A stretch of DNA of 64,000 nt from a bacterium (GCA_002686365.1 NZBZ01000001.1:58405-122404), one strand, 5' to 3'. Shown: positions 1-64,000, numbered from the stretch's first letter. The notes: generated from the sequence alone by a model not told the origin. A program made the numbers and translations.

Positions 1-299
1 TATAAATTGGTTCTATTTTCATGACCATTCCCGGCCCTCCTCCGTATGGAGTGTCATCAACTGTCTTGTGTTTATCCTTTGCGAACTTTCTTGGGTCTAT
101 GGTTTTTATTTTTATAAGTTTCTTTTTTGCTGCTTTTCCAAGAATTGAAGTTTCAAGGTATGAGGAACATGCCTCTGGAAAGATTGAAATTATGGAAAAT
201 GTGATGCTTTTCTTTCTTAACATACTTTTATTGTATCAAATAGGCACAAACCTCCCCCAACATAACGTCGGGGGAGGCTTGCTTATTGAATAGATAAGT

Positions 300-590
300 C
301 TATTCCTCTTCTTCTTTTCTTGGAGCTCTGGTTCCGCCTTCTGGCTCTTCGATTTTCAGATTCACTCTTGCATTGCTTTTGATTCCAACAATGCGAAGAA
401 GTGTTCTGATTGCTTTTGCTGTTGAGCCTTGTCGACCAACCACCTGCCCCATATCTTGTGCGTTTACTTTGAGTGTCAGGAGCACCCCCATTTCATCTAT
501 CTTTCGTTCAGTCTGAACATCGTCTGGGTGATCTACGATAGACTTTACAATATACTCGAGAAATTCCTTATCAGCTATATTATCAGCCAT
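300..590 (-). CDS. KH-domain RNA-binding protein (YlqC/UPF0109-like)
   Basis: 96 aa with a GxxG-type KH core (VGRQGSTAKAIRTLL). It sits next to rpsP, as is typical for ylqC. A hairpin plus T-tract lies downstream at about 251-277. Confidence 0.6.
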   Translation of the reverse strand: MADNIADKEFLEYIVKSIVDHPDDVQTERKIDEMGVLLTLKVNAQDMGQVVGRQGSTAKAIRTLLRIVGIKSNARVNLKIEEPEGGTRAPRKEEEE

Positions 591-665
591 GTCTTTCTTT
601 GTGATTATCTAGTACATTTCTTCTACTCGACCTTTTCTGTTAATCAATCGCATCGATTACCTTAT

Positions 666-1115
666 TTATTCAGGCTTCTTTTCCTCAGTCTCTTTTTTTA
701 CTTCGTCTTTGGGCTCTTTGGCTGGAGTTTTATCTTCTTTTTTATCCTCGGTCTTCTCTTCTTTTATTTCATCTTTTTCCGGTGCCTCTTTTTTCCCTGC
801 CTGCGCAGGCAGGTGTTCACCTTTTTCATCCCCTGCTTTTTCTTTTTTCTTTTTGATATTATGTACTGCAATTTTTGGTCCCTTTACTACTCCTTGTTTT
901 ACAAGGAAGTTGTGGACCGTGTCTGTGGGTTTTGCTCCCCTCTCAATCCAGTGAAGTACTTTTTCTTTGTCTACTTCCTGAGTTTTCTCGTGTGGATTTG
1001 TCCACCCGAGGTCGTCTACAAATTTTCCTCCGAGCTTAGATCGTTTCTCCATGACTACGAGTCGGAGATATTTTTGGTGTTTTTTTCCTGTTTTTCTGAA
1101 TTTTATTCGTAACAT
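666..1115 (-). CDS. rpsP: 30S ribosomal protein S16 with Lys/Glu-rich C-terminal extension
   Basis: The N-terminus MLRIKFRKTGKKHQKYLRLVV matches the S16 family. The long KE-rich tail is CPR-like. Confidence 0.8.
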   Translation of the reverse strand: MLRIKFRKTGKKHQKYLRLVVMEKRSKLGGKFVDDLGWTNPHEKTQEVDKEKVLHWIERGAKPTDTVHNFLVKQGVVKGPKIAVHNIKKKKEKAGDEKGEHLPAQAGKKEAPEKDEIKEEKTEDKKEDKTPAKEPKDEVKKETEEKKPE

Positions 1116-1172
1116 GTGTTTGGTATTTAGGATGTTTACGTTTGCCTACGATAGTGGATATCTTTGAAAAAA

Positions 1173-3353
1173 TCAAGCACTAGCGACTTTTTCAGCGTCT
1201 TCCAGCCTTAGGGAGAGTACTTTAGATACTCCGTCTTCTCCCATGGTGATGCCATATAGAATTGAGGCTTTTTCCATAGTGATTTTGTTGTGTGTAACGA
1301 TGATAAATTGAGTTTTGTCTGAGAATTTGGATAGAAGTTCTGAAAATCTTCGCGCATTTTCATCATCGAGCGCTGCATCTATTTCATCAAGAACAAGAAA
1401 TGGCGGCGGGCTAATCGAAATAAGTGAGAAGAGCGCTGCCATTGATACTAGGCTTTTTTCTCCGCCAGAGAGCATGTCCAGATTTTTTATTTTCTTTCTC
1501 GGGATATTTATTTCAAAATCTACTCCTCTGGTGTCTTCCGAGTCTTTTTCGTTTTCTTTGTTTTCTTCCTGTACGGGAATATCTTCGTTTATTTCCTGAG
1601 ATTCTTTTGTGAGTTTGAGCTTTGCCCTTCCTCCTCCGAACATGAGCCCGAAGTATGTGTTAAATGCTTCGTTTATCTTTTTGAAGGAGTTTTTGAATTC
1701 GTTGTGGACTCTTGTTTCAAGGTCTTTAATTATTTCTTTTAGATCTCCTGAGGCTCGTTCGAGATCTTCCAGCTCTTTTGAGAGAAATTCATATCGTTCT
1801 TCTGTTTCTTTGGCTTCTCCTAAAAGTTCTTTGTCAATCTCTCCAATTGAAGCAAGCTCTGCCCTGAGCTTAAATATTCTTTTTTCCGCTTCTTTCCAGT
1901 CAATTTCTTCTGTCTCTTCTCTTTTTTCTGCGAGACGTTCCAGCTCTTCTTTAGTTCGTTCCAGAGATTCCCATTGTGTTTTTAGATCTTCTATTTTTAG
2001 CTGTAGTTTTTCTTTTTCGAATAGATTTTTCTGAAGTTGTGTTTCTAGGGCGCGAATGGCGTTTTTTTCATTTTCAATTTGCTCGAGTTGTTTTTTAAAC
2101 TCTTGATTTATTTTTTGCTGGTTTTCAATGAGGTTTTTTTCTTCCCCTCTTACTTTTTGAATTTTATTTTCTATGTTTTGAAGTTTTTCTCGGAGCTTTT
2201 CAGTAGATTCGGGTGTTTTTGACTCTTCTTTTTTCTCTTTTATATTAAAGATTTTCTCGAGTTTTTTTAGCCAGCCGAGCACCTTATCTTTTATGTTTTC
2301 TATGTCGTTTATTTTTGCTGTTTCCTTCAGCTCTTTTCGAAGCGTTTTCGCGTAGTCGATTAGCTCTTCTACAGAATATTCTTCTCTTAGATCTACTGAT
2401 TTTTGTATTTCCAGCTTTGTTTCAATTCTTACTATTTCTCTTTCTATCTCGGATTTTTCTTTAAGGAATTTTTCCAGATCTGATTCTTCAGAGTTTTCGA
2501 TTTTTTCGTAGTTCTGTTTTTCGAATGCTTTTAATGTTTCTTCAAGCTTTATTATGACCTGCTCCTGAGTTTTCTTTTTTGATTCTATCGGGGCTGCTGT
2601 TTTTTGTATTTTTTCTAGAGCGTTTTTGTATTTTTTAATGTGGAAGCCGAAGTATTTGTTTTCTAATTCTTTTCCTTCTTGCTCTATTTCAGTTCGTTTG
2701 TCCCAGCGGCGCCTCTGTCTTCTTAAAAATCTTAGGTGTGGTTTTATCTCATCTACCATTGCGGCAACCTTTTCCATATTTATTTTTGTTGTTTTGAGTT
2801 TTCTGTTTGCTTCGTTCTTTTTCAATCGGAATTCTTTTAGACCGAGAATTTCTTCTATCATTATTCGTCTCTCCTCTGGAGAGCTTTTTACAAATAGGTC
2901 GCTTTCGCCCTGACCAATGATAGTCATTCCTCTGGTGCCAAGACGCGCCCTTGCAAGAATGGGAGCTAGGTTTTTTAGCCGTATCTCGGCGCTATTTAGA
3001 GATATTTTTGAGCTTCCTGACTTGTCTACTTTTCGTTCGAGTGTTGCTTCTTCCGCATCTGCCGGAAAAATATTTTTTGTATTCCGGAAATGGAGCGCGA
3101 CGCGCGCCATGCTTGAGGCCGGTTTTTTGGGCGTGCCCGCAAAAATAAGATTGCCGATGGATTCTCCTCGGAGATTTTTTGCAGCTCGTTCTCCTAGCGC
3201 CCAGCGTAGGGCATCTACAATGTTTGATTTGCCGGAGCCGTTTGGACCGACAATCCCCACTATTTTTTCAGGGAGATTAAAGTCAGTTTTTTGCGCGAAG
3301 GATTTGAATCCTTGAATTTCTATCTTTTTTAGGAAGGTGGGCATGTGCGTCAA
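1173..3353 (-). CDS. smc: SMC-like chromosome segregation ATPase (short, 726 aa)
   Basis: The N-terminus has a Walker A (GPNGSGKSN). The C-terminus has the ABC signature LSGGEKSL and a Walker B LVLDEIDAALD. The middle is a long coiled coil. It is much shorter than canonical SMC and no obvious hinge is visible. Confidence 0.7.
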   Translation of the reverse strand: MTHMPTFLKKIEIQGFKSFAQKTDFNLPEKIVGIVGPNGSGKSNIVDALRWALGERAAKNLRGESIGNLIFAGTPKKPASSMARVALHFRNTKNIFPADAEEATLERKVDKSGSSKISLNSAEIRLKNLAPILARARLGTRGMTIIGQGESDLFVKSSPEERRIMIEEILGLKEFRLKKNEANRKLKTTKINMEKVAAMVDEIKPHLRFLRRQRRRWDKRTEIEQEGKELENKYFGFHIKKYKNALEKIQKTAAPIESKKKTQEQVIIKLEETLKAFEKQNYEKIENSEESDLEKFLKEKSEIEREIVRIETKLEIQKSVDLREEYSVEELIDYAKTLRKELKETAKINDIENIKDKVLGWLKKLEKIFNIKEKKEESKTPESTEKLREKLQNIENKIQKVRGEEKNLIENQQKINQEFKKQLEQIENEKNAIRALETQLQKNLFEKEKLQLKIEDLKTQWESLERTKEELERLAEKREETEEIDWKEAEKRIFKLRAELASIGEIDKELLGEAKETEERYEFLSKELEDLERASGDLKEIIKDLETRVHNEFKNSFKKINEAFNTYFGLMFGGGRAKLKLTKESQEINEDIPVQEENKENEKDSEDTRGVDFEINIPRKKIKNLDMLSGGEKSLVSMAALFSLISISPPPFLVLDEIDAALDDENARRFSELLSKFSDKTQFIIVTHNKITMEKASILYGITMGEDGVSKVLSLRLEDAEKVASA

Positions 3354-3361
3354 GGAATTGC

Positions 3362-4066
3362 TTACGCTTTCTTCTTCTCTACTTTTTTCAGGGCATTTAC
3401 TGCTGCATCTCGTTCAGCCTCTTGTTTTGAGAATCCTTTCCCTGTTTCAATTTTTTTGTTTCCGAAGAATACTGCGGCTATGAATTCTTTGTCATGATCA
3501 GGGCCTTCTTCTTGGAGGATTTTGTATGTTGGAGTGAGTTTTTGCCCCTCTTGGACTATTTCCTGAAGTTGGCTTTTCGCGTCTATGAATAGTTCTTTTT
3601 CCAGAACTTCTTCAAGCTGGTCCAGAATGTATTTTTTGATAAACTTTTCTGCTTTTGCGTAGTTTTGGTCTATATATATTGCGCCGATAAGGGCCTCTAC
3701 GGAGTTTGCAATGATTGCTTCTTTTGCTCGCCCCTCATCTTTTGCCTCGCCCCTTGAGAGGAGTATATATTTTTCAAGGCTTAGACTTTCCGCAACGTTT
3801 GAGAGCATCGTGTGATTTACGAGTGCTGCTCTGATGCTTGTAAGTTCTCCCTCCTGCTTTTCAGGGAATTTATTAAAGAGAAAGTCTGTTGTGACGAGTT
3901 CAAGTACTGCGTCTCCGAGATATTCCAAACGTTCGTTGTGAGGAAGAGCCCACTTTGTGTTTTCGTTCAAATAAGAACGATGAGTGAAGGCCTCTCGGAG
4001 GATGTCTTTGTTTTTGAACTTTATTTTTAGTTGTTTTTCGAGTTCTTCGAGTTTTGTTTCAGGCAC
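3362..4066 (-). CDS. rnc: ribonuclease III
   Basis: RNase III signature ERLEYLGDAVLEL, with a C-terminal dsRBD-like region. Confidence 0.9.
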   Translation of the reverse strand: MPETKLEELEKQLKIKFKNKDILREAFTHRSYLNENTKWALPHNERLEYLGDAVLELVTTDFLFNKFPEKQEGELTSIRAALVNHTMLSNVAESLSLEKYILLSRGEAKDEGRAKEAIIANSVEALIGAIYIDQNYAKAEKFIKKYILDQLEEVLEKELFIDAKSQLQEIVQEGQKLTPTYKILQEEGPDHDKEFIAAVFFGNKKIETGKGFSKQEAERDAAVNALKKVEKKKA

Positions 4067-4139
4067 AGTGGTATACGAAATACGAAAGAGTACGAAATTA
4101 CGGAATTTGTATTCCTAATCTTTCGTATTTTGTAATTAA

Positions 4140-4679
4140 TTATTTTTTCTTTGTTTTTTTCTTCGCGGCTTTTTTAGGTTTTTTTGCTGCTTTTTTCTTT
4201 GCTGAGGTTTTTGGCTTTGTCTTTTTCTTTTTGGTCGGTGAATTAGACGAAGTCTGTTCTTTTTCTTTTAGTTCGTTGAAGATTGTTCCTAAGACGCCGT
4301 TTATGAACTTTGATGAGTTTTGCCCGCCAAAGTTTTTCGCAAGCTCTATGCTTTCATTTATTGCTACTTTGTGAGGCACCTCTTCTTCGTCGGCATATAA
4401 AAGTTCGTAGATGCCGAGTCGGAGAATGTTTCTGTCTACGATTGCGATTTGCGGGATTGGCCAGTCAGGCGCTGCGCGCTCTATTACTTTATCAATTCCT
4501 TCTAGTTTATCTATAACTCCGCCAATTAGTTTCCAGACAAACTCGGGCTCATCAATGTCTTGTCCGAACGCCTCCATGTTTCTTTCTATGAGCTTGTCCA
4601 GATCAATTTTCTTTTCGTAGAAATCCCATTCGTAAAGGGATTGAAGAATAATGCTTCTACAAAGGTGACGTGTAGCCAT
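4140..4679 (-). CDS. nusB: transcription antitermination factor NusB with Lys-rich tail
   Basis: The NusB-like helical core ([22 protein letters not shown]) is followed by a poly-Lys C-terminus. Confidence 0.65.
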
Positions 4680-4733
4680 AACGTTAGCTTTTTCAGCCCG
4701 AGGCTGATTCGCCTTGGGCGAAAGCTTTATTAA

Positions 4734-5009
4734 TTATTGGGAAGGTTCTTTGGATTTTGACCCTGTTTTTGATTGTACTACTTTTTTTGGCTTTTCTGAA
4801 GGCGTAGGAGTGGATTTCTTTTCTTTTGGTTTTTCTGACATTTCTTTAGGCATTTTTGCTGCTCGATAGGTATTACATTGTGGGCATGATCTATGAGGTA
4901 TGGTAACGCCTCCGCAGGATGGACAGATTTGTACTGCTATCTTTTTTGCGTTTTTCTGTGACCTTCTTCTTCCTACTTTTGATTTTGAGTCTCGTTTTTT
5001 GGGTACCAT
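4734..5009 (-). CDS. rpmF: 50S ribosomal protein L32 with C-terminal extension
   Basis: MVPKKRDSKSK...CPSCG...CPQC, the L32 zinc-ribbon pattern. Confidence 0.7.
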   Translation of the reverse strand: MVPKKRDSKSKVGRRRSQKNAKKIAVQICPSCGGVTIPHRSCPQCNTYRAAKMPKEMSEKPKEKKSTPTPSEKPKKVVQSKTGSKSKEPSQ

Positions 5010-5097
5010 TGTATTTCACTAATTGCACTAATGTATACGAATTGCACTAATTTGTGAAATTCGTGTTCATTCGTGTCATCTGTGTGTAAGAATTGGT

Positions 5098-5709
5098 TCA
5101 AATGCTACTGTATTTTGAGATAAAGGTCAATCTGTGAATTGGAGATAGACCGTGTTTTTTCAGGGCTTTTAAGTGTATTTTTGTTCCATATCCTTTGTGT
5201 TTGTGAAATTCGTATTTTGGATATTTTTTGTGTTTTTTTGTGATATATGCGTCTCGGCGGACTTTTGCTGCGATTGAGGCGAGTTTGATTGTAGTAATGC
5301 GTTCGTCACCTCGTACGATAGCTTTTAGCTTATAGCTTTTAGCTTCGTTAGCTTTTATTCGGATGCCGGCGTCGAGGTAGATTTGCGTTTTGGAAGCTGA
5401 AAATCTGATCTTAGAAATTAGTCGTTTTAATGCTCTTGTCGCGGCGAGATCTGCGGCTCTAGCTATGTTTATTCTGTCTATTGTTTTGGGATAGACCATT
5501 GCTACTGCGTAAATTATGTTTGGGTTGGTTTTTATATATTCAAACCATGCTTTGCGAGCCTGCTCGGAAAGTTTTTTAGAATCTTTGAGAGAGATTTTTG
5601 TAAGATTTGTTTTTGGTCGGAAGTTTTTTGGAATAAGGACAACGCCTACAGCTACAGGGCCTGCGAGTGGTCCTCTGCCTGCTTCGTCTATGCCGATTAC
5701 ATACTGCAT
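5098..5709 (-). CDS. rnhB: ribonuclease HII
   Basis: The N-terminus VIGIDEAGRGPLAGPV is the canonical RNase HII motif. Confidence 0.9.
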   Translation of the reverse strand: MQYVIGIDEAGRGPLAGPVAVGVVLIPKNFRPKTNLTKISLKDSKKLSEQARKAWFEYIKTNPNIIYAVAMVYPKTIDRINIARAADLAATRALKRLISKIRFSASKTQIYLDAGIRIKANEAKSYKLKAIVRGDERITTIKLASIAAKVRRDAYITKKHKKYPKYEFHKHKGYGTKIHLKALKKHGLSPIHRLTFISKYSSI

Positions 5710-5811
5710 GGAGTTATTGTATCACTCTTATAAAAAGAAAGAGGAGGCTTGTTGGGCCTCCTTATGGTGGGTTCACGAAGTCGTACTTCGTGAGGTTGTC
5801 AGCTAAATCAG

Positions 5812-6435
5812 CTACGCAGCGTGTCCCTCTTGGGCGAGGTTCTTTCCGTCCCAGCAGATTCGGAGGGAGTTGTGTGCACCTCCATGATCGTAATAGGGGG
5901 TGCTGAGTTTTGTCCCTTGGCGCATTTCGATCACTGTGACGCGAGTGGTTGTTCCGTCCATGTCGACGAAATACTCTGCAATGTCAGTAGTGGGTCGATT
6001 AGGGCGATCTACTCGCGGCTGTACAGGAACTCGTATGAGCACTAGCGCAGTTGAGTTTCGGTCTTCTGGGCTTTCGGGGCCGAGCGTTGGCGGCTCTCCG
6101 TTTCCTGATGGGAGAAGAGATGCTCGCGTGATCTCTATTGTCTCTGGTTCAAAACCAGTTACCCTCAGGCATGCCTCTGTGTCTCCGTGTGGAGATTCCA
6201 TGAGGGGTACGTGAAGCGTGCCATTTGTTCCAACAATGCACATTCCCTTTTGCACGCCTTGGGGTGTTGCTGTAAAGAGTAGCATTCTCACCTTTCGATC
6301 AGTGGCCCGTTCAGTTGTCGAAGATCTTGTGCTTCGTTCCAAGCACGCCAAATCATTATTGTACCAAATTTGGTGCGCTTGGAAAAAGGCGGGAGCTGTG
6401 CTTGGTGCTCCCGCGTGAGTCGTCGTAATGGTCAC
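5812..6435 (-). CDS. hypothetical protein (GC-rich island 1), immediately downstream of DAHP synthase
   Basis: 207-aa ORF with an ORF start 4 nt from the DAHP synthase stop. The composition is GC-rich and no family was recognised. GC-rich DNA inflates chance ORFs, so support is weak. Confidence 0.3.
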   Translation of the reverse strand: MTITTTHAGAPSTAPAFFQAHQIWYNNDLACLERSTRSSTTERATDRKVRMLLFTATPQGVQKGMCIVGTNGTLHVPLMESPHGDTEACLRVTGFEPETIEITRASLLPSGNGEPPTLGPESPEDRNSTALVLIRVPVQPRVDRPNRPTTDIAEYFVDMDGTTTRVTVIEMRQGTKLSTPYYDHGGAHNSLRICWDGKNLAQEGHAA

Positions 6436-6438
6436 GGA

Positions 6439-7635
6439 TTAGAGCTGCGCTGCTCTGTCTCCGCCGCCTTCTTCGAGGGTTCCTTTGCCGACGACCGTTT
6501 TGGCCCTTCCGAAGAGCCGTTCCCGGTCATCAGAGACTCGTTTCTCGTAGATCGGCTCGAGGGCCGCGGAAGGGACGTAGAGATGGGCGATGGTCTCGCG
6601 TAGTTTCCATACTTCCTTTGTGGCTTCGACGAGATTCCCTATCTGTTCAGGGAAGAGTGTTTGGAATCCGTCTGACTTGGCGACGAGCGGATTCGGGTGT
6701 GCCTCGACGAGCAGTACGGAGGCTCCTGCGAGGATGCCCGCGAGCGTCATTGGGTGAACCAGGTCACGGTTTCCTGTGCCGTGAGAGGCGTCGATTGCTG
6801 CGGGCAGATGAGTGAGTTGGTGGTGGAATGCGGCGATGGACCCGAGGTCGAGAGTGTTGCGCGTGTATTGAGAGGGTCCCGTTACTCCGCGCTCGCAGAG
6901 TATGATGTTCTCTTTGCCATTGATCATCATGCGTTCAACCCAGAGGAGGTAGTCCTCAGGATCGAGAGAGTTCCCTCTCTTGTGGATGACTGGCAGGTCG
7001 GTCCCTCGTAGCGCGTTCAGGAGTATGGTGTTGCGGCTGTTCGGCTCGCCGATCTGAAGGCAGTCCACGCCTGCGTCTTCATAGACGTTAATGAGGGAGG
7101 GGTCGAGGATTTCCACCACGACAGGCATTTGGTGTTCGCGTCCGGCTCTGACGATATACCGAAGTCCTTCGATGAGGTCATCGGTGGATTGTGCTCCAAT
7201 CCCTTCCCAGCCGCTGTATGGGCTGGAACGGTACTTGTGCACGCCGCCGCGGAGGACGTGCGCGCCAGCATCCTTCATAATGCGCGCCGCTTCCATCATC
7301 TGACGCTCGCTCTCGATGGAGCAGGGTCCGGCCACGACGACGAGGTCTCCACCGCCGATCGTTACGTTCCCGATTGGGAATGTTGAGTAGAATCGGTCGG
7401 TCCCCGTGCCTTTCTGCGTTGCGCGTTTGTAGGCGCGCGAGATGGAGATGATTTCCTCGACGCCTGGCATCTCGAAGATACGCCCGCGAGGGGCTTGGGA
7501 GACATCTCCGTAGACGCCTATCAGCGTGTGATCCTTGCCGGGCATCTTTCCAGTTTCGAACTCGAGCTCTCTGAGTAGTCTTTCCACGGCGCTGATCTGG
7601 GCCCTGGTTGCTCCTTGTCGCATCTTGACGATCAT
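6439..7635 (-). CDS. 3-deoxy-7-phosphoheptulonate (DAHP) synthase, type I-beta with N-terminal ferredoxin-like regulatory domain
   Basis: The core VVAGPCSIESERQ...VLRGG...KYRSSPYS...ILCERG...IDASHG aligns with Thermotoga/Bacillus-type KDO8P/DAHP synthases. An extra N-terminal domain of about 80 aa is present. Confidence 0.85.
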   Translation of the reverse strand: MIVKMRQGATRAQISAVERLLRELEFETGKMPGKDHTLIGVYGDVSQAPRGRIFEMPGVEEIISISRAYKRATQKGTGTDRFYSTFPIGNVTIGGGDLVVVAGPCSIESERQMMEAARIMKDAGAHVLRGGVHKYRSSPYSGWEGIGAQSTDDLIEGLRYIVRAGREHQMPVVVEILDPSLINVYEDAGVDCLQIGEPNSRNTILLNALRGTDLPVIHKRGNSLDPEDYLLWVERMMINGKENIILCERGVTGPSQYTRNTLDLGSIAAFHHQLTHLPAAIDASHGTGNRDLVHPMTLAGILAGASVLLVEAHPNPLVAKSDGFQTLFPEQIGNLVEATKEVWKLRETIAHLYVPSAALEPIYEKRVSDDRERLFGRAKTVVGKGTLEEGGGDRAAQL

Positions 7636-7828
7636 TCTTCGTCTCCCTCTCTGTCGTCTGACTCTGAATCAGGATGATGAGTGCAGTTGTCTTGGTTGCT
7701 CGGGTGGTCTGCTCGTTCTGGGTCCTGCCTCGGAGTTCTGGGTAGATGAAGAGTCTGCTTCTTGTCATGTCCTATGGGCAGCAACATTCTTGTGCGTGTC
7801 GTCGCCATGATTTTTCCTCTCGCTATTC

Positions 7829-8170
7829 CTATTTGATCTGGAAGGGCTTTCCAATGAAGCCGCAGCCTTGTCCTCGGCAGGAGCGTCTGCTTTGGCCGTC
7901 TCTTGTGGTGATTTCTATCAGTTTTTCTTCACCACATTTTGGGCAGGAGCCCTCTTCCCAGTCTATTCCAAGGTGTATGCTCATGGGATCTGGTCTTGTC
8001 TCGCGGTACTTACTCAGGAAGGGCATGACTTTCTTTCCGTGTCCGTGACGTGTTTGCAGCAGAATCAGGCCGATGTTTGCTGCGTTGTAAGGTGCAATTT
8101 GGCCTGAAAGTTGAGTGTTTTTTACAAAATACCCAATTTTCAAGTCAAAGATTTTGCGTTGTCCGCGCAC
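7829..8170 (-). CDS. hypothetical zinc-ribbon protein
   Basis: The C-terminal CPKCG...C-x2-GC motif looks like a zinc ribbon. The N-terminal part is AT-richer and the start is uncertain. A bidirectional hairpin terminator lies at about 8178-8203. Confidence 0.3.
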   Translation of the reverse strand: MRGQRKIFDLKIGYFVKNTQLSGQIAPYNAANIGLILLQTRHGHGKKVMPFLSKYRETRPDPMSIHLGIDWEEGSCPKCGEEKLIEITTRDGQSRRSCRGQGCGFIGKPFQIK

Positions 8171-8402
8171 TAAAACAAAACGCCCCTTGGCTAGGGGGTT
8201 TTCTTTAAACTATGTGTTTATTTTAGCTTTTCGCTTCTGAAAACCACCTAACCCTTGGAGGGCATAAAGAAAAATCCAAAGAAAAAGGTGTTTTGCGGTG
8301 ATTTCATGATTGATTGCATTTTTGCAGGTTTATGGTTTTTTGTCAAATAAAAAAAGAGCCTTTAACGGAAGGCTCTTGCGTGTAGATTAGTGTTGGTGGG
8401 TG

Positions 8403-8624
8403 TTAGCCGCCGAGCTGCATTATCGTAGCGGGGATAGCTCTTGTCCCCAGTATTCGAAGTTCGCGTGTCAGGGTTTGGCGGAGTTCGTCGTCGCTTGTAG
8501 CCCTCTGTAGCCTTCGCTCAAGCGTTGCTTGTTGGGTAAGCTGGTCGTGAAACCTTCTTTCCAACTTAGCCCGATGTGTGGCGAGGTCTGGGTGAACGAG
8601 TTCTCCAGGAAGGTCGGCGGTCAT
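8403..8624 (-). CDS. small hypothetical protein (73 aa) ending in Gly-Gly, translationally coupled to upstream gene
   Basis: Its start codon overlaps the stop of the 8624-9196 ORF. The C-terminus is ...IMQLGG. An intrinsic terminator hairpin lies just downstream at about 8345-8372. Confidence 0.35.
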   Translation of the reverse strand: MTADLPGELVHPDLATHRAKLERRFHDQLTQQATLERRLQRATSDDELRQTLTRELRILGTRAIPATIMQLGG

Positions 8625-9196
8625 TACTCGCTCTCCTCGTCTGGTTCGCCTAGGGCCTTGTTTAGGCCGTCTACGAATGCGAAGAAGAAGGCTTCGGTCG
8701 TGTTGCGGCTTTCGCCGACGCCAGTTACTTCCTCGTCGTTCACTTGGAGTGGCAGTTCGACTCTTCCCGTTGCTGCTGTTTTGTCTTCGTCCGTGGCTGT
8801 TGTTGCTTCGTCTCCATTCATGATGTGCACTGGGATTTCATCTCCGATGAGCTGTAGATCTGTTCCAGTTGCTTTCTGGATAGCTTTGGCGATGGCGTTC
8901 CAGGGTCCTTCTCCAGTCGATGCTTCTACGTGTTTGTCACCGTCGATGTCGATGACTACGTTGGCCGTTGTTGTGACGCTGTTTCTTGGTCCTTCTGCTG
9001 CGTCTCTGTCTGCATCAGGCTTTGTTCCCGTGATGCACAGGAAGCTGTGTGCTTTATACTTCGGCATCGGTTGTCCTTTCCGGACATGTGATGTCTTCTT
9101 GTACACCGGTCTATACATTGAAGACGTTTTCGATGAACGTATTGCTTTTCCGGAAAGTAGATATTTCTTCTGAATTATCCACTTTCCGAGGCACAA
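8624..9196 (-). CDS. standalone LeuA-allosteric(dimer)-domain-like acidic protein
   Basis: The segment VVIDIDGDKHVEASTGEGPWNAIAKAIQKATG...VELPLQVNDEEVTGVGESRNTTEAFFFAFVDGLNKAL resembles the C-terminal regulatory domain of 2-isopropylmalate synthase (GNGPVDA-type). It is very acidic. The true start is probably internal (MPKYKAH near 9067). Confidence 0.45.
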   Translation of the reverse strand: MCLGKWIIQKKYLLSGKAIRSSKTSSMYRPVYKKTSHVRKGQPMPKYKAHSFLCITGTKPDADRDAAEGPRNSVTTTANVVIDIDGDKHVEASTGEGPWNAIAKAIQKATGTDLQLIGDEIPVHIMNGDEATTATDEDKTAATGRVELPLQVNDEEVTGVGESRNTTEAFFFAFVDGLNKALGEPDEESE

Positions 9197-9532
9197 TTTG
9201 TGTGTATAAAAAATACCCTTTGGTTAGGGTATTTTGCAAGTTTTTGTAATCGTATTAACTCAAAACGCCCTAACCGTGGGATTCTGTAAGGAGGAGGTTA
9301 AGAAGAAGTCCGTTTTGATATAGCACAACTGCTTTTTGCATGTTGAGTATATTTTATTGGTGGTTTGGTGTTTTGTCAACTCCGTTAGAGCTTGTCTTTT
9401 TGCCGAAAGCGAAACGAACTTAGGGACAAGCTCTAACGGGGTCAATTTTTAGGCTGTGGATAAAGAAAATGCCTCCGAGGGGTTGCCTGGAGGCGTGATG
9501 TGAGGATGATGATTCCTCGGTTCGTGGTTGTG

Positions 9533-10042
9533 TCAGTCTGGACAGCGAAGATCGTCTGCGCGATGTGTTTCTGCGACTTCGTCGAGCATTCCGTCGCATT
9601 CTTTCTGTATCCTGCGCGCGGCGCAGCATGCACCTGCTTGCCAGTTTAGAAGCTCGTTGTCGCTTGGCCGTTTTCGACGTACCAGTATGTGTTTGCGGGC
9701 GTTTTGGGCCCATTCCGGCGCGTTTTCCTTCGCGTATCGTTCTGTCCGGCACCATCTTCCCCAATCACTGAGTGATCCATTGGAGAAGACTGCGACATTC
9801 CACATTCGGTCCGTTGGCCCCTCGATGTCGGAGAGTAATTGTACAGCGCGTCCTCTGTTTTCCAGCTCACGGACGAAGTCGACTGCCGCGCGATCCTCTT
9901 CTCGAGCTACGAAGACGACTGGCACGTTTTCGCGCTTACGCTGGTCTGGGGGGTTGGATCTGTATGCAGGGAATTCTTCGCACGGCCAGTCTGGATCGGG
10001 TATGTCTTCGTGGTCGGGATTGTGTTCTGCGGTGGTGTTCAC
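9533..10042 (-). CDS. hypothetical protein, possible TIR/flavodoxin-like fold
   Basis: The stretch VVFVAREEDRAAVDFVRELENRGRAVQLL fits a beta-alpha-beta start like TIR-like domains, which is only suggestive. It lies in a GC-rich island. Confidence 0.25.
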   Translation of the reverse strand: MNTTAEHNPDHEDIPDPDWPCEEFPAYRSNPPDQRKRENVPVVFVAREEDRAAVDFVRELENRGRAVQLLSDIEGPTDRMWNVAVFSNGSLSDWGRWCRTERYAKENAPEWAQNARKHILVRRKRPSDNELLNWQAGACCAARRIQKECDGMLDEVAETHRADDLRCPD

Positions 10043-10074
10043 ACACGGATTCCTTTGTTGGGAGGGGTTGGGGC

Positions 10075-10320
10075 TCAGGAGGCGAAGACGACGTCTTGAG
10101 TTACATAGAAGTCGGTGATGGGATCGAGTGCTGGTTTGCTGACCTTTTTCGGCCTAGGCGGTCTGGCCTCTGGCAGGCCCATTTCACGCCTTAGGGCATG
10201 CCAGCGTTCCCTGAGGCCACGCCTCTTTTTGGGGTCGAGTCCCATCCTCTCAAGCTGTTTTGTGATCCACGCGAGTTCTTCCTTGGGCGTTATCTTGCGC
10301 TCGGCTCCTGTATTAGTCAC
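10075..10320 (-). CDS. small basic hypothetical protein
   Basis: 81-aa Arg/Lys-rich ORF in a GC-rich island. Support is weak. Confidence 0.2.
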   Translation of the reverse strand: MTNTGAERKITPKEELAWITKQLERMGLDPKKRRGLRERWHALRREMGLPEARPPRPKKVSKPALDPITDFYVTQDVVFAS

Positions 10321-10722
10321 TCTCTTCCTCCTGTTCTGGTGACAGACATTTCTTGGTATCTGAACCGCTCGTCTTGTCGCGAGGAAGGTCGGAATGTCTT
10401 TCGCCCTGTGCTCGGGAGAATTGGCAGTGTTCTCCGTTTGGGTTTTGTAAAGAGCGTTGGTTTCTGTCTACGTTCGGCACTTTGTCACGTTGACCAGGTG
10501 CCAAGTTAAACAAAAACGCCTCCCGATTGGGAGGTCTGCAGCATTATTTATTATGTTTAAGCTATATATGCAAAACTCCCAACCGTTTGAAGGTCTTCTT
10601 TTCTATCTTGATGACAATAAGACAGAGAGTTTTTTGCATTTGTTTTATTTTAATATTTTTTGTTTTTTTGTCAATTTTCTGCCTGTGGATAAGAGTTAGG
10701 GACAAGGTTTTTGTGTGTGTGC

Positions 10723-10772
10723 ATTTATGTACACTCTTAATGCGACCGCATCATGAGTGTACATATGTAATT
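10723..10772. repeat. TGTACAC palindromic repeat, copy A
   Basis: ATTTATGTACACTC-ttaatgcgaccgcatcat-GAGTGTACATATG. Confidence 0.5.
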
Positions 10773-10773
10773 T

Positions 10774-10805
10774 AAAAAAAGCACGCCTTTGCGGGGGCGT
10801 GCGTG
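10774..10805 (-). terminator. intrinsic terminator
   Basis: GCACGCC-loop-GGCGTGC stem, followed by a T7 run on the minus strand. Confidence 0.65.
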
Positions 10806-10834
10806 TGATGTAGCCTCTTTTGTGCTGCTTGGTT

Positions 10835-11035
10835 TTATCGCTGCCTTTCTAGCCTTCTCCTTTCTTTAGGCATTAGAGTGCTTTCTAGCTTTCTTAGTCG
10901 ATCTCTTCGCTTTGCGATTTCGTGCTGAGACATGTTCTCGCGTATCTGGGGGGTTTCCAGCTTACGGCGAAGAGATTCTGCTTCGACTTCGTAATTGTCG
11001 AGGCGGCGTTGAGTTAGGTCTAAGTGGGTTTCCAC
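10835..11035 (-). CDS. small coiled-coil hypothetical protein
   Basis: 66 aa, charged and helical. A clean intrinsic terminator follows immediately on the minus strand at 10774-10805. Confidence 0.3.
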   Translation of the reverse strand: METHLDLTQRRLDNYEVEAESLRRKLETPQIRENMSQHEIAKRRDRLRKLESTLMPKERRRLERQR

Positions 11036-11362
11036 AGCGATGTTCCCTGTTATTGTGTCGCATTTCGAGTCAGGAATGCGACTGGTTGAGAATGTGCGAA
11101 ATGACTGCTTTTGACCCGAACGCTGATCATTGTCTTGAGCAGTGTTCGAATTAAAAACGCCCCTTGCTGGGGGTTTTGAGTTCTTGTGTTATTTATTTAG
11201 ATGCTCAAAATCTCCAGCAGAAGGGTTGTGATGGTGCCGGCATTGCTGGAACAACTAGTGTGATGAGAGTTTTTAATTTCATTGTTAATCTTATTTTAGC
11301 CTTATCTTTTTTCTTGTCAATTATGACATGTGGATAGAGTTGAATTATAATGGTGGTGACTT

Positions 11363-14300
11363 ATGACTTCAAAATTTGTCCATCTTCATACCCATAGTCA
11401 CTATTCCCTTTTAGATGGGCTTTCTAAGGTTCCAGAACTTGTGGCGCAGGCAAAGGAGCTTGGCATGGATGCAGTAGCTTTAACTGATCATGGAAATTTA
11501 TATGGAGCAGTTGAGTTTTATAAAGCAGCAAAAGAGGCGGGAATAAAACCTATCTTTGGGTGTGAGTTGTATCTTACTCCCGGAAGTAGGCATGATAAGC
11601 GAGCAAAGATTGATGATACTCGCTATCACTTGCCCTTGCTTGTAAAGAATGAGACTGGCTGGAAGAACTTACTTCAGCTTGTGACTAGGGCACACTTGGA
11701 AGGATTCTATTATAAGCCGCGGGTGGATAAGGAGCTTTTGGAAAAGCATCACGAGGGTTTAGTTTGTCTTGGCGGATGTCTTTCTGGTGAGGTGTCAAAG
11801 CTCATTGAGCTTGGAAGAGAGGCAGAGGCAGAGGAGGCGCTTAAGTTTTATCAATCTCTTTTTGGAGAGGATTATTACTTTGAGATTCAGCCGCATAATG
11901 AAAAGGAAATAAATGAGAAGCTTATTGCGTTTGCGAACAAGCATTCACTTCAAATTGTTGCTACTTGTGATGCTCATTATATACATAAGGATGATAAGGC
12001 TGCGCATGAGATTCTTTTAGCAGTACAGACTGGCACGAAGGTAGATGATGAGAAGCGACTTACTTTGGAGGACATGGATCTTCATTTGAAGTCAGGAGAT
12101 GAGGTTGCCGCAGAGTTTCCTCAAATGCCTGAGGCATTAGAGAATACTGTGAAAGTTGCGGACAAGTGTAATTTTGAACTTGAGCTTGATAAGGTGCTTC
12201 TTCCCAAATTTCCTATTCCAGAGCAAGGAATGGATGCAATGGGATATTTGTGGAAGCTTGTGGAGGAACGGGTGCCGGAGAGATTTTCTGAAGTTTCTGA
12301 TGAAGTTCAAGAGCGGCTCAAGATGGAATTGGACGTTATTTCAAAAACCGGGTATGAGGATTACTTCTTGATTGTTCAGGATTTTATTCGGTGGGCAAAG
12401 CTTCATGGCATTGTTGTGGGGCCGGGCAGAGGATCTGCTGCAGGAAGTATGGTTTCTTATGTGTTAGGTATTACAAATATCGATCCTTTGAAGTACGACT
12501 TGCTTTTTGAACGATTTTTGAATCCAGAGCGTATTCAGATGCCTGATATTGATATTGATTTTACTGATGTACGAAGAGATGAGGTAATTTCCTATGTGCG
12601 GGAGAAGTATGGTAGTGACGCAGTTGCTCAAATTATTACGTTTGGAACTATGGCTGCTCGGGCTGCTGTTCGAGATACTACCCGGGCCCTTGGAATTTCG
12701 TATGACGTTGGAGACAGGATTGCTAAGCTCATCCCCTTTAATGCGGGACTTGAGGATGCATTTCAGGATGTTCCTGAATTGAAGCAGATGTATGAACGTG
12801 ATGAAGAGGTAAAGAAGGTTATTGATCAGGCAAAGCGTTTGGAAGGCACTGTGCGTCATGCGTCTGTTCATGCATGCGGAATTGTGATTGCGCCGGAGCC
12901 ATTGGTTAATATGCTGCCTCTGCAGTACGCGCCCCAAGGCGATAAGACAGTTCTTACGCAGTTTGAGATGCATGGCGTTGAGGACATGGGCTTGCTTAAG
13001 ATGGACTTTTTGGGGCTCAAGAACTTGACCATTATTGAGCGTACCCTTCGACTTATTAAGGAGCTGCGTGGAGAGGAAATAAATATGGATACATTGCCGC
13101 TTGACGACAAGAAGACGTTTGAGCTTTTTCGATCTGGGGATACGACTGGGGTATTTCAGCTTGAGTCGTCAGGCATGAGGCGGTATTTGAAGGAGCTAAA
13201 GCCTACGGAGCTTGAGGACATTATTGCAATGATAGCTTTATATCGGCCGGGGCCCATGGAACTTATTCCATCTTATATTCGGCGTAAGCATGGGAAGGAG
13301 GAGGTTACTTATTTGCATCCGAAGCTTGAGCCGATTTTGGGCAATACGTATGGCATTGGTATTTATCAGGAGCAGATGATGAGAATTGCGCGTGATTTGG
13401 CAGGATATAGTTTGGGCGAGGGTGATGTTCTTCGGAAAGCAATTGGAAAGAAAATTAAGTCGCTTTTGGATGAACAGCAGGAAAAGATTGTAAAGCAGAT
13501 GATTGAAAATGGAATTGACGAAAAGACAGCAAATGAGATTTGGGAGCTCTTTCCCCCATTTGCTCGGTATGGATTTAACCGGAGTCATAGTGCGGCCTAC
13601 GCTATGATTAGTTTTCAGACCGCGTATTTGAAGGCTAACTACCCTGTAGAGTTTGCAACTAGTCTGCTTAATGTATCTGGAAGTGATGTGGAGCGGATTA
13701 CGTTTTTGGTTTCTGAGGTGCGGCGGCTTGGGATTGAGGTTTTGGCTCCGGATGTGAATCAGAGTTTTGAAGACTTTGCAGTGGATTCTTCAGGCGAAAA
13801 GCCGGCTATTCGGTTTGGGCTTTTTAAGGTGAAGAATTTGGGCGTGAATATTGTGAATGAGATTATTGAGAATCGTCGGCGAGGCGGGCCGTATAAGGAC
13901 TTGGGAGATTTTTTGGCGCGGGTTCAGCATAGAGATATGAATAAGAAGTCTTTGGATAGTTTGATTAAATGCGGGGCATTAAGTTCATTTAATATTCGGC
14001 GGAGTCAGCTTATTGGAAATTTGGATGAGTTCCTAAGGTTTAATCAGGCAGCAAAGAAACTTTCTTCCAGTAATCAGAATGGACTTTTTGGAAATAGTAT
14101 TCCCTCTACTTCTTTGAAGCTTAAAGAAGTTGAGGACTATGGAACTATTAAGATTTTGGCTTGGGAAAAGGAGCTTTTGGGTCTGTATCTTACTGATCAT
14201 CCATTTCGTCCTTATTTGAAGCATGAGAAGGTGAAGAAGCTTGCTATGTCTATACAAGATGTGCGTGAAGTGCCTTTGAGACGGGGCAGGTCTGATAGAA

Positions 14301-14548
14301 TTGTGATTGCTGGAATTATTACAACATTGCAGAAGATTTTGACAAAGAATGGAGATCCTATGATTTTTGTTACGATTGAGGATCATACGGACTCTATAGA
14401 GTGTTTGGTATTTTCAGATCTTTTGGAGCAGTCAAAGGGTGTGTGGGTAGAAGGAACTGCGATTATTACGCGTGGGAGGATGTCTGCGAGGAATGGAGAG
14501 GCAAAGTTTATTTGTGAGGAAGTGCGGGAGCTTAGTGCAGAAAAGTAA
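11363..14548 (+). CDS. dnaE: DNA polymerase III alpha subunit
   Basis: PHP domain HLHTHSHYSLLDG, polymerase core, and a C-terminal OB region. 1061 aa. Confidence 0.95.
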   Translation: MTSKFVHLHTHSHYSLLDGLSKVPELVAQAKELGMDAVALTDHGNLYGAVEFYKAAKEAGIKPIFGCELYLTPGSRHDKRAKIDDTRYHLPLLVKNETGWKNLLQLVTRAHLEGFYYKPRVDKELLEKHHEGLVCLGGCLSGEVSKLIELGREAEAEEALKFYQSLFGEDYYFEIQPHNEKEINEKLIAFANKHSLQIVATCDAHYIHKDDKAAHEILLAVQTGTKVDDEKRLTLEDMDLHLKSGDEVAAEFPQMPEALENTVKVADKCNFELELDKVLLPKFPIPEQGMDAMGYLWKLVEERVPERFSEVSDEVQERLKMELDVISKTGYEDYFLIVQDFIRWAKLHGIVVGPGRGSAAGSMVSYVLGITNIDPLKYDLLFERFLNPERIQMPDIDIDFTDVRRDEVISYVREKYGSDAVAQIITFGTMAARAAVRDTTRALGISYDVGDRIAKLIPFNAGLEDAFQDVPELKQMYERDEEVKKVIDQAKRLEGTVRHASVHACGIVIAPEPLVNMLPLQYAPQGDKTVLTQFEMHGVEDMGLLKMDFLGLKNLTIIERTLRLIKELRGEEINMDTLPLDDKKTFELFRSGDTTGVFQLESSGMRRYLKELKPTELEDIIAMIALYRPGPMELIPSYIRRKHGKEEVTYLHPKLEPILGNTYGIGIYQEQMMRIARDLAGYSLGEGDVLRKAIGKKIKSLLDEQQEKIVKQMIENGIDEKTANEIWELFPPFARYGFNRSHSAAYAMISFQTAYLKANYPVEFATSLLNVSGSDVERITFLVSEVRRLGIEVLAPDVNQSFEDFAVDSSGEKPAIRFGLFKVKNLGVNIVNEIIENRRRGGPYKDLGDFLARVQHRDMNKKSLDSLIKCGALSSFNIRRSQLIGNLDEFLRFNQAAKKLSSSNQNGLFGNSIPSTSLKLKEVEDYGTIKILAWEKELLGLYLTDHPFRPYLKHEKVKKLAMSIQDVREVPLRRGRSDRIVIAGIITTLQKILTKNGDPMIFVTIEDHTDSIECLVFSDLLEQSKGVWVEGTAIITRGRMSARNGEAKFICEEVRELSAEK

Positions 14549-14575
14549 ATATATTTTCCTCATTCACAAGTCTCC

Positions 14576-14674
14576 GCGTATTGTAATTCTTTACTCGCTC
14601 ATTACGCTCATTTCCCACCCTGCTTCGCGGGTACCCGGTGAATGAGCTATTTGCTCGTAGAATTACTAATACGC
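14576..14674. other. imperfect long inverted repeat downstream of dnaE
   Basis: GCGTATTGTAATTCT...CTCGCTCATT // AATGAGC...AGAATTACTAATACGC flanking CCCACCCTGCTTCGCGGGTACCCGGTG. Confidence 0.3.
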
Positions 14675-15505
14675 TTTGACACGTTCATTGCGGAAAATAT
14701 CTTTACTTTTTGGAGTATGTTGTTTGCACTTCCATATGGGGTTATGGGTTGAGTTATAATTGAAATCCCTCGTCGCCATAGCTTCTCGGGACACTCAATT
14801 TCGTAGCTTCTCCGCCAGTTGGCGGATCAGACGAAATTGGTGGGTGGAGGGGGTCTGTAGGTACTTTATTCGATGCACTGCATCGAATAAAGGGCATAAA
14901 AAAAGACCGGCAAGCGTGTTGCTTTGCCGGGGTTGCGATACGGCTCCGTTGGGCTGACGGGCCGGCGACTATAGGAAGCGGAAGCGCGTTTTCATCGCGT
15001 TCCTCCTTTGTTGTAGGTCGACTCGGCTTGGACGTTGATTGTCATCAGAAGACGAAGAACGACGAGAGTGCGATGGCCGACATGGGAAGTGCCCAGGACA
15101 ATCTGAGTAGGAAGAAGGTCAGTCCTCCCTCTTTTTTCATGACAGCTCCATGGAGGTTAAGGCCTCGGTTGTCAGGCGTTCATCAGCGTGTGGAGTCCTA
15201 AGACCAGAGCGGGCGCCAACGCTCCTGCGAAGACTTTGAATCGGTTCCTGTATGCCCATCTGAGCAGTCTCATCAATGCGTTCCTTATGGGTTGTAGAAA
15301 AGGGGCCCGTCGAGGCGCGTGACAAGCGCCGCGAGCTCGTATGGGCCCGCTGCCGGGAAGTTAGAGGCTCTAAACAAGAGGGCTGTCCGCCCTAGCCATA
15401 AGAAGTCAATCCCTCTTGTTTCAACCTATTTTCATAGTATCATATTTTGTGATTGTGTCACGATGGGTTTTAGAAGTTTCATATAGCGTGTATAATCGTA
15501 TATGT

Positions 15506-16726
15506 ATGTCAAAAAAGGAAAAAGTAGATCATAAGATTTTAGGTCGGGAGTTGGATTTATTTGCTTTTTCAGGCCTTATTGGATCTGGACTTCCTCTCTG
15601 GACACCTAAGGGCGCGATTTTGTCGCGTCTTTTAGATGATTTTGTGTGGGAACTTCGAAAGAAGCGAGGGTACGCTCGGGTTGATATTCCCTACATTACG
15701 AAAAAGGATTTATTTGTGAAGAGTGGGCATTGGGATAAGTTTAAGGATGAACTTTTTAAGATGAAGAGTCGGGATGGACATGTATTTGCTTTAAAGCCAA
15801 TGAACTGTCCGTTTCATACTCAGATTTATGATCGGCGTCCGCATAGTTATCGTGAACTCCCACAGCGGTACTCGAATACTACACAAATGTATCGTGATGA
15901 GCAGACAGGTGAGCTTCAGGGACTTTCTCGTGTTCGAGGAATAACTATTGATGATGCTCATGTGTTTTGTCGTGATAATCAGGTTGTAGAGGAGGCAGAT
16001 AAGATTTGGGACATTATTGAAGAGTTTTACGGCGCGTTTGACTTCCCTCTTGATATTCGTCTTTCTTTTCATGATCCAAAAGAGATGGATAAGTATATTG
16101 GAGACGAGGAAGTGTGGAAAAGAGCAGAAGATGAGCTTCGGAAGCTTGTAAAGAGTAGAAAGGTGAAAGCTCCTGAAGTTCTTGGCGAGGCAGCGTTTTA
16201 TGGACCAAAGATTGATTTTGTGAGTAAGGATTCTTTGGGTCGGGAGTGGCAGGTTGCAACAATTCAGCTTGATATGAATTTACCGGAGCGATTTGATTTA
16301 ACCTGCGTGAATGAAAAGGGTGAGAATGAGCAGATTGTGATGCTTCATGCTGCTATCATGGGGTCTATTGAGCGATTCTTGGCAGTTCTTATTGAGCATT
16401 ATGTGGGAGCATTTCCTTTATGGCTTGCGCCAGTTCAGGTTGCAGTGTTGCCCATCTCAAAGAAGCAGAAGGCATATGCTTCTTCTGTTTTGTCTGAGCT
16501 TGAAGATGCTGGAGTTCGTGTGGAAGCACATGACTCAAATGAGACAATTGGAAAGCGTATTCGGGAGGCGGAAACTCAAAAGATTCCATATATTTTTGTT
16601 GTTGGCGATAAGGAGAAGGCAGTAAAATCTGTTGCAGTTCGGAAACATGGAAAGGGTGATTTAGGCGTGAAGAAGCTAAAGACATTTATCCCCACTATTT
16701 TAAAAGAAATTGAACTTAAGAAATAA
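15506..16726 (+). CDS. thrS: threonyl-tRNA synthetase, N-terminally truncated form (catalytic + anticodon-binding domains only)
   Basis: HWDKFKDELF...ALKPMNCPFHTQIY matches the ThrRS class II core. The editing/TGS domains are missing. The ORF track starts at 15416, and the likely start is the MSKKEK at 15506. Confidence 0.8.
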   Translation: MSKKEKVDHKILGRELDLFAFSGLIGSGLPLWTPKGAILSRLLDDFVWELRKKRGYARVDIPYITKKDLFVKSGHWDKFKDELFKMKSRDGHVFALKPMNCPFHTQIYDRRPHSYRELPQRYSNTTQMYRDEQTGELQGLSRVRGITIDDAHVFCRDNQVVEEADKIWDIIEEFYGAFDFPLDIRLSFHDPKEMDKYIGDEEVWKRAEDELRKLVKSRKVKAPEVLGEAAFYGPKIDFVSKDSLGREWQVATIQLDMNLPERFDLTCVNEKGENEQIVMLHAAIMGSIERFLAVLIEHYVGAFPLWLAPVQVAVLPISKKQKAYASSVLSELEDAGVRVEAHDSNETIGKRIREAETQKIPYIFVVGDKEKAVKSVAVRKHGKGDLGVKKLKTFIPTILKEIELKK

Positions 16727-17693
16727 AGTTCTTGTTATTGTTGGGCCAACCGCGTCTGGAAAGAGCGAGATGGCTGTAAAACTCGCCAAGAAATTTAATG
16801 GCGAGGTTATTTCTGCTGACTCTAGACAGGTGTATCGCGGAATGGATATTGGCACGGGTAAGGTGCCGATTTTGTTCGAGCCGCCAGTTGGCGGAGAGAA
16901 TACAAAATCGAGCATCCCGCCTCTTGGGCAGAGGGGCGGGGGTCCTATGTTTTATAAAGGCGTAAGGCATTACTTGATTAATGTAGCGTCACCCAAGAGG
17001 ACGTTTACAGTGGTTCAGTATCAGAGATTGGCTAAGAAAGCATTAAATAGGATTCTGAAGCGTGGGAAATTGCCCATAATCGCGGGTGGGACGGGTTTTT
17101 ATATTAATGCCTTGGTTCATGGTCAATCTTTTCCTCCTGTGTCTGCACAGCCAAAATTGAGGCGAGAGCTTGAGAAGTTGTTTTTGGAGGAGTTATTTGA
17201 ACGATTGGAGAAGATGGATCCGGACAGAGCTTCTGAAATTGATAAGAAAAATAAGCGGCGACTTATTCGAGCTTTGGAAGTTGTGACAGTGAGTGGTCAG
17301 TCTTCTAAAAAAATTAATGTTTGGAAGTCCGACTTCCAAGTATTGAAGGTGGGGATTTTGGTTGAGCAGGAGGAGTTGCGTAAGAGGATTGAAAAGAGGT
17401 TTGATGAGTGGATTAAGAATGGATTTTTGGATGAGGTTCGGAGTTTAAGGGAGCCCTTCGACTCTGCTCAGGGTAAAATGGGCTTGAGCTGGAAGAGGAT
17501 TGAAAGTTTTGGGCTGAATTATCGCGCGGCTGCGGAATATCTGCAGCAAAAAATCTCCAAGGAGGAGATGAAAGAGAAGTCTTTGAAAGAGATTTATAAG
17601 TATGCAAAGCGGCAGATGACGTGGTTTCGGAAAGATAAGAGTATTAAGTGGGTTCGTGCGTATGAAGATGTAGAGAAATTCGTAACTTTGTAA
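16710..17693 (+). CDS. miaA: tRNA dimethylallyltransferase
   Basis: VIVGPTASGKSEMAV...ISADSRQVYRGMDIGTGK. It contains a roughly 40-aa insertion. Confidence 0.85.
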   Translation: MNLRNKVLVIVGPTASGKSEMAVKLAKKFNGEVISADSRQVYRGMDIGTGKVPILFEPPVGGENTKSSIPPLGQRGGGPMFYKGVRHYLINVASPKRTFTVVQYQRLAKKALNRILKRGKLPIIAGGTGFYINALVHGQSFPPVSAQPKLRRELEKLFLEELFERLEKMDPDRASEIDKKNKRRLIRALEVVTVSGQSSKKINVWKSDFQVLKVGILVEQEELRKRIEKRFDEWIKNGFLDEVRSLREPFDSAQGKMGLSWKRIESFGLNYRAAAEYLQQKISKEEMKEKSLKEIYKYAKRQMTWFRKDKSIKWVRAYEDVEKFVTL

Positions 17694-17781
17694 AACGGGA
17701 AGGAGGTCACACACTAGGCGGACCTCCTCGTAACCATCCGTGATGGTTCCTGTTTTTGGGCTAGCGAGCGATTATTGTGCG

Positions 17782-18207
17782 CTAGCTAATGGTTGATGCG
17801 ATGACTGGTCTTTCGCATTGAGCGAGCGTTCCTTCCCACTCCTCTCTTCCTTCTGCGAGGCGTTTGGCTCCTGTCTCTCGTTGTTCCTCTGACCATGCGC
17901 CCAACTCGTGTTCTCGTTGCGCTCTCTCCATGCCCTCTGCCCAGACTGTGAGTGCATGGTTCACCAGAGATCGCAGCCCTCGTCTCGGCATCTTTACAAC
18001 GAGGATCCATCCCGAACTCGGATCCTTTCTGTTTAGGAATCTGGTTCCGATCGCGAAACCATGGTCGAGAAACCAGTCCTGTCTATCTCTGGTCAGGGCG
18101 GGCTGAAGCAGTTTCCAGAGGTGGGTCGTCATGGGTATCCCCCCATTATTTGAGTGACTTCTGGAATCATCGCAGGATGTTAATCGTAACCTGCTTTGTT
18201 TATACAC
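17782..18207 (-). CDS. hypothetical protein (GC-rich island 3)
   Basis: 141-aa ORF in a 500-bp GC-rich patch. No family was recognised. Confidence 0.3.
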   Translation of the reverse strand: MYKQSRLRLTSCDDSRSHSNNGGIPMTTHLWKLLQPALTRDRQDWFLDHGFAIGTRFLNRKDPSSGWILVVKMPRRGLRSLVNHALTVWAEGMERAQREHELGAWSEEQRETGAKRLAEGREEWEGTLAQCERPVIASTIS

Positions 18208-18364
18208 TATCTGGGTTGATTTGTCAATTCCTCACATAAATTCAGAAGATTTATGTGAGGGACAAGTCCTTTAAGTCTTTATTTAAGTTCTTTTTTGAGG
18301 AGTTCTGGCACACAAATAAGCACGAATTTGACGTACTAATTACACGAATGACGAATGTATTAAG

Positions 18365-19795
18365 TTACGAGAGCTCCTTTTTTAGAATTTTTTGAATACG
18401 TTGAGGATTACCCTGGCCCTTGAGCTCTTTCATTGTTTGGCCGATTAGGAATTTTAGTGTGTTCTCATTACCGCCTTTGTAGTCTTTTACTGCCTGCTCA
18501 TTCTCCCCTATTACTTTTTGTATGACTTTTAGAATTGCATCTTCGTCAGAAACCTGCTCTATTCCTTCCTTATCCATTATTGCTCTTGGGTCTTCACCGG
18601 TTTCAGCCATTTTTGGAAGAATATCTTTTACCATGCGTGAGGAGAGTTCGCCTTTTGAAGCTAGCGCAGCAAGGTCTGCAAAGTTTTCAGGATTTATTTT
18701 TAGATCTTCAAAAGAAATGTTCTTCTCTTTTAGAAGTCCAAAGAGGTCGGATGTGAGATAGTTGTAAATAAGAGAAGAACATTTTTTTGCATCTTCTGTT
18801 TTACATTCTGATACGGCCTGTTCATAGAACTCTGCAGCACGAGGCTCTGCAACAAGCGTATCAGCCTGCTTTTCGTTTAGCCCATACTCTGATTTGAAGC
18901 GGTCTCGTTTTGCCTGTGGAAGTTCTGGAAGCTCTCGAAAGAGAAGCTCTGTGTCAATGTAGTTTGGGTCAGTGAGATCGAGCTCTGGAAGATCTGGCTC
19001 TGGGAAGTAGCGGTAGTCATGCGCCTCCTCTTTGCTTCTTTGTGATACTGTTTTTTGTTTTTTTTCGTCCCATCCGCGAGTTTCCTGAACTATTTTATCT
19101 CCTCTTCCCAAAAGTTTTTCCTGTCTTTTGATTTCATCATTTATTGCATCTCCTACGATTTTGAAAGAGTTGAGGTTTTTAATCTCTACTTTTGTTCCTA
19201 ATGTTTTTTTATCCTTGCTAATGGAGATGTTTGCTTCTACGCGCATCTCTCCCTTTTCCATGTCTGCATTTGAGACTCTTAGATATCGGAGGGTGAGCTG
19301 AAGTTCTTTTGCAAATTCCATGGCCTGTTTTCCATTTTTGATGTCCGGCTCTGTTACGAGCTCCATTAAGGGTACGCCTGCGCGGTTTAAGTCAACATTG
19401 CTTGATTTTTTATCTTTGGCGTGAAGAAGTTTACCGGTGTCCTCTTCGAGATGGACTCGGGTGATGCGGACATCTTTTAACATTCCGCCTTCAACTAGCG
19501 GGCTTTTGTATTGAGAAATTTGGTATCCCTTTGGCAAATCAGGGTAAAAATAGCTTTTTCTATCAAAATGAGAAAGGTCAGCAATTTTTCCATTTAAGGC
19601 AAGGCCGAGTTTTATTGTTGCCTCCACGGCCTCTTTGTTTATTGTTGGTAGGGTGCCGGGGTGGGCAAGGCAGATTGGGCAAACATTTGCGTTTGGTTTT
19701 GCTTTAAAAGGATCGTTTGCACAGCCGCAAAACATCTTTGTTTTTGTTTTTGGCTCGATATGGATTTCGAGTCCGATTGTTGGAATATAGGCCAT
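18365..19795 (-). CDS. gatB: Asp/Glu-tRNA(Asn/Gln) amidotransferase subunit B
   Basis: N-terminus PTIGLEIHIE...FCGC; the whole 476 aa is GatB-like. Confidence 0.9.
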   Translation of the reverse strand: MAYIPTIGLEIHIEPKTKTKMFCGCANDPFKAKPNANVCPICLAHPGTLPTINKEAVEATIKLGLALNGKIADLSHFDRKSYFYPDLPKGYQISQYKSPLVEGGMLKDVRITRVHLEEDTGKLLHAKDKKSSNVDLNRAGVPLMELVTEPDIKNGKQAMEFAKELQLTLRYLRVSNADMEKGEMRVEANISISKDKKTLGTKVEIKNLNSFKIVGDAINDEIKRQEKLLGRGDKIVQETRGWDEKKQKTVSQRSKEEAHDYRYFPEPDLPELDLTDPNYIDTELLFRELPELPQAKRDRFKSEYGLNEKQADTLVAEPRAAEFYEQAVSECKTEDAKKCSSLIYNYLTSDLFGLLKEKNISFEDLKINPENFADLAALASKGELSSRMVKDILPKMAETGEDPRAIMDKEGIEQVSDEDAILKVIQKVIGENEQAVKDYKGGNENTLKFLIGQTMKELKGQGNPQRIQKILKKELS

Positions 19796-19846
19796 AAGAC
19801 TTAGGACATAAGATATAGGATTATGATATACGAATTATGAATCCTT

Positions 19847-20491
19847 TCACAGTATTGCGTTGACTGCCTGCATCGCTTTTTTGTGTGTTTTTTCAATTGT
19901 GTTGTTTCCGTCTACTGTTTCTATATTTTGAAATCTTTTGAATATTTTTTTGTATCCCTCTCTGTGCGCTTTTAATTTTTCTATTTCGTCAAATAGCTGA
20001 TTCGATTCTCCTCTGCCTCCAATTCTTTTGCGGCATTCTTCGGGAGCTACGTCTATAAATATTGTAAGATCAGGGAGCGGGTAATTCTCGTTTAGCGTGA
20101 AAAGTTCTTCCAAGTTATTTCCAAATGAACCGTATGAGAACGTTGTGAATGCGTATCTGTCTGATACGATTATTTTCCCTTCTTTCAGGTTCGGCAGTAT
20201 AACTTTTTCTACATGTTCTTTCCTGTCTTCTGAAAACAGTTTTTGTAGTTCCTCCAGCTCTATTTTGTATTTTTTTGCGAGCGCATCTTTAATACGTTTT
20301 GCAACAGGAGATGTTTTTGTTGGTTCTACTGTGAGGACTGTTTCTTTTCCTCTGTTCTTCAGCTCATCAGCAATGAGTTCTGCCTGAGTTGTTTTCCCAG
20401 AGCCGTCTAGTCCTTCTACAACGATAAAGAGGCCGCCCTTATCTTGCGAGCCAATTGTATTTCCTCCCAATGATATGATGTCTTTAGTCAC
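19847..20491 (-). CDS. tmk: thymidylate kinase
   Basis: LFIVVEGLDGSGKTTQ P-loop and dTMP kinase architecture. Confidence 0.85.
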   Translation of the reverse strand: MTKDIISLGGNTIGSQDKGGLFIVVEGLDGSGKTTQAELIADELKNRGKETVLTVEPTKTSPVAKRIKDALAKKYKIELEELQKLFSEDRKEHVEKVILPNLKEGKIIVSDRYAFTTFSYGSFGNNLEELFTLNENYPLPDLTIFIDVAPEECRKRIGGRGESNQLFDEIEKLKAHREGYKKIFKRFQNIETVDGNNTIEKTHKKAMQAVNAIL

Positions 20492-21590
20492 TGGCTTTGA
20501 AGTGTTTGCTTAGGCGCGGGCCTTGTTGGTGGGTGTAGTGAGAGCCGATTTCTTCTCCATAGACTCTGTCCGGAGTTTCTGATGTCTTTTCAAAGATGAC
20601 TTTGCATATTGGCTGGTTATCTATCAAAACTATGTTGTCTTCAAAAGGACGTACTTCCAGAACTATAGGCGCGCCTTTTATATTTCCTTCTCTGCCATGG
20701 CCAAATCCGGGATCTATGAATCCCGCATAATGTGAACGGTACTCTCCGCTTCGAACATCCATTGCAGTGATTTCTGCTGCATAGTCTGGGGGCAGGGCAA
20801 GGCGTTCTCTGGTGTAAAGAATGTAGAAGTCTCCTTTTCGCAGAGTGATGCCTTTGTTTTTTGGCTTTATTACTTTTGTGAAGAACTGCTCCGGCTCGTA
20901 GAAGTTTCTTTTTGAAAAGTCCATAAAACTTTGGCTTCCTTCGCATCTCCATCCTACGAATCCGTTTTTTACATCAACTGTGAGGATAAGTCCTCCATCT
21001 CTGTCGCTTACTTTCACCTCATTAAATGGAACTGGTTTGTCGTTAAGATACAGCGCATTATGTTTTTGAAAGAGCTCTTCAAGCTTTCCTTCTGAAAAAC
21101 GGGAGTCTGAATAAAAGAGACGGAGCTGCAAGAGTGTGTCGCCCGGCCCTATTTTTATCCGGAATGATTTTGGCTCGATAATTGCCCAGAGTTTTCCTTT
21201 GAACCCTTTTTCGCCCGCAGAGTCGAAGCGGGAGATTTTATCCGCAAGCATAGTTACTCGGAGATCGATTCTTCCAACCGAGCTTTTTGGATTTGCATAG
21301 CCATACACATCTTTTGGCAGATCGAGTTCTTCTCGTAGCTTTACCAGATATGGTGTGTTTACTTCGAGCGGTAGGTCAAAGGTGTATGGTTCGGCCCCTA
21401 TTTCTTTTATTGCGTCTTCAATTTTTTGTCCTACTTTTGGAAGGAAGACGTGCGGTAGACGGTAAATTTCTTCATCTATTGTAAGGTCGAGACTTGCTGG
21501 CTGAATGTTCTCTTTATTGCCGTTTTTGATGTTTCCGTCCTCTATGAGTTTTTTAATATGTTGTGATGGGAGTGCTCCTTGATTATTCAT
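20484..21590 (-). CDS. long-form dCTP deaminase-like (tandem dUTPase-fold) protein
   Basis: IQPASLDLTI...GYANPKSSVGRIDLRV, plus a second repeat of the fold in the C-terminal half. It resembles the roughly 360-aa DCD family. Confidence 0.55.
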   Translation of the reverse strand: MNNQGALPSQHIKKLIEDGNIKNGNKENIQPASLDLTIDEEIYRLPHVFLPKVGQKIEDAIKEIGAEPYTFDLPLEVNTPYLVKLREELDLPKDVYGYANPKSSVGRIDLRVTMLADKISRFDSAGEKGFKGKLWAIIEPKSFRIKIGPGDTLLQLRLFYSDSRFSEGKLEELFQKHNALYLNDKPVPFNEVKVSDRDGGLILTVDVKNGFVGWRCEGSQSFMDFSKRNFYEPEQFFTKVIKPKNKGITLRKGDFYILYTRERLALPPDYAAEITAMDVRSGEYRSHYAGFIDPGFGHGREGNIKGAPIVLEVRPFEDNIVLIDNQPICKVIFEKTSETPDRVYGEEIGSHYTHQQGPRLSKHFKASD

Positions 21591-21682
21591 TGGAATTAAG
21601 AATAAAGAATTTTTGATTTTGGTTCAAGCAATCAAAAACCCCTCTAACGTAATGTCAAAGGGGTCTTAGTTCAATGGGCTCT

Positions 21683-22108
21683 TTACTTCTTTACATCAAT
21701 TCCCATGCTTCTGGCTGTGCCCTCTATGATTTTCATTGCGGCTTCTACATCAGTTGCGTTAAGGTCTTCCATCTTTCGCTCAGCGATTTCTCTGACCTGA
21801 TCTTTTGTTACCTTTCCTGCTTTTTTGTTTAGTATGTCTCCTGATCCTTTTTCCACTCCTGCCGCCTTTTTTAGAAGCGCTGATGCTGGCGGTGTTTTTA
21901 AAACAAAAACAAATGATCTGTCTTCATAGACAGTGATTTCTGCGGGAATGACATCTCCGCCCATATCTTTTGTTTCCTCATTAAACTTTTGGCAGAACTC
22001 CTGAATGTTTATTCCATGCTGACCAAGTGCTGGACCGATTGGCGGCGCTGGATTTGCCTTCCCTGCAGGAATTTGAAGTTTTAGAGTTGCTTTGATTGTT
22101 TTTGGCAT
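21683..22108 (-). CDS. rplK: 50S ribosomal protein L11
   Basis: [32 protein letters not shown]. Confidence 0.9.
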
Positions 22109-22110
22109 AT

Positions 22111-22644
22111 TTATACTTTTTGTACCTGAAGAGAATCTAATTCTACTAGCGTATCGCGTCCGAAAATTGGTACAAGTACTTTAATCTTTCCTCGTTCCTC
22201 ATCTACCTCTGCGACCTTCCCTTCATTATCTTTGAATGGGCCGTCAGTAATTCTTACTGTATCATTTGCTTTGAAATCAATTTGGAAGCTTGGTTCTTTT
22301 TCTCCCATTCGATTCATAAGGTCATCTACCTCGCTTTGTGATAATGGAGCTGGATTGGAAGCGTTTGGACCTACGAATCCTGTTACTCTCGGAGTGTTTC
22401 GAACTACATACCATGAGTCATTGTCGAGAGCCATTTCAACCAGAATATATCCGGGGTAGATTTTTTCTTCTATCTTATATCTTTTTCCATTCTTTACTTT
22501 AATTTTTGTTTCTTTTGGGACAACGACGTTAAAAATCTTGTCATTCATGGCAAGAGATTCTACGCGCTGCTTTAAATAACGCCCAACAGCGTCTTCATAT
22601 CCAGAATACGTATGGATTGCGTACCAACGCTTTTCTGTCTGCAT
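22111..22644 (-). CDS. nusG: transcription termination/antitermination factor NusG
   Basis: [15 protein letters not shown] domain plus a KOW motif. Confidence 0.9.
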
Positions 22645-22658
22645 ACGTTAGTTCTTAA

Positions 22659-22850
22659 TTATACAATAAATAAATCTAGGGCTCTTACAAATATGATATC
22701 GAGTATTCCTAGAAATGCTGCTATAAGCAATGCTAGCACTACGACGAATGCTGTAAACCGAGTAGTTTCTTTTTTTGACGGCCAGTTTACTTTGCCTAGC
22801 TCTTGCCTTGCTTCTTTAAAGAAGTTTCCAGCTTTTTCTCCTGCGTTCAT
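22659..22850 (-). CDS. secE: preprotein translocase subunit SecE
   Basis: 63 aa with a single TM. The motif ELGKVNWPSKKET is SecE-like, and it sits in secE-nusG-rplK order. Confidence 0.75.
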   Translation of the reverse strand: MNAGEKAGNFFKEARQELGKVNWPSKKETTRFTAFVVVLALLIAAFLGILDIIFVRALDLFIV

Positions 22851-22885
22851 AGTGGTGTGTGGCGCAAATATTATTAGAAATTTCG

Positions 22886-24880
22886 TTATATGTCAAGATT
22901 CTTAACATTAGTGGCGTAGGCCTGAATGAAGTTTTTGCGCGGTTCTACAGTTTCTCCCATCAATACATCGAAGAGCTTATCTGTTTCTACTGCGTCAGCA
23001 ATTGTGACGCGTTTTAGAGTTCGTACCTCTGGATCCATTGTGGTTTCCCAAAGCTGATTTGCATTCATCTCTCCTAGTCCTTTGTATCTTTGGATGTTTA
23101 CTTTATCTTTTTTGCCTTTTGTGAGCTTGTCTAGTTCCTTATCTGTGTACAAGTACGTTGCGCTCTTCCCTTTTTGAATTTTGTAGAGAGGGGGCTGGGC
23201 TATGTATAGATATCCATCTTCAATGATTTTCGGGAAGTATCTGTAGAATAATGTGAGAAGAAGTGTGCGGATGTGTGCGCCATCAACGTCTGCGTCTGTC
23301 ATAATAACTATTTTATGGTATCTAAGTTTTTCAATATCGAAGCTGTCGGAGATAGCAGTGCCAAGCGCTATTACGAGCGCTTTTATTTCTTTGTTTGCCA
23401 GCATTTTATCAATGCGAGCCTTTTCTACGTTTAGGATTTTTCCACGGAGCGGAAGGATTGCCTGAGTTCGTCTATCTCGTCCGCTTTTTGCTGTGCCTCC
23501 GGCAGAATCACCCTCTACGATAAATAGCTCAGACTCTTCTGGATTTCGTGATGTGCAGTCAGCAAGCTTTCCCGGAAGGGCAAGACCTTCGAGCGCGCCT
23601 TTTCTTAGTACTGTATCTTTTGCTGCTTTTGCTGCTTTTCTTGCTTTTGCGGCGAGAAGATTTTTCTCAATTGCCCGCTTTGCATCTTGCGGATAGCGTT
23701 CGAGGAATTCTTTAAGCGCTCTTCCGGTTACTGCTTCTACTCCGGTTCTTGCTTCTGGATTTCCAAGCCTAGCTTTTGTCTGCCCTTCAAACTGGGGCTC
23801 TTTAATCTTTACTGAAATTGCCGCAACAAGTCCTTCGCGCACGTCATCTCCTGTTAGTCCGTCTTTGGCATCTTTTATTAGACCTTCTTTTTTTGCATAT
23901 TCATTTAGAGTTCTTGTAAGTGCTGTGCGAAAGCCAGTGAGATGCATGCCGCCGTCTGGAGTGTAGATGTTGTTTGCAAAACTCATTTCTTCACTCTCTA
24001 CATCGTTTGTGTATGTGAAGGCAACTTCTACGTCTACCTCCTCAGCTTCTTTGTGTGTGTAGAAGTAGTTTGCCTGCAGAGGGTCATTTTTGCCTATTAG
24101 GTAATCGAGGAAGGCGTTTAGCCCGCCTTCGAAGTAGAAGGAGTGGTAGAAAGGTTTTTCTTCTCTTGTGTCTTCAAATTCAATTCGCACTCCTTTTGTT
24201 AAGTAGGCCTGTTGCCTGAGATGGTCTAGAATCTTTTTTCGGTTGAACTCAATTCTTTCGAAAATTTCCGGGTCTGGAGAAAAGATAACTTTTGTTCCTC
24301 CTTTTCTACACATGCCAACTTTTTTCATTTTATGGCATGGCTTGCCCCGTTTGTATTCCTGTGAATACATTTTTCCGTCACGGCAGACTTCAACTCGAAC
24401 CCATTCAGAGAGAGCGTTTACTACAGATACACCAACTCCGTGAAGACCTCCGGCCACCTTATATGAATCGCCTCCGAACTTACCTCCTGCGTGCAGAGTG
24501 GTCATTACTGTTTCAAGAGCTGGTTTTTTTGTCTGAGGGTGAATGTCTACGGGGATGCCGCGGCCATCATCTGTGATTGCAACTTTATTATCTGGAAGAA
24601 GTTCAATCCTTACATTTTTTGCATAGCCTGCCATTGCCTCGTCAATGGAGTTATCTGCTACCTCCCAGACTAGGTGATGCAGACCGTCGACTCCTGTGGA
24701 GCCGATATACATGCCAGGCCGTTTTCGGACTGGTTCGAGACCCTCCAACACATAGATGTCCTTTGCCTTATATGAAGGGTCTTTAGAGGACTTCTTTTTT
24801 GTTGTTTTAGAAGGCTTTTTTAGAGCTTTTTTTGCGGGTTCTTTTGCTTGTTTTTTAGGCATTTCGTTAGTTAATTTCAA
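22886..24880 (-). CDS. gyrB: DNA gyrase subunit B
   Basis: GHKL ATPase, TOPRIM and C-terminal domains. Contains KRPGMYIGSTG. Confidence 0.9.
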   Translation of the reverse strand: MKLTNEMPKKQAKEPAKKALKKPSKTTKKKSSKDPSYKAKDIYVLEGLEPVRKRPGMYIGSTGVDGLHHLVWEVADNSIDEAMAGYAKNVRIELLPDNKVAITDDGRGIPVDIHPQTKKPALETVMTTLHAGGKFGGDSYKVAGGLHGVGVSVVNALSEWVRVEVCRDGKMYSQEYKRGKPCHKMKKVGMCRKGGTKVIFSPDPEIFERIEFNRKKILDHLRQQAYLTKGVRIEFEDTREEKPFYHSFYFEGGLNAFLDYLIGKNDPLQANYFYTHKEAEEVDVEVAFTYTNDVESEEMSFANNIYTPDGGMHLTGFRTALTRTLNEYAKKEGLIKDAKDGLTGDDVREGLVAAISVKIKEPQFEGQTKARLGNPEARTGVEAVTGRALKEFLERYPQDAKRAIEKNLLAAKARKAAKAAKDTVLRKGALEGLALPGKLADCTSRNPEESELFIVEGDSAGGTAKSGRDRRTQAILPLRGKILNVEKARIDKMLANKEIKALVIALGTAISDSFDIEKLRYHKIVIMTDADVDGAHIRTLLLTLFYRYFPKIIEDGYLYIAQPPLYKIQKGKSATYLYTDKELDKLTKGKKDKVNIQRYKGLGEMNANQLWETTMDPEVRTLKRVTIADAVETDKLFDVLMGETVEPRKNFIQAYATNVKNLDI

Positions 24881-24993
24881 GGCCTTTTTACTCCTTTATT
24901 ATACCAAAAGGGGGGGCTTGAAACAAGGGAAATTTGGGCCTGAAAAGACGAAAAAAAGACCGGCGTTTCGGATTACGTCGGCCTTGCGTTGAG

Positions 24994-26556
24994 CTAGTCG
25001 GTTGCTTGTTCCCCTTGGGAAGGGTGCAGGGCAGCCTTGATCGCTGCTTCTTCTGCCTCCTCCAGAAGACTGGTGAGTCTCTGAGAGCATGCTATTGCGA
25101 TGCGGAGTCGACCAACCCTCTCTTCCGGACTTTCGGCTTCAGCGTCCTGCCAGCGCGACTCGATGCTTCGAAGTAATTCGAGTGCTGGATCGTCAGACGT
25201 TTGTTGTTCGGTCGTCGGCTCATCAGATGGGGCGTCTGCAGGCGGCGCAGTCTCTTGGTCGAAGGGTCCGATGATCCAAATCTGCGGTCCAGTTGGATCT
25301 ACTCGGACTTGCCTTACGACTCCTCGTGCTTCGAGGTCTCCTCCCCTTCTTTTGGCTGTCGGCTCAGTGTATTTCGTGAGTGCTTCGATGGCTTCCCATG
25401 GAATGGACTGTAGGCGCAGCCATCCGTCTTTGAGGCCAACTTGGACAATCGTGTCCTTCTGAAGAAGAAGATCGTGGATCTCTGCTAGCGTGAATCCACT
25501 GCCTCTCAGATGACTCTCTTGGACGTGACCGTGAAAGTCGGCGAGCGTACCGTATTCTGTCTTGTGACGGGGACAGATGATTGCTGGCTCACTGGTTGGG
25601 GCTGGGTCTTGGTCGTTACCTCCTGCGTGGTCTGCGTCGTGTTCGGGCGCGTCATCGTCGGGGCTGATGACGGTGATTGTGTCGCCGTGGTCTTCGATCC
25701 TTCCATCTCCTGCGAGTGAGGAAAGGTAGGCCTCTTCCGCGTTGTTGTCTTCAGCTGTATCTCCTAGTGCGTCCTGCAGCCAAGTAGAGATTGTTCGGAT
25801 CGCAGCTTCACGAGAGATTTGTCCGTTGCTGTCAGCAAGATCAAGAAGGACTCTGTGGGCGTCTTCGAGGGTCAGGCTGCTGCTGTCGTCGGTTTCGACT
25901 TCATCTGCGGCCGCTGATTCGCTTCTGGGTCCTCTTGCGGTAGTCGTCCCGGCTCCTTGGGTGGATCCTTGTGTCTCGGATGCCTCACGTCTTCTTCGTG
26001 TGGGTCTTCCTGTCTCGTGATGTCCGTGCGAAGCCTGCGTAGTCGTCCCACCACTTTCAGGTGGTTCAGTGATGATCCAGACAGGTTCTTCCTCTCGAAT
26101 GGCTCCTGTGTTGATCAGGGCGGTTTCTATGCCTAGCCCGTTCGAGCCTGGCATGGCCTCCAGGAAACTCGCGGGGCGAATTTCCATCTGACGCGTCACG
26201 TCTCCAGCATTCACCTGGTTAGCATTGTTCCAGAGTAGCACGTGCGCGCGTCTCTGCGCCTCTGCGGTCTGCACGGCACTTGCTTCGTCTCTTGCCATTA
26301 GTTCGCTCCTTCCCGCTGTTTCGGCGGGAGGCTGTTCCTTACGTGATGTTGGGAGTGCAAGACGGGGGCTTGGCTCGAGATCTTCAGTCTGTACAGTTAT
26401 CTCTTGCCTTGATGCTCTTCGTCGGTGGATCGCGAGTTTTCGCTCTCTGGGCCTAGTGATGGAAAACTCTCCGGGCCCATCGATGCTCATCAGGTGGTTT
26501 TGGATGAGTTGGAGCGTTGCATCTCCTGCTTCTTCTTCAGAAATCTCTAGTTGCAT
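24994..26556 (-). CDS. hypothetical acidic protein (GC-rich island 4)
   Basis: 520 aa, Asp/Glu/Thr-rich, with a CPRHK...HGHVQESH Cys/His cluster. No family was recognised. Confidence 0.35.
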   Translation of the reverse strand: MQLEISEEEAGDATLQLIQNHLMSIDGPGEFSITRPRERKLAIHRRRASRQEITVQTEDLEPSPRLALPTSRKEQPPAETAGRSELMARDEASAVQTAEAQRRAHVLLWNNANQVNAGDVTRQMEIRPASFLEAMPGSNGLGIETALINTGAIREEEPVWIITEPPESGGTTTQASHGHHETGRPTRRRREASETQGSTQGAGTTTARGPRSESAAADEVETDDSSSLTLEDAHRVLLDLADSNGQISREAAIRTISTWLQDALGDTAEDNNAEEAYLSSLAGDGRIEDHGDTITVISPDDDAPEHDADHAGGNDQDPAPTSEPAIICPRHKTEYGTLADFHGHVQESHLRGSGFTLAEIHDLLLQKDTIVQVGLKDGWLRLQSIPWEAIEALTKYTEPTAKRRGGDLEARGVVRQVRVDPTGPQIWIIGPFDQETAPPADAPSDEPTTEQQTSDDPALELLRSIESRWQDAEAESPEERVGRLRIAIACSQRLTSLLEEAEEAAIKAALHPSQGEQATD

Positions 26557-26752
26557 GAGAATTCCAACAGGAGATCCTGTGAATGTCCGAACATCACTGG
26601 TCTCTGTGGCGCTAGCTGCGGCACGGTTCCAGAGGATGCGATGTATTCTTATGGGCGGCTTGGATACTTTCCATCCTTTTCTGGTGTCGACGAGGACGTA
26701 TCTCTTCCGCAGCTCACTGATAGCGTCTTGAGCGTAGCTATCATCTGCTCAC

Positions 26753-26774
26753 GTATGCAAATAAATTTGCATAC
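26753..26774. promoter_or_regulatory. perfect 22-bp palindrome (candidate operator)
   Basis: GTATGCAAAT-AA-ATTTGCATAC at the boundary of GC-rich island 4 and tRNA-Leu. Confidence 0.35.
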
Positions 26775-26789
26775 TTCCCGCGCTAGCAA

Positions 26790-26822
26790 AAATCCCGACT
26801 CTTATAAGAATCGGGATTTCTC
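26790..26822 (-). terminator. intrinsic terminator downstream of tRNA-Leu
   Basis: AAATCCCGA/TCGGGATTT stem, followed by a T-run on the minus strand. Confidence 0.6.
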
Positions 26823-26828
26823 TAGTAG

Positions 26829-26913
26829 TGCGCGGGAGAGGACTTGAACCTCCACGTCCCTAGGGGACAATAGCCCCTCAAGCTATAGCGTCTACCAATT
26901 CCGCCACCCGCGC
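26829..26913 (-). tRNA. tRNA-Leu (anticodon GAG)
   Basis: Cloverleaf has acceptor GCGCGGG/CCCGCGC, a D-arm GGCGGAATTGGTAGACGC typical of tRNA-Leu, anticodon loop TTGAGGG, a long variable arm and a T-arm GGTTCAAGTCC. Confidence 0.85.
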
Positions 26914-27576
26914 ATTATTTTCTTTGTCTATTTTAAGTATTCTTTGGGTTTTAGCAACTTTTCTTAAGAGACAAGGAATTTTTTCTTTATAATATATTCT
27001 TTTTATAAGTTTTTTGCTTTCAGTTTTTGCAAACTCTAACATCCATGCTCTCGTTGCGACTTTTACACCTCCCTTAATGGAGCTTTGTTTTTCTATCTTT
27101 TTTTGTAGCCACTTTAGAAATTCTGGGCTCGCTGATATGAATCTGATGTAAAACATATAACTGCTTCTCCACCTTTTGTCCCAGTACGAGTATATGCACC
27201 CATCTCCGTCAAAACACCCTCGTAAAAAATCGAAAAAATAATTATCAGGTATTTTTAGCTCTCCCAGTGTTTTCGATTTATTCGGAGTCATTCCGATGCT
27301 TACGAGCCAGCTATAGAATAATACGTTACTTATTTGGGTGCGGTGGTAGATATTTTTATTGTTATGACTACTTATTTTTCTGCTAATTTTTAGCCCTTCT
27401 ATTCCTAGACATTTTTGGAATGTTTTTATTAGCTCTTTGTCTTTTGAGGTAAAATCGATGTGACGCTTGTCTTTTGAAAGACAGCCATCGGTTGCTATGA
27501 GTCCAACTGCATATGCAAGTTCTGCTGACCAGTTAGTAGAAATTTTTTTCTTGGGCTTGGGTCCCCTTTTCCCCAT
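26878..27576 (-). CDS. LAGLIDADG homing endonuclease (free-standing, double-motif)
   Basis: Two LAGLIDADG motifs: LAYAVGLIATDGCL and FLRGCFDGDGCI. The last 12 codons overlap the 5' half of tRNA-Leu. Confidence 0.8.
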   Translation of the reverse strand: MGKRGPKPKKKISTNWSAELAYAVGLIATDGCLSKDKRHIDFTSKDKELIKTFQKCLGIEGLKISRKISSHNNKNIYHRTQISNVLFYSWLVSIGMTPNKSKTLGELKIPDNYFFDFLRGCFDGDGCIYSYWDKRWRSSYMFYIRFISASPEFLKWLQKKIEKQSSIKGGVKVATRAWMLEFAKTESKKLIKRIYYKEKIPCLLRKVAKTQRILKIDKENNARVAELVDAIA

Positions 27577-27671
27577 ATTTTAATTTTACCTTTTATTTTA
27601 AGAGTTTTCTATACTAAAAAGAAAGATCGTCAAATCAAAAATCCTCATGCTATGCAGCGTGAGGATTTTTG

Positions 27672-27998
27672 TTAAAAGCTAATTCCGAGTTTTTCCTGTA
27701 TTTTTTTAGGAGAGAGTTTGCGAATATAGTATAGTTTTGATTTGCGCACCCTCTTGGGTTTTCCAAGAATATCTATCTTATCAACCATTGGACTCATGAG
27801 TGGATATACTTTCTCTACTCCAACCTCCTGAATGATTCCTCGCACAGTAAATGTAGCGCCTGCTTCTTTGCCGTGCTTTCGCGCAATAATAATTCCTGTG
27901 AAGGGACTTTTTCTTTTTTTGTCTCCTTCTTTTACAATTTCCCAGACTTTTACCTTTATGCCGGGGCGTAATTCTTTTATTGTTTTTTCATCTAGCAT
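27672..27998 (-). CDS. rplS: 50S ribosomal protein L19
   Basis: ...SPFTGIIIARKHGKEAGATFTVRGIIQEVGVEKVYPLMSP, canonical L19. Confidence 0.9.
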   Translation of the reverse strand: MLDEKTIKELRPGIKVKVWEIVKEGDKKRKSPFTGIIIARKHGKEAGATFTVRGIIQEVGVEKVYPLMSPMVDKIDILGKPKRVRKSKLYYIRKLSPKKIQEKLGISF

Positions 27999-28094
27999 GT
28001 TTTTAGAAATTAGTTCTGCCTGTTAGCAGGCAAAGACTAGGAAATAGTAAGTATAATTTGCTGAAAAGTCAATCCATCACATAGCCTTGTGAGA

Positions 28095-28820
28095 CTATGT
28101 GATGGACAAGTCTTTTAAAGTTTTTTGAAGGTCTTCAGGAAGCTCTGATTCTACTTTTATTCTTCTCTTATTTGACAGAGAGAATTCGAGAGATTCAGCA
28201 TGCAGAAAGTGTCGTTTTAATCCAAATGTTTCTCGTTTTCCTGCGTAGAGCTTGTCTCCGACTACTGGGTGTCCAATACTTGCGAGGTGCACACGGATTT
28301 GATGAGTGCGTCCTGTTTTTGGTAAGACTTTGAGGAGTGTTAGAGAGGTTGTTTCTGTTTTTAGATTTTTGATTGGCTCAATTTTTGTTACTGCCTTTTT
28401 TACCATCTTCATTTTTCTTGCTCGGGTACTTCTTTTTATACTGCCGGACATGAGTCCGATTGGTTTATCAATAATCTGCTTTTTTTCTATTTTTCCGTGC
28501 GCAAGGGCTTTGTAAGTTTTTTTCACCTTGTGTTCCTGAAGAAGTTTTTTGAAGTACTCAAAGAAGGTTTGCGTTTTCGCAATAAGAAGGATGCCGGAAG
28601 TTTCTTTATCTAAACGATGAACAATGCCCGGCCGTTCTTTAGGGCTGTCCCCAACAGTTTTTGTTTCTGTAAATTTCTTTTTTATCCAGTCTGCGAGTGT
28701 TTCTTCCTGCTTTTTTGTTTTTTGAGGGATTCCATGCATAAGCAGGCCAGCAGGCTTGTGGATAATTGCAAAATCTTTTTCTTGATATAAAATCTTTATG
28801 TTTTCGGTTAATATTGACAT
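28095..28820 (-). CDS. RluA-family pseudouridine synthase
   Basis: Catalytic motif HRLDKETSGILLIAKT. Confidence 0.85.
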   Translation of the reverse strand: MSILTENIKILYQEKDFAIIHKPAGLLMHGIPQKTKKQEETLADWIKKKFTETKTVGDSPKERPGIVHRLDKETSGILLIAKTQTFFEYFKKLLQEHKVKKTYKALAHGKIEKKQIIDKPIGLMSGSIKRSTRARKMKMVKKAVTKIEPIKNLKTETTSLTLLKVLPKTGRTHQIRVHLASIGHPVVGDKLYAGKRETFGLKRHFLHAESLEFSLSNKRRIKVESELPEDLQKTLKDLSIT

Positions 28821-28850
28821 ATTATTAGAAATGTTTTACTCTTTTTCGCT

Positions 28851-29324
28851 ATGATTCTGTATAATTATACCATGAGACGAAAAGCACATTTTTCGTTTAT
28901 TGGTTTTGTATTAGTTCTACTTACATTCCCCTTTTTTGCTACAGAGGCTCCTACCTATGGAGCAGAGGTTAACTTCCCTTCTCCTCCTGCAGTTTCCGCA
29001 GAGGAGGTGCTGGAAGTGCTCCCTGCCCCAAGGGTGGTGGATATGTGGATAACTGCTTATTCGAGCTCTGTTGATGAAACTGATAGTACTCCTCATATTA
29101 CCGCACTTGGTACTCGTACGCGAGATGGGATTGCGGCAACGAATATGCTTCCCTTTGGTACGCTTGTTCGTGTACCGGATCTTTTTGGAGACAAGGTATT
29201 TGTGATTGAGGATAGAATGCATCCAAGGAAGAAGTGGGTGCTTGATATTTGGATGGGAAGTAAAGAGGAGGCAAAACAGTTTGGCTCGCATTTGACTAAG
29301 GTGGAGATATTAAAGAAGGGATAG
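28851..29324 (+). CDS. 3D-domain (MltA/YocH-like) secreted protein
   Basis: N-terminal signal/TM, then ITAYSS...GTRTRDGIAATN...GTLVRVP...VLDIWM, typical of the 3D domain. Confidence 0.6.
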   Translation: MILYNYTMRRKAHFSFIGFVLVLLTFPFFATEAPTYGAEVNFPSPPAVSAEEVLEVLPAPRVVDMWITAYSSSVDETDSTPHITALGTRTRDGIAATNMLPFGTLVRVPDLFGDKVFVIEDRMHPRKKWVLDIWMGSKEEAKQFGSHLTKVEILKKG

Positions 29325-29416
29325 GCTAGGATATAAGACTTAGGACATAGGATTTAGAAAAAAGAAAATGCGCCGCAGGGATTGCCTGAGGCGCTTTTGG
29401 TTGCGGTCTGAGTTCA

Positions 29417-30565
29417 TCAGACAGTCTTGTTGAATTCGTGATCAGGAGATGCTGTCAGACGGAGGCTTGCTCTCAACCTCCTTTTTGGGTCTGCCTCTCT
29501 CCAGCTTCGTATCGCTCTCTCCGCTGCCTGCAGGGCTTTGCCGAACGTGTTCTCTGTGAGCTCGAGGTTGATGGTCACAGTGACGTTCGCCGTACCAGGC
29601 TCTGTGTAGCCAACTTCGACTACGAGCTCGCTGCCTACATTGGCAAGCTCAGAGACGCTCAAGATCGAATCTCTGAGCAGATCCTTCAATGTCCTAATTG
29701 CCCTGTCGAACGCTGCCACGCGTTCTGTTGTGGCTGTTGCGACTTGGAAGGCGAGTGTGGAGCGCCCCGCAAGCGGACTCGTGATTCGAAGCCCTTGAGC
29801 GAACTCGTGGACAGATTGGTTTCTCGCCCAGGCGATCGCGAGGATGCACGCGATCTCCTCGTTGTCTTTGTCGCACTTTTCTTGATCCGCGATGATCTGG
29901 TGGTGTTCAGCGAGGCGCGGGACAGGAAATCCTTGCCTGGTCGCAGTTCGTATTGCGCCCAGCCAAACCGAGCGGTCGAGTCCTTGTAGCGTGGGAAAGC
30001 TCAGAATGTGGTCGAAGAAGATCCCGACGGCCTCTTCACCATCTTCGGTGTTGCGCCAACGCTCGGTTACGAGCTCGAGAAGTCGCGTTCTTGTCTTGGG
30101 GAGCGCCACGACTCTCGTTGTTCGGTTTGGTCGTTCTGAGTCAGAACATCCGCTCTCTGAGGCTTGTTGGATCGCAACCTCCCTGGTTCCAGGAGCGTCA
30201 AAGAGGAGTTGGAGGAGGTATCTTGTGAGAGGCTCCCACGCGATGTCCTCTGCCGTCTCCGTTGCTTCGTTGTCCAGACGGAAGGGCGTTCCTTCTCCGC
30301 GGAAGGGCATTTCTCCGTCTTCCTCGCGTAGATGAGGGTAGATGGCCCTCTCTAGAGAAGCCTGGATGAACCATTCGAGGAGTTGGAGGGCGTCGGCATC
30401 TTTTGCCTCACGAATGGTCTCGCGGAGCAGTTCGAGGAGCTCTTTTTTCCTGTCGTCTGGGCGGATTCTTTGGAGCCACGCGTGTGAGACCAATCCGCCT
30501 TCTTTTCGCACTCGATCCAGAAATAGGACGTAGGGCGTACCTTCGGGCCTACCTTCGCTCGACAT
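29417..30565 (-). CDS. hypothetical protein (GC-rich island 5)
   Basis: 382-aa ORF, GC-rich, no recognised family. A nested perfect palindrome lies upstream at 30698-30756. Confidence 0.35.
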   Translation of the reverse strand: MSSEGRPEGTPYVLFLDRVRKEGGLVSHAWLQRIRPDDRKKELLELLRETIREAKDADALQLLEWFIQASLERAIYPHLREEDGEMPFRGEGTPFRLDNEATETAEDIAWEPLTRYLLQLLFDAPGTREVAIQQASESGCSDSERPNRTTRVVALPKTRTRLLELVTERWRNTEDGEEAVGIFFDHILSFPTLQGLDRSVWLGAIRTATRQGFPVPRLAEHHQIIADQEKCDKDNEEIACILAIAWARNQSVHEFAQGLRITSPLAGRSTLAFQVATATTERVAAFDRAIRTLKDLLRDSILSVSELANVGSELVVEVGYTEPGTANVTVTINLELTENTFGKALQAAERAIRSWREADPKRRLRASLRLTASPDHEFNKTV

Positions 30566-30697
30566 GACGTATTCCCTTCCGGCCGCAGCCGAAAATGCTT
30601 CTTTCCGCAGAAAGAAGTTCCAGAACTACATGTCCGCAAACATGCTCTGGGGGGTTGTGTAGGGGTTTTCACCCCGGCTTTTGCTGGGGTTAATGTA

Positions 30698-30756
30698 CGT
30701 GTTTTTTTGTTTTTTGTCCATAGGACAATTCTATGGAATTGTCCTAAAAAAACACG
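30698..30756. promoter_or_regulatory. nested perfect palindrome upstream of island-5 gene
   Basis: CGTGTTTTTTT...GGACAATTC-tatg-GAATTGTCC...AAAAAAACACG. Confidence 0.35.
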
Positions 30757-30778
30757 CCTCGGGAATGCCGCGGCGTGG

Positions 30779-31357
30779 TTACGTGTTCCGCATTCTTATC
30801 ATCAGGGTAAGAATGCTGTGCAGGATTGTGTGGCTTACTGGGTAGACGTATTCTTGCCACGGATCTTGTCCGCGCAATCTGACTACTGCAATGTTCAAAA
30901 GGTGTGACAGGGTCCAAATCGCCCATGGGCCCTGTTTCTCCTGAATAGATTCTCTCCACACACCTTTGTATGTTGGGAGAAATGCAATGGTCCTGCAGCC
31001 TATCATTATGAAGTTTGCGTATGCTGCGCTCTTGTATCTTGCCCATACATATATAGCAAGAGCGCTTATTATGATTACTGCCCAGTCTTGCCAGTTTATT
31101 CTTGCGATTCTTCCCTTGCGGAGTGCAACCAGAAAGATAATGAGGGTTTGAATTGCGCCCAGTATGGATGGGACACTTTTTGCTACATCCCTTGTGAGCA
31201 CGAAGTAACTTACTCCGATTATCCATGTTGCCACAACCCAGACCATCCAGGTTGCGGGATTTAGATCAACAGACCCTTTTCTTATGTTCCTTATATAGAG
31301 AAGGAATCCCAAGAGAGCTGCTGTTCCAGTAGCCACTGATAGCACTATAGCTGCCAC
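30779..31357 (-). CDS. polytopic membrane protein, unknown function
   Basis: About 6 hydrophobic segments and AT-rich backbone composition. Confidence 0.45.
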   Translation of the reverse strand: MAAIVLSVATGTAALLGFLLYIRNIRKGSVDLNPATWMVWVVATWIIGVSYFVLTRDVAKSVPSILGAIQTLIIFLVALRKGRIARINWQDWAVIIISALAIYVWARYKSAAYANFIMIGCRTIAFLPTYKGVWRESIQEKQGPWAIWTLSHLLNIAVVRLRGQDPWQEYVYPVSHTILHSILTLMIRMRNT

Positions 31358-31453
31358 TTTTCTTCTCCCTTCCTGTCTTGAAATGAGCTAGGGTGAGTGT
31401 GTTTCTATAATAGGTAAAAATATGCAGTGTGCAAGTTTATTTGCAAAATTGCT

Positions 31454-31487
31454 TTGACATTGTACAATTTTATGGTGGTAATTATTT
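31454..31487 (+). promoter_or_regulatory. sigma-70-like promoter for tRNA-Ile/tRNA-Ala
   Basis: Perfect TTGACA at 31454-31459, a spacer of about 17-18 nt, then a TGGTAAT/TAATTA -10-like element. The tRNA starts a few nt downstream. Confidence 0.5.
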
Positions 31488-31488
31488 G

Positions 31489-31560
31489 GGGCACATAGTT
31501 CAGTGGTAGAACGCTATCCTGATAAGATAGAGGTCCCAGGTTCGATCCCTGGTGTGCCCA
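31489..31560 (+). tRNA. tRNA-Ile (anticodon GAT)
   Basis: Acceptor GGGCACA/TGTGCCC, anticodon loop CTGATAA, T-arm CCAGGTTCGATCCCTGG. Confidence 0.85.
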
Positions 31561-31564
31561 CAGG

Positions 31565-31641
31565 GGGCCTGTAGCTCAGTTGGCTAGAGCGCCTCGTTTG
31601 CAACGAGGAGGTCGTCGGTTCGATTCCGATCAGGTCCACCA
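31565..31641 (+). tRNA. tRNA-Ala (anticodon TGC), CCA encoded
   Basis: Acceptor GGGCCTG with a G3-U70 pair, the Ala identity element. Anticodon loop TTTGCAA, T-arm GTCGGTTCGATTCCGAT, then ACCA. Confidence 0.85.
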
Positions 31642-31643
31642 GT

Positions 31644-31679
31644 AAATTCAAAAGCACCAATTTTGGTGCTTTTGAATTT
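31644..31679 (+). terminator. strong bidirectional intrinsic terminator after tRNA-Ala
   Basis: Perfect 17-bp stem AAATTCAAAAGCACCAA/TTGGTGCTTTTGAATTT. Confidence 0.7.
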
Positions 31680-31687
31680 ATTTATAT

Positions 31688-31836
31688 GGTTTTGATGGAA
31701 TCGAAGAAGAAAGGGGTCGGGAAAACATCTGTTTTACCGTGGCGGAAAAGCCCCGCCAAGGCGGGGCGGATTAAAACCGAGGGGTTTTAACGAGCGAATG
31801 AAATGAGCGACGTGAGATTCCATCAGGTCCACAAAA
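31688..31836 (+). ncRNA. candidate structured small RNA (unknown family; strand uncertain)
   Basis: A closing helix GATGGAATC...GATTCCATC encloses at least three local hairpins: AAAACA-TC-TGTTTT, CCCCGCC-AA-GGCGGGG and TTAAAACC-GAGG-GGTTTTAA. It is flanked by terminators at 31644-31679 and 31839-31866. Confidence 0.3.
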
Positions 31837-31838
31837 AA

Positions 31839-31866
31839 TAAAACAGCCGAACAATGCGGCTGTTTT
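31839..31866. terminator. bidirectional intrinsic terminator
   Basis: AAAACAGCCG-aacaat-GCGGCTGTTTT. Confidence 0.65.
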
Positions 31867-31872
31867 ATTATG

Positions 31873-32100
31873 TTATTTAATTAGATTGAGGTCTCTGAAC
31901 CCCTCAATGTTAAATGTTACTGGAACTTCTGTTTTTTCTTCCCTGCCAAAAGCAGTGTCTAGCTGGTTAAAAATAAAGATGAGATGGTATGAGATAAATA
32001 CTATTGTTAGAACAAGAAGGATTATTGCGAGCAGAAAAAAGAACGTTCTTGTGGCAATAAGAGAGCGCATGGCTGGGATTTTTATGTGAAGTTTTTTCAT
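31873..32100 (-). CDS. small single-TM membrane protein
   Basis: 75 aa with a hydrophobic core. Weak evidence. Confidence 0.35.
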   Translation of the reverse strand: MKKLHIKIPAMRSLIATRTFFFLLAIILLVLTIVFISYHLIFIFNQLDTAFGREEKTEVPVTFNIEGFRDLNLIK

Positions 32101-32108
32101 TGCGCTGC

Positions 32109-32639
32109 TTATCCTCTAAAAAATATCTGTCCGCGAATACTTGCTTTTGATTCTTGATTTCCTTTCGAAACAGAGAAGCTTTCCAACTTTGTAAGAAAGC
32201 GAAACTCCTGAAGCTTTTTTATAAAGTTTAAGATGTTTGTTTCTGATTTGGCAGAAATGTTTGCTGAGAATCGTACAAAACCAAGGGTTTGGGCAGATGC
32301 CGGACCCTCTCCTACAAATGAAGAGCTAAATTCTGCCAATCCTTCTGAATCTGCGAGTGCCTGTAGTTCTCTTGAAAAGTTGATGAGCTCATCTTTTTTC
32401 GGAATGAAATTGTATAATACGTTAAGGTAGTCTTTACCGAATTCTTCTTCGACTCTTTTTAGCTCTGCAAGTCTTTGGATTGCGCTTGATCTTGTTTCCA
32501 GCTCTTTTCTTGACTCGCTTAGTTTACCGCTAAACTCTTCAAGATTAGCTCTGAAAAATATAATCCCTGCCCCCAATAATATAAGAAGGACAAAAGCAAT
32601 TGAGAGGTCTATGAGAATTTTTTTTGTAAAGCGGGACAT
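32109..32639 (-). CDS. membrane-anchored hypothetical protein
   Basis: N-terminal TM followed by a coiled-coil-like region. May pair with the downstream small membrane ORF. Confidence 0.4.
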   Translation of the reverse strand: MSRFTKKILIDLSIAFVLLILLGAGIIFFRANLEEFSGKLSESRKELETRSSAIQRLAELKRVEEEFGKDYLNVLYNFIPKKDELINFSRELQALADSEGLAEFSSSFVGEGPASAQTLGFVRFSANISAKSETNILNFIKKLQEFRFLTKLESFSVSKGNQESKASIRGQIFFRG

Positions 32640-32686
32640 AGGATTTAGGACGCGGACTTATTTATTTGTTATTATAGCAGAAGTAT

Positions 32687-33592
32687 ATGAGTGAAACTAT
32701 TGAATCTATACTGCTTGAGGACGAAAAGTTTCCTTTTCTACTGAAGGAAATTCCAGATCCTCCAAAGCGTTTGTACTACAAGGGCAGTCTTCCCTTTGAT
32801 GCGCCTGGGGTTGGGATTGTTGGGACGCGGAAAGTTTCTCCTCAGGGTCGTGCGCTTGCGCGAAGTGTTGCGGAAGAATTATCCCGAGGGGGATTTTTTA
32901 TTATGAGCGGACTTGCTCTTGGAGTTGATGGAGCAGCTCATGAGGGAGCTCTTTTAGGAGGCTGCGGTACGCTTGCGATTTTAGCTAATGGATTAAATTC
33001 TGTATATCCCAGACAGCATGAAGGACTGGCTCGTAAAATTCTTGATAAAGGAGGGGCGCTTGTTTCTGAATATGATTTGGACTCCCCTCCTTATCCAAAC
33101 CAGTTTTTGGAGAGAAACCGAATTATTAGCGGACTTTCTATTGCCACAGTATTTATTGAGGTGCCGATTCGGTCTGGAGCGCTTGTTACTGCGCGTCATG
33201 CCTTGTCGCAGGGGCGGGAGGTCTTGGTCTTTCCCGGGCCGTATCAGGATAAAAATTTTGAAGGTTCGCACATGCTTTTGCGGAATGGAGCGCGAATTGT
33301 AACGAGCGCAAAAGAAATTCTGGAGGATGTGACTTCCCTCTTATCAAACTATCCCAAATTGAATTATAAGGGCGGTACTTCTTCTAACACTGCCCTCTCT
33401 TTGGATGAGTTGAAAGACGAGAATCAGAGAAAGGTGTATACTGTGCTTTGTAAATCTCAAAAACCGCTTACAGTTGACAATATTTTAAAGATAACTAAAC
33501 TTGAACCTCAAATTGCTAATCAGACATTAACTTTTCTTCTCTTGTCAGGGTTTATTGAGGAGAGCGAAGGCACATTTAATGCCAAGAGCTAA
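32687..33592 (+). CDS. dprA: DNA processing protein DprA
   Basis: GIVGTRKVSPQGRALA...GLALGVDGAAH, a Rossmann-like DprA core, plus a C-terminal wHTH-like tail. Confidence 0.85.
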   Translation: MSETIESILLEDEKFPFLLKEIPDPPKRLYYKGSLPFDAPGVGIVGTRKVSPQGRALARSVAEELSRGGFFIMSGLALGVDGAAHEGALLGGCGTLAILANGLNSVYPRQHEGLARKILDKGGALVSEYDLDSPPYPNQFLERNRIISGLSIATVFIEVPIRSGALVTARHALSQGREVLVFPGPYQDKNFEGSHMLLRNGARIVTSAKEILEDVTSLLSNYPKLNYKGGTSSNTALSLDELKDENQRKVYTVLCKSQKPLTVDNILKITKLEPQIANQTLTFLLLSGFIEESEGTFNAKS

Positions 33593-35630
33593 AACAACAA
33601 CAAAGAAAAAAGCGTCCGCAAAGACGCTTGTTATTGTTGAGTCCCCTACAAAGGCAAAGACTATTGGGAAGTTTTTGGGGAGCAAATACGCGGTAGAGTC
33701 ATCATATGGCCATATTAGAGATCTGCCTAAGTCAAAGCTTGGAATTGATGTTGAGGAGGGTACGTATGAGCCGCAGTATGTGATTCCTACTAAGGTGCGG
33801 AAGAAGGTTACTGCCCTGAAGAAGGTGGCAAAGAATATGGAGACTGTGATTCTTGCCACTGATGAAGACCGAGAGGGAGAGGCCATTGCTTGGCACTTAG
33901 TTCATGCTCTTGAGTTAGATGCAGATGGAGCTCCAGAGACAAAGAGAATAGTATTTCATGAAATTACCAAGGGGGCGATTGCAGAAGCAATTGAAAACCC
34001 GCGAGAGATTGATGCGCGTCTTGTTGATGCTCAGCAGGCACGGAGAGTTCTTGACCGCTTGGTTGGGTATAAGCTTTCTCCTTTTTTGTGGAAGAAAATG
34101 TTTCGTGGGCTTTCTGCTGGCCGTGTACAGTCTGTTGCCTTGCGGCTCATTGTGGATCGAGAGGATGAACGAAATGCATTTAAGCCTCAAGAGTATTGGA
34201 GCATTAACGCCTTGCTTCAAAAGCAGGGTGATGGCGATGCATTTCTTACTTCTCTTTATAAAATTGGTGATACCCGAGTTGGGAAGCTGGATATAAATAC
34301 AAAGAAATCCTCTGAAAAAATTAAGAAAGACTTGGGAAAAGCATCTTATTCTGTTCTTTCAGTTAAAAAGACACAGAGAAGACGGAATCCTCTTCCTCCA
34401 TTTACAACAAGTACTTTACAACAGGAGGCATCAAAACGGCTTGGAATGAGCGCGCGGCAGACTATGCAGATTGCCCAAGGCCTGTACGAAAAGGGACATA
34501 TAACATACATGAGAACTGATTCTGTGAACTTGTCGCAGGAGTCTTTAGTTTCTGCGCGAGAATGGATTATCTCTTCATTTGGCGGAGAGTATGTTTTAGA
34601 GGCTCCACGAGTTTTTCGCGGAAAGTCTCGACTTGCTCAAGAAGCGCATGAGGCGATTCGCCCTACTACTCCTACCTTTGCTCCAAAAGAATTTGGCGGA
34701 GAGCTAGGAAAGTTAGATTCACGGACAGTAAAGCTTTACGGACTTATCTGGAGACGGTTTATTGCCTCGCAGCTGCCTCCTGCTGTCTTTGACGCAACAA
34801 GCATTGAAGTGTCTGCGTCTGGGACAGATTCATACATACTTCGGGCAAATGGAACTATTTTGCGTTTTGATGGATTTTTGAAAGTTTGGGAGTCAAAGAT
34901 TTCTGAAAATGAACTGCCGGAACTTTCAAAAGATGATAGCTTGGAACTTCAAAAAATTGAGACAGAACAGCATTTTACTGAGCCACCTCCTAGATACAAT
35001 GAAGCGAGCTTGGTAAAGACGCTTGAGGAGAATGGAATTGGACGGCCATCAACATATGCTCCGACTATTTCCGTGATTCAGGGACGTAATTATATTGAAA
35101 AGGATGAGAGTCGAAGATTTTGCCCTACTGAAGTTGGAACGCTTGTGAGTAATCTTTTGAAAGAGCATTTCCCAAAGATTGTGGATACTGGATTTACTGC
35201 AGAGATGGAGGAGGATTTGGATGAAATTGCAGAAGGAAAACGAGAGTGGCATGAACTTATTAAAGTTTTCTATGTTCCATTTGAAAAGCAGCTGGAGCAG
35301 AAGTATGAGGAGGTGAAGAAGATAACTAAAGATATGGAGGAGGAGACTGATGAGAAGTGTGAGAAGTGTGAGAAGCCTATGGTTATAAAGATGGGGCGGT
35401 TTGGAAAGTTTTTGGCCTGTTCAGGTTTTCCTGACTGCAAGAATGCGAAGAAGCTTGTAACAGAGGAAAATTCTTTTGGTGATTGCCTTGATTGTGAGGA
35501 GGGCAAGGTTATTTCATGCAGGACCAAGAATAGACGCTTGTTTTACGGCTGCTCTAAATACCCTGATTGTAAGTATGCAACGTGGAAAAAGCCTGGGAGC
35601 GAAAAGGATGAGGACGAGGACTCAGAATAA
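33555..35630 (+). CDS. topA: DNA topoisomerase I
   Basis: TOPRIM LVIVESPTKAKTI...GHIRDL, a Topo IA core, and C-terminal Cys4 zinc ribbons. Paired with dprA. Confidence 0.95.
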   Translation: MRRAKAHLMPRAKTTTKKKASAKTLVIVESPTKAKTIGKFLGSKYAVESSYGHIRDLPKSKLGIDVEEGTYEPQYVIPTKVRKKVTALKKVAKNMETVILATDEDREGEAIAWHLVHALELDADGAPETKRIVFHEITKGAIAEAIENPREIDARLVDAQQARRVLDRLVGYKLSPFLWKKMFRGLSAGRVQSVALRLIVDREDERNAFKPQEYWSINALLQKQGDGDAFLTSLYKIGDTRVGKLDINTKKSSEKIKKDLGKASYSVLSVKKTQRRRNPLPPFTTSTLQQEASKRLGMSARQTMQIAQGLYEKGHITYMRTDSVNLSQESLVSAREWIISSFGGEYVLEAPRVFRGKSRLAQEAHEAIRPTTPTFAPKEFGGELGKLDSRTVKLYGLIWRRFIASQLPPAVFDATSIEVSASGTDSYILRANGTILRFDGFLKVWESKISENELPELSKDDSLELQKIETEQHFTEPPPRYNEASLVKTLEENGIGRPSTYAPTISVIQGRNYIEKDESRRFCPTEVGTLVSNLLKEHFPKIVDTGFTAEMEEDLDEIAEGKREWHELIKVFYVPFEKQLEQKYEEVKKITKDMEEETDEKCEKCEKPMVIKMGRFGKFLACSGFPDCKNAKKLVTEENSFGDCLDCEEGKVISCRTKNRRLFYGCSKYPDCKYATWKKPGSEKDEDEDSE

Positions 35631-35683
35631 ATCAGTCTAAGTTTTTGAGGTTCGGTTTCAAAAAATATTATTTGAATAATGTG

Positions 35684-35733
35684 TATTTATGTACACTTCA
35701 CTGACGATCGTCACCTAAGTGTACATATAATTA
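35684..35733. repeat. TGTACAC palindromic repeat, copy B
   Basis: ATTTATGTACACTT-cactgacgatcgtcacct-AAGTGTACATATAATT. The inner spacer is itself palindromic (TGACGATCGTCA). Confidence 0.5.
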
Positions 35734-36117
35734 ATGATCTTGGCCTCTCTTTTTTGCTTATTGACGAGCTTTAAGGATTTGGTAGGATGGAGTTAGTAAG
35801 ATGCGATCATGGTCTCTTTTTCGTTTCCTCCTAGGGGCTGTGGCTTGTCTGGCGAGAAGTCTGTGGGGTCTTTTTCGTCAGGCTTGTTGTCTTAATATAT
35901 CTCTCCTTAAGATCTTCTAGGTAGCTAAGGCTGCCAAAGAGAAGGCCTGATGGAACACAGTCTGTCTCCATAATACTACTAGTCCTGAGCTCTATAGGAG
36001 CGACGAAGGATGATTGAGTATTTTCCTATCAGGTCTTTTGCAATCCATATATGCGACTCGAGAGGCGTTTTTCATACAGGCGCCTCGTTTTTTTATCAAA
36101 ATTTCCAGTTTCAATAT

Positions 36118-36150
36118 ATCGAAATATCGAGATATCGAGGTCATATTTTG
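36118..36150. repeat. tandem ATATCGAN octamers (x3), left side of island 6
   Basis: ATATCGAA ATATCGAG ATATCGAG. Confidence 0.45.
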
Positions 36151-37034
36151 ATATGTAGGCTTATGATTGTCCACAGGCATGGTTGGTTATTTGCCTGAGT
36201 TTGCTATGCTTATTTTCAGTGGCGCTTAAGGATTGCCTTGAGTTGCCCTAGTCTTTCTTCTAATTGCGGTCGTCTTTGCAGAAAGAGCCGTAAAGAAGAA
36301 CGAGCCTTGGCTCGAACAGCTATGCCTAGGGACACAGAGTCTTACCTGGGATAGTGTGTTAGACACGGACAATCAGGATAGGCTGGTTTCCAGGAAGGGC
36401 GTCCTTCCTGCACTCTGTTCATAAGGAGTACGGACATGCCGCGCGGAATGTGTTTCAAGACGTGGCGATTCTTGCGTATGTCCGACGCGGGCTGCGCGAC
36501 GGACGTGATCCCCGATCAGCGGGCAGCGCTCACGACGACGGCGATGGTGCGTCAGCGCATGGCCACCGACGAAGCGCTCTTCACGCAGGCAGCTTGGGGG
36601 CTCAGGTAGCCGGTCTCTCATCGGGTCCTACCCTCGTCTACGTGAATGCGCGTAGCACTTCTGTACCACAGTTGTGAACTTCTTTGCTCGCCCACGACAA
36701 GTGAACGCTAAGGCCTGACTGTGGGTTTGCCGCATAGAGCAAGAAGATTGCCTATACAACGGCCGCACGAGACTGAGTAAGTTTGTCCTGAGATAAGGAC
36801 TACGAAATATAGGGAGCCTCTTTGTGTACAGGGCTCCCCTCTTTTTTTATAATGCCTGGAAGGGCGTTTTTTGTTGATAATGTGTCAAGCGCTTAATGCG
36901 TTAAGTGCTTGATCTTCATGAAATTATCTTCGTTTCACTCAGTATTTCATGGAATGTAACACTTTTTGGTTTTTTACGTTATTTCTTGACTGATTTGCAT
37001 ATTTTTTCCTTTTTTATGTATTTGTATATATGTA

Positions 37035-37078
37035 ATTTATGTACACTCTCGATGCGACCGCATCAGGAGTGTACATAG
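37035..37078. repeat. TGTACAC palindromic repeat, copy C
   Basis: ATTTATGTACACTC-tcgatgcgaccgcatcag-GAGTGTACATAGG. It shares the inner ATGCGACCGCATCA with copy A. Confidence 0.5.
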
Positions 37079-37911
37079 GTTGCAATCTTAATATATTTAT
37101 ATATTTTGATATATTTTGGCACTAATTAGGGTTTTCCACAGAAAATTTGTGTTCTTTGTTTTTTTTGTATATGCTTGTACTCGGCGCTGTGTAGCACGTT
37201 TGCCACAAGGCTGTAAAAAGCCTGTGACAGCGCGTGTTATCCGGAATAACATGGTTGACAGAGAAGGTGCTTCTCGGAGCAGTCTTCTTTCGTCGAATAA
37301 GGAGAACGCATAACCTATGCGTGGCTGCGTCTCCTGAACGTAACGATCCCGTGAGTAAGCCCGTGCTTTGCCTTTTGTGCCAGTGGACTCAATAGGTGGT
37401 GACTACTACCTAAAGTCCTAATCAGAGTTGATAGGGGCACAGCATAAAGAGAAAAGCGCTATCGGGCATAAAACCGGGATGGGAAAGCTCGTAAGACTTC
37501 CCGAAACGGGGAACAACATCGCTATTCGCGTGTGGGGGCCGGAACCTAGTTCTTGCCCTCACAAAACGCTTTATATAAACACTTTAGGTGTTTTTTTGTT
37601 TTTTAGGCGTTAAATGCGTCAATGTGTCAAATTTTAGTGTTATTACTTTTGGACGACCGTAAAAGTGATGACATTAAAATGGAAAGATAAGAAAAAATCA
37701 TGAATTACAATTTTGTGGTGGTTATCCACACGTTCTTGAGATTTTGAGTGAGTATTGTATGGTTTTTACAGGTTCCAGCCATAGGTTCTCCCACCAAGGA
37801 GTTCCCTAATGGTGAGGGAACGTTCAAGCTAGGGAGGATTTTCGAGACTGGATTCACTTGTCTCGTTTCGAGACCAAGAGAGCTCTCAGCTCCTGAATAG
37901 GAGTTCTGGAC

Positions 37912-38895
37912 ATGACTTTCCAAACAGACCGTCCTCCGACGCAGACGTTTGACCATCGCCGCAAGTTCCGCAAGTTCCGCCGAGTGGCACCCTTCCTCGT
38001 CGCGATCGCAGCCGCAGTAGCGCTCGGCGTCCCGATGATGACGACGGACGCGTTGACCGACAGTCAACAGGCGACGGTAGCCCTGACCGCGGACCAAATC
38101 GGTGCGACGCTCAACGACGTGGCGACCCCGCGCGACACCGCGCAGATGTGCGTTTTCGCCGCGGGGACCGATGCGACTGACGCGAGCCCGGCCATAGTGC
38201 AAACGCTGACGGCCGAGCAGACTCGCCGAACCATGGACCTTGATGCGGTTGCCGACGCGACGCGCGGATCGCCCGAGACCGGCTCTTCGACGATGACCGT
38301 AGCCATGGTCACGCGGAGTACCTTCCCCGAGATGACGGATGGTGCACCCGCCGCTGTGGGCACGGTCGCTCTCGTTGACGAATCGGCCTCAGCTGAAACC
38401 ACCACTTCGGCATTCGTCGTGGAAATCGCGCAGTGTGCTGCCGGAATTGTCGAATCGACGACGGCGCGCGCAGAATCAACCCAGGAGATCACCGTTCAGG
38501 GCGTCTACTCAGAGCAGCACGGCATCGTCACGATGACCACGCAAATCGCCGTCCAGCCCGCTGAGCAGGCCGAGGTCGTCGAGACGTCAGCCGAAGTCGT
38601 TGGTACCATCGTCGCGATGACCATGGAGACCGCCGGTCAGAGCGCCGAACGTCAAGTCGAGATCGCGGCTATCACCGCTCAACATGGCATCGAGCAGATG
38701 GCGGCCGCGGAGTTCCCGGGACAGTACTGTGGTGAAGCAATCGCGATGGCGGCAGACAGCGGCCAGTGCGATGTACAGCGGATCGAGGCGGACGCGTTCT
38801 CACGGCACCCCCAAGTGGCGCTCGCAGTCACGCAGCACCGAAGCGCGGCGGTTGCGACGATGGCGGCGTCGGTCGACGCTCATCCGCGGGCCTGA
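37912..38895 (+). CDS. hypothetical Ala/Thr/Glu-rich secreted or membrane-anchored protein (GC-rich island 6)
   Basis: A basic N-terminus then a hydrophobic segment (FLVAIAAAVALGV). The rest is low-complexity and acidic. GC is about 62%. Confidence 0.35.
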   Translation: MTFQTDRPPTQTFDHRRKFRKFRRVAPFLVAIAAAVALGVPMMTTDALTDSQQATVALTADQIGATLNDVATPRDTAQMCVFAAGTDATDASPAIVQTLTAEQTRRTMDLDAVADATRGSPETGSSTMTVAMVTRSTFPEMTDGAPAAVGTVALVDESASAETTTSAFVVEIAQCAAGIVESTTARAESTQEITVQGVYSEQHGIVTMTTQIAVQPAEQAEVVETSAEVVGTIVAMTMETAGQSAERQVEIAAITAQHGIEQMAAAEFPGQYCGEAIAMAADSGQCDVQRIEADAFSRHPQVALAVTQHRSAAVATMAASVDAHPRA

Positions 38896-39021
38896 TCCTC
38901 GAGAGACCAGGCAGGATCCTCCACATTGGCTCTTCGGAGTCATCACACCAAGGTCTTCCTACAGACCACACGAGGCGACTACATGTTGCCTCTCTTTTTT
39001 TATATGCGCGCAAGCGCTTTT

Positions 39022-39052
39022 TTATTTCGAGATATCGAGATTTCGATATTTT
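39022..39052. repeat. tandem TCGAGATN octamers (x3), right side of island 6
   Basis: TTCGAGATATCGAGATTTCGATAT, the same motif family as at 36118. Confidence 0.45.
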
Positions 39053-39057
39053 GAACT

Positions 39058-39825
39058 TTACCAAGGTGTAAGGTCTAGAGGACCTCGTTCAGTTATAGCA
39101 ATAGTTTTTTCAAAATGTGCAGTAAGAGAGTTATCTTTTACTACAAAGCTTCCATCTTCTTTTGCAAACACTTGTCCAGAGCCCATTGCTACCATTGGCT
39201 CAATTGCAATTACCATTCCTGATACGAGCTCCTCACCACTCCCCTTTTCTCCATTGTTTCGTACAGTAGGGGGTTCGTGCACATCAAATCCCACTCCGTG
39301 TCCTGTGAGTTTTTCTACAATTTCAAATCCCTGCTTTTTTACAGTAGTTTCTATAATATTGCCTATATCACCTGTGTAGTTACCTTGCTTGCATACCTTA
39401 ATAGCCCTTTTTAAGGCCTCATTTGTGGTTTTTAAGAGCTTTTTTGCCTCTTTCGATGTCTTTCCCACCCCTACAGTAATGGCTGCGTCTGTGAAGCGAT
39501 TTTTGTATTTTACTCCAATATCAATCTTCAAAATATCCCCATCTTTTAATTCCACATCATATGGAATGCCGTGGACTACAGTTTCATTTACTGATGCGCA
39601 GATTGCAGCTGGATACGGCGCTGAAGTCGGCTTTGGCTTATAGCCTAAAAACGCAGGCTCTGCTCCCTGCGCTTCAATTGTTTTCTTTGCGATTTTCTCA
39701 AGGTCAAGGAGTGAGACTCCTGGACGCACATGTTTTTTTACCTCCTTTAGAGTGCGGACTAGAATTTTTCCAGAGGCTTTTAAGAGCTGAATATCATCTT
39801 TTGATTTTAGGCCTGTTTCATTCAT
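39058..39825 (-). CDS. map: methionine aminopeptidase type I
   Basis: Pita-bread fold motifs: VVHGIP...DIG...HGVGFDVHEPP. Confidence 0.9.
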   Translation of the reverse strand: MNETGLKSKDDIQLLKASGKILVRTLKEVKKHVRPGVSLLDLEKIAKKTIEAQGAEPAFLGYKPKPTSAPYPAAICASVNETVVHGIPYDVELKDGDILKIDIGVKYKNRFTDAAITVGVGKTSKEAKKLLKTTNEALKRAIKVCKQGNYTGDIGNIIETTVKKQGFEIVEKLTGHGVGFDVHEPPTVRNNGEKGSGEELVSGMVIAIEPMVAMGSGQVFAKEDGSFVVKDNSLTAHFEKTIAITERGPLDLTPW

Positions 39826-40507
39826 TGAGCTTTAGGGCTTTTATGATAAGCTGAAAGACCTCGGGGGGCCTTGGACTGCCGTCGACTTCGAGAACATTAT
39901 ATCCCTCGTCTTTTAACTGGCTAATCATTGGAAATGTCCGCTCATTATATTCCCTAATTCGTTCTTTAATAACTTTTGGAGTATCTAATGCTCCCCGTTT
40001 TCTTGGTTTTCCTCCTAATTCTTTGCATCTTTCCATGTCTTTTTTTGTAAGAATTGGAAAACCGTCAACTGAACAGACAACACGCTTTGAATTTCTTTCT
40101 AAAGTTGTTTTTTCATCAATATTAATCCTTACAAAATATACATTCTCTTTTCCGTATAAATCTGCCATTGTTTTGGCAAGTCCTGTCTCTTTTTCATCTC
40201 CAAATGTTTCATAAAGTGTGCGTGGAGATCCGCTAAGTACCAGCCCCTTATTCTGTTTGGCGATTTTTTCTACCTGTTCTCTGGCCTGCCCTAATATCCA
40301 GGAAGGCGTTGTCAGCATTCCTGTTTCAAAGTTTGTCTGCTCGCGTTTTAGGATCGGGTCTTTTTCCGCCTCTTTAGAATGAAGAAGTTTTTCTAAATAT
40401 TTTCCTGTATCAAAATGGATGAGATCAAAATGTTTCGCGAGAAGTTCTGCCTGCGTTCCCTTTCCGGCTCCTGGAGCAGAAATTGTAAGAGAAATTGCTA
40501 TATGCAT
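39818..40507 (-). CDS. adk: adenylate kinase
   Basis: P-loop SAPGAGKGTQAELLAKHF, in secY-adk-map order. Confidence 0.85.
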   Translation of the reverse strand: MHIAISLTISAPGAGKGTQAELLAKHFDLIHFDTGKYLEKLLHSKEAEKDPILKREQTNFETGMLTTPSWILGQAREQVEKIAKQNKGLVLSGSPRTLYETFGDEKETGLAKTMADLYGKENVYFVRINIDEKTTLERNSKRVVCSVDGFPILTKKDMERCKELGGKPRKRGALDTPKVIKERIREYNERTFPMISQLKDEGYNVLEVDGSPRPPEVFQLIIKALKLNE

Positions 40508-40518
40508 TACTTATGTAT

Positions 40519-41787
40519 TTATACATTCTCGTACTCCCTCATATCGAGCTGAGATTCGAGCTGCTTCATGATTTCTATTGCTACTGCCACGATGATGAGG
40601 AGGGCGGTTCCTCCGAGTGTTAAAGTTGTAATGCCTGTTATTCCCTGAGTTATATTTGGAAGAACTGCTATGATTCCTAAGAATAATGCTCCGAACAATG
40701 TGATTCTATAGACCACTCTTGATATAAATTCTTTTGTATTGTCTCCGGGGCGTATGCCTGGAATAAATCCGCCGTTTCTCTGCAGATTTTTTGATATTTC
40801 TCCCGGGTCAAATGTGATAGCAGTATAGAAGAAGGTGAATGCTACTACTAGGATAAAGTAAAGGATGCTGAATATAAGAAGATTGCCCGCTACTCCCTGC
40901 ACAAATCCGTTTACTTGCGCTGCAAGGTCTGGAGAGATGATGGCAAGAGTTTGCGCAAGAAATTGCGGGAAAAGAAGCACAGAGAGAGCAAAGATGATTG
41001 GTATTACTCCTGCCTGGTTTACCCGCAGGGGAAGATAGGTTGCTACTCCGCCATACATCTTGTTTCCCCTTACATGCTTTGCGTATGATACGGGAATTTT
41101 TCTTTCTCCTTCAGTTATAAATACAACTCCTGCAATTACGATAATGCTGAGTACTGCGAAGGCAATATATGTTGGCAGAACGCCTGGGTTGTAGTTTAAA
41201 AGGTTTGAATAGATGATTTGCGGAAGTCCGCTTACGATTCCCGCAAAGATGATGAGAGAAATACCATTTCCTATTTTGTATTCGGAGATAAGTTCTCCTA
41301 TCCACATAACAAGAATACTGCCCGCAGTAATTACCACTACATTTGCAAGAATTGCCGGGAAGGTCATCCTTGCTATTGCGCCTTGGGAAACCAGAAGATT
41401 TAGAAATCCATATGCCTGAAGCATTGCGAGCGGAACCGTGAGATACCTTGAGTATCTGTTGAACTTTGCCTTACCTTCAGCTCCCTCTTCGTGGTATGCC
41501 TTTTTGAGCTTTGGAAAGATAATAGTAAGAAGCTGCATGATAATGCTTGAGGTGATATATGGCCCTACTCCAAGCATGACGATTGAAAGGCCGGAAAGCC
41601 CTCCTCCTGTGAAGACGTTTAAAAAGCCAAAGAGCTGGTTTGATTCGAAAAATGCCTGAAGCTGGACTGTATCTATTCCCGGGATTGGGACTGCTGCGAG
41701 AACTCTAAACGCGACAAGAAGAAGCCCTACTGCGAATATCTTTTTTCGAAGGTCTGGGATTTTAAATACTTGAAGGAATTTGTTCAT
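40519..41787 (-). CDS. secY: preprotein translocase subunit SecY
   Basis: 10-TM SecY architecture, following rplO. Confidence 0.9.
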   Translation of the reverse strand: MNKFLQVFKIPDLRKKIFAVGLLLVAFRVLAAVPIPGIDTVQLQAFFESNQLFGFLNVFTGGGLSGLSIVMLGVGPYITSSIIMQLLTIIFPKLKKAYHEEGAEGKAKFNRYSRYLTVPLAMLQAYGFLNLLVSQGAIARMTFPAILANVVVITAGSILVMWIGELISEYKIGNGISLIIFAGIVSGLPQIIYSNLLNYNPGVLPTYIAFAVLSIIVIAGVVFITEGERKIPVSYAKHVRGNKMYGGVATYLPLRVNQAGVIPIIFALSVLLFPQFLAQTLAIISPDLAAQVNGFVQGVAGNLLIFSILYFILVVAFTFFYTAITFDPGEISKNLQRNGGFIPGIRPGDNTKEFISRVVYRITLFGALFLGIIAVLPNITQGITGITTLTLGGTALLIIVAVAIEIMKQLESQLDMREYENV

Positions 41788-42320
41788 TTCGTTTTTTTAC
41801 GAGGCGTGGACTTTTTTTTCGCTGTTGCTGTCTTTTTTGTCTTTACGGGTTTTTTTGGACTTCTTGCTACAATCTTTTTAGAAACCTTGGTTTTTTCTTT
41901 TTTTTCTTCACTCACTATTTTGCCGTGAGCTTTTTTAATTTTTGCTTCAGCAGACTTTGAGACTTTTATTCCTACTACTGTGAATGCTTTTTTAATTTCT
42001 CCATTACCTAGGATTTTGATTTCTTTCTTTTTGTCTTTAGGTCTTTTTATAACTGAATCTCTTGTAATTATCCCTTCTTTCGCATACTTTTCCAAATCAC
42101 TTACATCTATTCTAATTACTTTTTTTGCCGGCTTGTTTTTTAAGCCGCGAAGCTTTGGAATCTTATAGACAACTTCCATTGATGATTTTGGAAGCTTTCT
42201 GCCAGCGTGCGCCTTTTGACCCTTTTGTCCTCTGCCTGAATAAGCGCCTCGTTTTCCTCCGCGCCCTATTCGCTTCCTCCTCTTTTTCTTTATAGTTGGT
42301 TGTAAATTATGAATTTGCAT
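41784..42320 (-). CDS. rplO: 50S ribosomal protein L15 with Lys-rich tail
   Basis: ...RIGRGGKRGAYSGRGQKGQKAHAG. Confidence 0.85.
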   Translation of the reverse strand: MQIHNLQPTIKKKRRKRIGRGGKRGAYSGRGQKGQKAHAGRKLPKSSMEVVYKIPKLRGLKNKPAKKVIRIDVSDLEKYAKEGIITRDSVIKRPKDKKKEIKILGNGEIKKAFTVVGIKVSKSAEAKIKKAHGKIVSEEKKEKTKVSKKIVARSPKKPVKTKKTATAKKKSTPRKKTK

Positions 42321-42367
42321 AGGATCAGCTTATACCTGCCTGCCGGTAGGCAGGGCAGGCAGGGCTT

Positions 42368-42925
42368 TTAGCTTTTACCTTTCTGCGCAGGCAGGGCTTC
42401 ATTAGCTTTCTTTTTTGGGGCCTCTTCTTTCTTTACTTGTTTTTTGATTGGCTTTAGCTTTTTCAATGCTTCGATTGTGGCCATTGCGTTTGTAAGTTTG
42501 TTTGTTGTGCGTCCAAGCATCTTTGCAGAGATATCTTTTACTCCTGCAAGGTCTAGAACTATTCGAGATGACCCTCCTGCAATAAGTCCGTGTCCTTTTC
42601 GGGTCGGCTTTAGACGTACTTTTGAAGCAGCATACTTTGCCTCCACATCATATGGAATTGTTCTTTCTTCTTTGAGCGGTACTACGAATATGTTTTTTTC
42701 CGCTACCTTCTTTGCTTTTTCAATGGAAAGCGGGACGTCAAGGCCTTTTGCAATCCCTACGCCAACCTTACCTCTTTTATTTCCAAGTACTACTGTTGCG
42801 CGGAAGCTGAATCGCTTTCCGCCCTTTACTACTCGGCTTACTCTTCGTATTTCTATGACCTTGTCGTCATACTCACTCTGCCTTTTCTGATAGGGCGCTC
42901 TTCCTCTGTGTTGTTGTGGTTTCAT
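42368..42925 (-). CDS. rpsE: 30S ribosomal protein S5
   Basis: VSRVVKGGKRFSFRATVVLGNKRGKVGVGIAKG. Confidence 0.9.
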   Translation of the reverse strand: MKPQQHRGRAPYQKRQSEYDDKVIEIRRVSRVVKGGKRFSFRATVVLGNKRGKVGVGIAKGLDVPLSIEKAKKVAEKNIFVVPLKEERTIPYDVEAKYAASKVRLKPTRKGHGLIAGGSSRIVLDLAGVKDISAKMLGRTTNKLTNAMATIEALKKLKPIKKQVKKEEAPKKKANEALPAQKGKS

Positions 42926-42926
42926 A

Positions 42927-43286
42927 TTAAAATTCTAATCCTCCTTCGCGAGCGCCTTCTGCGAGCGCTTTTACCCGACCATGGTAAGCATATTTTCCTC
43001 TATCAAGAACTACTTTCTTTATCTTTTCTTTCTTTGCTTTTTCCGCGATTATTTCTCCTACTTTTTTTGCAAGTTCGGCTTTTGTCCCTTTTTCTTTTAG
43101 TCCTCGTGAGGATGCTGAAAGAAGTGTCTTCTGCTTTTTGTCGTCTATAAGCTGAACTTCTATATATTTGTTACTTCTTTGTATTGAAAGTCGGGGACGT
43201 GCTGATGTCCTTTTGATTCGCACTTTTGTGTGCGTTTTTCTTTTTCTTAGGTCTCGTGTTTTATTTTTTCTTTTTTGGATATTCAT
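42927..43286 (-). CDS. rplR: 50S ribosomal protein L18
   Basis: L18 family, ...[20 protein letters not shown]. Confidence 0.85.
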
Positions 43287-43331
43287 GGTTTAAGATATAG
43301 GACTTAGGATATAGGATTTAGAAAGCTGCAT

Positions 43332-43886
43332 TTACTCAGCGGCGGTTACTGCTTTCTTTCCTGCTTTTCTTCTTATAACTTCGTCTTCATATCTAAATCC
43401 CTTTCCTTTATACGGCTCTGGTTTTTTTAGCGCCCTAATTTTTGCTGCTGTCTGCCCTACCAGTTCTTTGTCTATCCCTTTTATTTTTAGTATAGAATTT
43501 TTTTCCACTTCAAATTCTATTTTGTCTGGCGTATCCACTTTTACAGGGTGAGAAAATCCAAGAGCAAGGGTTAATGCCTCTCCTTCTTTTGTTATACGAA
43601 ATCCTACTCCTTCGAGTATAAGTGTTTTTTCAAATCCTTCTATTGTGCCGATTACTGCATTCTGTATAAGAGATCGAGCAGTTCCCCAGTTGCTTTGCGT
43701 CTGCTTCTTTTCATCTTTTGCAGAAAACATAACTTTTCCATCTGCTATTTCTACTTTTATTCCATCTTGTACTGGCACCTCTAACTCCCCGAGCGGGCCT
43801 TTTACGGTTATCGTATTTTCTTTCTCATCGTGCGTTACTTCTGCTTTTTCCGGAATGAGTATTGGTTTTTTTCCAATCTTTGACAT
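43332..43886 (-). CDS. rplF: 50S ribosomal protein L6
   Basis: MSKIGKKPILIP...TVKGPLGEL. Confidence 0.9.
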   Translation of the reverse strand: MSKIGKKPILIPEKAEVTHDEKENTITVKGPLGELEVPVQDGIKVEIADGKVMFSAKDEKKQTQSNWGTARSLIQNAVIGTIEGFEKTLILEGVGFRITKEGEALTLALGFSHPVKVDTPDKIEFEVEKNSILKIKGIDKELVGQTAAKIRALKKPEPYKGKGFRYEDEVIRRKAGKKAVTAAE

Positions 43887-43895
43887 GGTTTTGAT

Positions 43896-44267
43896 TTACC
43901 AGATTTTAAAGAGAAGTTCTCCGCCGACCTTCTCTCTTTTTGCTTCAACAGCAGTCATTATTCCTTTTGGCGTTGAGACGATAAGCGTTCCGTGTCCTCC
44001 CTTGACGCTTCTCAACTCTTTGTATCCTGCGTATTGATGTACAGATGGCTTTGAAATAAATTCACACGCCTCTATATCTCTATTTCCCCGAAGGTTTATA
44101 AAGATGAACCGTTTTGACGGCCTTCCTTTTATTTCTGTGCTCTCTATAAATTCCTGTCGTACGAGTATATCAGCAATCGTTTTATCGATTCTGCTGAATC
44201 TTGTTTTCAGCACTTTTTTCCCTACGGCTTGGGCATTTTTAATTTTGGTTAGTAAATCTATATACAT
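43896..44267 (-). CDS. rpsH: 30S ribosomal protein S8
   Basis: DLLTKIKNAQ...GGHGTLIVSTPKGIMT. Confidence 0.9.
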   Translation of the reverse strand: MYIDLLTKIKNAQAVGKKVLKTRFSRIDKTIADILVRQEFIESTEIKGRPSKRFIFINLRGNRDIEACEFISKPSVHQYAGYKELRSVKGGHGTLIVSTPKGIMTAVEAKREKVGGELLFKIW

Positions 44268-44280
44268 AATGTTGTTGACT

Positions 44281-44466
44281 TTACCATGAGGACTTTCTTA
44301 TTCCGGGAAGTTCTCCCTTGCTTGCCAGTTCTCTAAAACAAATTCTGCAGAGATTGAAATCCCGCATATATCCTCTTTTCCTTCCGCACTTAAAACAGCG
44401 CCTCACCTCTCGAGTTTTGTGCTTTGGTTTTTTTTGCGCTCTTGCTTTTGTTGATGTTTTTGCCAT
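44281..44466 (-). CDS. rpsZ: 30S ribosomal protein S14 type Z (zinc-binding)
   Basis: 61 aa with CFKCGR...CRIC. Confidence 0.9.
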
Positions 44467-44493
44467 ATCGATAGCTTTTAGCTTATAGCTTCA

Positions 44494-45009
44494 TTAGCTT
44501 TTAGCTTTTGTCTTTTTCTTTTCTTCTTTGGCTTTCAAGGGTACTCTAATTTCCTTGTAGAAATCAAGCATTTTGTCCCTGTCTTTGGTTTTTGATACTG
44601 CGGTTATCTGCATCCCAAAGTTTACTTTTGATGTGTTCGGGTCGATTTCCGGAAATACAAGCTGATCTTTTAGTCCAATGTTTAGATTTCCTGCCTTATC
44701 TACGTTTTTTCTTGAAAGTCCACGGAAATCTTTTACACGAGGAAGAACAACGTGAATAAGCCTTTTTAAAAAGTCATCCATCTTGTTTCTTCGGAGGGTT
44801 ATCTTTATCCCTATGGTATCTCCAACCCTTGTTTTGAATCCGGCAATCGATTTTTTTGCGGGCATGTGTATTGGTCTCTGCCCTGTGATTGCCGCAAGTT
44901 CTTTTGTAATTTCCGGAAGGGTCTTGTCTTTGAAATTTGCCCCCTGACTTTGTCGGCCAACTCCTGCGTTTATTACCACTTTTTCAATTTTTTCTCGTAT
45001 CTTTTCCAT
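44494..45009 (-). CDS. rplE: 50S ribosomal protein L5
   Basis: L5 family, ...VVINAGVG...LPEITKELAAITGQRP. Confidence 0.9.
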   Translation of the reverse strand: MEKIREKIEKVVINAGVGRQSQGANFKDKTLPEITKELAAITGQRPIHMPAKKSIAGFKTRVGDTIGIKITLRRNKMDDFLKRLIHVVLPRVKDFRGLSRKNVDKAGNLNIGLKDQLVFPEIDPNTSKVNFGMQITAVSKTKDRDKMLDFYKEIRVPLKAKEEKKKTKAKS

Positions 45010-45014
45010 GAAAA

Positions 45015-45293
45015 TTACTTACCAGCTTTAGTCTTTTTTATCTTTTGTTTTTTACTTGCAGTTTTTTTATCTCCACGAACTCTTTTTATATTTGAGACGT
45101 GGATTGAGGCAGTAAATTCTACGACTTCCCCCTTTTCTCCTTCTTTCTTTGGCCGTACATGTTTTTTATATATATTCGCGCCTTCAACAATTACCCTGTC
45201 TTTTTTAGACAGTATTTTCATAACCTTTCCGGTTTTTCCTTTATCCTTTCCCGTTAATATTTTTACTGTGTTTCCTTTTTTAATATGCATAGA
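45015..45293 (-). CDS. rplX: 50S ribosomal protein L24
   Basis: KOW motif KGNTVKILTGKDKGKTGKV. The start was trimmed to the internal Met to remove overlap with rplN. Confidence 0.8.
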   Translation of the reverse strand, partial: SMHIKKGNTVKILTGKDKGKTGKVMKILSKKDRVIVEGANIYKKHVRPKKEGEKGEVVEFTASIHVSNIKRVRGDKKTASKKQKIKKTKAGK

Positions 45294-45294
45294 T

Positions 45295-45660
45295 TTATAC
45301 AAGATCTTTTGCCAAAGATGCGATTGCGTCGAATCCTTTTTCTTTAACCTCTCTTGGAATGGGCCCGAATACTCTTGTTCCGCGAGGATTTTTTCCATCA
45401 ACTAGTACTGCTGCGTTTTCATCAAATCGAATGTATGATCCGTCTCTCCTTTTTGTTTCTTTTCTTGTACGCACTACAAGCGCTTTTACAATATCTTTCT
45501 TTTTCACCTGCTTTCTTGGCTCTGCAGTCTGAACTGAAGCCACAAGAACATCTCCAATTCTGGCATATCTTCGCCTTGTTCCTCCAAGAATTCTAAAGCA
45601 ACGCACTTTTTTTGCGCCTGAGTTGTCCGCTACTTTTAAAATTGTTCCTTCTTGAATCAT
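45295..45660 (-). CDS. rplN: 50S ribosomal protein L14
   Basis: [19 protein letters not shown]. Confidence 0.9.
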
Positions 45661-45664
45661 GTTA

Positions 45665-45967
45665 TTAGCTTATAGCTTCGTTAGCTTCACTAGCTTCATT
45701 AGCTTCGTTAGTTTCATTAGCTTCACTAGCTTTGTTTTCTTTTGTTTTCTCCACTATTTTCCACCTTTTGTCTTTACTTATTGGCCTTGTCTCTTCGATA
45801 ATCACCTCATCTCCTGTTTTGTACTCATTCTTTTCATCATGCGCCTTAAAACGCCTAGTTACCTTAATAAACTTCTTGTAGAGTGAGTGTTTTTTCAGTC
45901 TCGAGATTTCCACAACTCTCGTTTTTTCCATCTTATCGCTTACGATTGTACCTTTTAATTTTTTCAT
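45665..45967 (-). CDS. rpsQ: 30S ribosomal protein S17 with repetitive EANEA C-terminal tail
   Basis: [18 protein letters not shown] core. The tail [21 protein letters not shown] is encoded by the AGCTTC-repeat motif. Confidence 0.85.
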
Positions 45968-46096
45968 CCCTCACTCTTGGCGCATTGGGACGCCAAATTA
46001 ATACTTATTCTTTCGACTTGTGTGTTTCTTTGGTTCATTGTTTTGTTTTTGTCCCTTACCCTTACGCAGTTATGTGCCAAGAGTGTAGGGATTCAT
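45965..46096. mobile_element. MITE-like inverted-repeat element, copy 1
   Basis: Terminal inverted repeats CATCCCTCACTCTTGGCGCA ... TGTGCCAAGAGTGTAGGGAT, about 132 bp, intergenic between rpsQ and rpmC. Confidence 0.45.
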
Positions 46097-46100
46097 ATTA

Positions 46101-46337
46101 TTAAGACTTAGAATTTGATGTTTTTTCTCCTGCCTGCGCAGACAGGTCCTTTTCTGTTAAGACTGCGAGGAGCTGGGCGATTGATTTTTTTATATCTCGA
46201 ATTTCCCGAATATTTTTTACCTTTCCCATCGCAAGATCGTCACGAAGTCCGGCGAGCCTTTTTCTTTCTTCGCTCAATTCTTTTTTAATCTCTCCTTTTG
46301 TCTTTGTTTTGAATTCTTTCAGCTGTTTCTTTTTCAT
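46101..46337 (-). CDS. rpmC: 50S ribosomal protein L29
   Basis: 78 aa, helical, ELRDDLAMGKVKNIREIRDIKK. Confidence 0.8.
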   Translation of the reverse strand: MKKKQLKEFKTKTKGEIKKELSEERKRLAGLRDDLAMGKVKNIREIRDIKKSIAQLLAVLTEKDLSAQAGEKTSNSKS

Positions 46338-46437
46338 CCCTCACATAACCATACGCGTCTAAAATCTGTGCGCATGGCATTAAAATGTTCTCGACTACAA
46401 ATATATGGCTTTTGTTTTTTGTTATGTGAGGGATTCA
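46335..46437. mobile_element. MITE-like inverted-repeat element, copy 2
   Basis: Terminal inverted repeats ATCCCTCACATAAC ... GTTATGTGAGGGAT, about 103 bp, intergenic between rpmC and rplP. Confidence 0.45.
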
Positions 46438-46440
46438 TAC

Positions 46441-46854
46441 TTATTCTTTGGTAATAATTCGGGTTTTAATTGGCAGCTTATGACCTGCTTTTGTGAGCGC
46501 TTCTCTTGCCATCTCTTCTTCTACTCCATCTATTTCAAATAAAACTCGTCCCGGCCGCACTGATACAACGTGATGGTCTACATCTCCTTTTCCCCCTCCC
46601 ATTGTAACTTCAGGCGGGAACTTTGTTACCGGCTTATCAGGAAATACACGTATCCACACCTTTCCCTCTTTTTTTAGCGTGTGCGCAATTGTTTTTCGCA
46701 CAGCCTCTATCTGTCTGGCGGTTACCCATGAGGTCCCTAAAGCCTGGATGCCAATGCTTCCATGACTTAATGCAATTCCTCTGGTTTCTTTTGCTCTCTT
46801 TCGCGCTCTGCCCTTATGGCGCTTTCTAAATTTTTGTTTCTTTGGCTCTAACAT
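46441..46854 (-). CDS. rplP: 50S ribosomal protein L16
   Basis: MLEPKKQKFRKRHKGR... Confidence 0.9.
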   Translation of the reverse strand: MLEPKKQKFRKRHKGRARKRAKETRGIALSHGSIGIQALGTSWVTARQIEAVRKTIAHTLKKEGKVWIRVFPDKPVTKFPPEVTMGGGKGDVDHHVVSVRPGRVLFEIDGVEEEMAREALTKAGHKLPIKTRIITKE

Positions 46855-46916
46855 TGTTTTTCACTAATTGCACTAATGAGCACGAATATCACGAATTCGT
46901 ATTAGTGCCATTTGTG

Positions 46917-47597
46917 TTAATTTGTGTTATTGGTGTCGTCAAATATTTCTCCTTTATATATCCATACTTTTACACCAATAGTTCCATAGGAGTTGTATGA
47001 TGTTGTTTCTCCATAATCAATATTTGCCCGTAGAGTCTGAAGTGGCATCCTCCCGAATGCGAGCCACTCTCTTCTTGATATTTCTGCGCCGTTTAATCTC
47101 CCTGCAAGTTTAATCTTTGCCCCCTGCACTTCTCTATTTTGTTTTAGGAGATCGAGATGCCGCTTCATAATTCTTCTGTATGGAAGCCGTCGTTCTATAT
47201 CAAATGCTATCTGTCCAGCTACTACAGAGGCAGACATCTCAGTGCGTTTTAGCTCTTCAATATTTATGTTGAGCGCAAATTGTTCTGATGCGTTGTTTTT
47301 TCTTCGGAGCGCGTTCATCTCCTTTGCCAAAAAATTTTTAAGGTCTTCTATTCCCTTTCCTCCCCGCCCTATGATAAGGCCCGGACGGCTCGCTTTTACA
47401 GAAACTTTAACTTCTTTTCCGGTGCGTTCAATGCGAATCTCATCAATTCCTGCCTGCGCGATTTTTTCTTTTACAATTTCACGAATAAGATGGTCCTCTT
47501 CAATAAAGAATTTTTGAGACTTCTTAAAGAACCATCTGCTTTTCCAGGGCTTTGTGATTCCTAAACGTAGTGAGATTGGTTTTATTTTTTGGGCCAT
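46917..47597 (-). CDS. rpsC: 30S ribosomal protein S3
   Basis: KH plus S3-C domains. PISLRLGITKPWKSRWF. Confidence 0.9.
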   Translation of the reverse strand: MAQKIKPISLRLGITKPWKSRWFFKKSQKFFIEEDHLIREIVKEKIAQAGIDEIRIERTGKEVKVSVKASRPGLIIGRGGKGIEDLKNFLAKEMNALRRKNNASEQFALNINIEELKRTEMSASVVAGQIAFDIERRLPYRRIMKRHLDLLKQNREVQGAKIKLAGRLNGAEISRREWLAFGRMPLQTLRANIDYGETTSYNSYGTIGVKVWIYKGEIFDDTNNTN

Positions 47598-47662
47598 ACT
47601 TTTAGCTTATAGCTTTTTTAGCCTTAGGCTAATCCGCCTTTGGCGGAAGCTTCATTAGCTTC

Positions 47663-48211
47663 TTAGATTGATTTACGTCGGAAGAAGCGTTTTATTCCTC
47701 CGGATTTTTCCGGACCTTTTGTTTCCAGCTCTTTTTCTGCTCGTTTTGAATCCTTTTTCTCTGCCTGAATAGATAGGTCCTCTTCTTTCTTCTCAGTCTT
47801 TTTTCCTTTCTTTTCTGTTTTTTCTTCTTTCTTTTCTTTTTCTTTTTTTATAAATACGTACTTTGGCTGTGTAATCTTATCAGACTCTCCCAATACTACT
47901 GTAATGTGGCTGGTTTTTTTCTGAATTGAGCTTGCTGAACCTCGAGCCCTTGGAATCCAGCGCTTCAGCATTGGTCCATTGTCTACTTTTATTTCTTTGA
48001 TGTACAACTTTTCTTCATCTAACTCTCTATTTTTTGCGTTTGCCGCTGCGGAACGTAATAGCCTCAGGATAAATATACTTGCCCTCTTTGGAGAAACGGA
48101 AAGCTGGGCCTCTGCCTCTTTTACTGGAAGGCCCCGAATAAGATCAACAACGAGACGCGCTTTTCGTGGTGCGATTCGTTTGTGTCTTAATTTTGCTGTT
48201 ACTTCTTTCAT
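47663..48211 (-). CDS. rplV: 50S ribosomal protein L22 with KE-rich tail
   Basis: AKLRHKRIAPRKARLVVDLIRG. Confidence 0.85.
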   Translation of the reverse strand: MKEVTAKLRHKRIAPRKARLVVDLIRGLPVKEAEAQLSVSPKRASIFILRLLRSAAANAKNRELDEEKLYIKEIKVDNGPMLKRWIPRARGSASSIQKKTSHITVVLGESDKITQPKYVFIKKEKEKKEEKTEKKGKKTEKKEEDLSIQAEKKDSKRAEKELETKGPEKSGGIKRFFRRKSI

Positions 48212-48216
48212 GTTAT

Positions 48217-48555
48217 TTACTTTGCATTACGTTCAGGTGTTGGCTGTCCGGGAGCTGTTTGCGGAGCGCCTCCTTCTCTTTCCTGCTGCTCTAATTCTTT
48301 CTGTATTCTTCCTCCATGCCGTACGAACTTTCTTGTTATAGCAAATTCTCCCAAGCGATGTCCTATCATATCTTCTCCTACATTTACTTCAAGAAAATCT
48401 TTCCCATTATGGACTAAGAAGGTAAACCCAACCATTTCCGGAGAAATCTCTGATGCCCTAGACCATGTTTTGATAGGCGTGTTTTTACTTCCCTTTTCTA
48501 TCTTTTTCAAGAGTTTTGCATCTATATATGGGCCTTTTTTTAGACTTCGTGACAT
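48217..48555 (-). CDS. rpsS: 30S ribosomal protein S19
   Basis: [12 protein letters not shown]... The start was trimmed to the internal Met. The ORF track extends further upstream into rplB. Confidence 0.85.
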
Positions 48556-48566
48556 ATATTTAAGAC

Positions 48567-49394
48567 TTATCTTTTTGTTTTTCTTCGTTTGATGATTAGC
48601 GTATTCGACCACTTCTTTTTCTTTCTTGTTTTTCTTCCTCCAGTTACCTTGCCCCATTTTGTCTTTGGCCGCTTTGTTCCGCGCTGAGCTCTGCCTTCTC
48701 CTCCTCCGTATGGATGATCAACGGCGTTCATTGCAGATCCTCGCACAGTTGGACGAATTCCTCTCCATCTTGACCTTCCTGCTTTTCCAAGAACCTCCAA
48801 ATTATGCTCTGAATTTGATACCTTTCCAATTGTTGCGTATCCGCTCTTTAAAACTTTACGAACTTCTCCAGATGGAATCTTTAACTGCGCATACTTGCCC
48901 TCGTTTCCCAAAACTTGAACTGCTGAGCCGGCAGACCTTGCGAGCTGCCCTCCTTTTTTTGGAGTAAGTTCTACGTTGTGTACAAATGTTCCCACTGGAA
49001 TTCTTTCCAGTTTTGTTCGATTTCCTTCTTTAAACTCTGCTTTTTCTGATGTGATAATTTTGCTTCCTTTTCGCAGTTCGTCTGATGCAAGGATATAACG
49101 CCTTTCTCCATCTTCGTATATAACCTTTGCAATATGCGCTGAACGATATGGGTCATATTCAATGCCTTCTACCCTTCCCCACACATCAAATTTTTTCTGC
49201 TTAAAATCAACAATGCGATACTGCTTTTTATGCCCTCCGCCTTTATGTCGCGTTGTTATCCTTCCTTTACTGTTTCGTCCTGCTCGTTTTTTCAAATGCT
49301 TTAAGAGGGCCTTTGCCGGCTTTTCTTTTGACAAATCCGCAGTTGCTTTTGTCATTCCTCTTCGTCCTGGTGATGTTGGTTTATACTTCTTCAT
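48567..49394 (-). CDS. rplB: 50S ribosomal protein L2
   Basis: ...[13 protein letters not shown]... and a C-terminal GGGEGR motif. Confidence 0.95.
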
Positions 49395-49398
49395 ACTT

Positions 49399-49815
49399 TT
49401 AGACCATATCTATCTTTTCTCCTTTCTTTAACGTTACTATTGCCTTTTTAAAACCTGATTTTTTTCCTGTAGAAGATCGAAATCTTTTTGTCTTTCCCTG
49501 ACGCCTTATTGTCCTTACACTTTTTATACCCACCTTATATCGGAATTCTATTTCTTCTTTTATTGTTTTTTTATTTGCGCCTGCTTGTACGTGAAATACA
49601 TAGGCGTTTTGCTCTACTAGGCTGGATGCCTTTTCACTTATCCAAGGATTTTTCACTCTGTACGCGTCTATCTTTCCCTCAACCTCGTCAGTGCGTCTTT
49701 GTTTTTTTGCCTTGGACGGAGTACTTGATTTTACGGCTTTTTTATCAGCCTTCTTATCAGATGCCGCCTCCTTCTTTTTTGGCCCTCCTTTAAATATGTT
49801 TTTGAAAATTGCCAT
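49399..49815 (-). CDS. rplW: 50S ribosomal protein L23 with N-terminal Lys-rich extension
   Basis: YVFHVQAGANKKTIKEEIEFRYKVGIKSVRT. Confidence 0.8.
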   Translation of the reverse strand: MAIFKNIFKGGPKKKEAASDKKADKKAVKSSTPSKAKKQRRTDEVEGKIDAYRVKNPWISEKASSLVEQNAYVFHVQAGANKKTIKEEIEFRYKVGIKSVRTIRRQGKTKRFRSSTGKKSGFKKAIVTLKKGEKIDMV

Positions 49816-49833
49816 ATTGTTAGCTTATAGCTT

Positions 49834-50502
49834 TTAGCTTTTAGCTTCCTTAGTTTTTTTCTTTCCAGTCTGGTTGTTTATAAATTCTTCTACTGCCTCT
49901 TTTTCAAAGATAATGAGCTTGTGCGTTATGCAGTCCCGCAGATTCACTCCGTTTGGATATGTAATTTTGTTCTTTTCTATATTTCTACCTGCAAGAATAG
50001 AATTTTTTTCTCCCTGCTTGGAAACAAGAAGAGTCGTCAGTCTTGTCTTTTTTTCTACTTTTGTTATTTCTTTGATCGCCTCTGTCATTTGTTTTGTTTT
50101 TGGCTCTGTAACTCCAAAGGTGTCTAATATTTTTACTTCTCCGTCTTTTAGCTTTCTTGAAAGAGTTGAATAGAGAGCTCTTTTTCGCATCTTTTTATTT
50201 ACTTTTTTTGTAAAGTTTCTTTCTTTTAGCGGGCCAAACGTAACACCTCCTCCAGCCCAGATTGGAGATCGGCTTGAGCCGTGACGCGCTCGTCCGGTTC
50301 CCTTTTGTCTCCATGGTTTTTTTCCTCCTCCCCGCACTTCGCTTCTGTCTTTTGCGTGCGCCAAAGGACTTCTCCTGCTTGATTGCATAGAAGTAAACAC
50401 TTGGTGTACGAGATTTGGATTCCACGGCCTTCCAAAGATTTCATTTGAAAGCTCTATGGTCCCACCTTTCTTATTCTCTTTGTTTAAAATATCTACCTTC
50501 AT
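49834..50502 (-). CDS. rplD: 50S ribosomal protein L4
   Basis: ...GGGKKPWRQKGTGRARHGS. Confidence 0.85.
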   Translation of the reverse strand: MKVDILNKENKKGGTIELSNEIFGRPWNPNLVHQVFTSMQSSRRSPLAHAKDRSEVRGGGKKPWRQKGTGRARHGSSRSPIWAGGGVTFGPLKERNFTKKVNKKMRKRALYSTLSRKLKDGEVKILDTFGVTEPKTKQMTEAIKEITKVEKKTRLTTLLVSKQGEKNSILAGRNIEKNKITYPNGVNLRDCITHKLIIFEKEAVEEFINNQTGKKKTKEAKS

Positions 50503-50506
50503 GATA

Positions 50507-51061
50507 TTAGCTTTTATCTGCCTGCGCAGGCAGGGCTTCGTTAGCTTTATTGTCTGCCTCCTTTTTCTTTTCTTCTTTTTCCTGTTTTTTCTTGGATGGT
50601 TCTGATGTTTCTGCTTTTTCTTTCTTTTCTTCTTTTAGACCTGTGATGTGGATTTCAACCTCACTACCTCTCATGCCTGGAACTGGTCCTTTTACGAGAA
50701 TTGTTTTCTCTTCGAAATTTATTTCTTCTACGCACACATTTTTAACAGTGAGATTTTCACCCCCCATACGGCCGGCCATCTTCTGGCCTGGAATAACTCT
50801 TGCAGGATCTGTTGCTCCGATTGAGCCTGGAGCGCGAAGACTGTGTTTCTGACCGTGAGATGCCGGACCTCCGTGAAATCCGTGTCGTTTTACCACGCCC
50901 TGAAATCCCTTCCCCTTACTTTTTCCTCGGATGTGTACAATATCTCCTTCTTTTAGTTCTTTCTCCCCTTCTTTTTCAATCCTTAATACGGTAACCGGAA
51001 TTACCGCATCCTCCTTCCAAATTTGGGTCATGCCCACCTTTTTTGCTGCTACTTTTGTCAT
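50507..51061 (-). CDS. rplC: 50S ribosomal protein L3 with KE-rich tail
   Basis: ...KKVGMTQIW...GKSKGKGFQGVVKRHGF. The start was placed at the internal MTKVAAKK. Confidence 0.85.
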   Translation of the reverse strand: MTKVAAKKVGMTQIWKEDAVIPVTVLRIEKEGEKELKEGDIVHIRGKSKGKGFQGVVKRHGFHGGPASHGQKHSLRAPGSIGATDPARVIPGQKMAGRMGGENLTVKNVCVEEINFEEKTILVKGPVPGMRGSEVEIHITGLKEEKKEKAETSEPSKKKQEKEEKKKEADNKANEALPAQADKS

Positions 51062-51094
51062 ACTAACCATGCTAAAAAAAATAACCAAGACCAT

Positions 51095-51484
51095 GCCCGG
51101 CTATTCCATAGAGCTATTCCATAGACGTCCGAGAGGTCTTTAAATGACATCGGGGAGGTCTTACTATGTAAGATTAATTCCCGTCCAAGGGATTGTAGCG
51201 TATATGTGTTTTTTTGTAAAGACAGCGAATATTGAACCGAGCACTCAATACATTGAGTGCTTAACAAGTTTAATATGTGCCAAGCACATAACGTCTTATG
51301 CGCTTGGTCCTCACAACATCGACCTCGCTAAAACTTACTTAGTTTAGTTGACGGCCGTCAACTAAACTAAGTAAACACCAATACGCTCGGGATGTTAGGT
51401 GCCCAGCACTCAAAGCTTTGAGTGCTGGATTAAGGTTTTGTTACTAAAACTGGAGCACTAATGCTCCAGTTTTAGACAAAGCCC
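51095..51484. repeat. cluster of five perfect palindromes inside the S10 operon (between rpsJ and rplC)
   Basis: The five are GAGCACTCAAT-aca-TTGAGTGCT, TGTGC-caa-GCACA, CTTAGTTTAGTTGACG-gc-CGTCAACTAAACTAAG, AGCACTCAAA-gc-TTTGAGTGCT and CTGGAGCA-cta-TGCTCCAG. Confidence 0.5.
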
Positions 51485-51811
51485 TTAACCCATTTTTACC
51501 TCAATGTCGACTCCTGCCGGGAGGTTTAAATCTGTGAGAGATTCTACGATTTTTTGCGCAGGATTTAGTATATCAATGAGGCGTTTATGTATTCTCATCT
51601 CAAACTGCTCTCTAGACTTTTTATGTACAAATGTAGAGCGATTTACAGTGTATTTTCGTATTTCTGTGGGCAGAGGAATTGGCCCTATTGCCTCACCCCC
51701 GTGCCTTTTAATTGCCTCAATAATCTGCTTGGCTGAGTTCTCAATCAACTTTGAATCATATGCCTTAATCCGAATCCGAAGTTTTTCTTTTGGTTCTTCT
51801 TTTTTTGGCAT
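51485..51811 (-). CDS. rpsJ: 30S ribosomal protein S10
   Basis: LRIRIKAYDSKLIENSAKQIIE... Canonical S10. Confidence 0.9.
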   Translation of the reverse strand: MPKKEEPKEKLRIRIKAYDSKLIENSAKQIIEAIKRHGGEAIGPIPLPTEIRKYTVNRSTFVHKKSREQFEMRIHKRLIDILNPAQKIVESLTDLNLPAGVDIEVKMG

Positions 51812-51880
51812 GTTTATTTGCTAATTTACACGAATTTGGATGCGCCTTAAGCGCACCCTGATTCACGTACATTGGCGAAT

Positions 51881-53080
51881 CTATTTAGTAATCTTTGTTA
51901 CAACTCCAGCGCCTACAGTCTTTCCTCCTTCGCGAATTGCGAATCTTTGCTTTTCTTCAAGCGCAACAGGGGCGATAAGCTTTATAGAAACGTTTGCGGT
52001 ATCTCCCGGCATTACCATCTCGATACCTTCTCCAAGCGTTACTTCACCCGTTACGTCAGTCGTTCTCAGATAGAACTGCGGCTTGTATCCTTTGAAGAAT
52101 GGAGTGTGTCGTCCGCCTTCCTCTTTGCTCAAGACATACACTTCTGCCTCGAATTCGGTGTGCGGCGTTACACTCCCCGGCTTTGCGACTACCTGACCTC
52201 GCTCTACGTCCTCTTTTTTGAGGCCGCGTAGAAGAACTCCTACGTTGTCACCAGCCTGACCTTCATCGAGGAGCTTCTGAAACATTTCTACTCCTGTAAC
52301 AACGGTCTTTTGCGTGTCACGGAGTCCAATGATTTCTATTTCCTCGTTTATTTTAACAATTCCTCTCTCAACTCTTCCGGTTACCACTGTTCCTCTTCCT
52401 TCAATTGAGAATACATCTTCAATTGGCATGAGAAACGGCTTATCAACATCTCTAACTGGCTCTGGGATGTTTGAATCGAGAGCTTCGACGAGTTCGAGTA
52501 TCGGCTTCGCATCTTCATCGTCAGCAGACTTTGTTTCCAAGGCTTTTAGTGCTGAACCTTTGATTATTGGAGTGTCGTCTCCCGGAAACTCATACTTATT
52601 CAAGAGCTCTCGAACTTCTGACTCCACGAGTTCGACGAGTTCTGGGTCGTCAACTGCGTCGGTCTTATTCAAGAAAACGATAATTGCTGGAACGCCCACC
52701 TGTCGCGCGAGAAGAATGTGCTCTCGCGTTTGAGGCATTGGGCCGTCTGCAGCAGAGACTACAAGAACTGCGCCATCCATTTGCGCTGCGCCGGTAATCA
52801 TGTTTTTGATGTAGTCGGCGTGTCCTGGCGCGTCAATGTGCGCATAGTGTCTCTTTTCTGACTCATACTCTGAGTGATGCAGTGCAATAGTAATTCCACG
52901 CTCTTTTTCTTCAGGAGCATTATCGATCTGATCAACACCTTCTGCCTTTTTTGCAAGTCCTTTCATATTAAGAACGTGCATCATTGCCGCAGTAAGAGTT
53001 GTCTTTCCGTGGTCGACGTGTCCAATTGTTCCAACATTTACATGAGGTTTGGACCTGTCAAATTTTTCTTTTTCAGCCAT
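51881..53080 (-). CDS. tuf: elongation factor Tu
   Basis: [22 protein letters not shown]. Full EF-Tu. Confidence 0.95.
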
Positions 53081-53260
53081 GGTTAGTAATTAGCTTATAG
53101 CTTCATTAGCTTGTTAGCTTTCGGAGTTTATTTTTCCTATGAGCTAACAGCTAAAAACTAAAGAGCTATTATATATTTCGACCTATGAACACAAATAAAA
53201 TGTGTGCTTTATTATATCAAACCCATTTATTATTGGCTATTTGGTAAGAATTTGTCAATT

Positions 53261-55396
53261 TTACTGCTTTTTTCCTTCTGCAATCTCTTCCGCAATATTA
53301 CCTGGCACTTCCTCATAATGATCAAATTCCATGCTGAATGAGCCTCTTCCCTGAGTCATTGAACGAAGAGTTGTTGAATATCCAAACATTTCTGCGAGCG
53401 GTATATTCGCCTCAATTACCCGAATTTTCTCACCCTCTCCCATCTCAAGAATACTGCCTCTTTTCGAACTTACATCTCCTGTCGTGTCTCCAAGAAAGTT
53501 TTCCGGAATGATAATCTGAACCTTCATAATTGGCTCTAGGAGTATTGGCTTTGCCCGTTTTGCCCCCTCCTGAAGCGCCATTGATGCTGCGATTTTAAAT
53601 GCCATTTCAGAAGAGTCAACATCATGGAATGAGCCGTCATAAAGAGTTACCTGCATATCTACCATTTGGTATCCGGCTACGATTCCCTTGTCCATTGCCT
53701 CTTTGATTCCTTTTTCTACTGCGGGTATAAATTCCTGAGGAATAGTTCCTCCTTTAATTTTGTTTATAAATTCAAAACCAGTTCCTTTCTCAAGAGGTTC
53801 AATTTTCAGCCATACATGTCCGTACTGACCGCGTCCTCCGGACTGACGAATATACTTCCCTTCTGCTTCAGCCACTGCCTTAATTGTTTCTTTATAGGCA
53901 ACTTGCGGCCGTCCAACACTCGCTTCTACGCTAAACTCTCTTTTCATTCTTTCTACAAGAACTTCAAGATGGAGCTCTCCCATTCCAGCAATTATTGTCT
54001 GCCCTGTTTCTTCATCGCTTCCAACTTGGAATGTTGGGTCTTCTTCCGCGAGCTTTCGCAGAGCTATACTCATTTTTTCCTGGTCAACTTTTGTTTTTGG
54101 TTCAATTCCTACTGAAATTACCGGCTCTGGAAATGTAATAGCCTCAAGAAGCACTGGCTTTTCTGGGTCTGTGAGCGTATCTCCGGTCGTTGTATCTTTT
54201 AATCCTACGATTGCTCCTAAGTCTCCTGCATATATCTCGTCAACTTCTTCTCTGTGGTTTGCGTGGATACGCAGCATTCTTCCTACTCGCTCTTGCTTCT
54301 CTTTTGTTGTGTTTAGAATATAGCTCCCCTTCTTCATTGTTCCTGAATATATTCGAAAGAAGGTTAGTGACCCTACGAATGGATCAGATGCTATTTTAAA
54401 AGCAATGGCTGCAAGCGGCTCCTCATCTTTAGGGTGACGCTCTTCGTCTTCGTGAGTTTTTGGATTTATTCCTTTTACCGGAGGAACTTCTGATGGAGAT
54501 GGAAGATAGTCGATTACTGCATCAAGAAGAAGCTGTACTCCTTTATTTTTAAGAGCTGAGCCGCAAAAGACAGGGACTATCTTGTTCTCTATTGTTGCTT
54601 TTCGCAAGGCAATCTTCAGGTCTTTAATTGGAATTTCTTTCTCATCAAGATATGCCTCAAGGAGCTTTTCATCTGTTTCTGCTATTGCTTCTATTGTTTT
54701 CTTTCGAGTTTTTTCTACTTCTTCTTTCATGCCTTTTGGCACTTCTTCCTCTATAATATTTTCTCCTTTTTCTCCTTCGAACTTGTATGCCCTTTGTTTT
54801 AAGATATCTACAATACCTTCGAAATTCGCCTCCTCTCCTATTGGAAGCTGAAGAGGAATTGCATTTTTTGTAAGCCGTTCCCTGATTGATTCAAAGCTTT
54901 TTTCAAAACTTGCTCCAGTTCTATCTAGTTTATTGATAAAACATATTCTCGGCACCTTGTATTCATCTGCATAGTGCCAATTTGTCTCGGATTGAGGCTC
55001 TACTCCAGCTACTCCATCAAACACAACTACTGCGCCGTCGAGAACGCGGAGTGAGCGTTTCACCTCTACTGTGAAGTCTATGTGTCCGGGAGTATCTATG
55101 ATATTAATGCGGTGTTCATGCTCCTTCTTTATTTTTTCGAGCTCCTCTTCACCTTTCCCCTCCTTCTTATCTGTTGAAATCCAAAAGCAGGTTGTTGCTG
55201 CTGCAGTTATGGTAATTCCTCTTTCTTTTTCCTGCTCCATCCAGTCCATGATTGCTTCTCCTTCGTGGACTTCTCCAATTTTATGAGAAATGCCTGTATA
55301 AAAAAGTACCCGTTCGGTTACAGTTGTTTTACCAGCATCAATATGAGCTATGATGCCTATATCTCTTACTTTTTCTATTGGGTACTGTCTTGGCAT
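53261..55396 (-). CDS. fusA: elongation factor G
   Basis: [13 protein letters not shown], a GTPase domain, and EF-G domains II-V. Confidence 0.95.
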
Positions 55397-55450
55397 GCCT
55401 AAAATCAGCTTATAGCTTTTAGCTTGTAGCTTATGGCTTGTATAATTTTA

Positions 55451-55924
55451 CTATCTTCTAACAAAGCTTGCGAAGGCGCGGTTTGCCTCTGCTACTCTAT
55501 GCGTGTCCTGCTTCTTCTTTATTGCCTCACCTTCATTTTTTGATGCTGCGATTATTTGCTCGGCAAGCTCTTTGTGCATCGGCTTTCCTTTCTTAGATTT
55601 TGCCGCGTTTATAATCCAATGTGCTGCTAAAAAGAATTTTCTTTCCGGACGAACTTCCATGGGGATTTGATAGTTTGCGCCTCCTACTCTGCGGGAAACT
55701 ACCTCTACCATAGGAGTAGCATTTGCCATCGCGTCCTCAAACGTTTTTGCGGGGTCAGACTTTGTTTTTTTCTTTACTTCTTCAAGCGCCCCATAAAATA
55801 TTTTTTCTGCTACGGCTTTCTCTCCGTCTAACATTATATAGTTAATAAACCGACCCATGTCGATTCTTCCATATTTAAAATCCGGTTTTGAATCAATTTT
55901 TTTGTATGCTCCTCTTTTTCTCAT
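55451..55924 (-). CDS. rpsG: 30S ribosomal protein S7
   Basis: S7 family. Confidence 0.9.
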   Translation of the reverse strand: MRKRGAYKKIDSKPDFKYGRIDMGRFINYIMLDGEKAVAEKIFYGALEEVKKKTKSDPAKTFEDAMANATPMVEVVSRRVGGANYQIPMEVRPERKFFLAAHWIINAAKSKKGKPMHKELAEQIIAASKNEGEAIKKKQDTHRVAEANRAFASFVRR

Positions 55925-55926
55925 GA

Positions 55927-56406
55927 TTATTCTTCTTTAGGCGCTTCTTCGGGCGCTTCTTTTGGCTCCTCTGATTTTTCCTTTGCTGCCTTATCGCCCT
56001 TGCCTTTTTTAGATCCATACTTTGAGCGTCCTCTTTTTCGTTCTGCAACTCCTTCGGTGTCGAGCCTTCCTCGTACAATGTGATACCTAACACCCGGCAA
56101 ATCTTTTACTCTTCCTCCCCGAAGAAGGACTACGGAGTGTTCCTGCAGATTATGCCCTTCGCCTGGAATGTATGCTGAAACCTCCATTCCATTTGTAAGA
56201 CGTACACGAGCTACTTTTCTGAGCGCAGAGTTTGGTTTTTTTGGTGTGGTTGTAAATACCTTTACACACACTCCTCGTTTGAATGGAGAGGGTGATTTTA
56301 CTGGTCTGTTTTTTATGTAATTAAAATATGACCGGAGTGCCGGTGTCTTTTCCTTTTTGGAAGATCTCTTTCTGGCTTTTTTGATAAGTTGGTTTGTTGA
56401 CGGCAT
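55927..56406 (-). CDS. rpsL: 30S ribosomal protein S12 with about 30-aa C-terminal extension
   Basis: ...[21 protein letters not shown]...[25 protein letters not shown]. Confidence 0.9.
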
Positions 56407-56505
56407 AAACTAGCTTATAGCTTCTATATTATATAAATTATATGAAGCGGTTTAAGGATATGGGAAAAAACCTCTATTTGTCAAGTGTTTTAGGTGTTTT
56501 TTGCT

Positions 56506-57111
56506 TTATATAAGGAGTTCAAAAAGGAAGTTTATGATTGGAGTGATTATACGGAAGCCAAAAAAGATGAAAAATACAAGAAGAATCATTCCATATCTCT
56601 CTAGAAATGCCCGCATTTGATATGCAGAACGAGGAAGGAGGGCAAATAGAACTTTTGAGCCGTCTAATGGAGGCAGCGGGACCAGATTAAAGACTGCAAG
56701 AATCACATTTACCCATACAATCATTGCAAAAAGCGGGTATGTTGCTGCAAGAATCGGAACATTTACTACTATGCTTATCCGCACCAATGCCCCGAAAATT
56801 GCGGCAATAAGAAGATTGCTTAAGGGGCCTGCGATAGCAATTAGAGCTGCATCTCGTTCAGGATTCTTTAAGTGATAGGGATTATATGGAACTGGTTTTG
56901 CCCATCCGAAAATAAAACTTCCTGGCAGAATTGCGAGAAGCAAAGGAAGAATAACTGAACCAAAAGGGTCAAGATGCTTTATTGGATTTAACGTAAGACG
57001 GCCTGCAAGCCGCGCAGTTGGATCGCCGAGCCTATCCGCAACAAAGCCATGGGTCACTTCATGTACCACGACTGACAGGATAAGAACAATTATTAGAAAA
57101 ATAGTATCCAC
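56506..57111 (-). CDS. membrane metalloprotease, site-2 protease (M50)-like
   Basis: HEVTHGF (HExxH) in TM1, multi-TM, and a second motif around LDGSK. Confidence 0.55.
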   Translation of the reverse strand: MDTIFLIIVLILSVVVHEVTHGFVADRLGDPTARLAGRLTLNPIKHLDPFGSVILPLLLAILPGSFIFGWAKPVPYNPYHLKNPERDAALIAIAGPLSNLLIAAIFGALVRISIVVNVPILAATYPLFAMIVWVNVILAVFNLVPLPPLDGSKVLFALLPRSAYQMRAFLERYGMILLVFFIFFGFRIITPIINFLFELLI

Positions 57112-57190
57112 AAAGATTAAATGTCAGAAATTATTTATGAATCATTAATTATATACATTTTTCGGAATTTTGTGCTAGAATAATTTTCGT

Positions 57191-57811
57191 ATGAAAGGAT
57201 TTTCACGATTAGTACTGTTTCTCACACTCATTGTTCTTGTAGTTGGGTTCTTTATGGTTTTGAACCGACTTTCAGATATTCGTGGTGAGATTCAGACAAT
57301 TCAGCTTGCCCTTGATTTGTCAGGCAATTCAGAAGGACAGATTATTTCTGAAGGTGAGGAGAATGAGCCTTCAGAAGACGGCTCAACTGAGCCGCAGGAG
57401 TCTTCGGTGGTGGGCATTCCAACTGCTATTATTTTTAATACCATGTCGAGCCCCACACTTCAGCCGCAGACAAATATTGCTGTGATTGTTGAGAATGTTT
57501 CAAAAAGTGACGATGGGGAAGTTTTAGTACGGCTTAAGGCGTTTACGAGCGAGGCATCGTCCTATAGCGCCCTTCCTGTTCAGGATTTAGTTGAAATTGT
57601 TAATCTTTCTTCGGGAGTGAATCAGCGCCCAGCAGATGTTAAGGGAAGTTTCAGCTCAATCCCGCCAAAGAGTGTTGTGAGCGGCACAGCAGTATTCCGC
57701 GTATCTCTTACACAGCGTTCAATTATTCTGCAAATTAATGCAGATGATGAGATAAGATTTTATCAATTTAATTTTAATAAGAAGACATATAAAGAAATAG
57801 TCTTAGGATAA
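57191..57811 (+). CDS. membrane-anchored hypothetical protein
   Basis: N-terminal TM then a Ser/Glu-rich ectodomain. Confidence 0.4.
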   Translation: MKGFSRLVLFLTLIVLVVGFFMVLNRLSDIRGEIQTIQLALDLSGNSEGQIISEGEENEPSEDGSTEPQESSVVGIPTAIIFNTMSSPTLQPQTNIAVIVENVSKSDDGEVLVRLKAFTSEASSYSALPVQDLVEIVNLSSGVNQRPADVKGSFSSIPPKSVVSGTAVFRVSLTQRSIILQINADDEIRFYQFNFNKKTYKEIVLG

Positions 57812-57847
57812 TTGACACTTTTAAAGAAAGTGACTATTCTGCTTTTG

Positions 57848-57992
57848 TTATGAATCCCATCACCCTTGGCGCATAACATTGCGTAGGGCAAAGGGATAGA
57901 ATAAGATAATCAGGCATAAATACAATATTCAGTCGAAATAATATCTTTAAGTTGGCGACACAATGCGCCAAGAGTGAGGGATGAAACAGTGC
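57848..57992. mobile_element. MITE-like inverted-repeat element, copy 3 (inverted orientation)
   Basis: TGAATCCCATCACCCTTGGCGCAT ... ATGCGCCAAGAGTGAGGGATGAAA. The right end is the reverse complement of the copy-1 left end. Confidence 0.45.
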
Positions 57993-58169
57993 GAGGTTTG
58001 TAAAAAATCACATATGATGGGTGGGGTTCGGAAGCTTTTGCGCGGAAATTATAATCCTGTGAATTGGAAGAAAAAGAAGGCAAACATTCAGAAGACACTT
58101 GATCCCAAGACTGGGAAGCGGATTTTAGCGTGTACACGGTGCATTAAGACTATGGCAAAGACGAAATAA
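57981..58169 (+). CDS. rpmB: 50S ribosomal protein L28 (zinc-ribbon form)
   Basis: 62 aa with CEVCKK...ACTRC and a basic L28-like pattern. A strong palindromic terminator follows at 58246-58292. Confidence 0.6.
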   Translation: MKQCEVCKKSHMMGGVRKLLRGNYNPVNWKKKKANIQKTLDPKTGKRILACTRCIKTMAKTK

Positions 58170-58245
58170 GGATAAGCTAAAAGTTGGTAAGTTTGTAAGT
58201 TATGAGTTTAAAAGATGTCCATTTGTTGGGCGTTTTTGTTTTTCT

Positions 58246-58292
58246 CACTACCCTCATTCGTACGAATGAGGGTAGTGATGATTTTTTGTTTA
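58246..58292 (+). terminator. intrinsic terminator after rpmB
   Basis: Perfect 34-bp palindrome CACTACCCTCATTCGTACGAATGAGGGTAGTG, then a T-run. Confidence 0.7.
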
Positions 58293-58545
58293 ATTGACTT
58301 TTTGGCTGGGTTTTTTGATAATTTTAGTAGATATTGCTGGTAACGTGTTACGTACTTACTCTGCCTACCCTAAGTACGTCGCGGCTAGCGCGTTGTCAGC
58401 TCGTAATGAGCTTGTGAGATGGTAGCTCATTATGCTTTGAACTCCTCAAAAAAAGCTCCCCTCCTGTGTGTTGGGAGCTTCGTATTTCTGTAAAGAAAAT
58501 CCCTCACAACGGATGCGAGGGCTTATGGGTGTGCCGTAGGCTCGG

Positions 58546-58995
58546 CTACGACGTGAGAGGCAGGGGCGCTGCCTGAGCTGCCTCCGGAGGCGTGGTGATG
58601 ACGAGATCAACACGCATCGGCGTTTGCGGAGCCGTGGCAGGACTAACGGTATCCATAAGTCTGCTCATGCGGGCGATCAACTCTTGAAGCTCGGGGTGCA
58701 GAGTGCTTTCCGTTGTCATGGCATGAACTGCCGGAATCAGCTGCTGGTAGCAATCTCGACATATTCCGCCTGCTTCTCTGACATGCGTTGAGCACCGCTT
58801 CGTGTCGGCTTTGTGTGCCTCCAAGGTTTTGTCAAACTGTTCCACCAGCGCATCCAGGCAGTCTTTGAAGTCCGTTGGCACCTCAATCAGCATTTCACTA
58901 TCTCCTTCTCTGGCAGACCGGGAACGACAAAGCGCCAAGCTTCGGCACTTCCGGCTACCAAAGAAGAAGTCTGGGTTTTCAACGTGCTGTGGCAT
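58546..58995 (-). CDS. hypothetical protein with C-x2-H-x7-C-x2-C motif (GC-rich island 7)
   Basis: ORF of 149 aa. The likely real start is MLIEVPTDF. It contains CSTHVREAGGICRDC. No family was recognised. Confidence 0.3.
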   Translation of the reverse strand: MPQHVENPDFFFGSRKCRSLALCRSRSAREGDSEMLIEVPTDFKDCLDALVEQFDKTLEAHKADTKRCSTHVREAGGICRDCYQQLIPAVHAMTTESTLHPELQELIARMSRLMDTVSPATAPQTPMRVDLVITTPPEAAQAAPLPLTS

Positions 58996-59379
58996 TCTAC
59001 CACATGAGGTGTGTTTACTGTAACACGTAAGTAGTTTTTTGTCAATAGGAGGCAGGAAGTGGACAAGAAACAGTCGTGGAGACAGCGCCGAGAGAAATCC
59101 GGAGGCTGATTCCCTTTAGGTCAGACCCCCTGTGGACGCTACTTCAGTATGACCATTCTTCGTCTTGCTCGACGACGATGCGCCTGACTGGAGCAAGGCA
59201 TGCGACGCCTGGTCTTGGCCATGGCCATGGGACGAACTCCTTGCGGCGATATTTGAGTCCAGCTGGACTCCTGTGACGCAGAGGCAGCTCCCGCCCCTCC
59301 GTGCCTAATTCTACCATAATGATTAAAATTTACGCGGGAGCATGTTGATTACTTTTCCTGTTTTTTGAAACCCTTATAT

Positions 59380-60621
59380 TTATTCTAAATATTTTCGCGC
59401 TTTTAATTTTTTTGGAAGGTAGTCCTGTTTAGCGTCCTCTTTATTTTTGAATTCCGGAGTGTACTTGTACCCCTTGCTGTGGCCAAGATTTTTCATAAGG
59501 CGGGTTGGAGCATTTCTTAAGTGCAAGGGGACTGACTCTGATGGAAGCTCCTTAATATCTTCTTTTACTTTCCCGTAGGCAGAGTAGAGCGCATTACTTT
59601 TTTTGGACTTTGCCATATAGACTACGGCTTGCGCGAGATTTATTTCACACTCTGGCATACCTATATAGTGAGCGGCCTCGTATGCAGCTATCGCCTGAGT
59701 AAGCGCTAATGAGTTTGCAATACCAATATCTTCTGATGCAAAACGGATCAAACGGCGGGCAACATATAATGGGTCTTCCCCGCCTTCTAACATTCTTCCC
59801 ATCCAATACAAAGAAGCGTCTGCGTCTCCCCCGCGCATAGATTTATGCAAAGCAGAGATAATGTTGTAGTGCTCATCTCCTGCTCTGTCATACAAAAGAT
59901 GGGTCCTTTGCAAAGCTTCTTTTATTTCCTCGATTGTGATTTTGATTTTTCCTTTTGAGGGCCTTATTGCGTTTGCTGCAAGCTCAAGCGCATTAAGCGC
60001 AACACGGGCATCTCCATTTGCCATTTCTGCGAGAAAGTTCAGGGCATCTTCTTTTATATTGATTTTTTTCTTACCAAGCCCCCTTTGTTTGTCTATTAGG
60101 GCACGCTTCAAGATGAGCTCTATATCCTGAGCTTCGAGCGCATTTAGAACAAAAACCCTGCTTCGTGAAAGTAGGGCTGATATTACCTCAAAGCTCGGGT
60201 TTTCAGTTGTTGCGCCAATAAAAACTACTGTGCCGTCTTCTACGTGCGGGAGGAGCGCGTCCTGCTGACGTTTGTTAAAACGATGAATCTCATCTATGAA
60301 TAGGATTGTTTCTTGTTTATATGCTTTCTTATATTCCTTTGCCTTTTCTACAATGTTTTTTATATCCTTTACGCCTGCGGTTACTGCGCTTATCTGTTCG
60401 AAGTGAGAGTTTGTCTTTTCTGCAATGATGCGGGCGAGGGTAGTTTTTCCAGATCCCGGAGGACCCCAGAGGATGATTGAGGGGATGCTGTCACGCTCAA
60501 TAGCCTTGCGAAGGAGCGAGTCTCTGCCAACCACATGCTCCTGTCCCACAAAGTCTCCAAATTTTTTCGGTCGTATTTTTTCGGCCAATGGTATGCTTTT
60601 CTCATATGTTTCTTCCTTCAT
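59380..60621 (-). CDS. rarA: replication-associated recombination protein A (AAA+ ATPase)
   Basis: [18 protein letters not shown] plus MgsA/RarA lid and tetramerisation regions. Confidence 0.9.
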
Positions 60622-60661
60622 TATGATTTACGTCTAAGAACCCTTTTTGTAACGCTTATCT

Positions 60662-61342
60662 TTATATCATTCCTGTGATTTGAGGTTTTTCCGGAATAAT
60701 TTCAATGTCTTCCTGCGGTTTTGCTTTTATTGTGTGAAGAACTTTGCCTAATACCTTAAAGTCTTTTTTCATAATAATCTGCTTGTATGAACCAATAGAG
60801 GTTACAGGGTCTAGAATGACTGCATCTTTTGTAAATGATATTTTCTTGATTACTGCCATGCCGTCTATGACTGCTGCGATAATATCTCCTTCTTCTACCT
60901 CGTCCATAAGTTCTACGAGTACGAGATCGCCATCCTCAATGCCTGCGTCCTGCATGGATAGGCCCAGAGCTCGAATGACAATGACTTCGTTTTGTTTTTG
61001 CTCACCCAGAATACTTTGGGCTATTTGAACAAATTCATTAAAGGACTCTTCTGCATAAACATTTAGACTTCCGCAGGCCGCAGCTCCCACGACTGGCAGT
61101 GTTATGGTTTCACCATGAATATCATTTGTTGGATCAAGAAGCTTGATATTACGGCTCTTTCCTTTGATACGCGCTATAAAGCCTTTTTTCTCAAGCGTTT
61201 CAAGATACTGAGTGATTGTTCTTGTTGAGGAGACTCCTAGCTCCTTTTTTAATTCAAAAATGGTAGGGGACTGGCTTGTTTTTGAAATATAAGTTTCGAT
61301 TGTTTTCAAAACTTCAGCCTGTTTTTTTGTTAATGTATTCAT
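60662..61342 (-). CDS. lexA: LexA repressor
   Basis: N-terminal wHTH and a C-terminal S24 peptidase with Ser (GLSM) and Lys. Confidence 0.85.
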   Translation of the reverse strand: MNTLTKKQAEVLKTIETYISKTSQSPTIFELKKELGVSSTRTITQYLETLEKKGFIARIKGKSRNIKLLDPTNDIHGETITLPVVGAAACGSLNVYAEESFNEFVQIAQSILGEQKQNEVIVIRALGLSMQDAGIEDGDLVLVELMDEVEEGDIIAAVIDGMAVIKKISFTKDAVILDPVTSIGSYKQIIMKKDFKVLGKVLHTIKAKPQEDIEIIPEKPQITGMI

Positions 61343-61539
61343 ACGTTAAGACTTAGGATATAAGACATATGATTTAGAATGTTCGACTTTTTCATTTGTG
61401 TATGTTGTGTATCTCTATTATACACAAATTTGAGAATACGTGCTCCCTTCCCTGTGGACAACTTTTTGGGGGCGATGATGCGTTATTTGTTATCAAAAAC
61501 GACCCCTAATAAAGACGGGGTCGTTTTTGATTAGAGTTT

Positions 61540-61983
61540 TTATTTTATAATCTCTACGAGCTCTACCTCAAAATGAAGCGTGGAGTTTGGCGGAATGCTT
61601 GGCCTTCCCTGTTCTCCGTATGCAAGATGCGAAGGTATTATCAGATTTCGCTTCCCGCCCACTTTCATTCCTGGAATTCCCTGTTCCCATCCCTTAATAA
61701 CCATTCCTACTCCCACTTGGTACTCAAGCGGGTCTCCTCTCTCAACAGAACTATCGAATACTGTTCCATCATCTAGCGTGCCTGTGTAATGAATCCTTAC
61801 AGTGTCTTCATTTTTTACTTCATCTCCGGTTCCCTCTTCAATATCTTCGATTTGAAGCTCTGCGAGGCCCGTTTCAACAACTGGCGCTGCTCGCTCAGGT
61901 CTTTCTCCTCTTAACCAGAGAGCCGCTCCAATTGCAACTACTGAAATGATGATGAGTATAATGAATAGGCTTTTTGTTTCCAT
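61540..61983 (-). CDS. FKBP-type peptidyl-prolyl cis-trans isomerase, membrane-anchored
   Basis: VRIHYTGTLDDGTVFDSS...LIIPSHLAYGEQG. Confidence 0.85.
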   Translation of the reverse strand: METKSLFIILIIISVVAIGAALWLRGERPERAAPVVETGLAELQIEDIEEGTGDEVKNEDTVRIHYTGTLDDGTVFDSSVERGDPLEYQVGVGMVIKGWEQGIPGMKVGGKRNLIIPSHLAYGEQGRPSIPPNSTLHFEVELVEIIK

Positions 61984-61999
61984 ATTGTTTTTATAATTA

Positions 62000-63538
62000 T
62001 TAATCTCGACTTTTTAGGACGCTTTTGAATATCAAGTATACCAGAACTAGAATGACTATAAAAAGAAGAAGCTTCCCTGTTCTAGAAGATACTGCTCGTA
62101 CTATCTTATCCAGCACTTTTTGCGGTGCTTCCTTAATCACTTCTTTTATGGTCTTTGGCTCTTCAGGCTTTTCTGGAAGCGGCTCTGGTTTAACTTCATC
62201 AGGAATTTCTATTACTGGCCTATCAGGTTTTGGTTCTGGTTTTATTTTTGGCTCTTCTTCCGGGGGGAGCACAGGCTCTTCTTTTTCCGGCTCTTTTGGC
62301 TCTTCTATAAGAGGTATTATTACTTGAAATTCTACAGGTGAGCTTGAGGGACTTAAGACGTTTTCTATTTGTACTTGCGTTTGTATTCTATAGAGACCTT
62401 GTGCAAGAGTACGCGTTGGTATTTCAAATTCATACTGTCCTGTTTCATCTGTTTGAATTCTTCCAATGGGCTCCTCCCTGTCTCCTACTTTTACGAGAAC
62501 TTCCTGATTAGGAATACTTTCTCCTCGTACTACTACTGACTTACCCTGCTCAACTTTTTCTTTTTCAATACTAATTGTTGGAGGAACTATTATATCTTTT
62601 ACTTCTGTTGTTTTTCCTATGGGAACTGAGGTTTCTAGAGATATTGGAGAGGAGATACGTCCCACTCGGTCTATTACGTATATAGAGAAGTCATAGATCG
62701 CAGATCTGATGTTTTCAAGTAAGATAGAAAATTCATCATCACCACCAGTAAATGTAGATGTTGTAACTTCTCCCTCCTTCAAAATGAATACAGTGCTCTC
62801 AGGGGGTGCCTGTCCCTCGAATATAATGTTTGTGAGTGGTCGGTCTGGAGAAACTCCTCCTAGTCCCCCTACAATTACACTTTCTATTACAACTACCTCT
62901 TCTGTTGTTGTTGCTTCTCCTGCACCTGAACTTGCTGATACCTGATCTACTATAGCTATCATTGCCGTGCCTTCATCGAGTGTGTCGCTAGAGGAGTTTT
63001 GAGTTTCTACACCCATTGTATAAGAAGTTACTGCGCTTGGGTTTGTTATCTGAACATCTCCTGTTTCTCCTTCTTCTGCGTTTGTGCCGATTTCTACTGC
63101 AATTGTGCTTGAGCCTGCGACTGCGTCAGTGTCATTTAGCGTAAATGTAATAGAGCCCGATGTTCCCGTTGTAACAGACACTCCTACTGCGCTGTCTGCG
63201 CCTGTGCCTGCAGATGAATCAAGCGTGAGATCTACACTGTCATCTTTTAAATCTATATCTGTATAATCGAGTCCTGCGGGAATTGTAAACTGTCCTGCCT
63301 GCGGAGTAATGATAATTTTTCCTGAAGCGGGTATTTCTGCTGCTATTGTGAATTGAATTGTATGGTTTGCAGAGGTGCTTGGAGCAGAGGTGGAGATAAT
63401 ATCACTTATACTTGTGACTGCTGCTGCTTGTGTTGCTATGGGCAAAAACGCAAAACTGAGGCAAAATAGAAACGCAAAACTGACGCAAAACTTTCTGCGT
63501 TTGTTCTGCGTCTTGTTCTGCGTCTGTTTAGTGATCAT
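62000..63538 (-). CDS. secreted/surface protein with Thr/Ser-rich domain and PEPK-type proline-rich repeats, C-terminal TM
   Basis: Signal peptide, a long low-complexity T/S region, then EPKEPEKEEPVLPPEEEPKIKPEPKPD repeats and a C-terminal hydrophobic anchor. Confidence 0.5.
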   Translation of the reverse strand: MITKQTQNKTQNKRRKFCVSFAFLFCLSFAFLPIATQAAAVTSISDIISTSAPSTSANHTIQFTIAAEIPASGKIIITPQAGQFTIPAGLDYTDIDLKDDSVDLTLDSSAGTGADSAVGVSVTTGTSGSITFTLNDTDAVAGSSTIAVEIGTNAEEGETGDVQITNPSAVTSYTMGVETQNSSSDTLDEGTAMIAIVDQVSASSGAGEATTTEEVVVIESVIVGGLGGVSPDRPLTNIIFEGQAPPESTVFILKEGEVTTSTFTGGDDEFSILLENIRSAIYDFSIYVIDRVGRISSPISLETSVPIGKTTEVKDIIVPPTISIEKEKVEQGKSVVVRGESIPNQEVLVKVGDREEPIGRIQTDETGQYEFEIPTRTLAQGLYRIQTQVQIENVLSPSSSPVEFQVIIPLIEEPKEPEKEEPVLPPEEEPKIKPEPKPDRPVIEIPDEVKPEPLPEKPEEPKTIKEVIKEAPQKVLDKIVRAVSSRTGKLLLFIVILVLVYLIFKSVLKSRD

Positions 63539-63912
63539 ATTTGTTTTCTTCTCCAGTCCAGATAAAAGTTTGTGCCAAGCAGTACAAATAAAACGCCTGC
63601 TACTCCAATAATAAGGTAGAGCAGCTGTTCATTAATATTTACAGCTTCTGTATTTAAAGTCTCTTCTCGGATTTTTAACTCCTCCTCCTTTTGGACGAGC
63701 TCTTTCTCTTTTTCATCAAGCTGTTGAGCTATGCTGTTATACGGATTTGGTTCTACACCAACCATCACTCCAACTTGTCCCAGAAGGCTGTTTTTTAAGA
63801 GCTTGGGGTTTGTTCTGAGAATAATGTGCGTTCCCATCATTATTATGAGCACCCCAAGAAACGCAGTAAGAAGTTTTGTCTTTTTCCTCATAGACTTATG
63901 GTATCTTGTCAC
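63535..63912 (-). CDS. small membrane protein
   Basis: Two hydrophobic segments. Weak evidence. Confidence 0.3.
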   Translation of the reverse strand: MTRYHKSMRKKTKLLTAFLGVLIIMMGTHIILRTNPKLLKNSLLGQVGVMVGVEPNPYNSIAQQLDEKEKELVQKEEELKIREETLNTEAVNINEQLLYLIIGVAGVLFVLLGTNFYLDWRRKQI

Positions 63913-64000
63913 GCGAAGAGGAGCAAGAGCAGGAAGATTGCTATTGAGATTGCAAACATTGTGAGTGTTGTTTTTATGAGTTTTGCGAAAAATCCCCTCC

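Follow-up and report, generated by a model that had tools for sequence, protein, structure and literature searches.

A small GC-rich islet of terminator-closed units between topA and the ribosomal-protein operon of a marine CPR-like bacterium, probably acquired stepwise

What occupies the roughly 3.4 kb that separate topA from map in this genome, and is it unusual that the ribosomal-protein cluster stops there? The region 35631-39057 of the 64,000-nt stretch of DNA analyzed here (the window) is a convergent intergenic zone, with topA (33555..35630, plus strand; Pfam Toprim, Topoisom_bac and Zn_ribbon_Top1, E=7e-127) converging on it from the left and map (39058..39825, minus strand; Pfam Peptidase_M24, E=2.5e-45) forming its right boundary. 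The ribosomal-protein operon lies on the minus strand and terminates with map at 39058, and the gene coordinates bear out the order secY (40519-41787), adk (39818-40507), map, then islet that a first-pass annotation had described. The dprA gene adjoins the region, and lexA is found at 60662-61342 in the window. The host is an uncultured marine ultra-small CPR/Patescibacteria-like bacterium: the closest Map homologues are CPR MAGs with 54–57% identity, and GTDB and JGI scans with Map gave, its own population aside, no relative above 57% identity.

The first-pass annotation had taken the end of the ribosomal cluster for an anomaly, possibly an assembly issue, and infA, rpmJ, rpsM and rpsK are indeed absent from the whole window as judged by tblastn. 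The order map-infA-rpmJ-rpsM-rpsK was detected by tblastn in none of the CPR/Patescibacteria loci nearest to the host, whereas the same search, as a positive control, recovered it in the non-CPR loci L014, L015, L057–L059 and L084. Because all sampled CPR relatives lack infA-rpmJ-rpsM-rpsK at this place, a stop at map is normal for the lineage and the supposed anomaly disappears. The assembly is not at fault either. Positions 35001-39900 are 99.96–100% identical across five independent Tara Oceans assemblies, so the junctions are real. A chimeric assembly, or the fusion of contaminant GC-rich reads to CPR sequence, would account for the abrupt composition changes and the orphan content, yet is exceedingly improbable given that these five assemblies, made with different assemblers from different samples, cross the junctions with 0–3 mismatches and that composition shifts at promoters and terminators rather than at arbitrary points.

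The region had been described as a GC-rich island of 3.4 kb, and this holds for two GC-rich cores, 36300-36750 at 60% GC and 37900-38950 at 61–67%. It does not hold for the region as a whole, which is made non-uniform by AT-rich spacers between the cores (31–39% GC, in a genome of about 40%) and an intermediate block at 37200-37550 (about 49%). Open reading frames are few: six-frame translation of 35640-37900 yields none of at least 100 aa. The statement that this stretch lacks any credible ORF stands to that extent, and fails for ORF57 (36436..36609, plus strand), which is a credible small gene because it combines an AAGGAG ribosome-binding site with a GC3 of 0.83. The large ORF noted previously, ORF327 (37912..38895, plus strand; unit U3), has 65% GC, GC1/2/3 of 0.67/0.53/0.74 and an AGGAG ribosome-binding site, and encodes a 327-aa protein in which Ala accounts for 19% of residues, Thr for 13% and Val for 10%. 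Its basic N-terminus is followed by a single hydrophobic helix at about residues 22–48, and the product looks membrane-anchored or secreted, in keeping with the secreted type assigned to it at first reading. Codon-phase GC periodicity runs through both ORFs, and their bodies show no excess RNA structure when folded against shuffles (z about 0), which fits the expectation for coding sequence. An alternative genetic code was considered for the GC3-periodic frame of U1, and no single reassignment opens this frame, which contains three TAG, one TGA and two TAA codons.

Neither ORF has homologues beyond its own population. ORF57 has a single database match, to a same-population copy at 98% identity, and ORF327 matches only itself among 5.8e9 (word-indexed) and 1.84e9 (representatives, exhaustive HMMER) protein sequences. 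Pfam (at E<=5 for ORF327 and ORF57), PHROGs, NCBIfam and PADLOC returned no match for either, PADLOC none for the orphans of other islets, and PDB sequences none for ORF327, for which a single-sequence AlphaFold2 model (pLDDT 40) was unusable. Both ORFs share the start context AGGAGT-N3-GGACATG, whereas a canonical AGGAG near the start codon is missing from most native genes of this genome, many ribosomal-protein genes having GCTATAAGCTAA-type leaders instead. The GC-rich parts are compositionally foreign, in GC3 as well as in ribosome-binding-site style. They display the deviating composition and codon usage of a genomic island, with 60–67% GC against about 40%, and GC3 of 0.74–0.83 against 0.30–0.41 in the native map, adk, secY, topA and dprA. 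Because no donor for units U1–U3 was found in the protein sets or, with the entire region as blastn query, among 72,556 plasmids, foreign here refers solely to composition and translation signals. No mobility gene (integrase, transposase, relaxase) or tRNA insertion site was detected in 35631-39057 with Pfam, PHROG and NCBIfam, and no integrase, transposase or other mobility gene adjoins the region.

Within the gap, the plus strand is organized into three or four small units that stand on their own, each ending in an intrinsic terminator. Promoter-like sites were located by consensus scan, and the composition changes coincide with these and with the terminators. U0 would start from a promoter-like TTGACG-16-TAGGAT at 35761..35788 (plus strand); its native-like body (35789..36061, plus strand, about 43% GC, little excess structure) could be a small transcript and, more speculatively, may hold a 39-aa hydrophobic ORF at 35801-35920 preceded by GGAG. 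It is closed by terminator T0 (36062..36096, plus strand; GAGGCG...CGCCTC then T7, -12.7 kcal/mol). U1 has a GC-rich core of up to 66% GC at 36220..36800 (plus strand), a block also recovered as the separate 577-nt contig L091, and a structured leader at 36250-36400 (z=-3.6). The clean plus-strand terminator reported at about 36815-36850 is recovered as the first stem, GGGAGCC...GGCTCCC with a T-run (36812-36849, -15 kcal/mol), of a double terminator T1 at 36812..36874, whose second stem is GCCTGGAAGGGC with its own T-run; that plus-strand transcripts end at such sites is plausible from the predicted folds. A palindrome, TCAAGCGCTTAA-TGCG-TTAAGTGCTTGA, follows at 36885..36912 (z=-4.3). U2 (37170..37576, plus strand) comprises about 400 nt of 49% GC without an ORF, an AAGGAG site within it leading to a mere 6 codons; it folds better than shuffles (z=-4.6), with sliding windows at z -2.3 to -3.6 and the plus strand the stronger, which makes it a candidate for a structured non-coding RNA or for a decayed cassette or gene. 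Its end, T2 (37577..37605, plus strand), is a weak terminator-like hairpin with a long T-run (-5.7 kcal/mol, z=-1.5). Upstream of ORF327 lies a putative promoter, TACAATTTTGTGGTGGT (37706..37730, plus strand), with a weak 16/17-nt match (E=2.8) to the sequence upstream of tRNA-Ile, and U3 closes with the double terminator T3 (38972..39023, plus strand; GAGGCGA/TTGCCTC with a T-run, then GCGC-GCAA-GCGC with a T-run; -13.9 kcal/mol, z=-6.5). T0, T1 and T3 thus have the stems and T-runs of Rho-independent terminators, with z down to -6.5.

The Rfam scan suggested for 35640-37900 was run and gave no non-coding RNA family. At gathering score Rfam 15 finds in the window tRNAs alone, all outside the region, and at E<=10 the region gives miRNA/snoRNA-type noise only, U2 having no match. 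U0 and U2 were also considered as RNase P, SRP, 6S or tmRNA and discarded, there being no signature by eye and a negative ARAGORN result. A type III toxin-antitoxin or retron-like layout was dismissed as well, with neither 36-nt tandem RNA repeats nor a reverse transcriptase present.

Octamer arrays occur near both flanks, as had been noted, and enclose the U1–U3 block that contains the GC-rich part. TRF assigns both a period of 8, with 3.0 and 3.5 copies: the left array, (ATATCGAR)x3, reads ATATCGAA-ATATCGAG-ATATCGAG at 36116..36139 and is followed by ATATTTTGA, and the right array, ATTTCGAG-ATATCGAG-ATTTCGAT-ATTTTGAA at 39024..39055, abuts the map stop codon. The double-unit pattern matches 6 times in the window, where chance predicts 0.49, and tandem arrays of period 6–15 are about tenfold enriched throughout the window. 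A TCGA array similar to the octamers is present inside the 23S rRNA of this genome. In alignments the end of U3 resembles those of U0 (z=8.9) and U1 (z=10), the other terminator regions of the window being at background. The array-containing modules, 36087-36153 and 38995-39055, flank the block as the direct repeats of a genomic island would (alignment z 8.9); that they are att sites is not proven, their identity having diverged.

The second repeat class is a hairpin of about 40 nt built on the 36-bp palindrome TGTACAC-N22-GTGTACA, which occurs three times (37040-37075, 35690 and 10728) against 0 expected and is, in a search of the window for duplicated modules, the only one significantly repeated elsewhere. 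Copy B (TATGTACACT...AGTGTACATA; 35688..35727, -17 kcal/mol, z=-5.3) lies 58 nt past the topA stop, and its inner stem carries compensatory changes relative to copies A and C. Copy C (37031..37084, -27.6 kcal/mol, z=-7.9) shares 93% identity over 43 nt with copy A (10723-10765, 26 kb away) and sits in an AT-rich patch (36900-37170, 27–31% GC) that matches the palindrome-bearing patch first reported at 36940-37170. Viral contigs yielded 0 matches to the hairpin and 6 to the double octamer, the latter being chance level. Two roles for the hairpin were considered and rejected: a dispersed uptake sequence, the arm being confined to the three hairpins, and a LexA operator, since lexA itself is preceded by another kind of palindrome, an 8-N7-8 motif, and the hairpins lie anywhere from 2 to 57 nt from the promoter. 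The octamer arrays, like the hairpins, represent repeat classes native to this genome rather than elements of replication. Like REP/BIME palindromes, the hairpins are 40–48-nt imperfect palindromes situated after gene ends or terminators, with conserved outer arms and compensatory inner stems; unlike these, they have just three copies across the 64 kb and a further 16 kb of flanking sequence, a RAYT transposase was not seen and the arm is never single. Ribbon-helix-helix repressors bind tandem 7–8-bp operator arrays (MetJ met-boxes, omega heptads, ParG boxes), and the octamers share with them 8-bp units repeated head to tail three or four times, a conserved 4-bp core (TCGA) and AT-rich spacers. 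No cognate regulator was identified, however, ORF57 has no ribbon-helix-helix signature, one array stands behind a terminator facing the map 3' end, which is not operator-like, and similar arrays occur in 23S rRNA.

Could the region, with the octamers as iterons and the AT-rich patch as a DNA-unwinding element, be a replication origin, whether a chromosomal oriC or the oriV of an integrated plasmid? The tandem repeats and the AT-rich patch favor this, as does the presence, within 2.3 kb, of four TTATCCACA-like 9-mers, against about 0.4 expected when scaled from the window (26 found against 11.4 expected). These DnaA-box-like 9-mers, with at most one mismatch, start at 36167 (TTGTCCACA, 36167..36175, plus strand, one mismatch, of uncertain significance), 36872, 37132 (TTTTCCACA, 37132..37140, plus strand, one mismatch) and 37722, the last being a perfect TTATCCACA at 37722-37730 that overlaps the promoter-like TACAATTTTGTGGTGGT. 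Yet they are dispersed, 260–700 nt apart over 1.6 kb, and a denser cluster of box-like motifs lies elsewhere, at 9.2–11.7 kb. After correction for gene strand neither GC3 nor AT3 skew changes sign across the region: plus-strand GC3 skew is about +0.28 in the minus-strand genes to the left and about +0.07 in those to the right (ribosomal-protein genes excluded), and AT3 skew is negative throughout with the one exception of an M50 gene. The raw cumulative skew has a maximum here rather than a minimum and does no more than track gene orientation. Pfam scans of window ORFs gave neither dnaA nor dnaN, no rep gene is present, and neither ORF327 nor ORF57 matches a Rep family in Pfam, PHROG or NCBIfam. 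Iterons are typically 17–22 bp, and an oriV would present several of these with an adjacent rep gene; here, 8-bp units recur three or four times in a genome with a roughly tenfold enrichment of short arrays. What the region has in common with a bacterial oriC is therefore confined to an AT-rich patch and several DnaA-box-like 9-mers; it lacks a skew switch, a tight DnaA-box cluster by the AT-rich element and linkage to dnaA or dnaN. An origin is accordingly very improbable, the earlier likeness to an origin and to iterons falls away, and we conclude that the region is not a replication origin or terminus.

Two further readings concern the history of the block. In one, positions 36140-39023 (2.9 kb) are a single decayed integrative element that entered in one site-specific event, the octamer modules being attL/attR-type sites and the recombinase lost or acting in trans. 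Both arrays have an identical unit in identical orientation and sit within a similar module of about 65–95 nt (GAGGCG-stem terminator, T7AT, about 18 nt, array, ATATTTTGA), a pattern unique to these two places in the 64-kb window; another att-like duplication, at the 3' end of tRNA-Ala, coincides with a structural variant in one assembly. We nonetheless consider a single element doubtful: a recombinase is absent, short tandem arrays are plentiful genome-wide, and the block is a mosaic in which cores of differing GC are set apart by native-looking AT-rich spacers, three internal terminators and a native hairpin whose 93%-identical copy lies 26 kb away. The U1 end, moreover, shares half of the flanking module, which suggests several events rather than one. 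In the other reading the locus is native, lineage-specific and accessory, with U0–U2 as functional non-coding RNAs, GC-rich through structure, and ORF327 as a fast-evolving CPR surface protein. The folding of U2 and of the U1 leader argues for it, the terminators and the tRNA-promoter-like element are native in style, and orphan surface proteins are abundant in CPR genomes. However, neither RNA structure nor amino-acid content explains so high a GC3 at the least constrained codon positions, the GC-richest parts have no excess structure, the AGGAG ribosome-binding sites are atypical of native genes, Rfam is silent and no homologue from another CPR genome appears among the 5.8e9 proteins, so that we regard a wholly native origin as distinctly unlikely.

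We favor, with reasonable though not high confidence, the view that horizontally acquired DNA accumulated step by step in the neutral, terminator-rich gap where topA and the rp-secY-adk-map operon converge, yielding a real and fairly ordinary islet. Foreign DNA would have entered by transformation (dprA being adjacent) or transduction, and been integrated by illegitimate or short-homology recombination at a terminator/tandem-repeat module, diverged copies of which would now stand on both sides of the 2.9-kb U1–U3 block. Insertions would persist here because a gap between convergent genes is presumably selectively neutral. Every unit is predicted from its signals to be expressed, ORF327 would be produced and located in or on the envelope, and the unit terminators may also protect the essential operon from antisense read-through. 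The native-looking terminators and AT-rich spacers between GC cores make a simple foreign insertion awkward, and several insertions or module duplication are required; the excess structure of U2 could also mean a functional native RNA rather than acquired DNA. A bolder version, which we hold to be quite improbable, is a cassette-accretion site of an undescribed kind, at which GC-rich segments are captured serially at a native double-terminator and repeat module with the octamers as recombination targets. If true, this would be integron-like without a recognizable integrase or attC, and could explain many GC-rich orphan islets; alternatively or additionally, U2 could represent a new class of structured RNA.

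In Patescibacteria, up to 13% of the genome is accounted for by genomic islands and horizontal transfer (PMC12455944). The locus resembles the islets described there in that compositionally atypical segments, with genes that are orphan or accessory, sit in a streamlined CPR genome near competence genes and alongside several other islets; it differs in being very small (2.9–3.4 kb), without an integrase, tRNA target or identifiable donor, composed of terminator-closed mini-units and more than half ORF-poor. Further GC-rich islets occur in the window at 5.6–8, 8.4–10.4, 14.8–15.4, 17.7–18.2, 25–26.8, 29.2–30.8 and 58.4–59.2 kb; one is a DAHP synthase gene whose best non-self matches are in Poribacteria and other non-CPR phyla (about 70% identity), and a LeuA C-terminal fragment is also among their contents. 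The resemblance to integron cassette arrays is one of layout: short cassettes of foreign composition follow serially in the same orientation, with imperfectly palindromic junctions whose likeness to one another lies more in architecture than sequence. However, IntI, attI and Pc were not detected, nor was a recombinase domain in the scanned window ORFs; the junction modules are terminators with tandem or palindromic repeats instead of attC, each unit seems to have its own promoter, and one or two units would be non-protein.

Three tempting readings can thus be set aside: that the region is an origin, that its octamers are iterons, and that the ribosomal cluster is broken or misassembled. It is also documented that the spc cluster in this CPR lineage normally ends at map. 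With neither function nor relatives known for the individual genes, the immediate impact is limited. What the locus does show is a streamlined marine bacterium that spends 3.4 kb beside its most conserved operon on orphan, compositionally foreign DNA, with at least seven more such islets in 64 kb, which makes it a useful case in which to study how foreign DNA is taken up and tamed by CPR bacteria, for instance by terminator framing and placement in convergent gaps.

The region considered here (35631–39057) lies in a compact genome of about 40% GC, as judged from ORF listing and Pfam annotation of the window, and since topA on the plus strand converges on the ribosomal protein (rp) operon on the minus strand it represents the entire gap between two converging genes. 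To its left are dprA (32687–33592, plus) and topA (33555–35630, plus), while the S10–spc operon extends on the minus strand from tuf/fusA (51.9–55.4 kb) through secY (40519–41787) and adk (39818–40507) to its end at map (39058–39825). In the GTDB species set and JGI metagenomes, Map has its closest homologues in CPR/Patescibacteria MAGs, at only 54–57% identity. Exact-protein look-ups returned the sequence from several Tara Oceans assemblies, including the 132,894-bp TARA_SAMEA2619974_METAG-scaffold_59, and 35001–39900 is identical or differs at 2 positions across five independent assemblies, which disposes of a chimera. The first-pass annotation had regarded the abrupt end of the rp cluster as an anomaly and looked to a corrected assembly for the missing rp genes beside map; the five assemblies give an identical map junction. 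In a tblastn search with E. coli InfA, RpmJ, RpsM and RpsK, six non-CPR loci (L014, L015, L057, L058, L059 and L084) served as positive control, showing map-infA-rpmJ-rpsM-rpsK in direct succession; none of the four was matched in the window or in the retrieved CPR loci (up to 10 kb downstream of map). By these sequence comparisons a cluster stopping at map is usual for the lineage, so that its end is not evidence of insertion or misassembly. Synteny past map is not conserved, neither topA nor dprA being found in the relatives' flanks beyond it.

Described earlier as a 3.4-kb GC-rich island, the region has two GC-rich cores in the composition profile, at 36300–36750 (60% GC) and 37900–38950 (61–67% GC), but also a block of 49% GC (37200–37550) and AT-rich spacers of 27–39% GC, so that the description suits the cores only. 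Read together with a promoter and terminator scan, hairpin folds and a sliding-window structure map, the sequence suggests four plus-strand units, U0 to U3, closed by intrinsic terminators T0 to T3. U0 (about 35789–36096), of native-like composition, follows a hairpin (copy B) and a TTGACG-16-TAGGAT site, is closed by T0 and is succeeded by the left octamer array (36116–36139). U1 (about 36150–36874) comprises a structured leader (z = −3.6 at 36250–36400), the 57-codon ORF57 (36436–36609, plus; GC3 0.83, AAGGAG site 8 nt upstream) and double terminator T1, within which the clean plus-strand terminator proposed at about 36815–36850 is borne out by a fold of −15 kcal/mol. The claim that 35640–37900 holds no credible ORF stands for frames of at least 100 aa, none of which was found there, but not for ORF57. 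The GC-rich core of U1 was assembled alone in another sample as a 577-nt contig (window 36218–36794) with one internal SNP and with the terminal 1–3 bases differing at both ends; this might place U1 in a second context or simply reflect low coverage.

After T1 come a 28-bp palindrome and an AT-rich patch holding hairpin copy C, and then U2 (about 37170–37605, plus), which is ORF-less, has 49% GC and ends in a weak hairpin and a long T-run. U2 is more stable than its shuffles (z = −4.6 overall), its plus-strand windows (z −2.3 to −3.6) exceeding the minus strand. It contains an AAGGAG site followed by six codons only, and copies of the 12-mer ATAAGGAGnACG lie at 36421, 36793 and 37297; U2 may therefore be a structured RNA or, equally, a decayed cassette. 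U3 starts after a stretch that agrees at 16 of 17 nt with the upstream region of the tRNA-Ile gene, contains ORF327 (37912–38895, plus) and ends in double terminator T3; directly behind T3 come the right octamer array (39024–39055) and then the map stop codon.

ORF327 (327 aa) is rich in Ala, Thr and Val and combines a basic N-terminus with one hydrophobic helix, in keeping with the secreted-type protein predicted at first pass; its product is probably an exported orphan protein. GC1/2/3 of 0.67/0.53/0.74, in a phase pattern constant along the ORF, stand beside a GC3 of 0.30–0.41 in native genes, and we put the chance that a frame of such composition stays open for 327 codons at about 2e-4 per frame. 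The bodies of both ORFs have an RNA-structure z of about 0 in the sliding-window map, which argues that their high GC is not a structural-RNA effect. ORF57 and ORF327 have the initiation region AGGAGT-N3-GGACATG in common; a canonical AGGAG ribosome-binding site is missing close to the start codon of most native genes, and the leaders of many rp genes are of the GCTATAAGCTAA or CCTATATCCTAAGTCTTA type instead. Neither ORF found a homologue outside the population in 5.8 billion proteins or, by exhaustive HMMER search, in 1.84 billion representatives, nor a match in Pfam, PHROGs, NCBIfam, PADLOC or PDB.

Several signals elsewhere in the window were recorded alongside. GCTATAAGCT(AA) occurs 24 times (4.2 expected) between 5327 and 56421, nearly always on the coding strand 3–12 nt upstream of rp start codons (minus strand; e.g., 45667, 47604, 49822, 53092, 55407 and 56412), and in a hairpin of a 23S rRNA expansion segment (L094 18812–18850) one arm consists of its complement UAGCUUAUAGC; the motif may signal initiation independently of SD sites, or may be no more than a shared slippage repeat. 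TAGGAYATARG arrays, reading CCTATATCCTAAGTCTTA on the coding strand, number 12 (2.8 expected; 19788–19819, 29327–29351, 32639, 43291–43315 and 61354) and immediately precede the start codons of gatB, L18, lexA and one orphan gene. The palindrome TTGTGTAT-N7-ATACACAA (61405–61427, minus) overlaps a TATAAT box upstream of lexA (60662–61342) and is a candidate LexA operator of this lineage. The tRNA-Ala 3′ end (GATTCCGATCAGGTCCAC, 31616–31641) is partly duplicated 175 nt downstream (31815–31835) in an att-like manner, and in assembly NODE_1114 agreement with the window breaks off exactly left of 31636, where another tRNA-like 3′ end takes over; this points to a structural variant or integration site. 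On the minus strand, tRNA-Leu(GAG) shares 36 nt of its 5′ part with an ORF that has a LAGLIDADG domain (26828–26913 and 26878–27576).

The window has three copies (A to C, at 10728, 35690 and 37040) of the palindrome TGTACAC-N22-GTGTACA, where none is expected, the third copy being the one reported in the AT-rich patch. Across the three hairpins 92% of 17 pairs are maintained, with four compensatory double changes in copy B versus copies A and C; the arm was never found singly outside hairpins, and the distance to the next promoter-like site is variable. Candidate roles for the hairpins include a REP-like element, a backup terminator and a protein-binding site.

A replication origin, as the first-pass annotation had read the patch, is very improbable and essentially excluded. 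The raw cumulative GC skew does peak at about 38.5 kb, following gene orientation, and the window has more DnaA-box-like 9-mers than chance predicts (26, with 11.4 expected), four of them, one perfect, lying in the region. Third-codon-position skews, computed per gene and re-expressed on the plus strand, are positive for GC3 left of the region in essentially all genes regardless of strand (about +0.28 on average for non-rp minus-strand genes) and weakly positive to its right (about +0.07, non-rp genes), and AT3 skew is negative in all window genes but one (M50); with no inversion of sign, neither origin nor terminus lies here. The four boxes are 260–700 nt apart, and the densest cluster of the window is at 9175–11730 (seven sites, two perfect), three of its boxes having a repeated GTCAATT-N8-TGTGGATAR context upstream of dnaE, adjoining hairpin copy A. 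Pfam scans of window ORFs gave no dnaA or dnaN, and the region has no rep-like gene. Plasmid iterons are much longer than 8 bp, and an iteron-like nature of the flanking octamers, confirmed as arrays by TRF (period 8, 3.0 copies left and 3.5 right), is not supported. Throughout the window, G and T prevail at third codon positions of the plus strand regardless of gene orientation, and the minus strand carries most genes, including the rp operon; if the leading strand is G/T-rich here, as it usually is, the rp operon would lie on the lagging one.

The octamer double unit occurs six times in the window (0.49 expected), only at the two arrays except for one match with 3 mismatches. Unit ends have a common architecture: the U3 end resembles the U0 end in its array (z = 8.9) and the U1 end in its double terminator (z = 10), with background scores for eight further terminator regions in the window. 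The 2.9-kb U1–U3 block thus has on either side a diverged direct copy of a 'terminator + array + ATATTTTGA' module, which is compatible with recombination there and might reflect a specific capture mechanism. Counting against a special role for the arrays are 34 short tandem arrays in the window (period 6–15, at least 2.5 copies; 0–9 in 20 block-shuffled controls), many in intergenic leaders or encoding Lys/Ala-rich tails of rp, and an octamer-type ATTTCGAC-ATTTCGAT-ATATCGAT-ATTT array in a GC-clamped 23S rRNA expansion segment about 5 kb left of window position 1 (L094 19150–19185). A one-step integrative element, of which the arrays would be att remnants, is unlikely. A wholly native RNA and surface-protein locus, in which U0 and U2 would be functional RNAs, is less probable again, given the composition and initiation regions of the two ORFs. 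Least probable of all, and essentially excluded, is an assembly artefact, against which the five assemblies agree.

At least seven further GC-rich islets (50–61% GC) lie at 5600–8000, 8400–10400, 14800–15400, 17700–18200, 25000–26800, 29200–30800 and 58400–59200. One holds a complete DAHP synthase, for which Poribacteria, Thermodesulfobacteriota and Binatia supply the best non-self matches (about 70% identity), another the LeuA C-terminal domain only, and the rest orphans of 141–520 aa with no family matches. In Patescibacteria, genomic islands and HGT account for up to 13% of genome length (PMC12455944). Stepwise horizontal acquisition is probably the best account of the region: foreign DNA would have entered, in steps, the selectively neutral, terminator-rich convergent gap between topA and map of this CPR genome, and would have left small terminator-insulated units, one of them encoding the predicted exported orphan protein.

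Follow-up and report, generated by a model that had tools for sequence, protein, structure and literature searches.

In the 64,000-nt stretch of DNA from an uncultured marine bacterium analysed here (the window), three short elements, el1, el2 and el3, were located at the sites where a sequence-only reading had placed MITE-like repeats (Table 1). Two of them lie in the S10-spc ribosomal operon, as that reading had stated, with el2 at the L16/L29 junction and el1 at the L29/S17 junction. The third directly precedes the L28 gene. All three had been described as intergenic. They do lie between genes, but their 3' ends are the downstream start codons and a reading frame opens at their 5' ATG.

Table 1. 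Elements, hairpins and associated signals in the window; element boundaries are given with the flanking repeats counted in.
Feature	Position	Strand	Description
el1	45963-46097	minus	135 nt; from L29 stop (46101) to S17 start (ATG, 45967); 72.7 bits
el1 5' ATGAA (AUG1)	46092-46096	minus	5' copy of direct repeat
el1 3' ATGAA	45963-45967	minus	S17 start codon plus two bases; S17 gene 45665-45967
el1 GTCG motif	46014-46017	minus	context CAAGTCGAAAGA
el1 upstream frame	46070-46096	minus	8 codons, MNPYTLGT; stops within 5' arm of closing stem
el2	46333-46439	minus	107 nt; from L16 stop (46441) to L29 start (ATG, 46337); 81.7 bits
el2 5' ATGAA (AUG1)	46434-46438	minus	2 nt past L16 stop codon
el2 3' ATGAA	46333-46337	minus	L29 start; L29 gene 46101-46337
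el2 GTCG motif	46392-46395	minus	context GTAGTCGAGAAC
el2 upstream frame	46334-46438	minus	34 codons, MNPSHNKK...LCEG; spans whole element; UGA stop overlaps L29 AUG (AUGA)
el3	57849-57985	plus	137 nt; directly 5' of L28 start codon (ATG, 57981), which it includes; 67.6 bits
el3 5' ATGAA (AUG1)	57850-57854	plus	about 3 nt 3' of the transcription start predicted from the promoter-like site
el3 3' ATGAA	57981-57985	plus	L28 start; L28 gene 57981-58169
el3 GTCG motif	57932-57935	plus	context TCAGTCGAAATA
el3 upstream frame	57850-57876	plus	8 codons, MNPITLGA; stops within 5' arm of closing stem
Promoter-like site	57812-57840	plus	TTGACA-17-TATTCT, 10/12 matches, consensus match only; upstream of el3
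Solo hairpin 1	18228-18262		TCCTCACATAAAT/ATTTATGTGAGGGA, then CAAGTCC; fold z -5.9 and -4.6
Solo hairpin 2	28073-28106		TCCATCACATAG/CTATGTGATGGA, then CAAGTCT; fold z -5.0 and -6.6

The three elements have the shared terminal inverted repeats attributed to them. These form a perfect closing stem of 14 bp in el2 (ATCCCTCACATAAC/GTTATGTGAGGGAT), and in el1 and el3 they extend over about 19-21 bp, interrupted by a single bulge and a single mismatch. The 5' terminus of el1 is TATGAATCCCTACAC and its 3' terminus GTGAGGGATGAA. The left end of el1 had also been equated with the reverse complement of the right end of el3; the two are 93% complementary over 40 nt, because el1 and el3 are homologous across their full length on opposite strands. 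Together with the copy L017 they constitute subfamily A, and el2 belongs to subfamily B. Interiors are very divergent among copies of one genome, and all that the copies have in common is (A)TGAR-TCCC...GGG-ATGAR and a GTCG motif. No match to a two-ended pattern arose when the window was shuffled 100 times. At one mismatch, the bare 9-mer ATCCCTCAC was not above chance in frequency, and the signal therefore lies in the paired ends and not in the 9-mer alone.

Two shorter hairpins with the same arms, each followed by GGACAAGTC, had been noted at gene ends, and both were confirmed. On the minus strand, solo hairpin 1 is situated 103 nt past the GatB stop, with TTGACA directly after it. Solo hairpin 2 overlaps the stop of a pseudouridine synthase gene (28095-28820, minus) and was scored terminator-like on the minus strand, where a promoter-like TTGACT-17-TACTAT follows directly, ahead of L19. 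A terminator role is possible for both, and it is the common arm sequence that suggests a relation to the long elements.

Copies on other contigs and empty sites in relatives

Concerning copies elsewhere, a two-ended pattern scan of metagenomes matched 15 loci, and scans with a covariance model (R1) together with a pattern-free script added L014b, L014c, L014d and L015b. As a result, 15 further unique copies were found on ocean and other metagenome contigs, giving a total of 18 unique copies that range from 105 to 137 nt. Four are present on the 12.4-kb contig L014 and two on L015, and the genome studied here has only three within about 84 kb. As 14 of the 18 copies were retrieved by a pattern fixing TATGAATCCC and GTGAGGGATGAA, the conservation seen at those bases, and the orientation of these 14, is partly circular. 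We found no published description of the element family.

Empty sites were identified in relatives with 71-93% identical L16 or L29 (L041, L043, L044 and L007). A Tara relative whose L16 is 93% identical shares the L29 start (ATGAAAAAGAAACAGCTG), and the 85-nt spacer before it is unrelated. In relatives at 86% and 80% L16 identity, L16 and L29 are adjacent or overlapping, and in a relative with a 71% identical L29 the spacers measure 29 and 51 nt. L021 has a copy at its L16-L29 junction, with an unrelated interior. L043 also harbours a related 95-nt element with CCCCCTCACTTGAA ends, which lies off the start codon and without ATGAR flanks.

The absence of a transposase from the window, noted earlier, agrees with the public gene tables covering it, in which no such domain is listed. 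Across the gene tables of the window, a further 20 kb of its contig and L014, we saw no transposase or recombinase with matching ends, and those of the window, its flanks and L014 list neither TnpA (Y1) nor TnpB. The IS200/IS605 partner that had been suggested was not found in the tables examined, and the anatomy fits it poorly. A RAYT gene and a conserved GTAG-type head were not seen in the DNA examined.

Direct repeats, upstream frames and RNA folding

A 5-bp direct repeat, ATGAR, is present at both ends in 18/18 copies, so that the target-site duplications proposed as a check do exist and follow the start of the target gene. The repeat is ATGAG at both ends of L014d and L015b, whose genes start with Met-Ser, and ATGAA at both ends of the other copies. 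Among the copies found without a pattern fixing both ends (n=7), five were A/A, two G/G and none discordant, a small sample with two ATGAG copies (P about 0.05). Taken with the further copies and the empty sites, the direct repeats favour the MITE-like reading. The 3' repeat coincides with a genuine gene start in every one of the 18 copies, the genes being L29, S17, L28, L24, S19, YchF and others. Pfam domains of the downstream proteins (L24, L29, YchF, EngB-like GTPase, UDP-glucose dehydrogenase, methyltransferase) start at residues 2-13, indicating that the 3' ATG is the real start. Every copy has the same orientation relative to the downstream gene, including 7/7 of the pattern-independent ones. 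Ribosomal-protein genes lie downstream in 6/18 cases and genes of ribosome-associated GTPases in 2/18; the remaining genes include those for cell wall, sugar metabolism and membrane proteins. The window contains 335 ATGAR sites, of which 20 fall on start codons and about 48 between genes and off any start, and the 5-mer alone thus does not account for the start-codon position.

A short reading frame, 5-44 codons long depending on the copy, starts at the 5' repeat, and conservation of the encoded peptides ends after MNPSH. This frame is open across the entire element in 9/17 copies, compared with 1.7±1.25 in shuffles, and at least nine were reached in 0/5000 shuffles. The through-open frames close 4-6 nt 5' of the real AUG or with a UGA overlapping it. 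Of the remaining two frames, one was open in 0 and the other in 2 of the first 15 copies, and out-of-frame read-on into the gene was seen in 0/15. Short upstream frames occur in 8/17 tested copies, el1 and el3 included, and also in L014d, which stood outside the 17-copy test.

The predicted RNA folds gave z-scores of -5.8 (el1), -4.8 (el2) and -4.1 (el3), values as good being obtained in 0/200 shuffles; the el1 fold is predicted at -40.4 kcal/mol. Closing stems of 13-27 bp were predicted in the 15 copies folded. In the alignment of copies, 95.9% of cells in the terminal stem are paired and 4/4 inner pairs are changed on both sides; in subfamily C, GTTAGA/TCTAAC stands in place of TCAC/GTGA. 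According to the predicted folds, each long element is one hairpin with a large loop and not a doublet of a complete palindrome, with a subterminal 3' hairpin inside. The 3' arm of subfamily A, GCGCCAAG, has alternative partners in the 5' arm and a local TTGGCG. The internal GTCG motif is enriched, being present in 12/17 copies against 2.4±1.4 expected from shuffles. When the 5' side was held open in the predictions, the real AUG was freed inconsistently (unpaired probability 0.05-0.58). Rfam 15 gave only three tRNAs above the gathering threshold over the window, and at E up to 10 only two matches on the elements, both far below threshold. Known structured RNA families, self-cleaving ribozymes and ribosomal-protein leaders included, were rejected on this basis.

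Taking the consensus match upstream of el3 as a promoter, the L28 transcript would start 2-3 nt 5' of the el3 AUG1. No promoter was identified within the elements; one promoter-like match lies inside el3. A 4-mer Shine-Dalgarno (SD) core was found 5' of 10% of genes, and in 14% of background 17-mers. The core being no commoner than background, we conclude that the organism does not use SD sequences. A GAGG sits 1 nt from the AUG in the element. The organism encodes RNase III.

Origin and function of the family

Taking these results together, we consider it probable that the family is a start-codon-targeted, non-autonomous insertion element of the MITE/REP type in Parcubacteria-like (CPR) bacteria, with a built-in translational relay. 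The element would be transposed by an enzyme acting in trans and would integrate at an ATGAR start codon in one orientation, with a 5-bp target duplication, to give ATGAR-TCCC(stem)...GTCG...(3' hairpin)...(stem)GGG-ATGAR-gene. Element and gene would then be co-transcribed, and the ends of the RNA would pair in a stem of 13-27 bp, burying the true start codon. The 5' copy of the ATG would retain the original leader or stop-start junction of the gene. It opens the short frame, which crosses the element to the real AUG in about half of the copies and stops in the 5' arm of the stem in the others. A ribosome starting at the upstream ATG may melt the stem and so be delivered to the real start, where it could re-initiate. 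As the relay would deliver ribosomes, insertion would be nearly harmless, even in an S10-spc operon whose host does without SD sequences, and a ribosome-readable build would explain survival within essential ribosomal-protein operons.

A bolder reading, which we put forward tentatively and regard as rather unlikely, is that the element homes to start codons, with integration coupled to expressed gene starts and a dedicated relay, or that it is a domesticated translation-control module in SD-less CPR bacteria. Homing could proceed, for example, via single-stranded DNA or RNA at highly transcribed or translated initiation regions. If true, this would account for elements occurring exclusively at start codons and in a single orientation, and for the excess of ribosomal-protein genes. 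The upstream ATG, the open frame and the 3'-end stops in two frames would together be the relay that makes essential operons colonisable.

The elements might instead be host cis-regulatory RNAs, leaders that sequester the start codon of ribosome-related genes and have spread because they are useful. They would be opened by upstream translation, a bound factor or temperature, or an RNase III cut would set relative operon output. Their orientation to the gene, the covarying stem and the frequency of ribosomal-protein and ribosome-associated GTPase genes downstream are consistent with this. So are the GTCG motif and the 3' hairpin, which exceed the needs of end recognition, the attenuator-like alternative pairing in subfamily A, and the presence of RNase III, of which Correia elements are substrates (PMC10969869). 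Against it, the same junctions are empty in relatives with 80-93% identical L16, the copy at the L021 junction is unrelated in its interior, genes of unrelated function are also found downstream, the direct repeats track the target sequence, and no Rfam family was matched. We judge this reading unlikely.

IS200/IS605 elements have separate subterminal hairpins at left and right and insert 3' of a fixed tetra- or pentanucleotide. A derivative of such a single-strand transposon, or a site-specific recombination system, would make the 5-mer a target or core and not the product of a staggered cut, with insertion 3' of a fixed pentanucleotide or crossover within a 5-bp core. The nearly fixed flanking ATGAR, the orientation-specific insertion, the hairpin-forming ends with the subterminal 3' hairpin, and a preference for highly transcribed genes, which would suit a single-stranded target, point in this direction. 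On the other hand, the two ends of an element pair over 13-27 bp, and the 5-mer on the right switches between ATGAG and ATGAA with the target gene within one subfamily and on one contig. IS200/IS605 elements are not known to have end-to-end pairing of terminal inverted repeats or to duplicate their target. Moreover, el3, within 12 kb of el1 and el2, points the opposite way, orientation tracking the genes and not one direction of replication, and genes for TnpA, TnpB or a recombinase were not seen in the tables examined. What fits the palindrome-associated IS200/IS605 group is limited to the fixed 5-mer and the single orientation, and we consider this origin improbable. That the hairpins are ordinary gene-specific terminators or chance palindromes without kinship is hardly credible. 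The gene-end position of both solo hairpins and the terminator-like score of the second would agree with it, but the three long elements lack a T-run and end on start codons, el1 and el2 between co-directional ribosomal genes. The same ends, GTCG motif and subfamily interiors recur on unrelated contigs before unrelated genes, and the shuffles gave no match. For the three long elements, the terminator reading was thus rejected.

Comparison with known systems

As in MITEs, the elements are 105-137 nt long with no transposase coding capacity (only the 5-44-codon frames), and have terminal inverted repeats, an ATGAR target-site duplication, several copies per genome, and presence or absence between relatives. 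They resemble the Correia elements of Neisseria, enterobacterial ERIC and bcr1 of Bacillus in being small and non-coding, with terminal inverted and flanking direct repeats, presence or absence in relatives and, as predicted here, co-transcription with neighbours and long RNA hairpins. The duplication of bcr1 is a fixed 5-bp TTTAT. Correia hairpins are cleaved by RNase III (PMC3184786, PMC10969869). Known MITEs are not reported as start-codon-specific, confined to one orientation or start-codon-regenerating, whereas the present elements are all three; they also differ in having very divergent interiors, and no cognate insertion sequence was found in the DNA examined.

Neisseria REP2 and Borrelia IR sequences are described, where PMC3184786 cites Morelle 2003 and Dunn 1994, as lying immediately 5' of ORFs and carrying the downstream ATG. 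REP2 lacks terminal inverted repeats and supplies a promoter and a ribosome-binding site of its own, whereas the present elements pair end to end, duplicate ATGAR, contain an upstream frame and reside inside operons. They carry the ATG, but with their terminal inverted repeats and no apparent internal promoter or SD function they were not assigned to the REP2 type. Rickettsia palindromic elements are palindromic selfish repeats tolerated in essential genes as translation-compatible (PMC3184786, PMC10969869). Those are in-frame inside coding sequences and become protein; the elements described here precede the coding sequence, and their frame is closed by 3'-end stops. The RAYT-mobilised REP/REPIN sequences likewise include solo palindromes, short and placed at gene ends, as well as longer hairpin doublets built from the same sequence, intergenic and in operons. 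Solo palindromes with the arms of the long elements exist here too, but REPINs are two inverted copies of a complete palindrome and are not tied to start codons, whereas each long element is a single large-loop hairpin on a start codon. By analogy, a short frame at the foot of a hairpin that ends beside the true start recalls upstream-ORF or stop-start (AUGA) coupling and caulimovirus ribosome shunting. Those are host or viral expression signals and not repeated insertions, and the present relay is a prediction from sequence. We read the family as a variant of the bacterial MITE/REP-type repeats with an unusual target, the start codon.

Elements at start codons in the window

Three intergenic elements singled out in a sequence-only reading of this DNA, here el1, el2 and el3, were recovered at their positions (see table). 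Read on the strand of the adjoining genes, all three have the form 5'-TATGAATCCC(T)CAC ... GTGAGGGATGAA-3'. el1 and el3 can be aligned over their full length, while el2 has only the ends in common with them. The reported match between the left end of el1 and the right end of el3 on opposite strands (40 nt, 93% complementary) is real, and arises because the two are homologues lying on opposite strands. Each element is predicted to fold into a single long hairpin whose closing stem consists of the terminal repeats (z-scores of -5.8, -4.8 and -4.1 for el1, el2 and el3, respectively), and the two-ended pattern occurred in none of the shuffled windows. Gene calling seems to have been disturbed by the elements. 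The L28 gene behind el3 is uncalled in the public gene table and its protein has no record, and the L29 gene, an ORF of 237 nt, is entered on the public contig with a 280-nt range whose translation differs from the protein. The elements thus call for practical caution in annotation.

Comparison with relatives revealed sites devoid of the element. In a Tara relative whose L16 is 93% identical, the same L29 start, ATGAAAAAGAAACAGCTG, is preceded by an unrelated 85-nt spacer of GCCTAAA-like repeats. L16 and L29 abut or overlap in relatives with L16 identities of 86% and 80%, and a relative with 71% identity in L29 holds spacers of 29 nt and 51 nt at the two junctions. Elements of the el1-el3 type are insertions. 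Precise excision, or polymorphism at a locus, would give the element-less junction ...AAGT-ATGAAAAAG.... In a relative with an 86% identical L16 (L043), a 95-nt element with the related ends CCCCCTCACTTGAA/TTCAAGTGAGGGGG lies between S3 and L16, 46 nt before the L16 start codon and without ATGAR flanks.

The two solo hairpins with GGACAAGTC tails noted previously are also present. Both have the arm CCTCACATAA/TTATGTGAGG and a CAAGTCC tail and, on the minus strand, are located at the ends of the genes for GatB and a pseudouridine synthase. Each is directly followed by a -35-like TTGACA or TTGACT, one of which belongs to a full promoter-like match before L19. A similar pair occurs on L014, a metagenome contig of the family. 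The hairpins may be terminators or insulators, or REP-like relatives of the long elements, the one link shown between the two being the arm sequence in common. Two other palindromes were observed in the window. The genes carrying CTGCCTGCGCAGGCAGG near their 3' ends include at least three for ribosomal proteins (L29, L3 and S5), and it is translated as ..PAQAG/PAQAD.. tails; a second palindromic insertion family, within coding sequence, is possible. A third, intergenic hairpin family, ATTTATGTACACTC..GAGTGTACATA, has a GCGACCGC-type loop, and one copy is situated 55 nt past a gene end.

Positions of the elements and of other features mentioned in the text
Feature	Contig	Position	Strand	Setting
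el1	window	45963-46097	minus	whole gap from L29 stop to S17 ATG
el2	window	46333-46439	minus	whole gap from L16 stop to L29 ATG
el3	window	57849-57985	plus	L28 ATG is its end
L28 gene	window	57981-58169		behind el3
Solo hairpins	window	18228-18262; 28073-28106		gene ends on the minus strand
CTGCCTGCGCAGGCAGG	window	791-819; 42373-42401; 46124-46152; 50512-50540		near gene 3' ends
ATTTATGTACACTC..GAGTGTACATA	window	10723-10768; 35685-35730; 37035-37080		intergenic
Repeat leaders	window	5319-5358; 44467-44509; 45652-45691; 47591-47624; 49821-49860; 53079-53116; 55413-55452; 56411-56443		5' of start codons
Further repeat-leader sites	window	19788; 29327; 43291; 61347; 5004-5055; 46849-46900
AAGCTA-type repeat	window	45673-45741		S17 3' end
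G+C islands	window	6-8 kb; 25-27 kb; 29-31 kb; 38001-39000; 58.2-59.4 kb		ORF 37912-38895 at 38001-39000
LAGLIDADG_3 ORF	window	26878-27576	minus	its 3' end overlaps tRNA-Leu
tRNA-Leu(GAG)	window	26828-26913	minus
tRNA-Ile and tRNA-Ala	window	31489-31641
TTGTCGAAAACATTTTATACAATACACGCGC	L014	10040-10100		upstream of L014b
Truncated L14 with L015a	L015	7197-7469; 7105-7214		L14 upstream of L015a
95-nt element	L043	388-482		between S3 and L16
23S rRNA sequence	L047	~15579		beyond window position 1

Copies on other contigs and their targets

Further copies, which the sequence-only reading would lead one to look for, were found on other metagenome contigs, from Tara marine assemblies and several JGI metagenomes. 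A scan of metagenome contigs with TATGAATCCC-N85-115-GTGAGGGATGAA gave 15 loci, of which one is the window's own and three are one element in three samples. One GC-rich match (L025), with a stop six codons downstream, was discarded as chance, leaving 11 new elements. Four more copies (L014b, L014c, L014d and L015b) were obtained with a mismatch-tolerant scan, a pattern-free script and a covariance model, the last trained on the recovered copy set. In the GTDB representative genomes, a collection without this species, a scan with GCGCCAAGAGTGAGGGAT gave three matches, one in a Chloroflexia genome and two others that were examined, lie inside ordinary sequence and look like chance. Viral contigs yielded unrelated sequences only.

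The interiors group into subfamilies that recur between contigs. Subfamily A (el1, el3 and L017; about 135 nt) has a TTGGCGnCnCAATGCGCCAAG hairpin, subfamily B comprises el2, L014a, L014b, L022 and L024 (about 107 nt), and subfamily C (L014c, L014d and L015b) has the stem CCCGTTAGA/TCTAACGGG. ATGAR-TCCC ... GGG-ATGAR alone is universal in the family, the majority of whose copies were recovered by a pattern with fixed ends. In all four inner pairs of the stem both sides are changed, and 12 of 17 copies carry an internal GTCG motif, compared with 2.4±1.4 in shuffles. L014 carries four copies within 12.4 kb, each before one of four genes in a single polysaccharide-synthesis cluster. Upstream of L014b, the stretch TTGTCGAAAACATTTTATACAATACACGCGC resembles a subfamily B interior without ends and may be a decayed copy. 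On L015, the gene for L14, which lies upstream of L015a, is truncated near residue 85 and its frame enters the element (..RFDDRYKGYESLT*), reflecting either a deletion beside the element or a join made at the repeat during assembly.

The ATG at the 3' end opens a real gene in each of the 18 copies, even though the search pattern demanded ATGAA without demanding a start codon. The downstream genes encode ribosomal proteins in 6 of the 18 cases (L29 twice, S17, L28, L24 and S19), and otherwise YchF, an EngB-like GTPase, penicillin-binding protein, UDP-glucose dehydrogenase, glycosyltransferase, methyltransferase, cupin, MFS transporter and several membrane proteins. For families with an N-terminal domain, the Pfam domain begins at residues 2-13. 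Since only 20 of the 335 ATGAR sites in the window are start codons (about 48 are intergenic non-start sites), the 5-mer alone fails to explain the exclusive use of starts. Orientation relative to the gene was identical in all seven copies found without the two-ended pattern.

A second ATGAA marks the 5' end of the elements, and flanking bases beyond the 5-mer are unmatched. Where the gene starts with ATGAG (Met-Ser), as in L014d and L015b, the 5' repeat is ATGAG as well, and L014c, from the subfamily and contig of L014d, has ATGAA at both ends. The seven pattern-independent copies comprise five A/A, two G/G and no discordant pairs. The repeat thus tracks the target gene start, as would a target-site duplication of the kind considered earlier; with P about 0.05 and two informative copies, this is suggestive but not conclusive.

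Upstream reading frames and host setting

The frame from the 5' ATG begins MNPSH and is open across the whole element in 9 of 17 tested copies, for 32-44 codons. Five of these frames terminate at a UGA that overlaps the real AUG, three at the in-frame UGA of GUGAGGG, 6 nt upstream, and one at a UAA that precedes the AUG by 4 nt. el2 is of this read-through type (34 codons, AUGA overlap). Interior shuffles gave 1.7±1.25 open frames and reached nine in none of 5000 trials. Of the two remaining frames in the first 15 copies, one was never open and the other was open in two copies, and no upstream frame of these 15 continues into the gene out of frame. As the upstream peptides are unconserved, it seems to be openness, and not the product, that is kept. 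In L014d and the remaining eight tested copies, el1 and el3 among them, the frame meets a stop after 5-22 codons, mostly within the stem's 5' arm. In el1 and el2 the upstream ATG is 4 and 2 nt, respectively, past the preceding stop codon; in el3 it is 2-3 nt past a start site predicted from a TTGACA-17-TATTCT match, and in L015b it comes after the gene's native repeat-type leader. From the frame statistics we infer that ribosomes may be relayed across the element from the upstream ATG to the real AUG. When the 5' side was held single-stranded in folding, mimicking a ribosome on the short frames, the real AUG was not consistently freed, so that a relay is unsupported for the short-frame class.

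The window corresponds to part of a Tara Oceans metagenome contig of 133 kb. The proteins nearest to its L16 are named Jorgensenbacteria, Wolfebacteria and 'Patescibacteria group', which makes the organism a Parcubacteria-like representative of the candidate phyla radiation (CPR). Shine-Dalgarno sequences are absent before the organism's genes; a 4-mer core was found at -20 to -4 in 10% of 67 genes, compared with 14% of random 17-mers. GTGAGGG was rejected as a Shine-Dalgarno sequence, because only 1 nt separates its GAGG from the AUG and no such enrichment exists in the genome. Many leaders immediately 5' of start codons are tandem repeats of about 7 nt (AAGCTAW; TCCTAWR/TAGGAYA; CACTAAT/CACGAAT), and at these junctions relatives have different units: GCCTAAA in L041 and ATTCGCG/CACGAAT in L045. 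Combined with the absence of Shine-Dalgarno sequences, this suggests fast-turnover, repeat-type translation leaders. The AAGCTA-type repeat, here with a period of 9 nt, continues into the 3' end of S17 and codes for a 21-residue tail; in L004, with an identical L29, the called S17 has 88 residues rather than 100, and its called start also differs.

Elsewhere in the window, islands of 50-64% G+C stand out from the genome (about 41%), those at 38-39, 25-26.5, 29-31 and 58.5-59 kb at least containing ORFs without a Pfam match in public tables. A LAGLIDADG_3 homing-endonuclease domain is encoded by a 232-residue ORF whose 3' end overlaps tRNA-Leu(GAG) on the same strand. The tRNA-Ile and tRNA-Ala pair has no adjoining rRNA gene in the window; on the same contig, the conserved 23S rRNA sequence AGTACCGTGAGGGAAAGGTGAAAAG places a 23S rRNA gene a few kb outside it. 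GC skew gave no usable replication signal.

Explanations and known systems

We favour the reading that the family is a non-autonomous mobile element which inserts at ATGAR start codons, duplicating them, and that it is tolerated since translation can proceed across it. Arriving at the original initiation context, a ribosome would begin at the upstream ATG, unwind the element stem as it translates, terminate on or beside the true AUG and re-initiate there. The exclusive use of start codons may come from integration being mechanistically linked to the starts of expressed genes, or from survivorship in deletion-prone reduced genomes, where a copy containing the start codon would be lost only through precise excision. 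The share of ribosomal-protein targets fits either possibility, and also a regulatory role. The main rival is a host regulatory RNA, which would include the case of a site processed by RNase III, an enzyme that the organism encodes. This rival is favoured by the elements having a single orientation, a GTCG motif and a 3' hairpin, and by an alternative pairing in subfamily A. However, close relatives do without the elements, and the L16-L29 junction of the metagenome locus L021 has a different interior.

Rfam searches at gathering and permissive thresholds returned no family, and known ribozymes, riboswitches and ribosomal-protein leaders were rejected on this basis. Judging from sequence, group I, group II and bulge-helix-bulge introns appear to be ruled out by size and the missing defining bulges or core, and the long elements are not plain terminators. 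The fixed 5-mer and the orientation could be explained by an IS200/IS605-type or site-specific mechanism, but we consider this improbable, as it fits poorly with end-to-end inverted repeats and with a repeat that tracks its target; the gene tables of the window, its flanks and L014 contained no gene for such recombination.

If integration at start codons is confirmed, it would represent a route by which selfish DNA persists in strongly reduced genomes, within their most conserved operons, where imprecise deletion of the element would take the start codon away. The family would also be a naturally occurring system for testing re-initiation and translational coupling in non-Shine-Dalgarno bacteria, and the conserved ends and GTCG motif would point to a CPR enzyme or factor that recognizes them.

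Small palindromic repeats are frequent in bacteria. In the literature on CPR MITEs, the motif and start-codon-associated repeats, we found no account of this family, nor any description, for CPR or otherwise, of palindromic elements specific to start codons and to one orientation with a maintained upstream frame. As far as we found, no family has been described that combines landing at start codons only, rebuilding the start, a single orientation and a frame kept open across the element. In how it works the family resembles a bacterial MITE (PMC3184786, PMC10969869), with four of the five defining features, the fifth being a cognate transposase. Neisseria REP2 likewise carries the ATG of the downstream gene, but it has no inverted ends and supplies a promoter and ribosome-binding site. 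Rickettsia palindromic elements, like those described here, survive through being translatable, although they are located within coding sequences.
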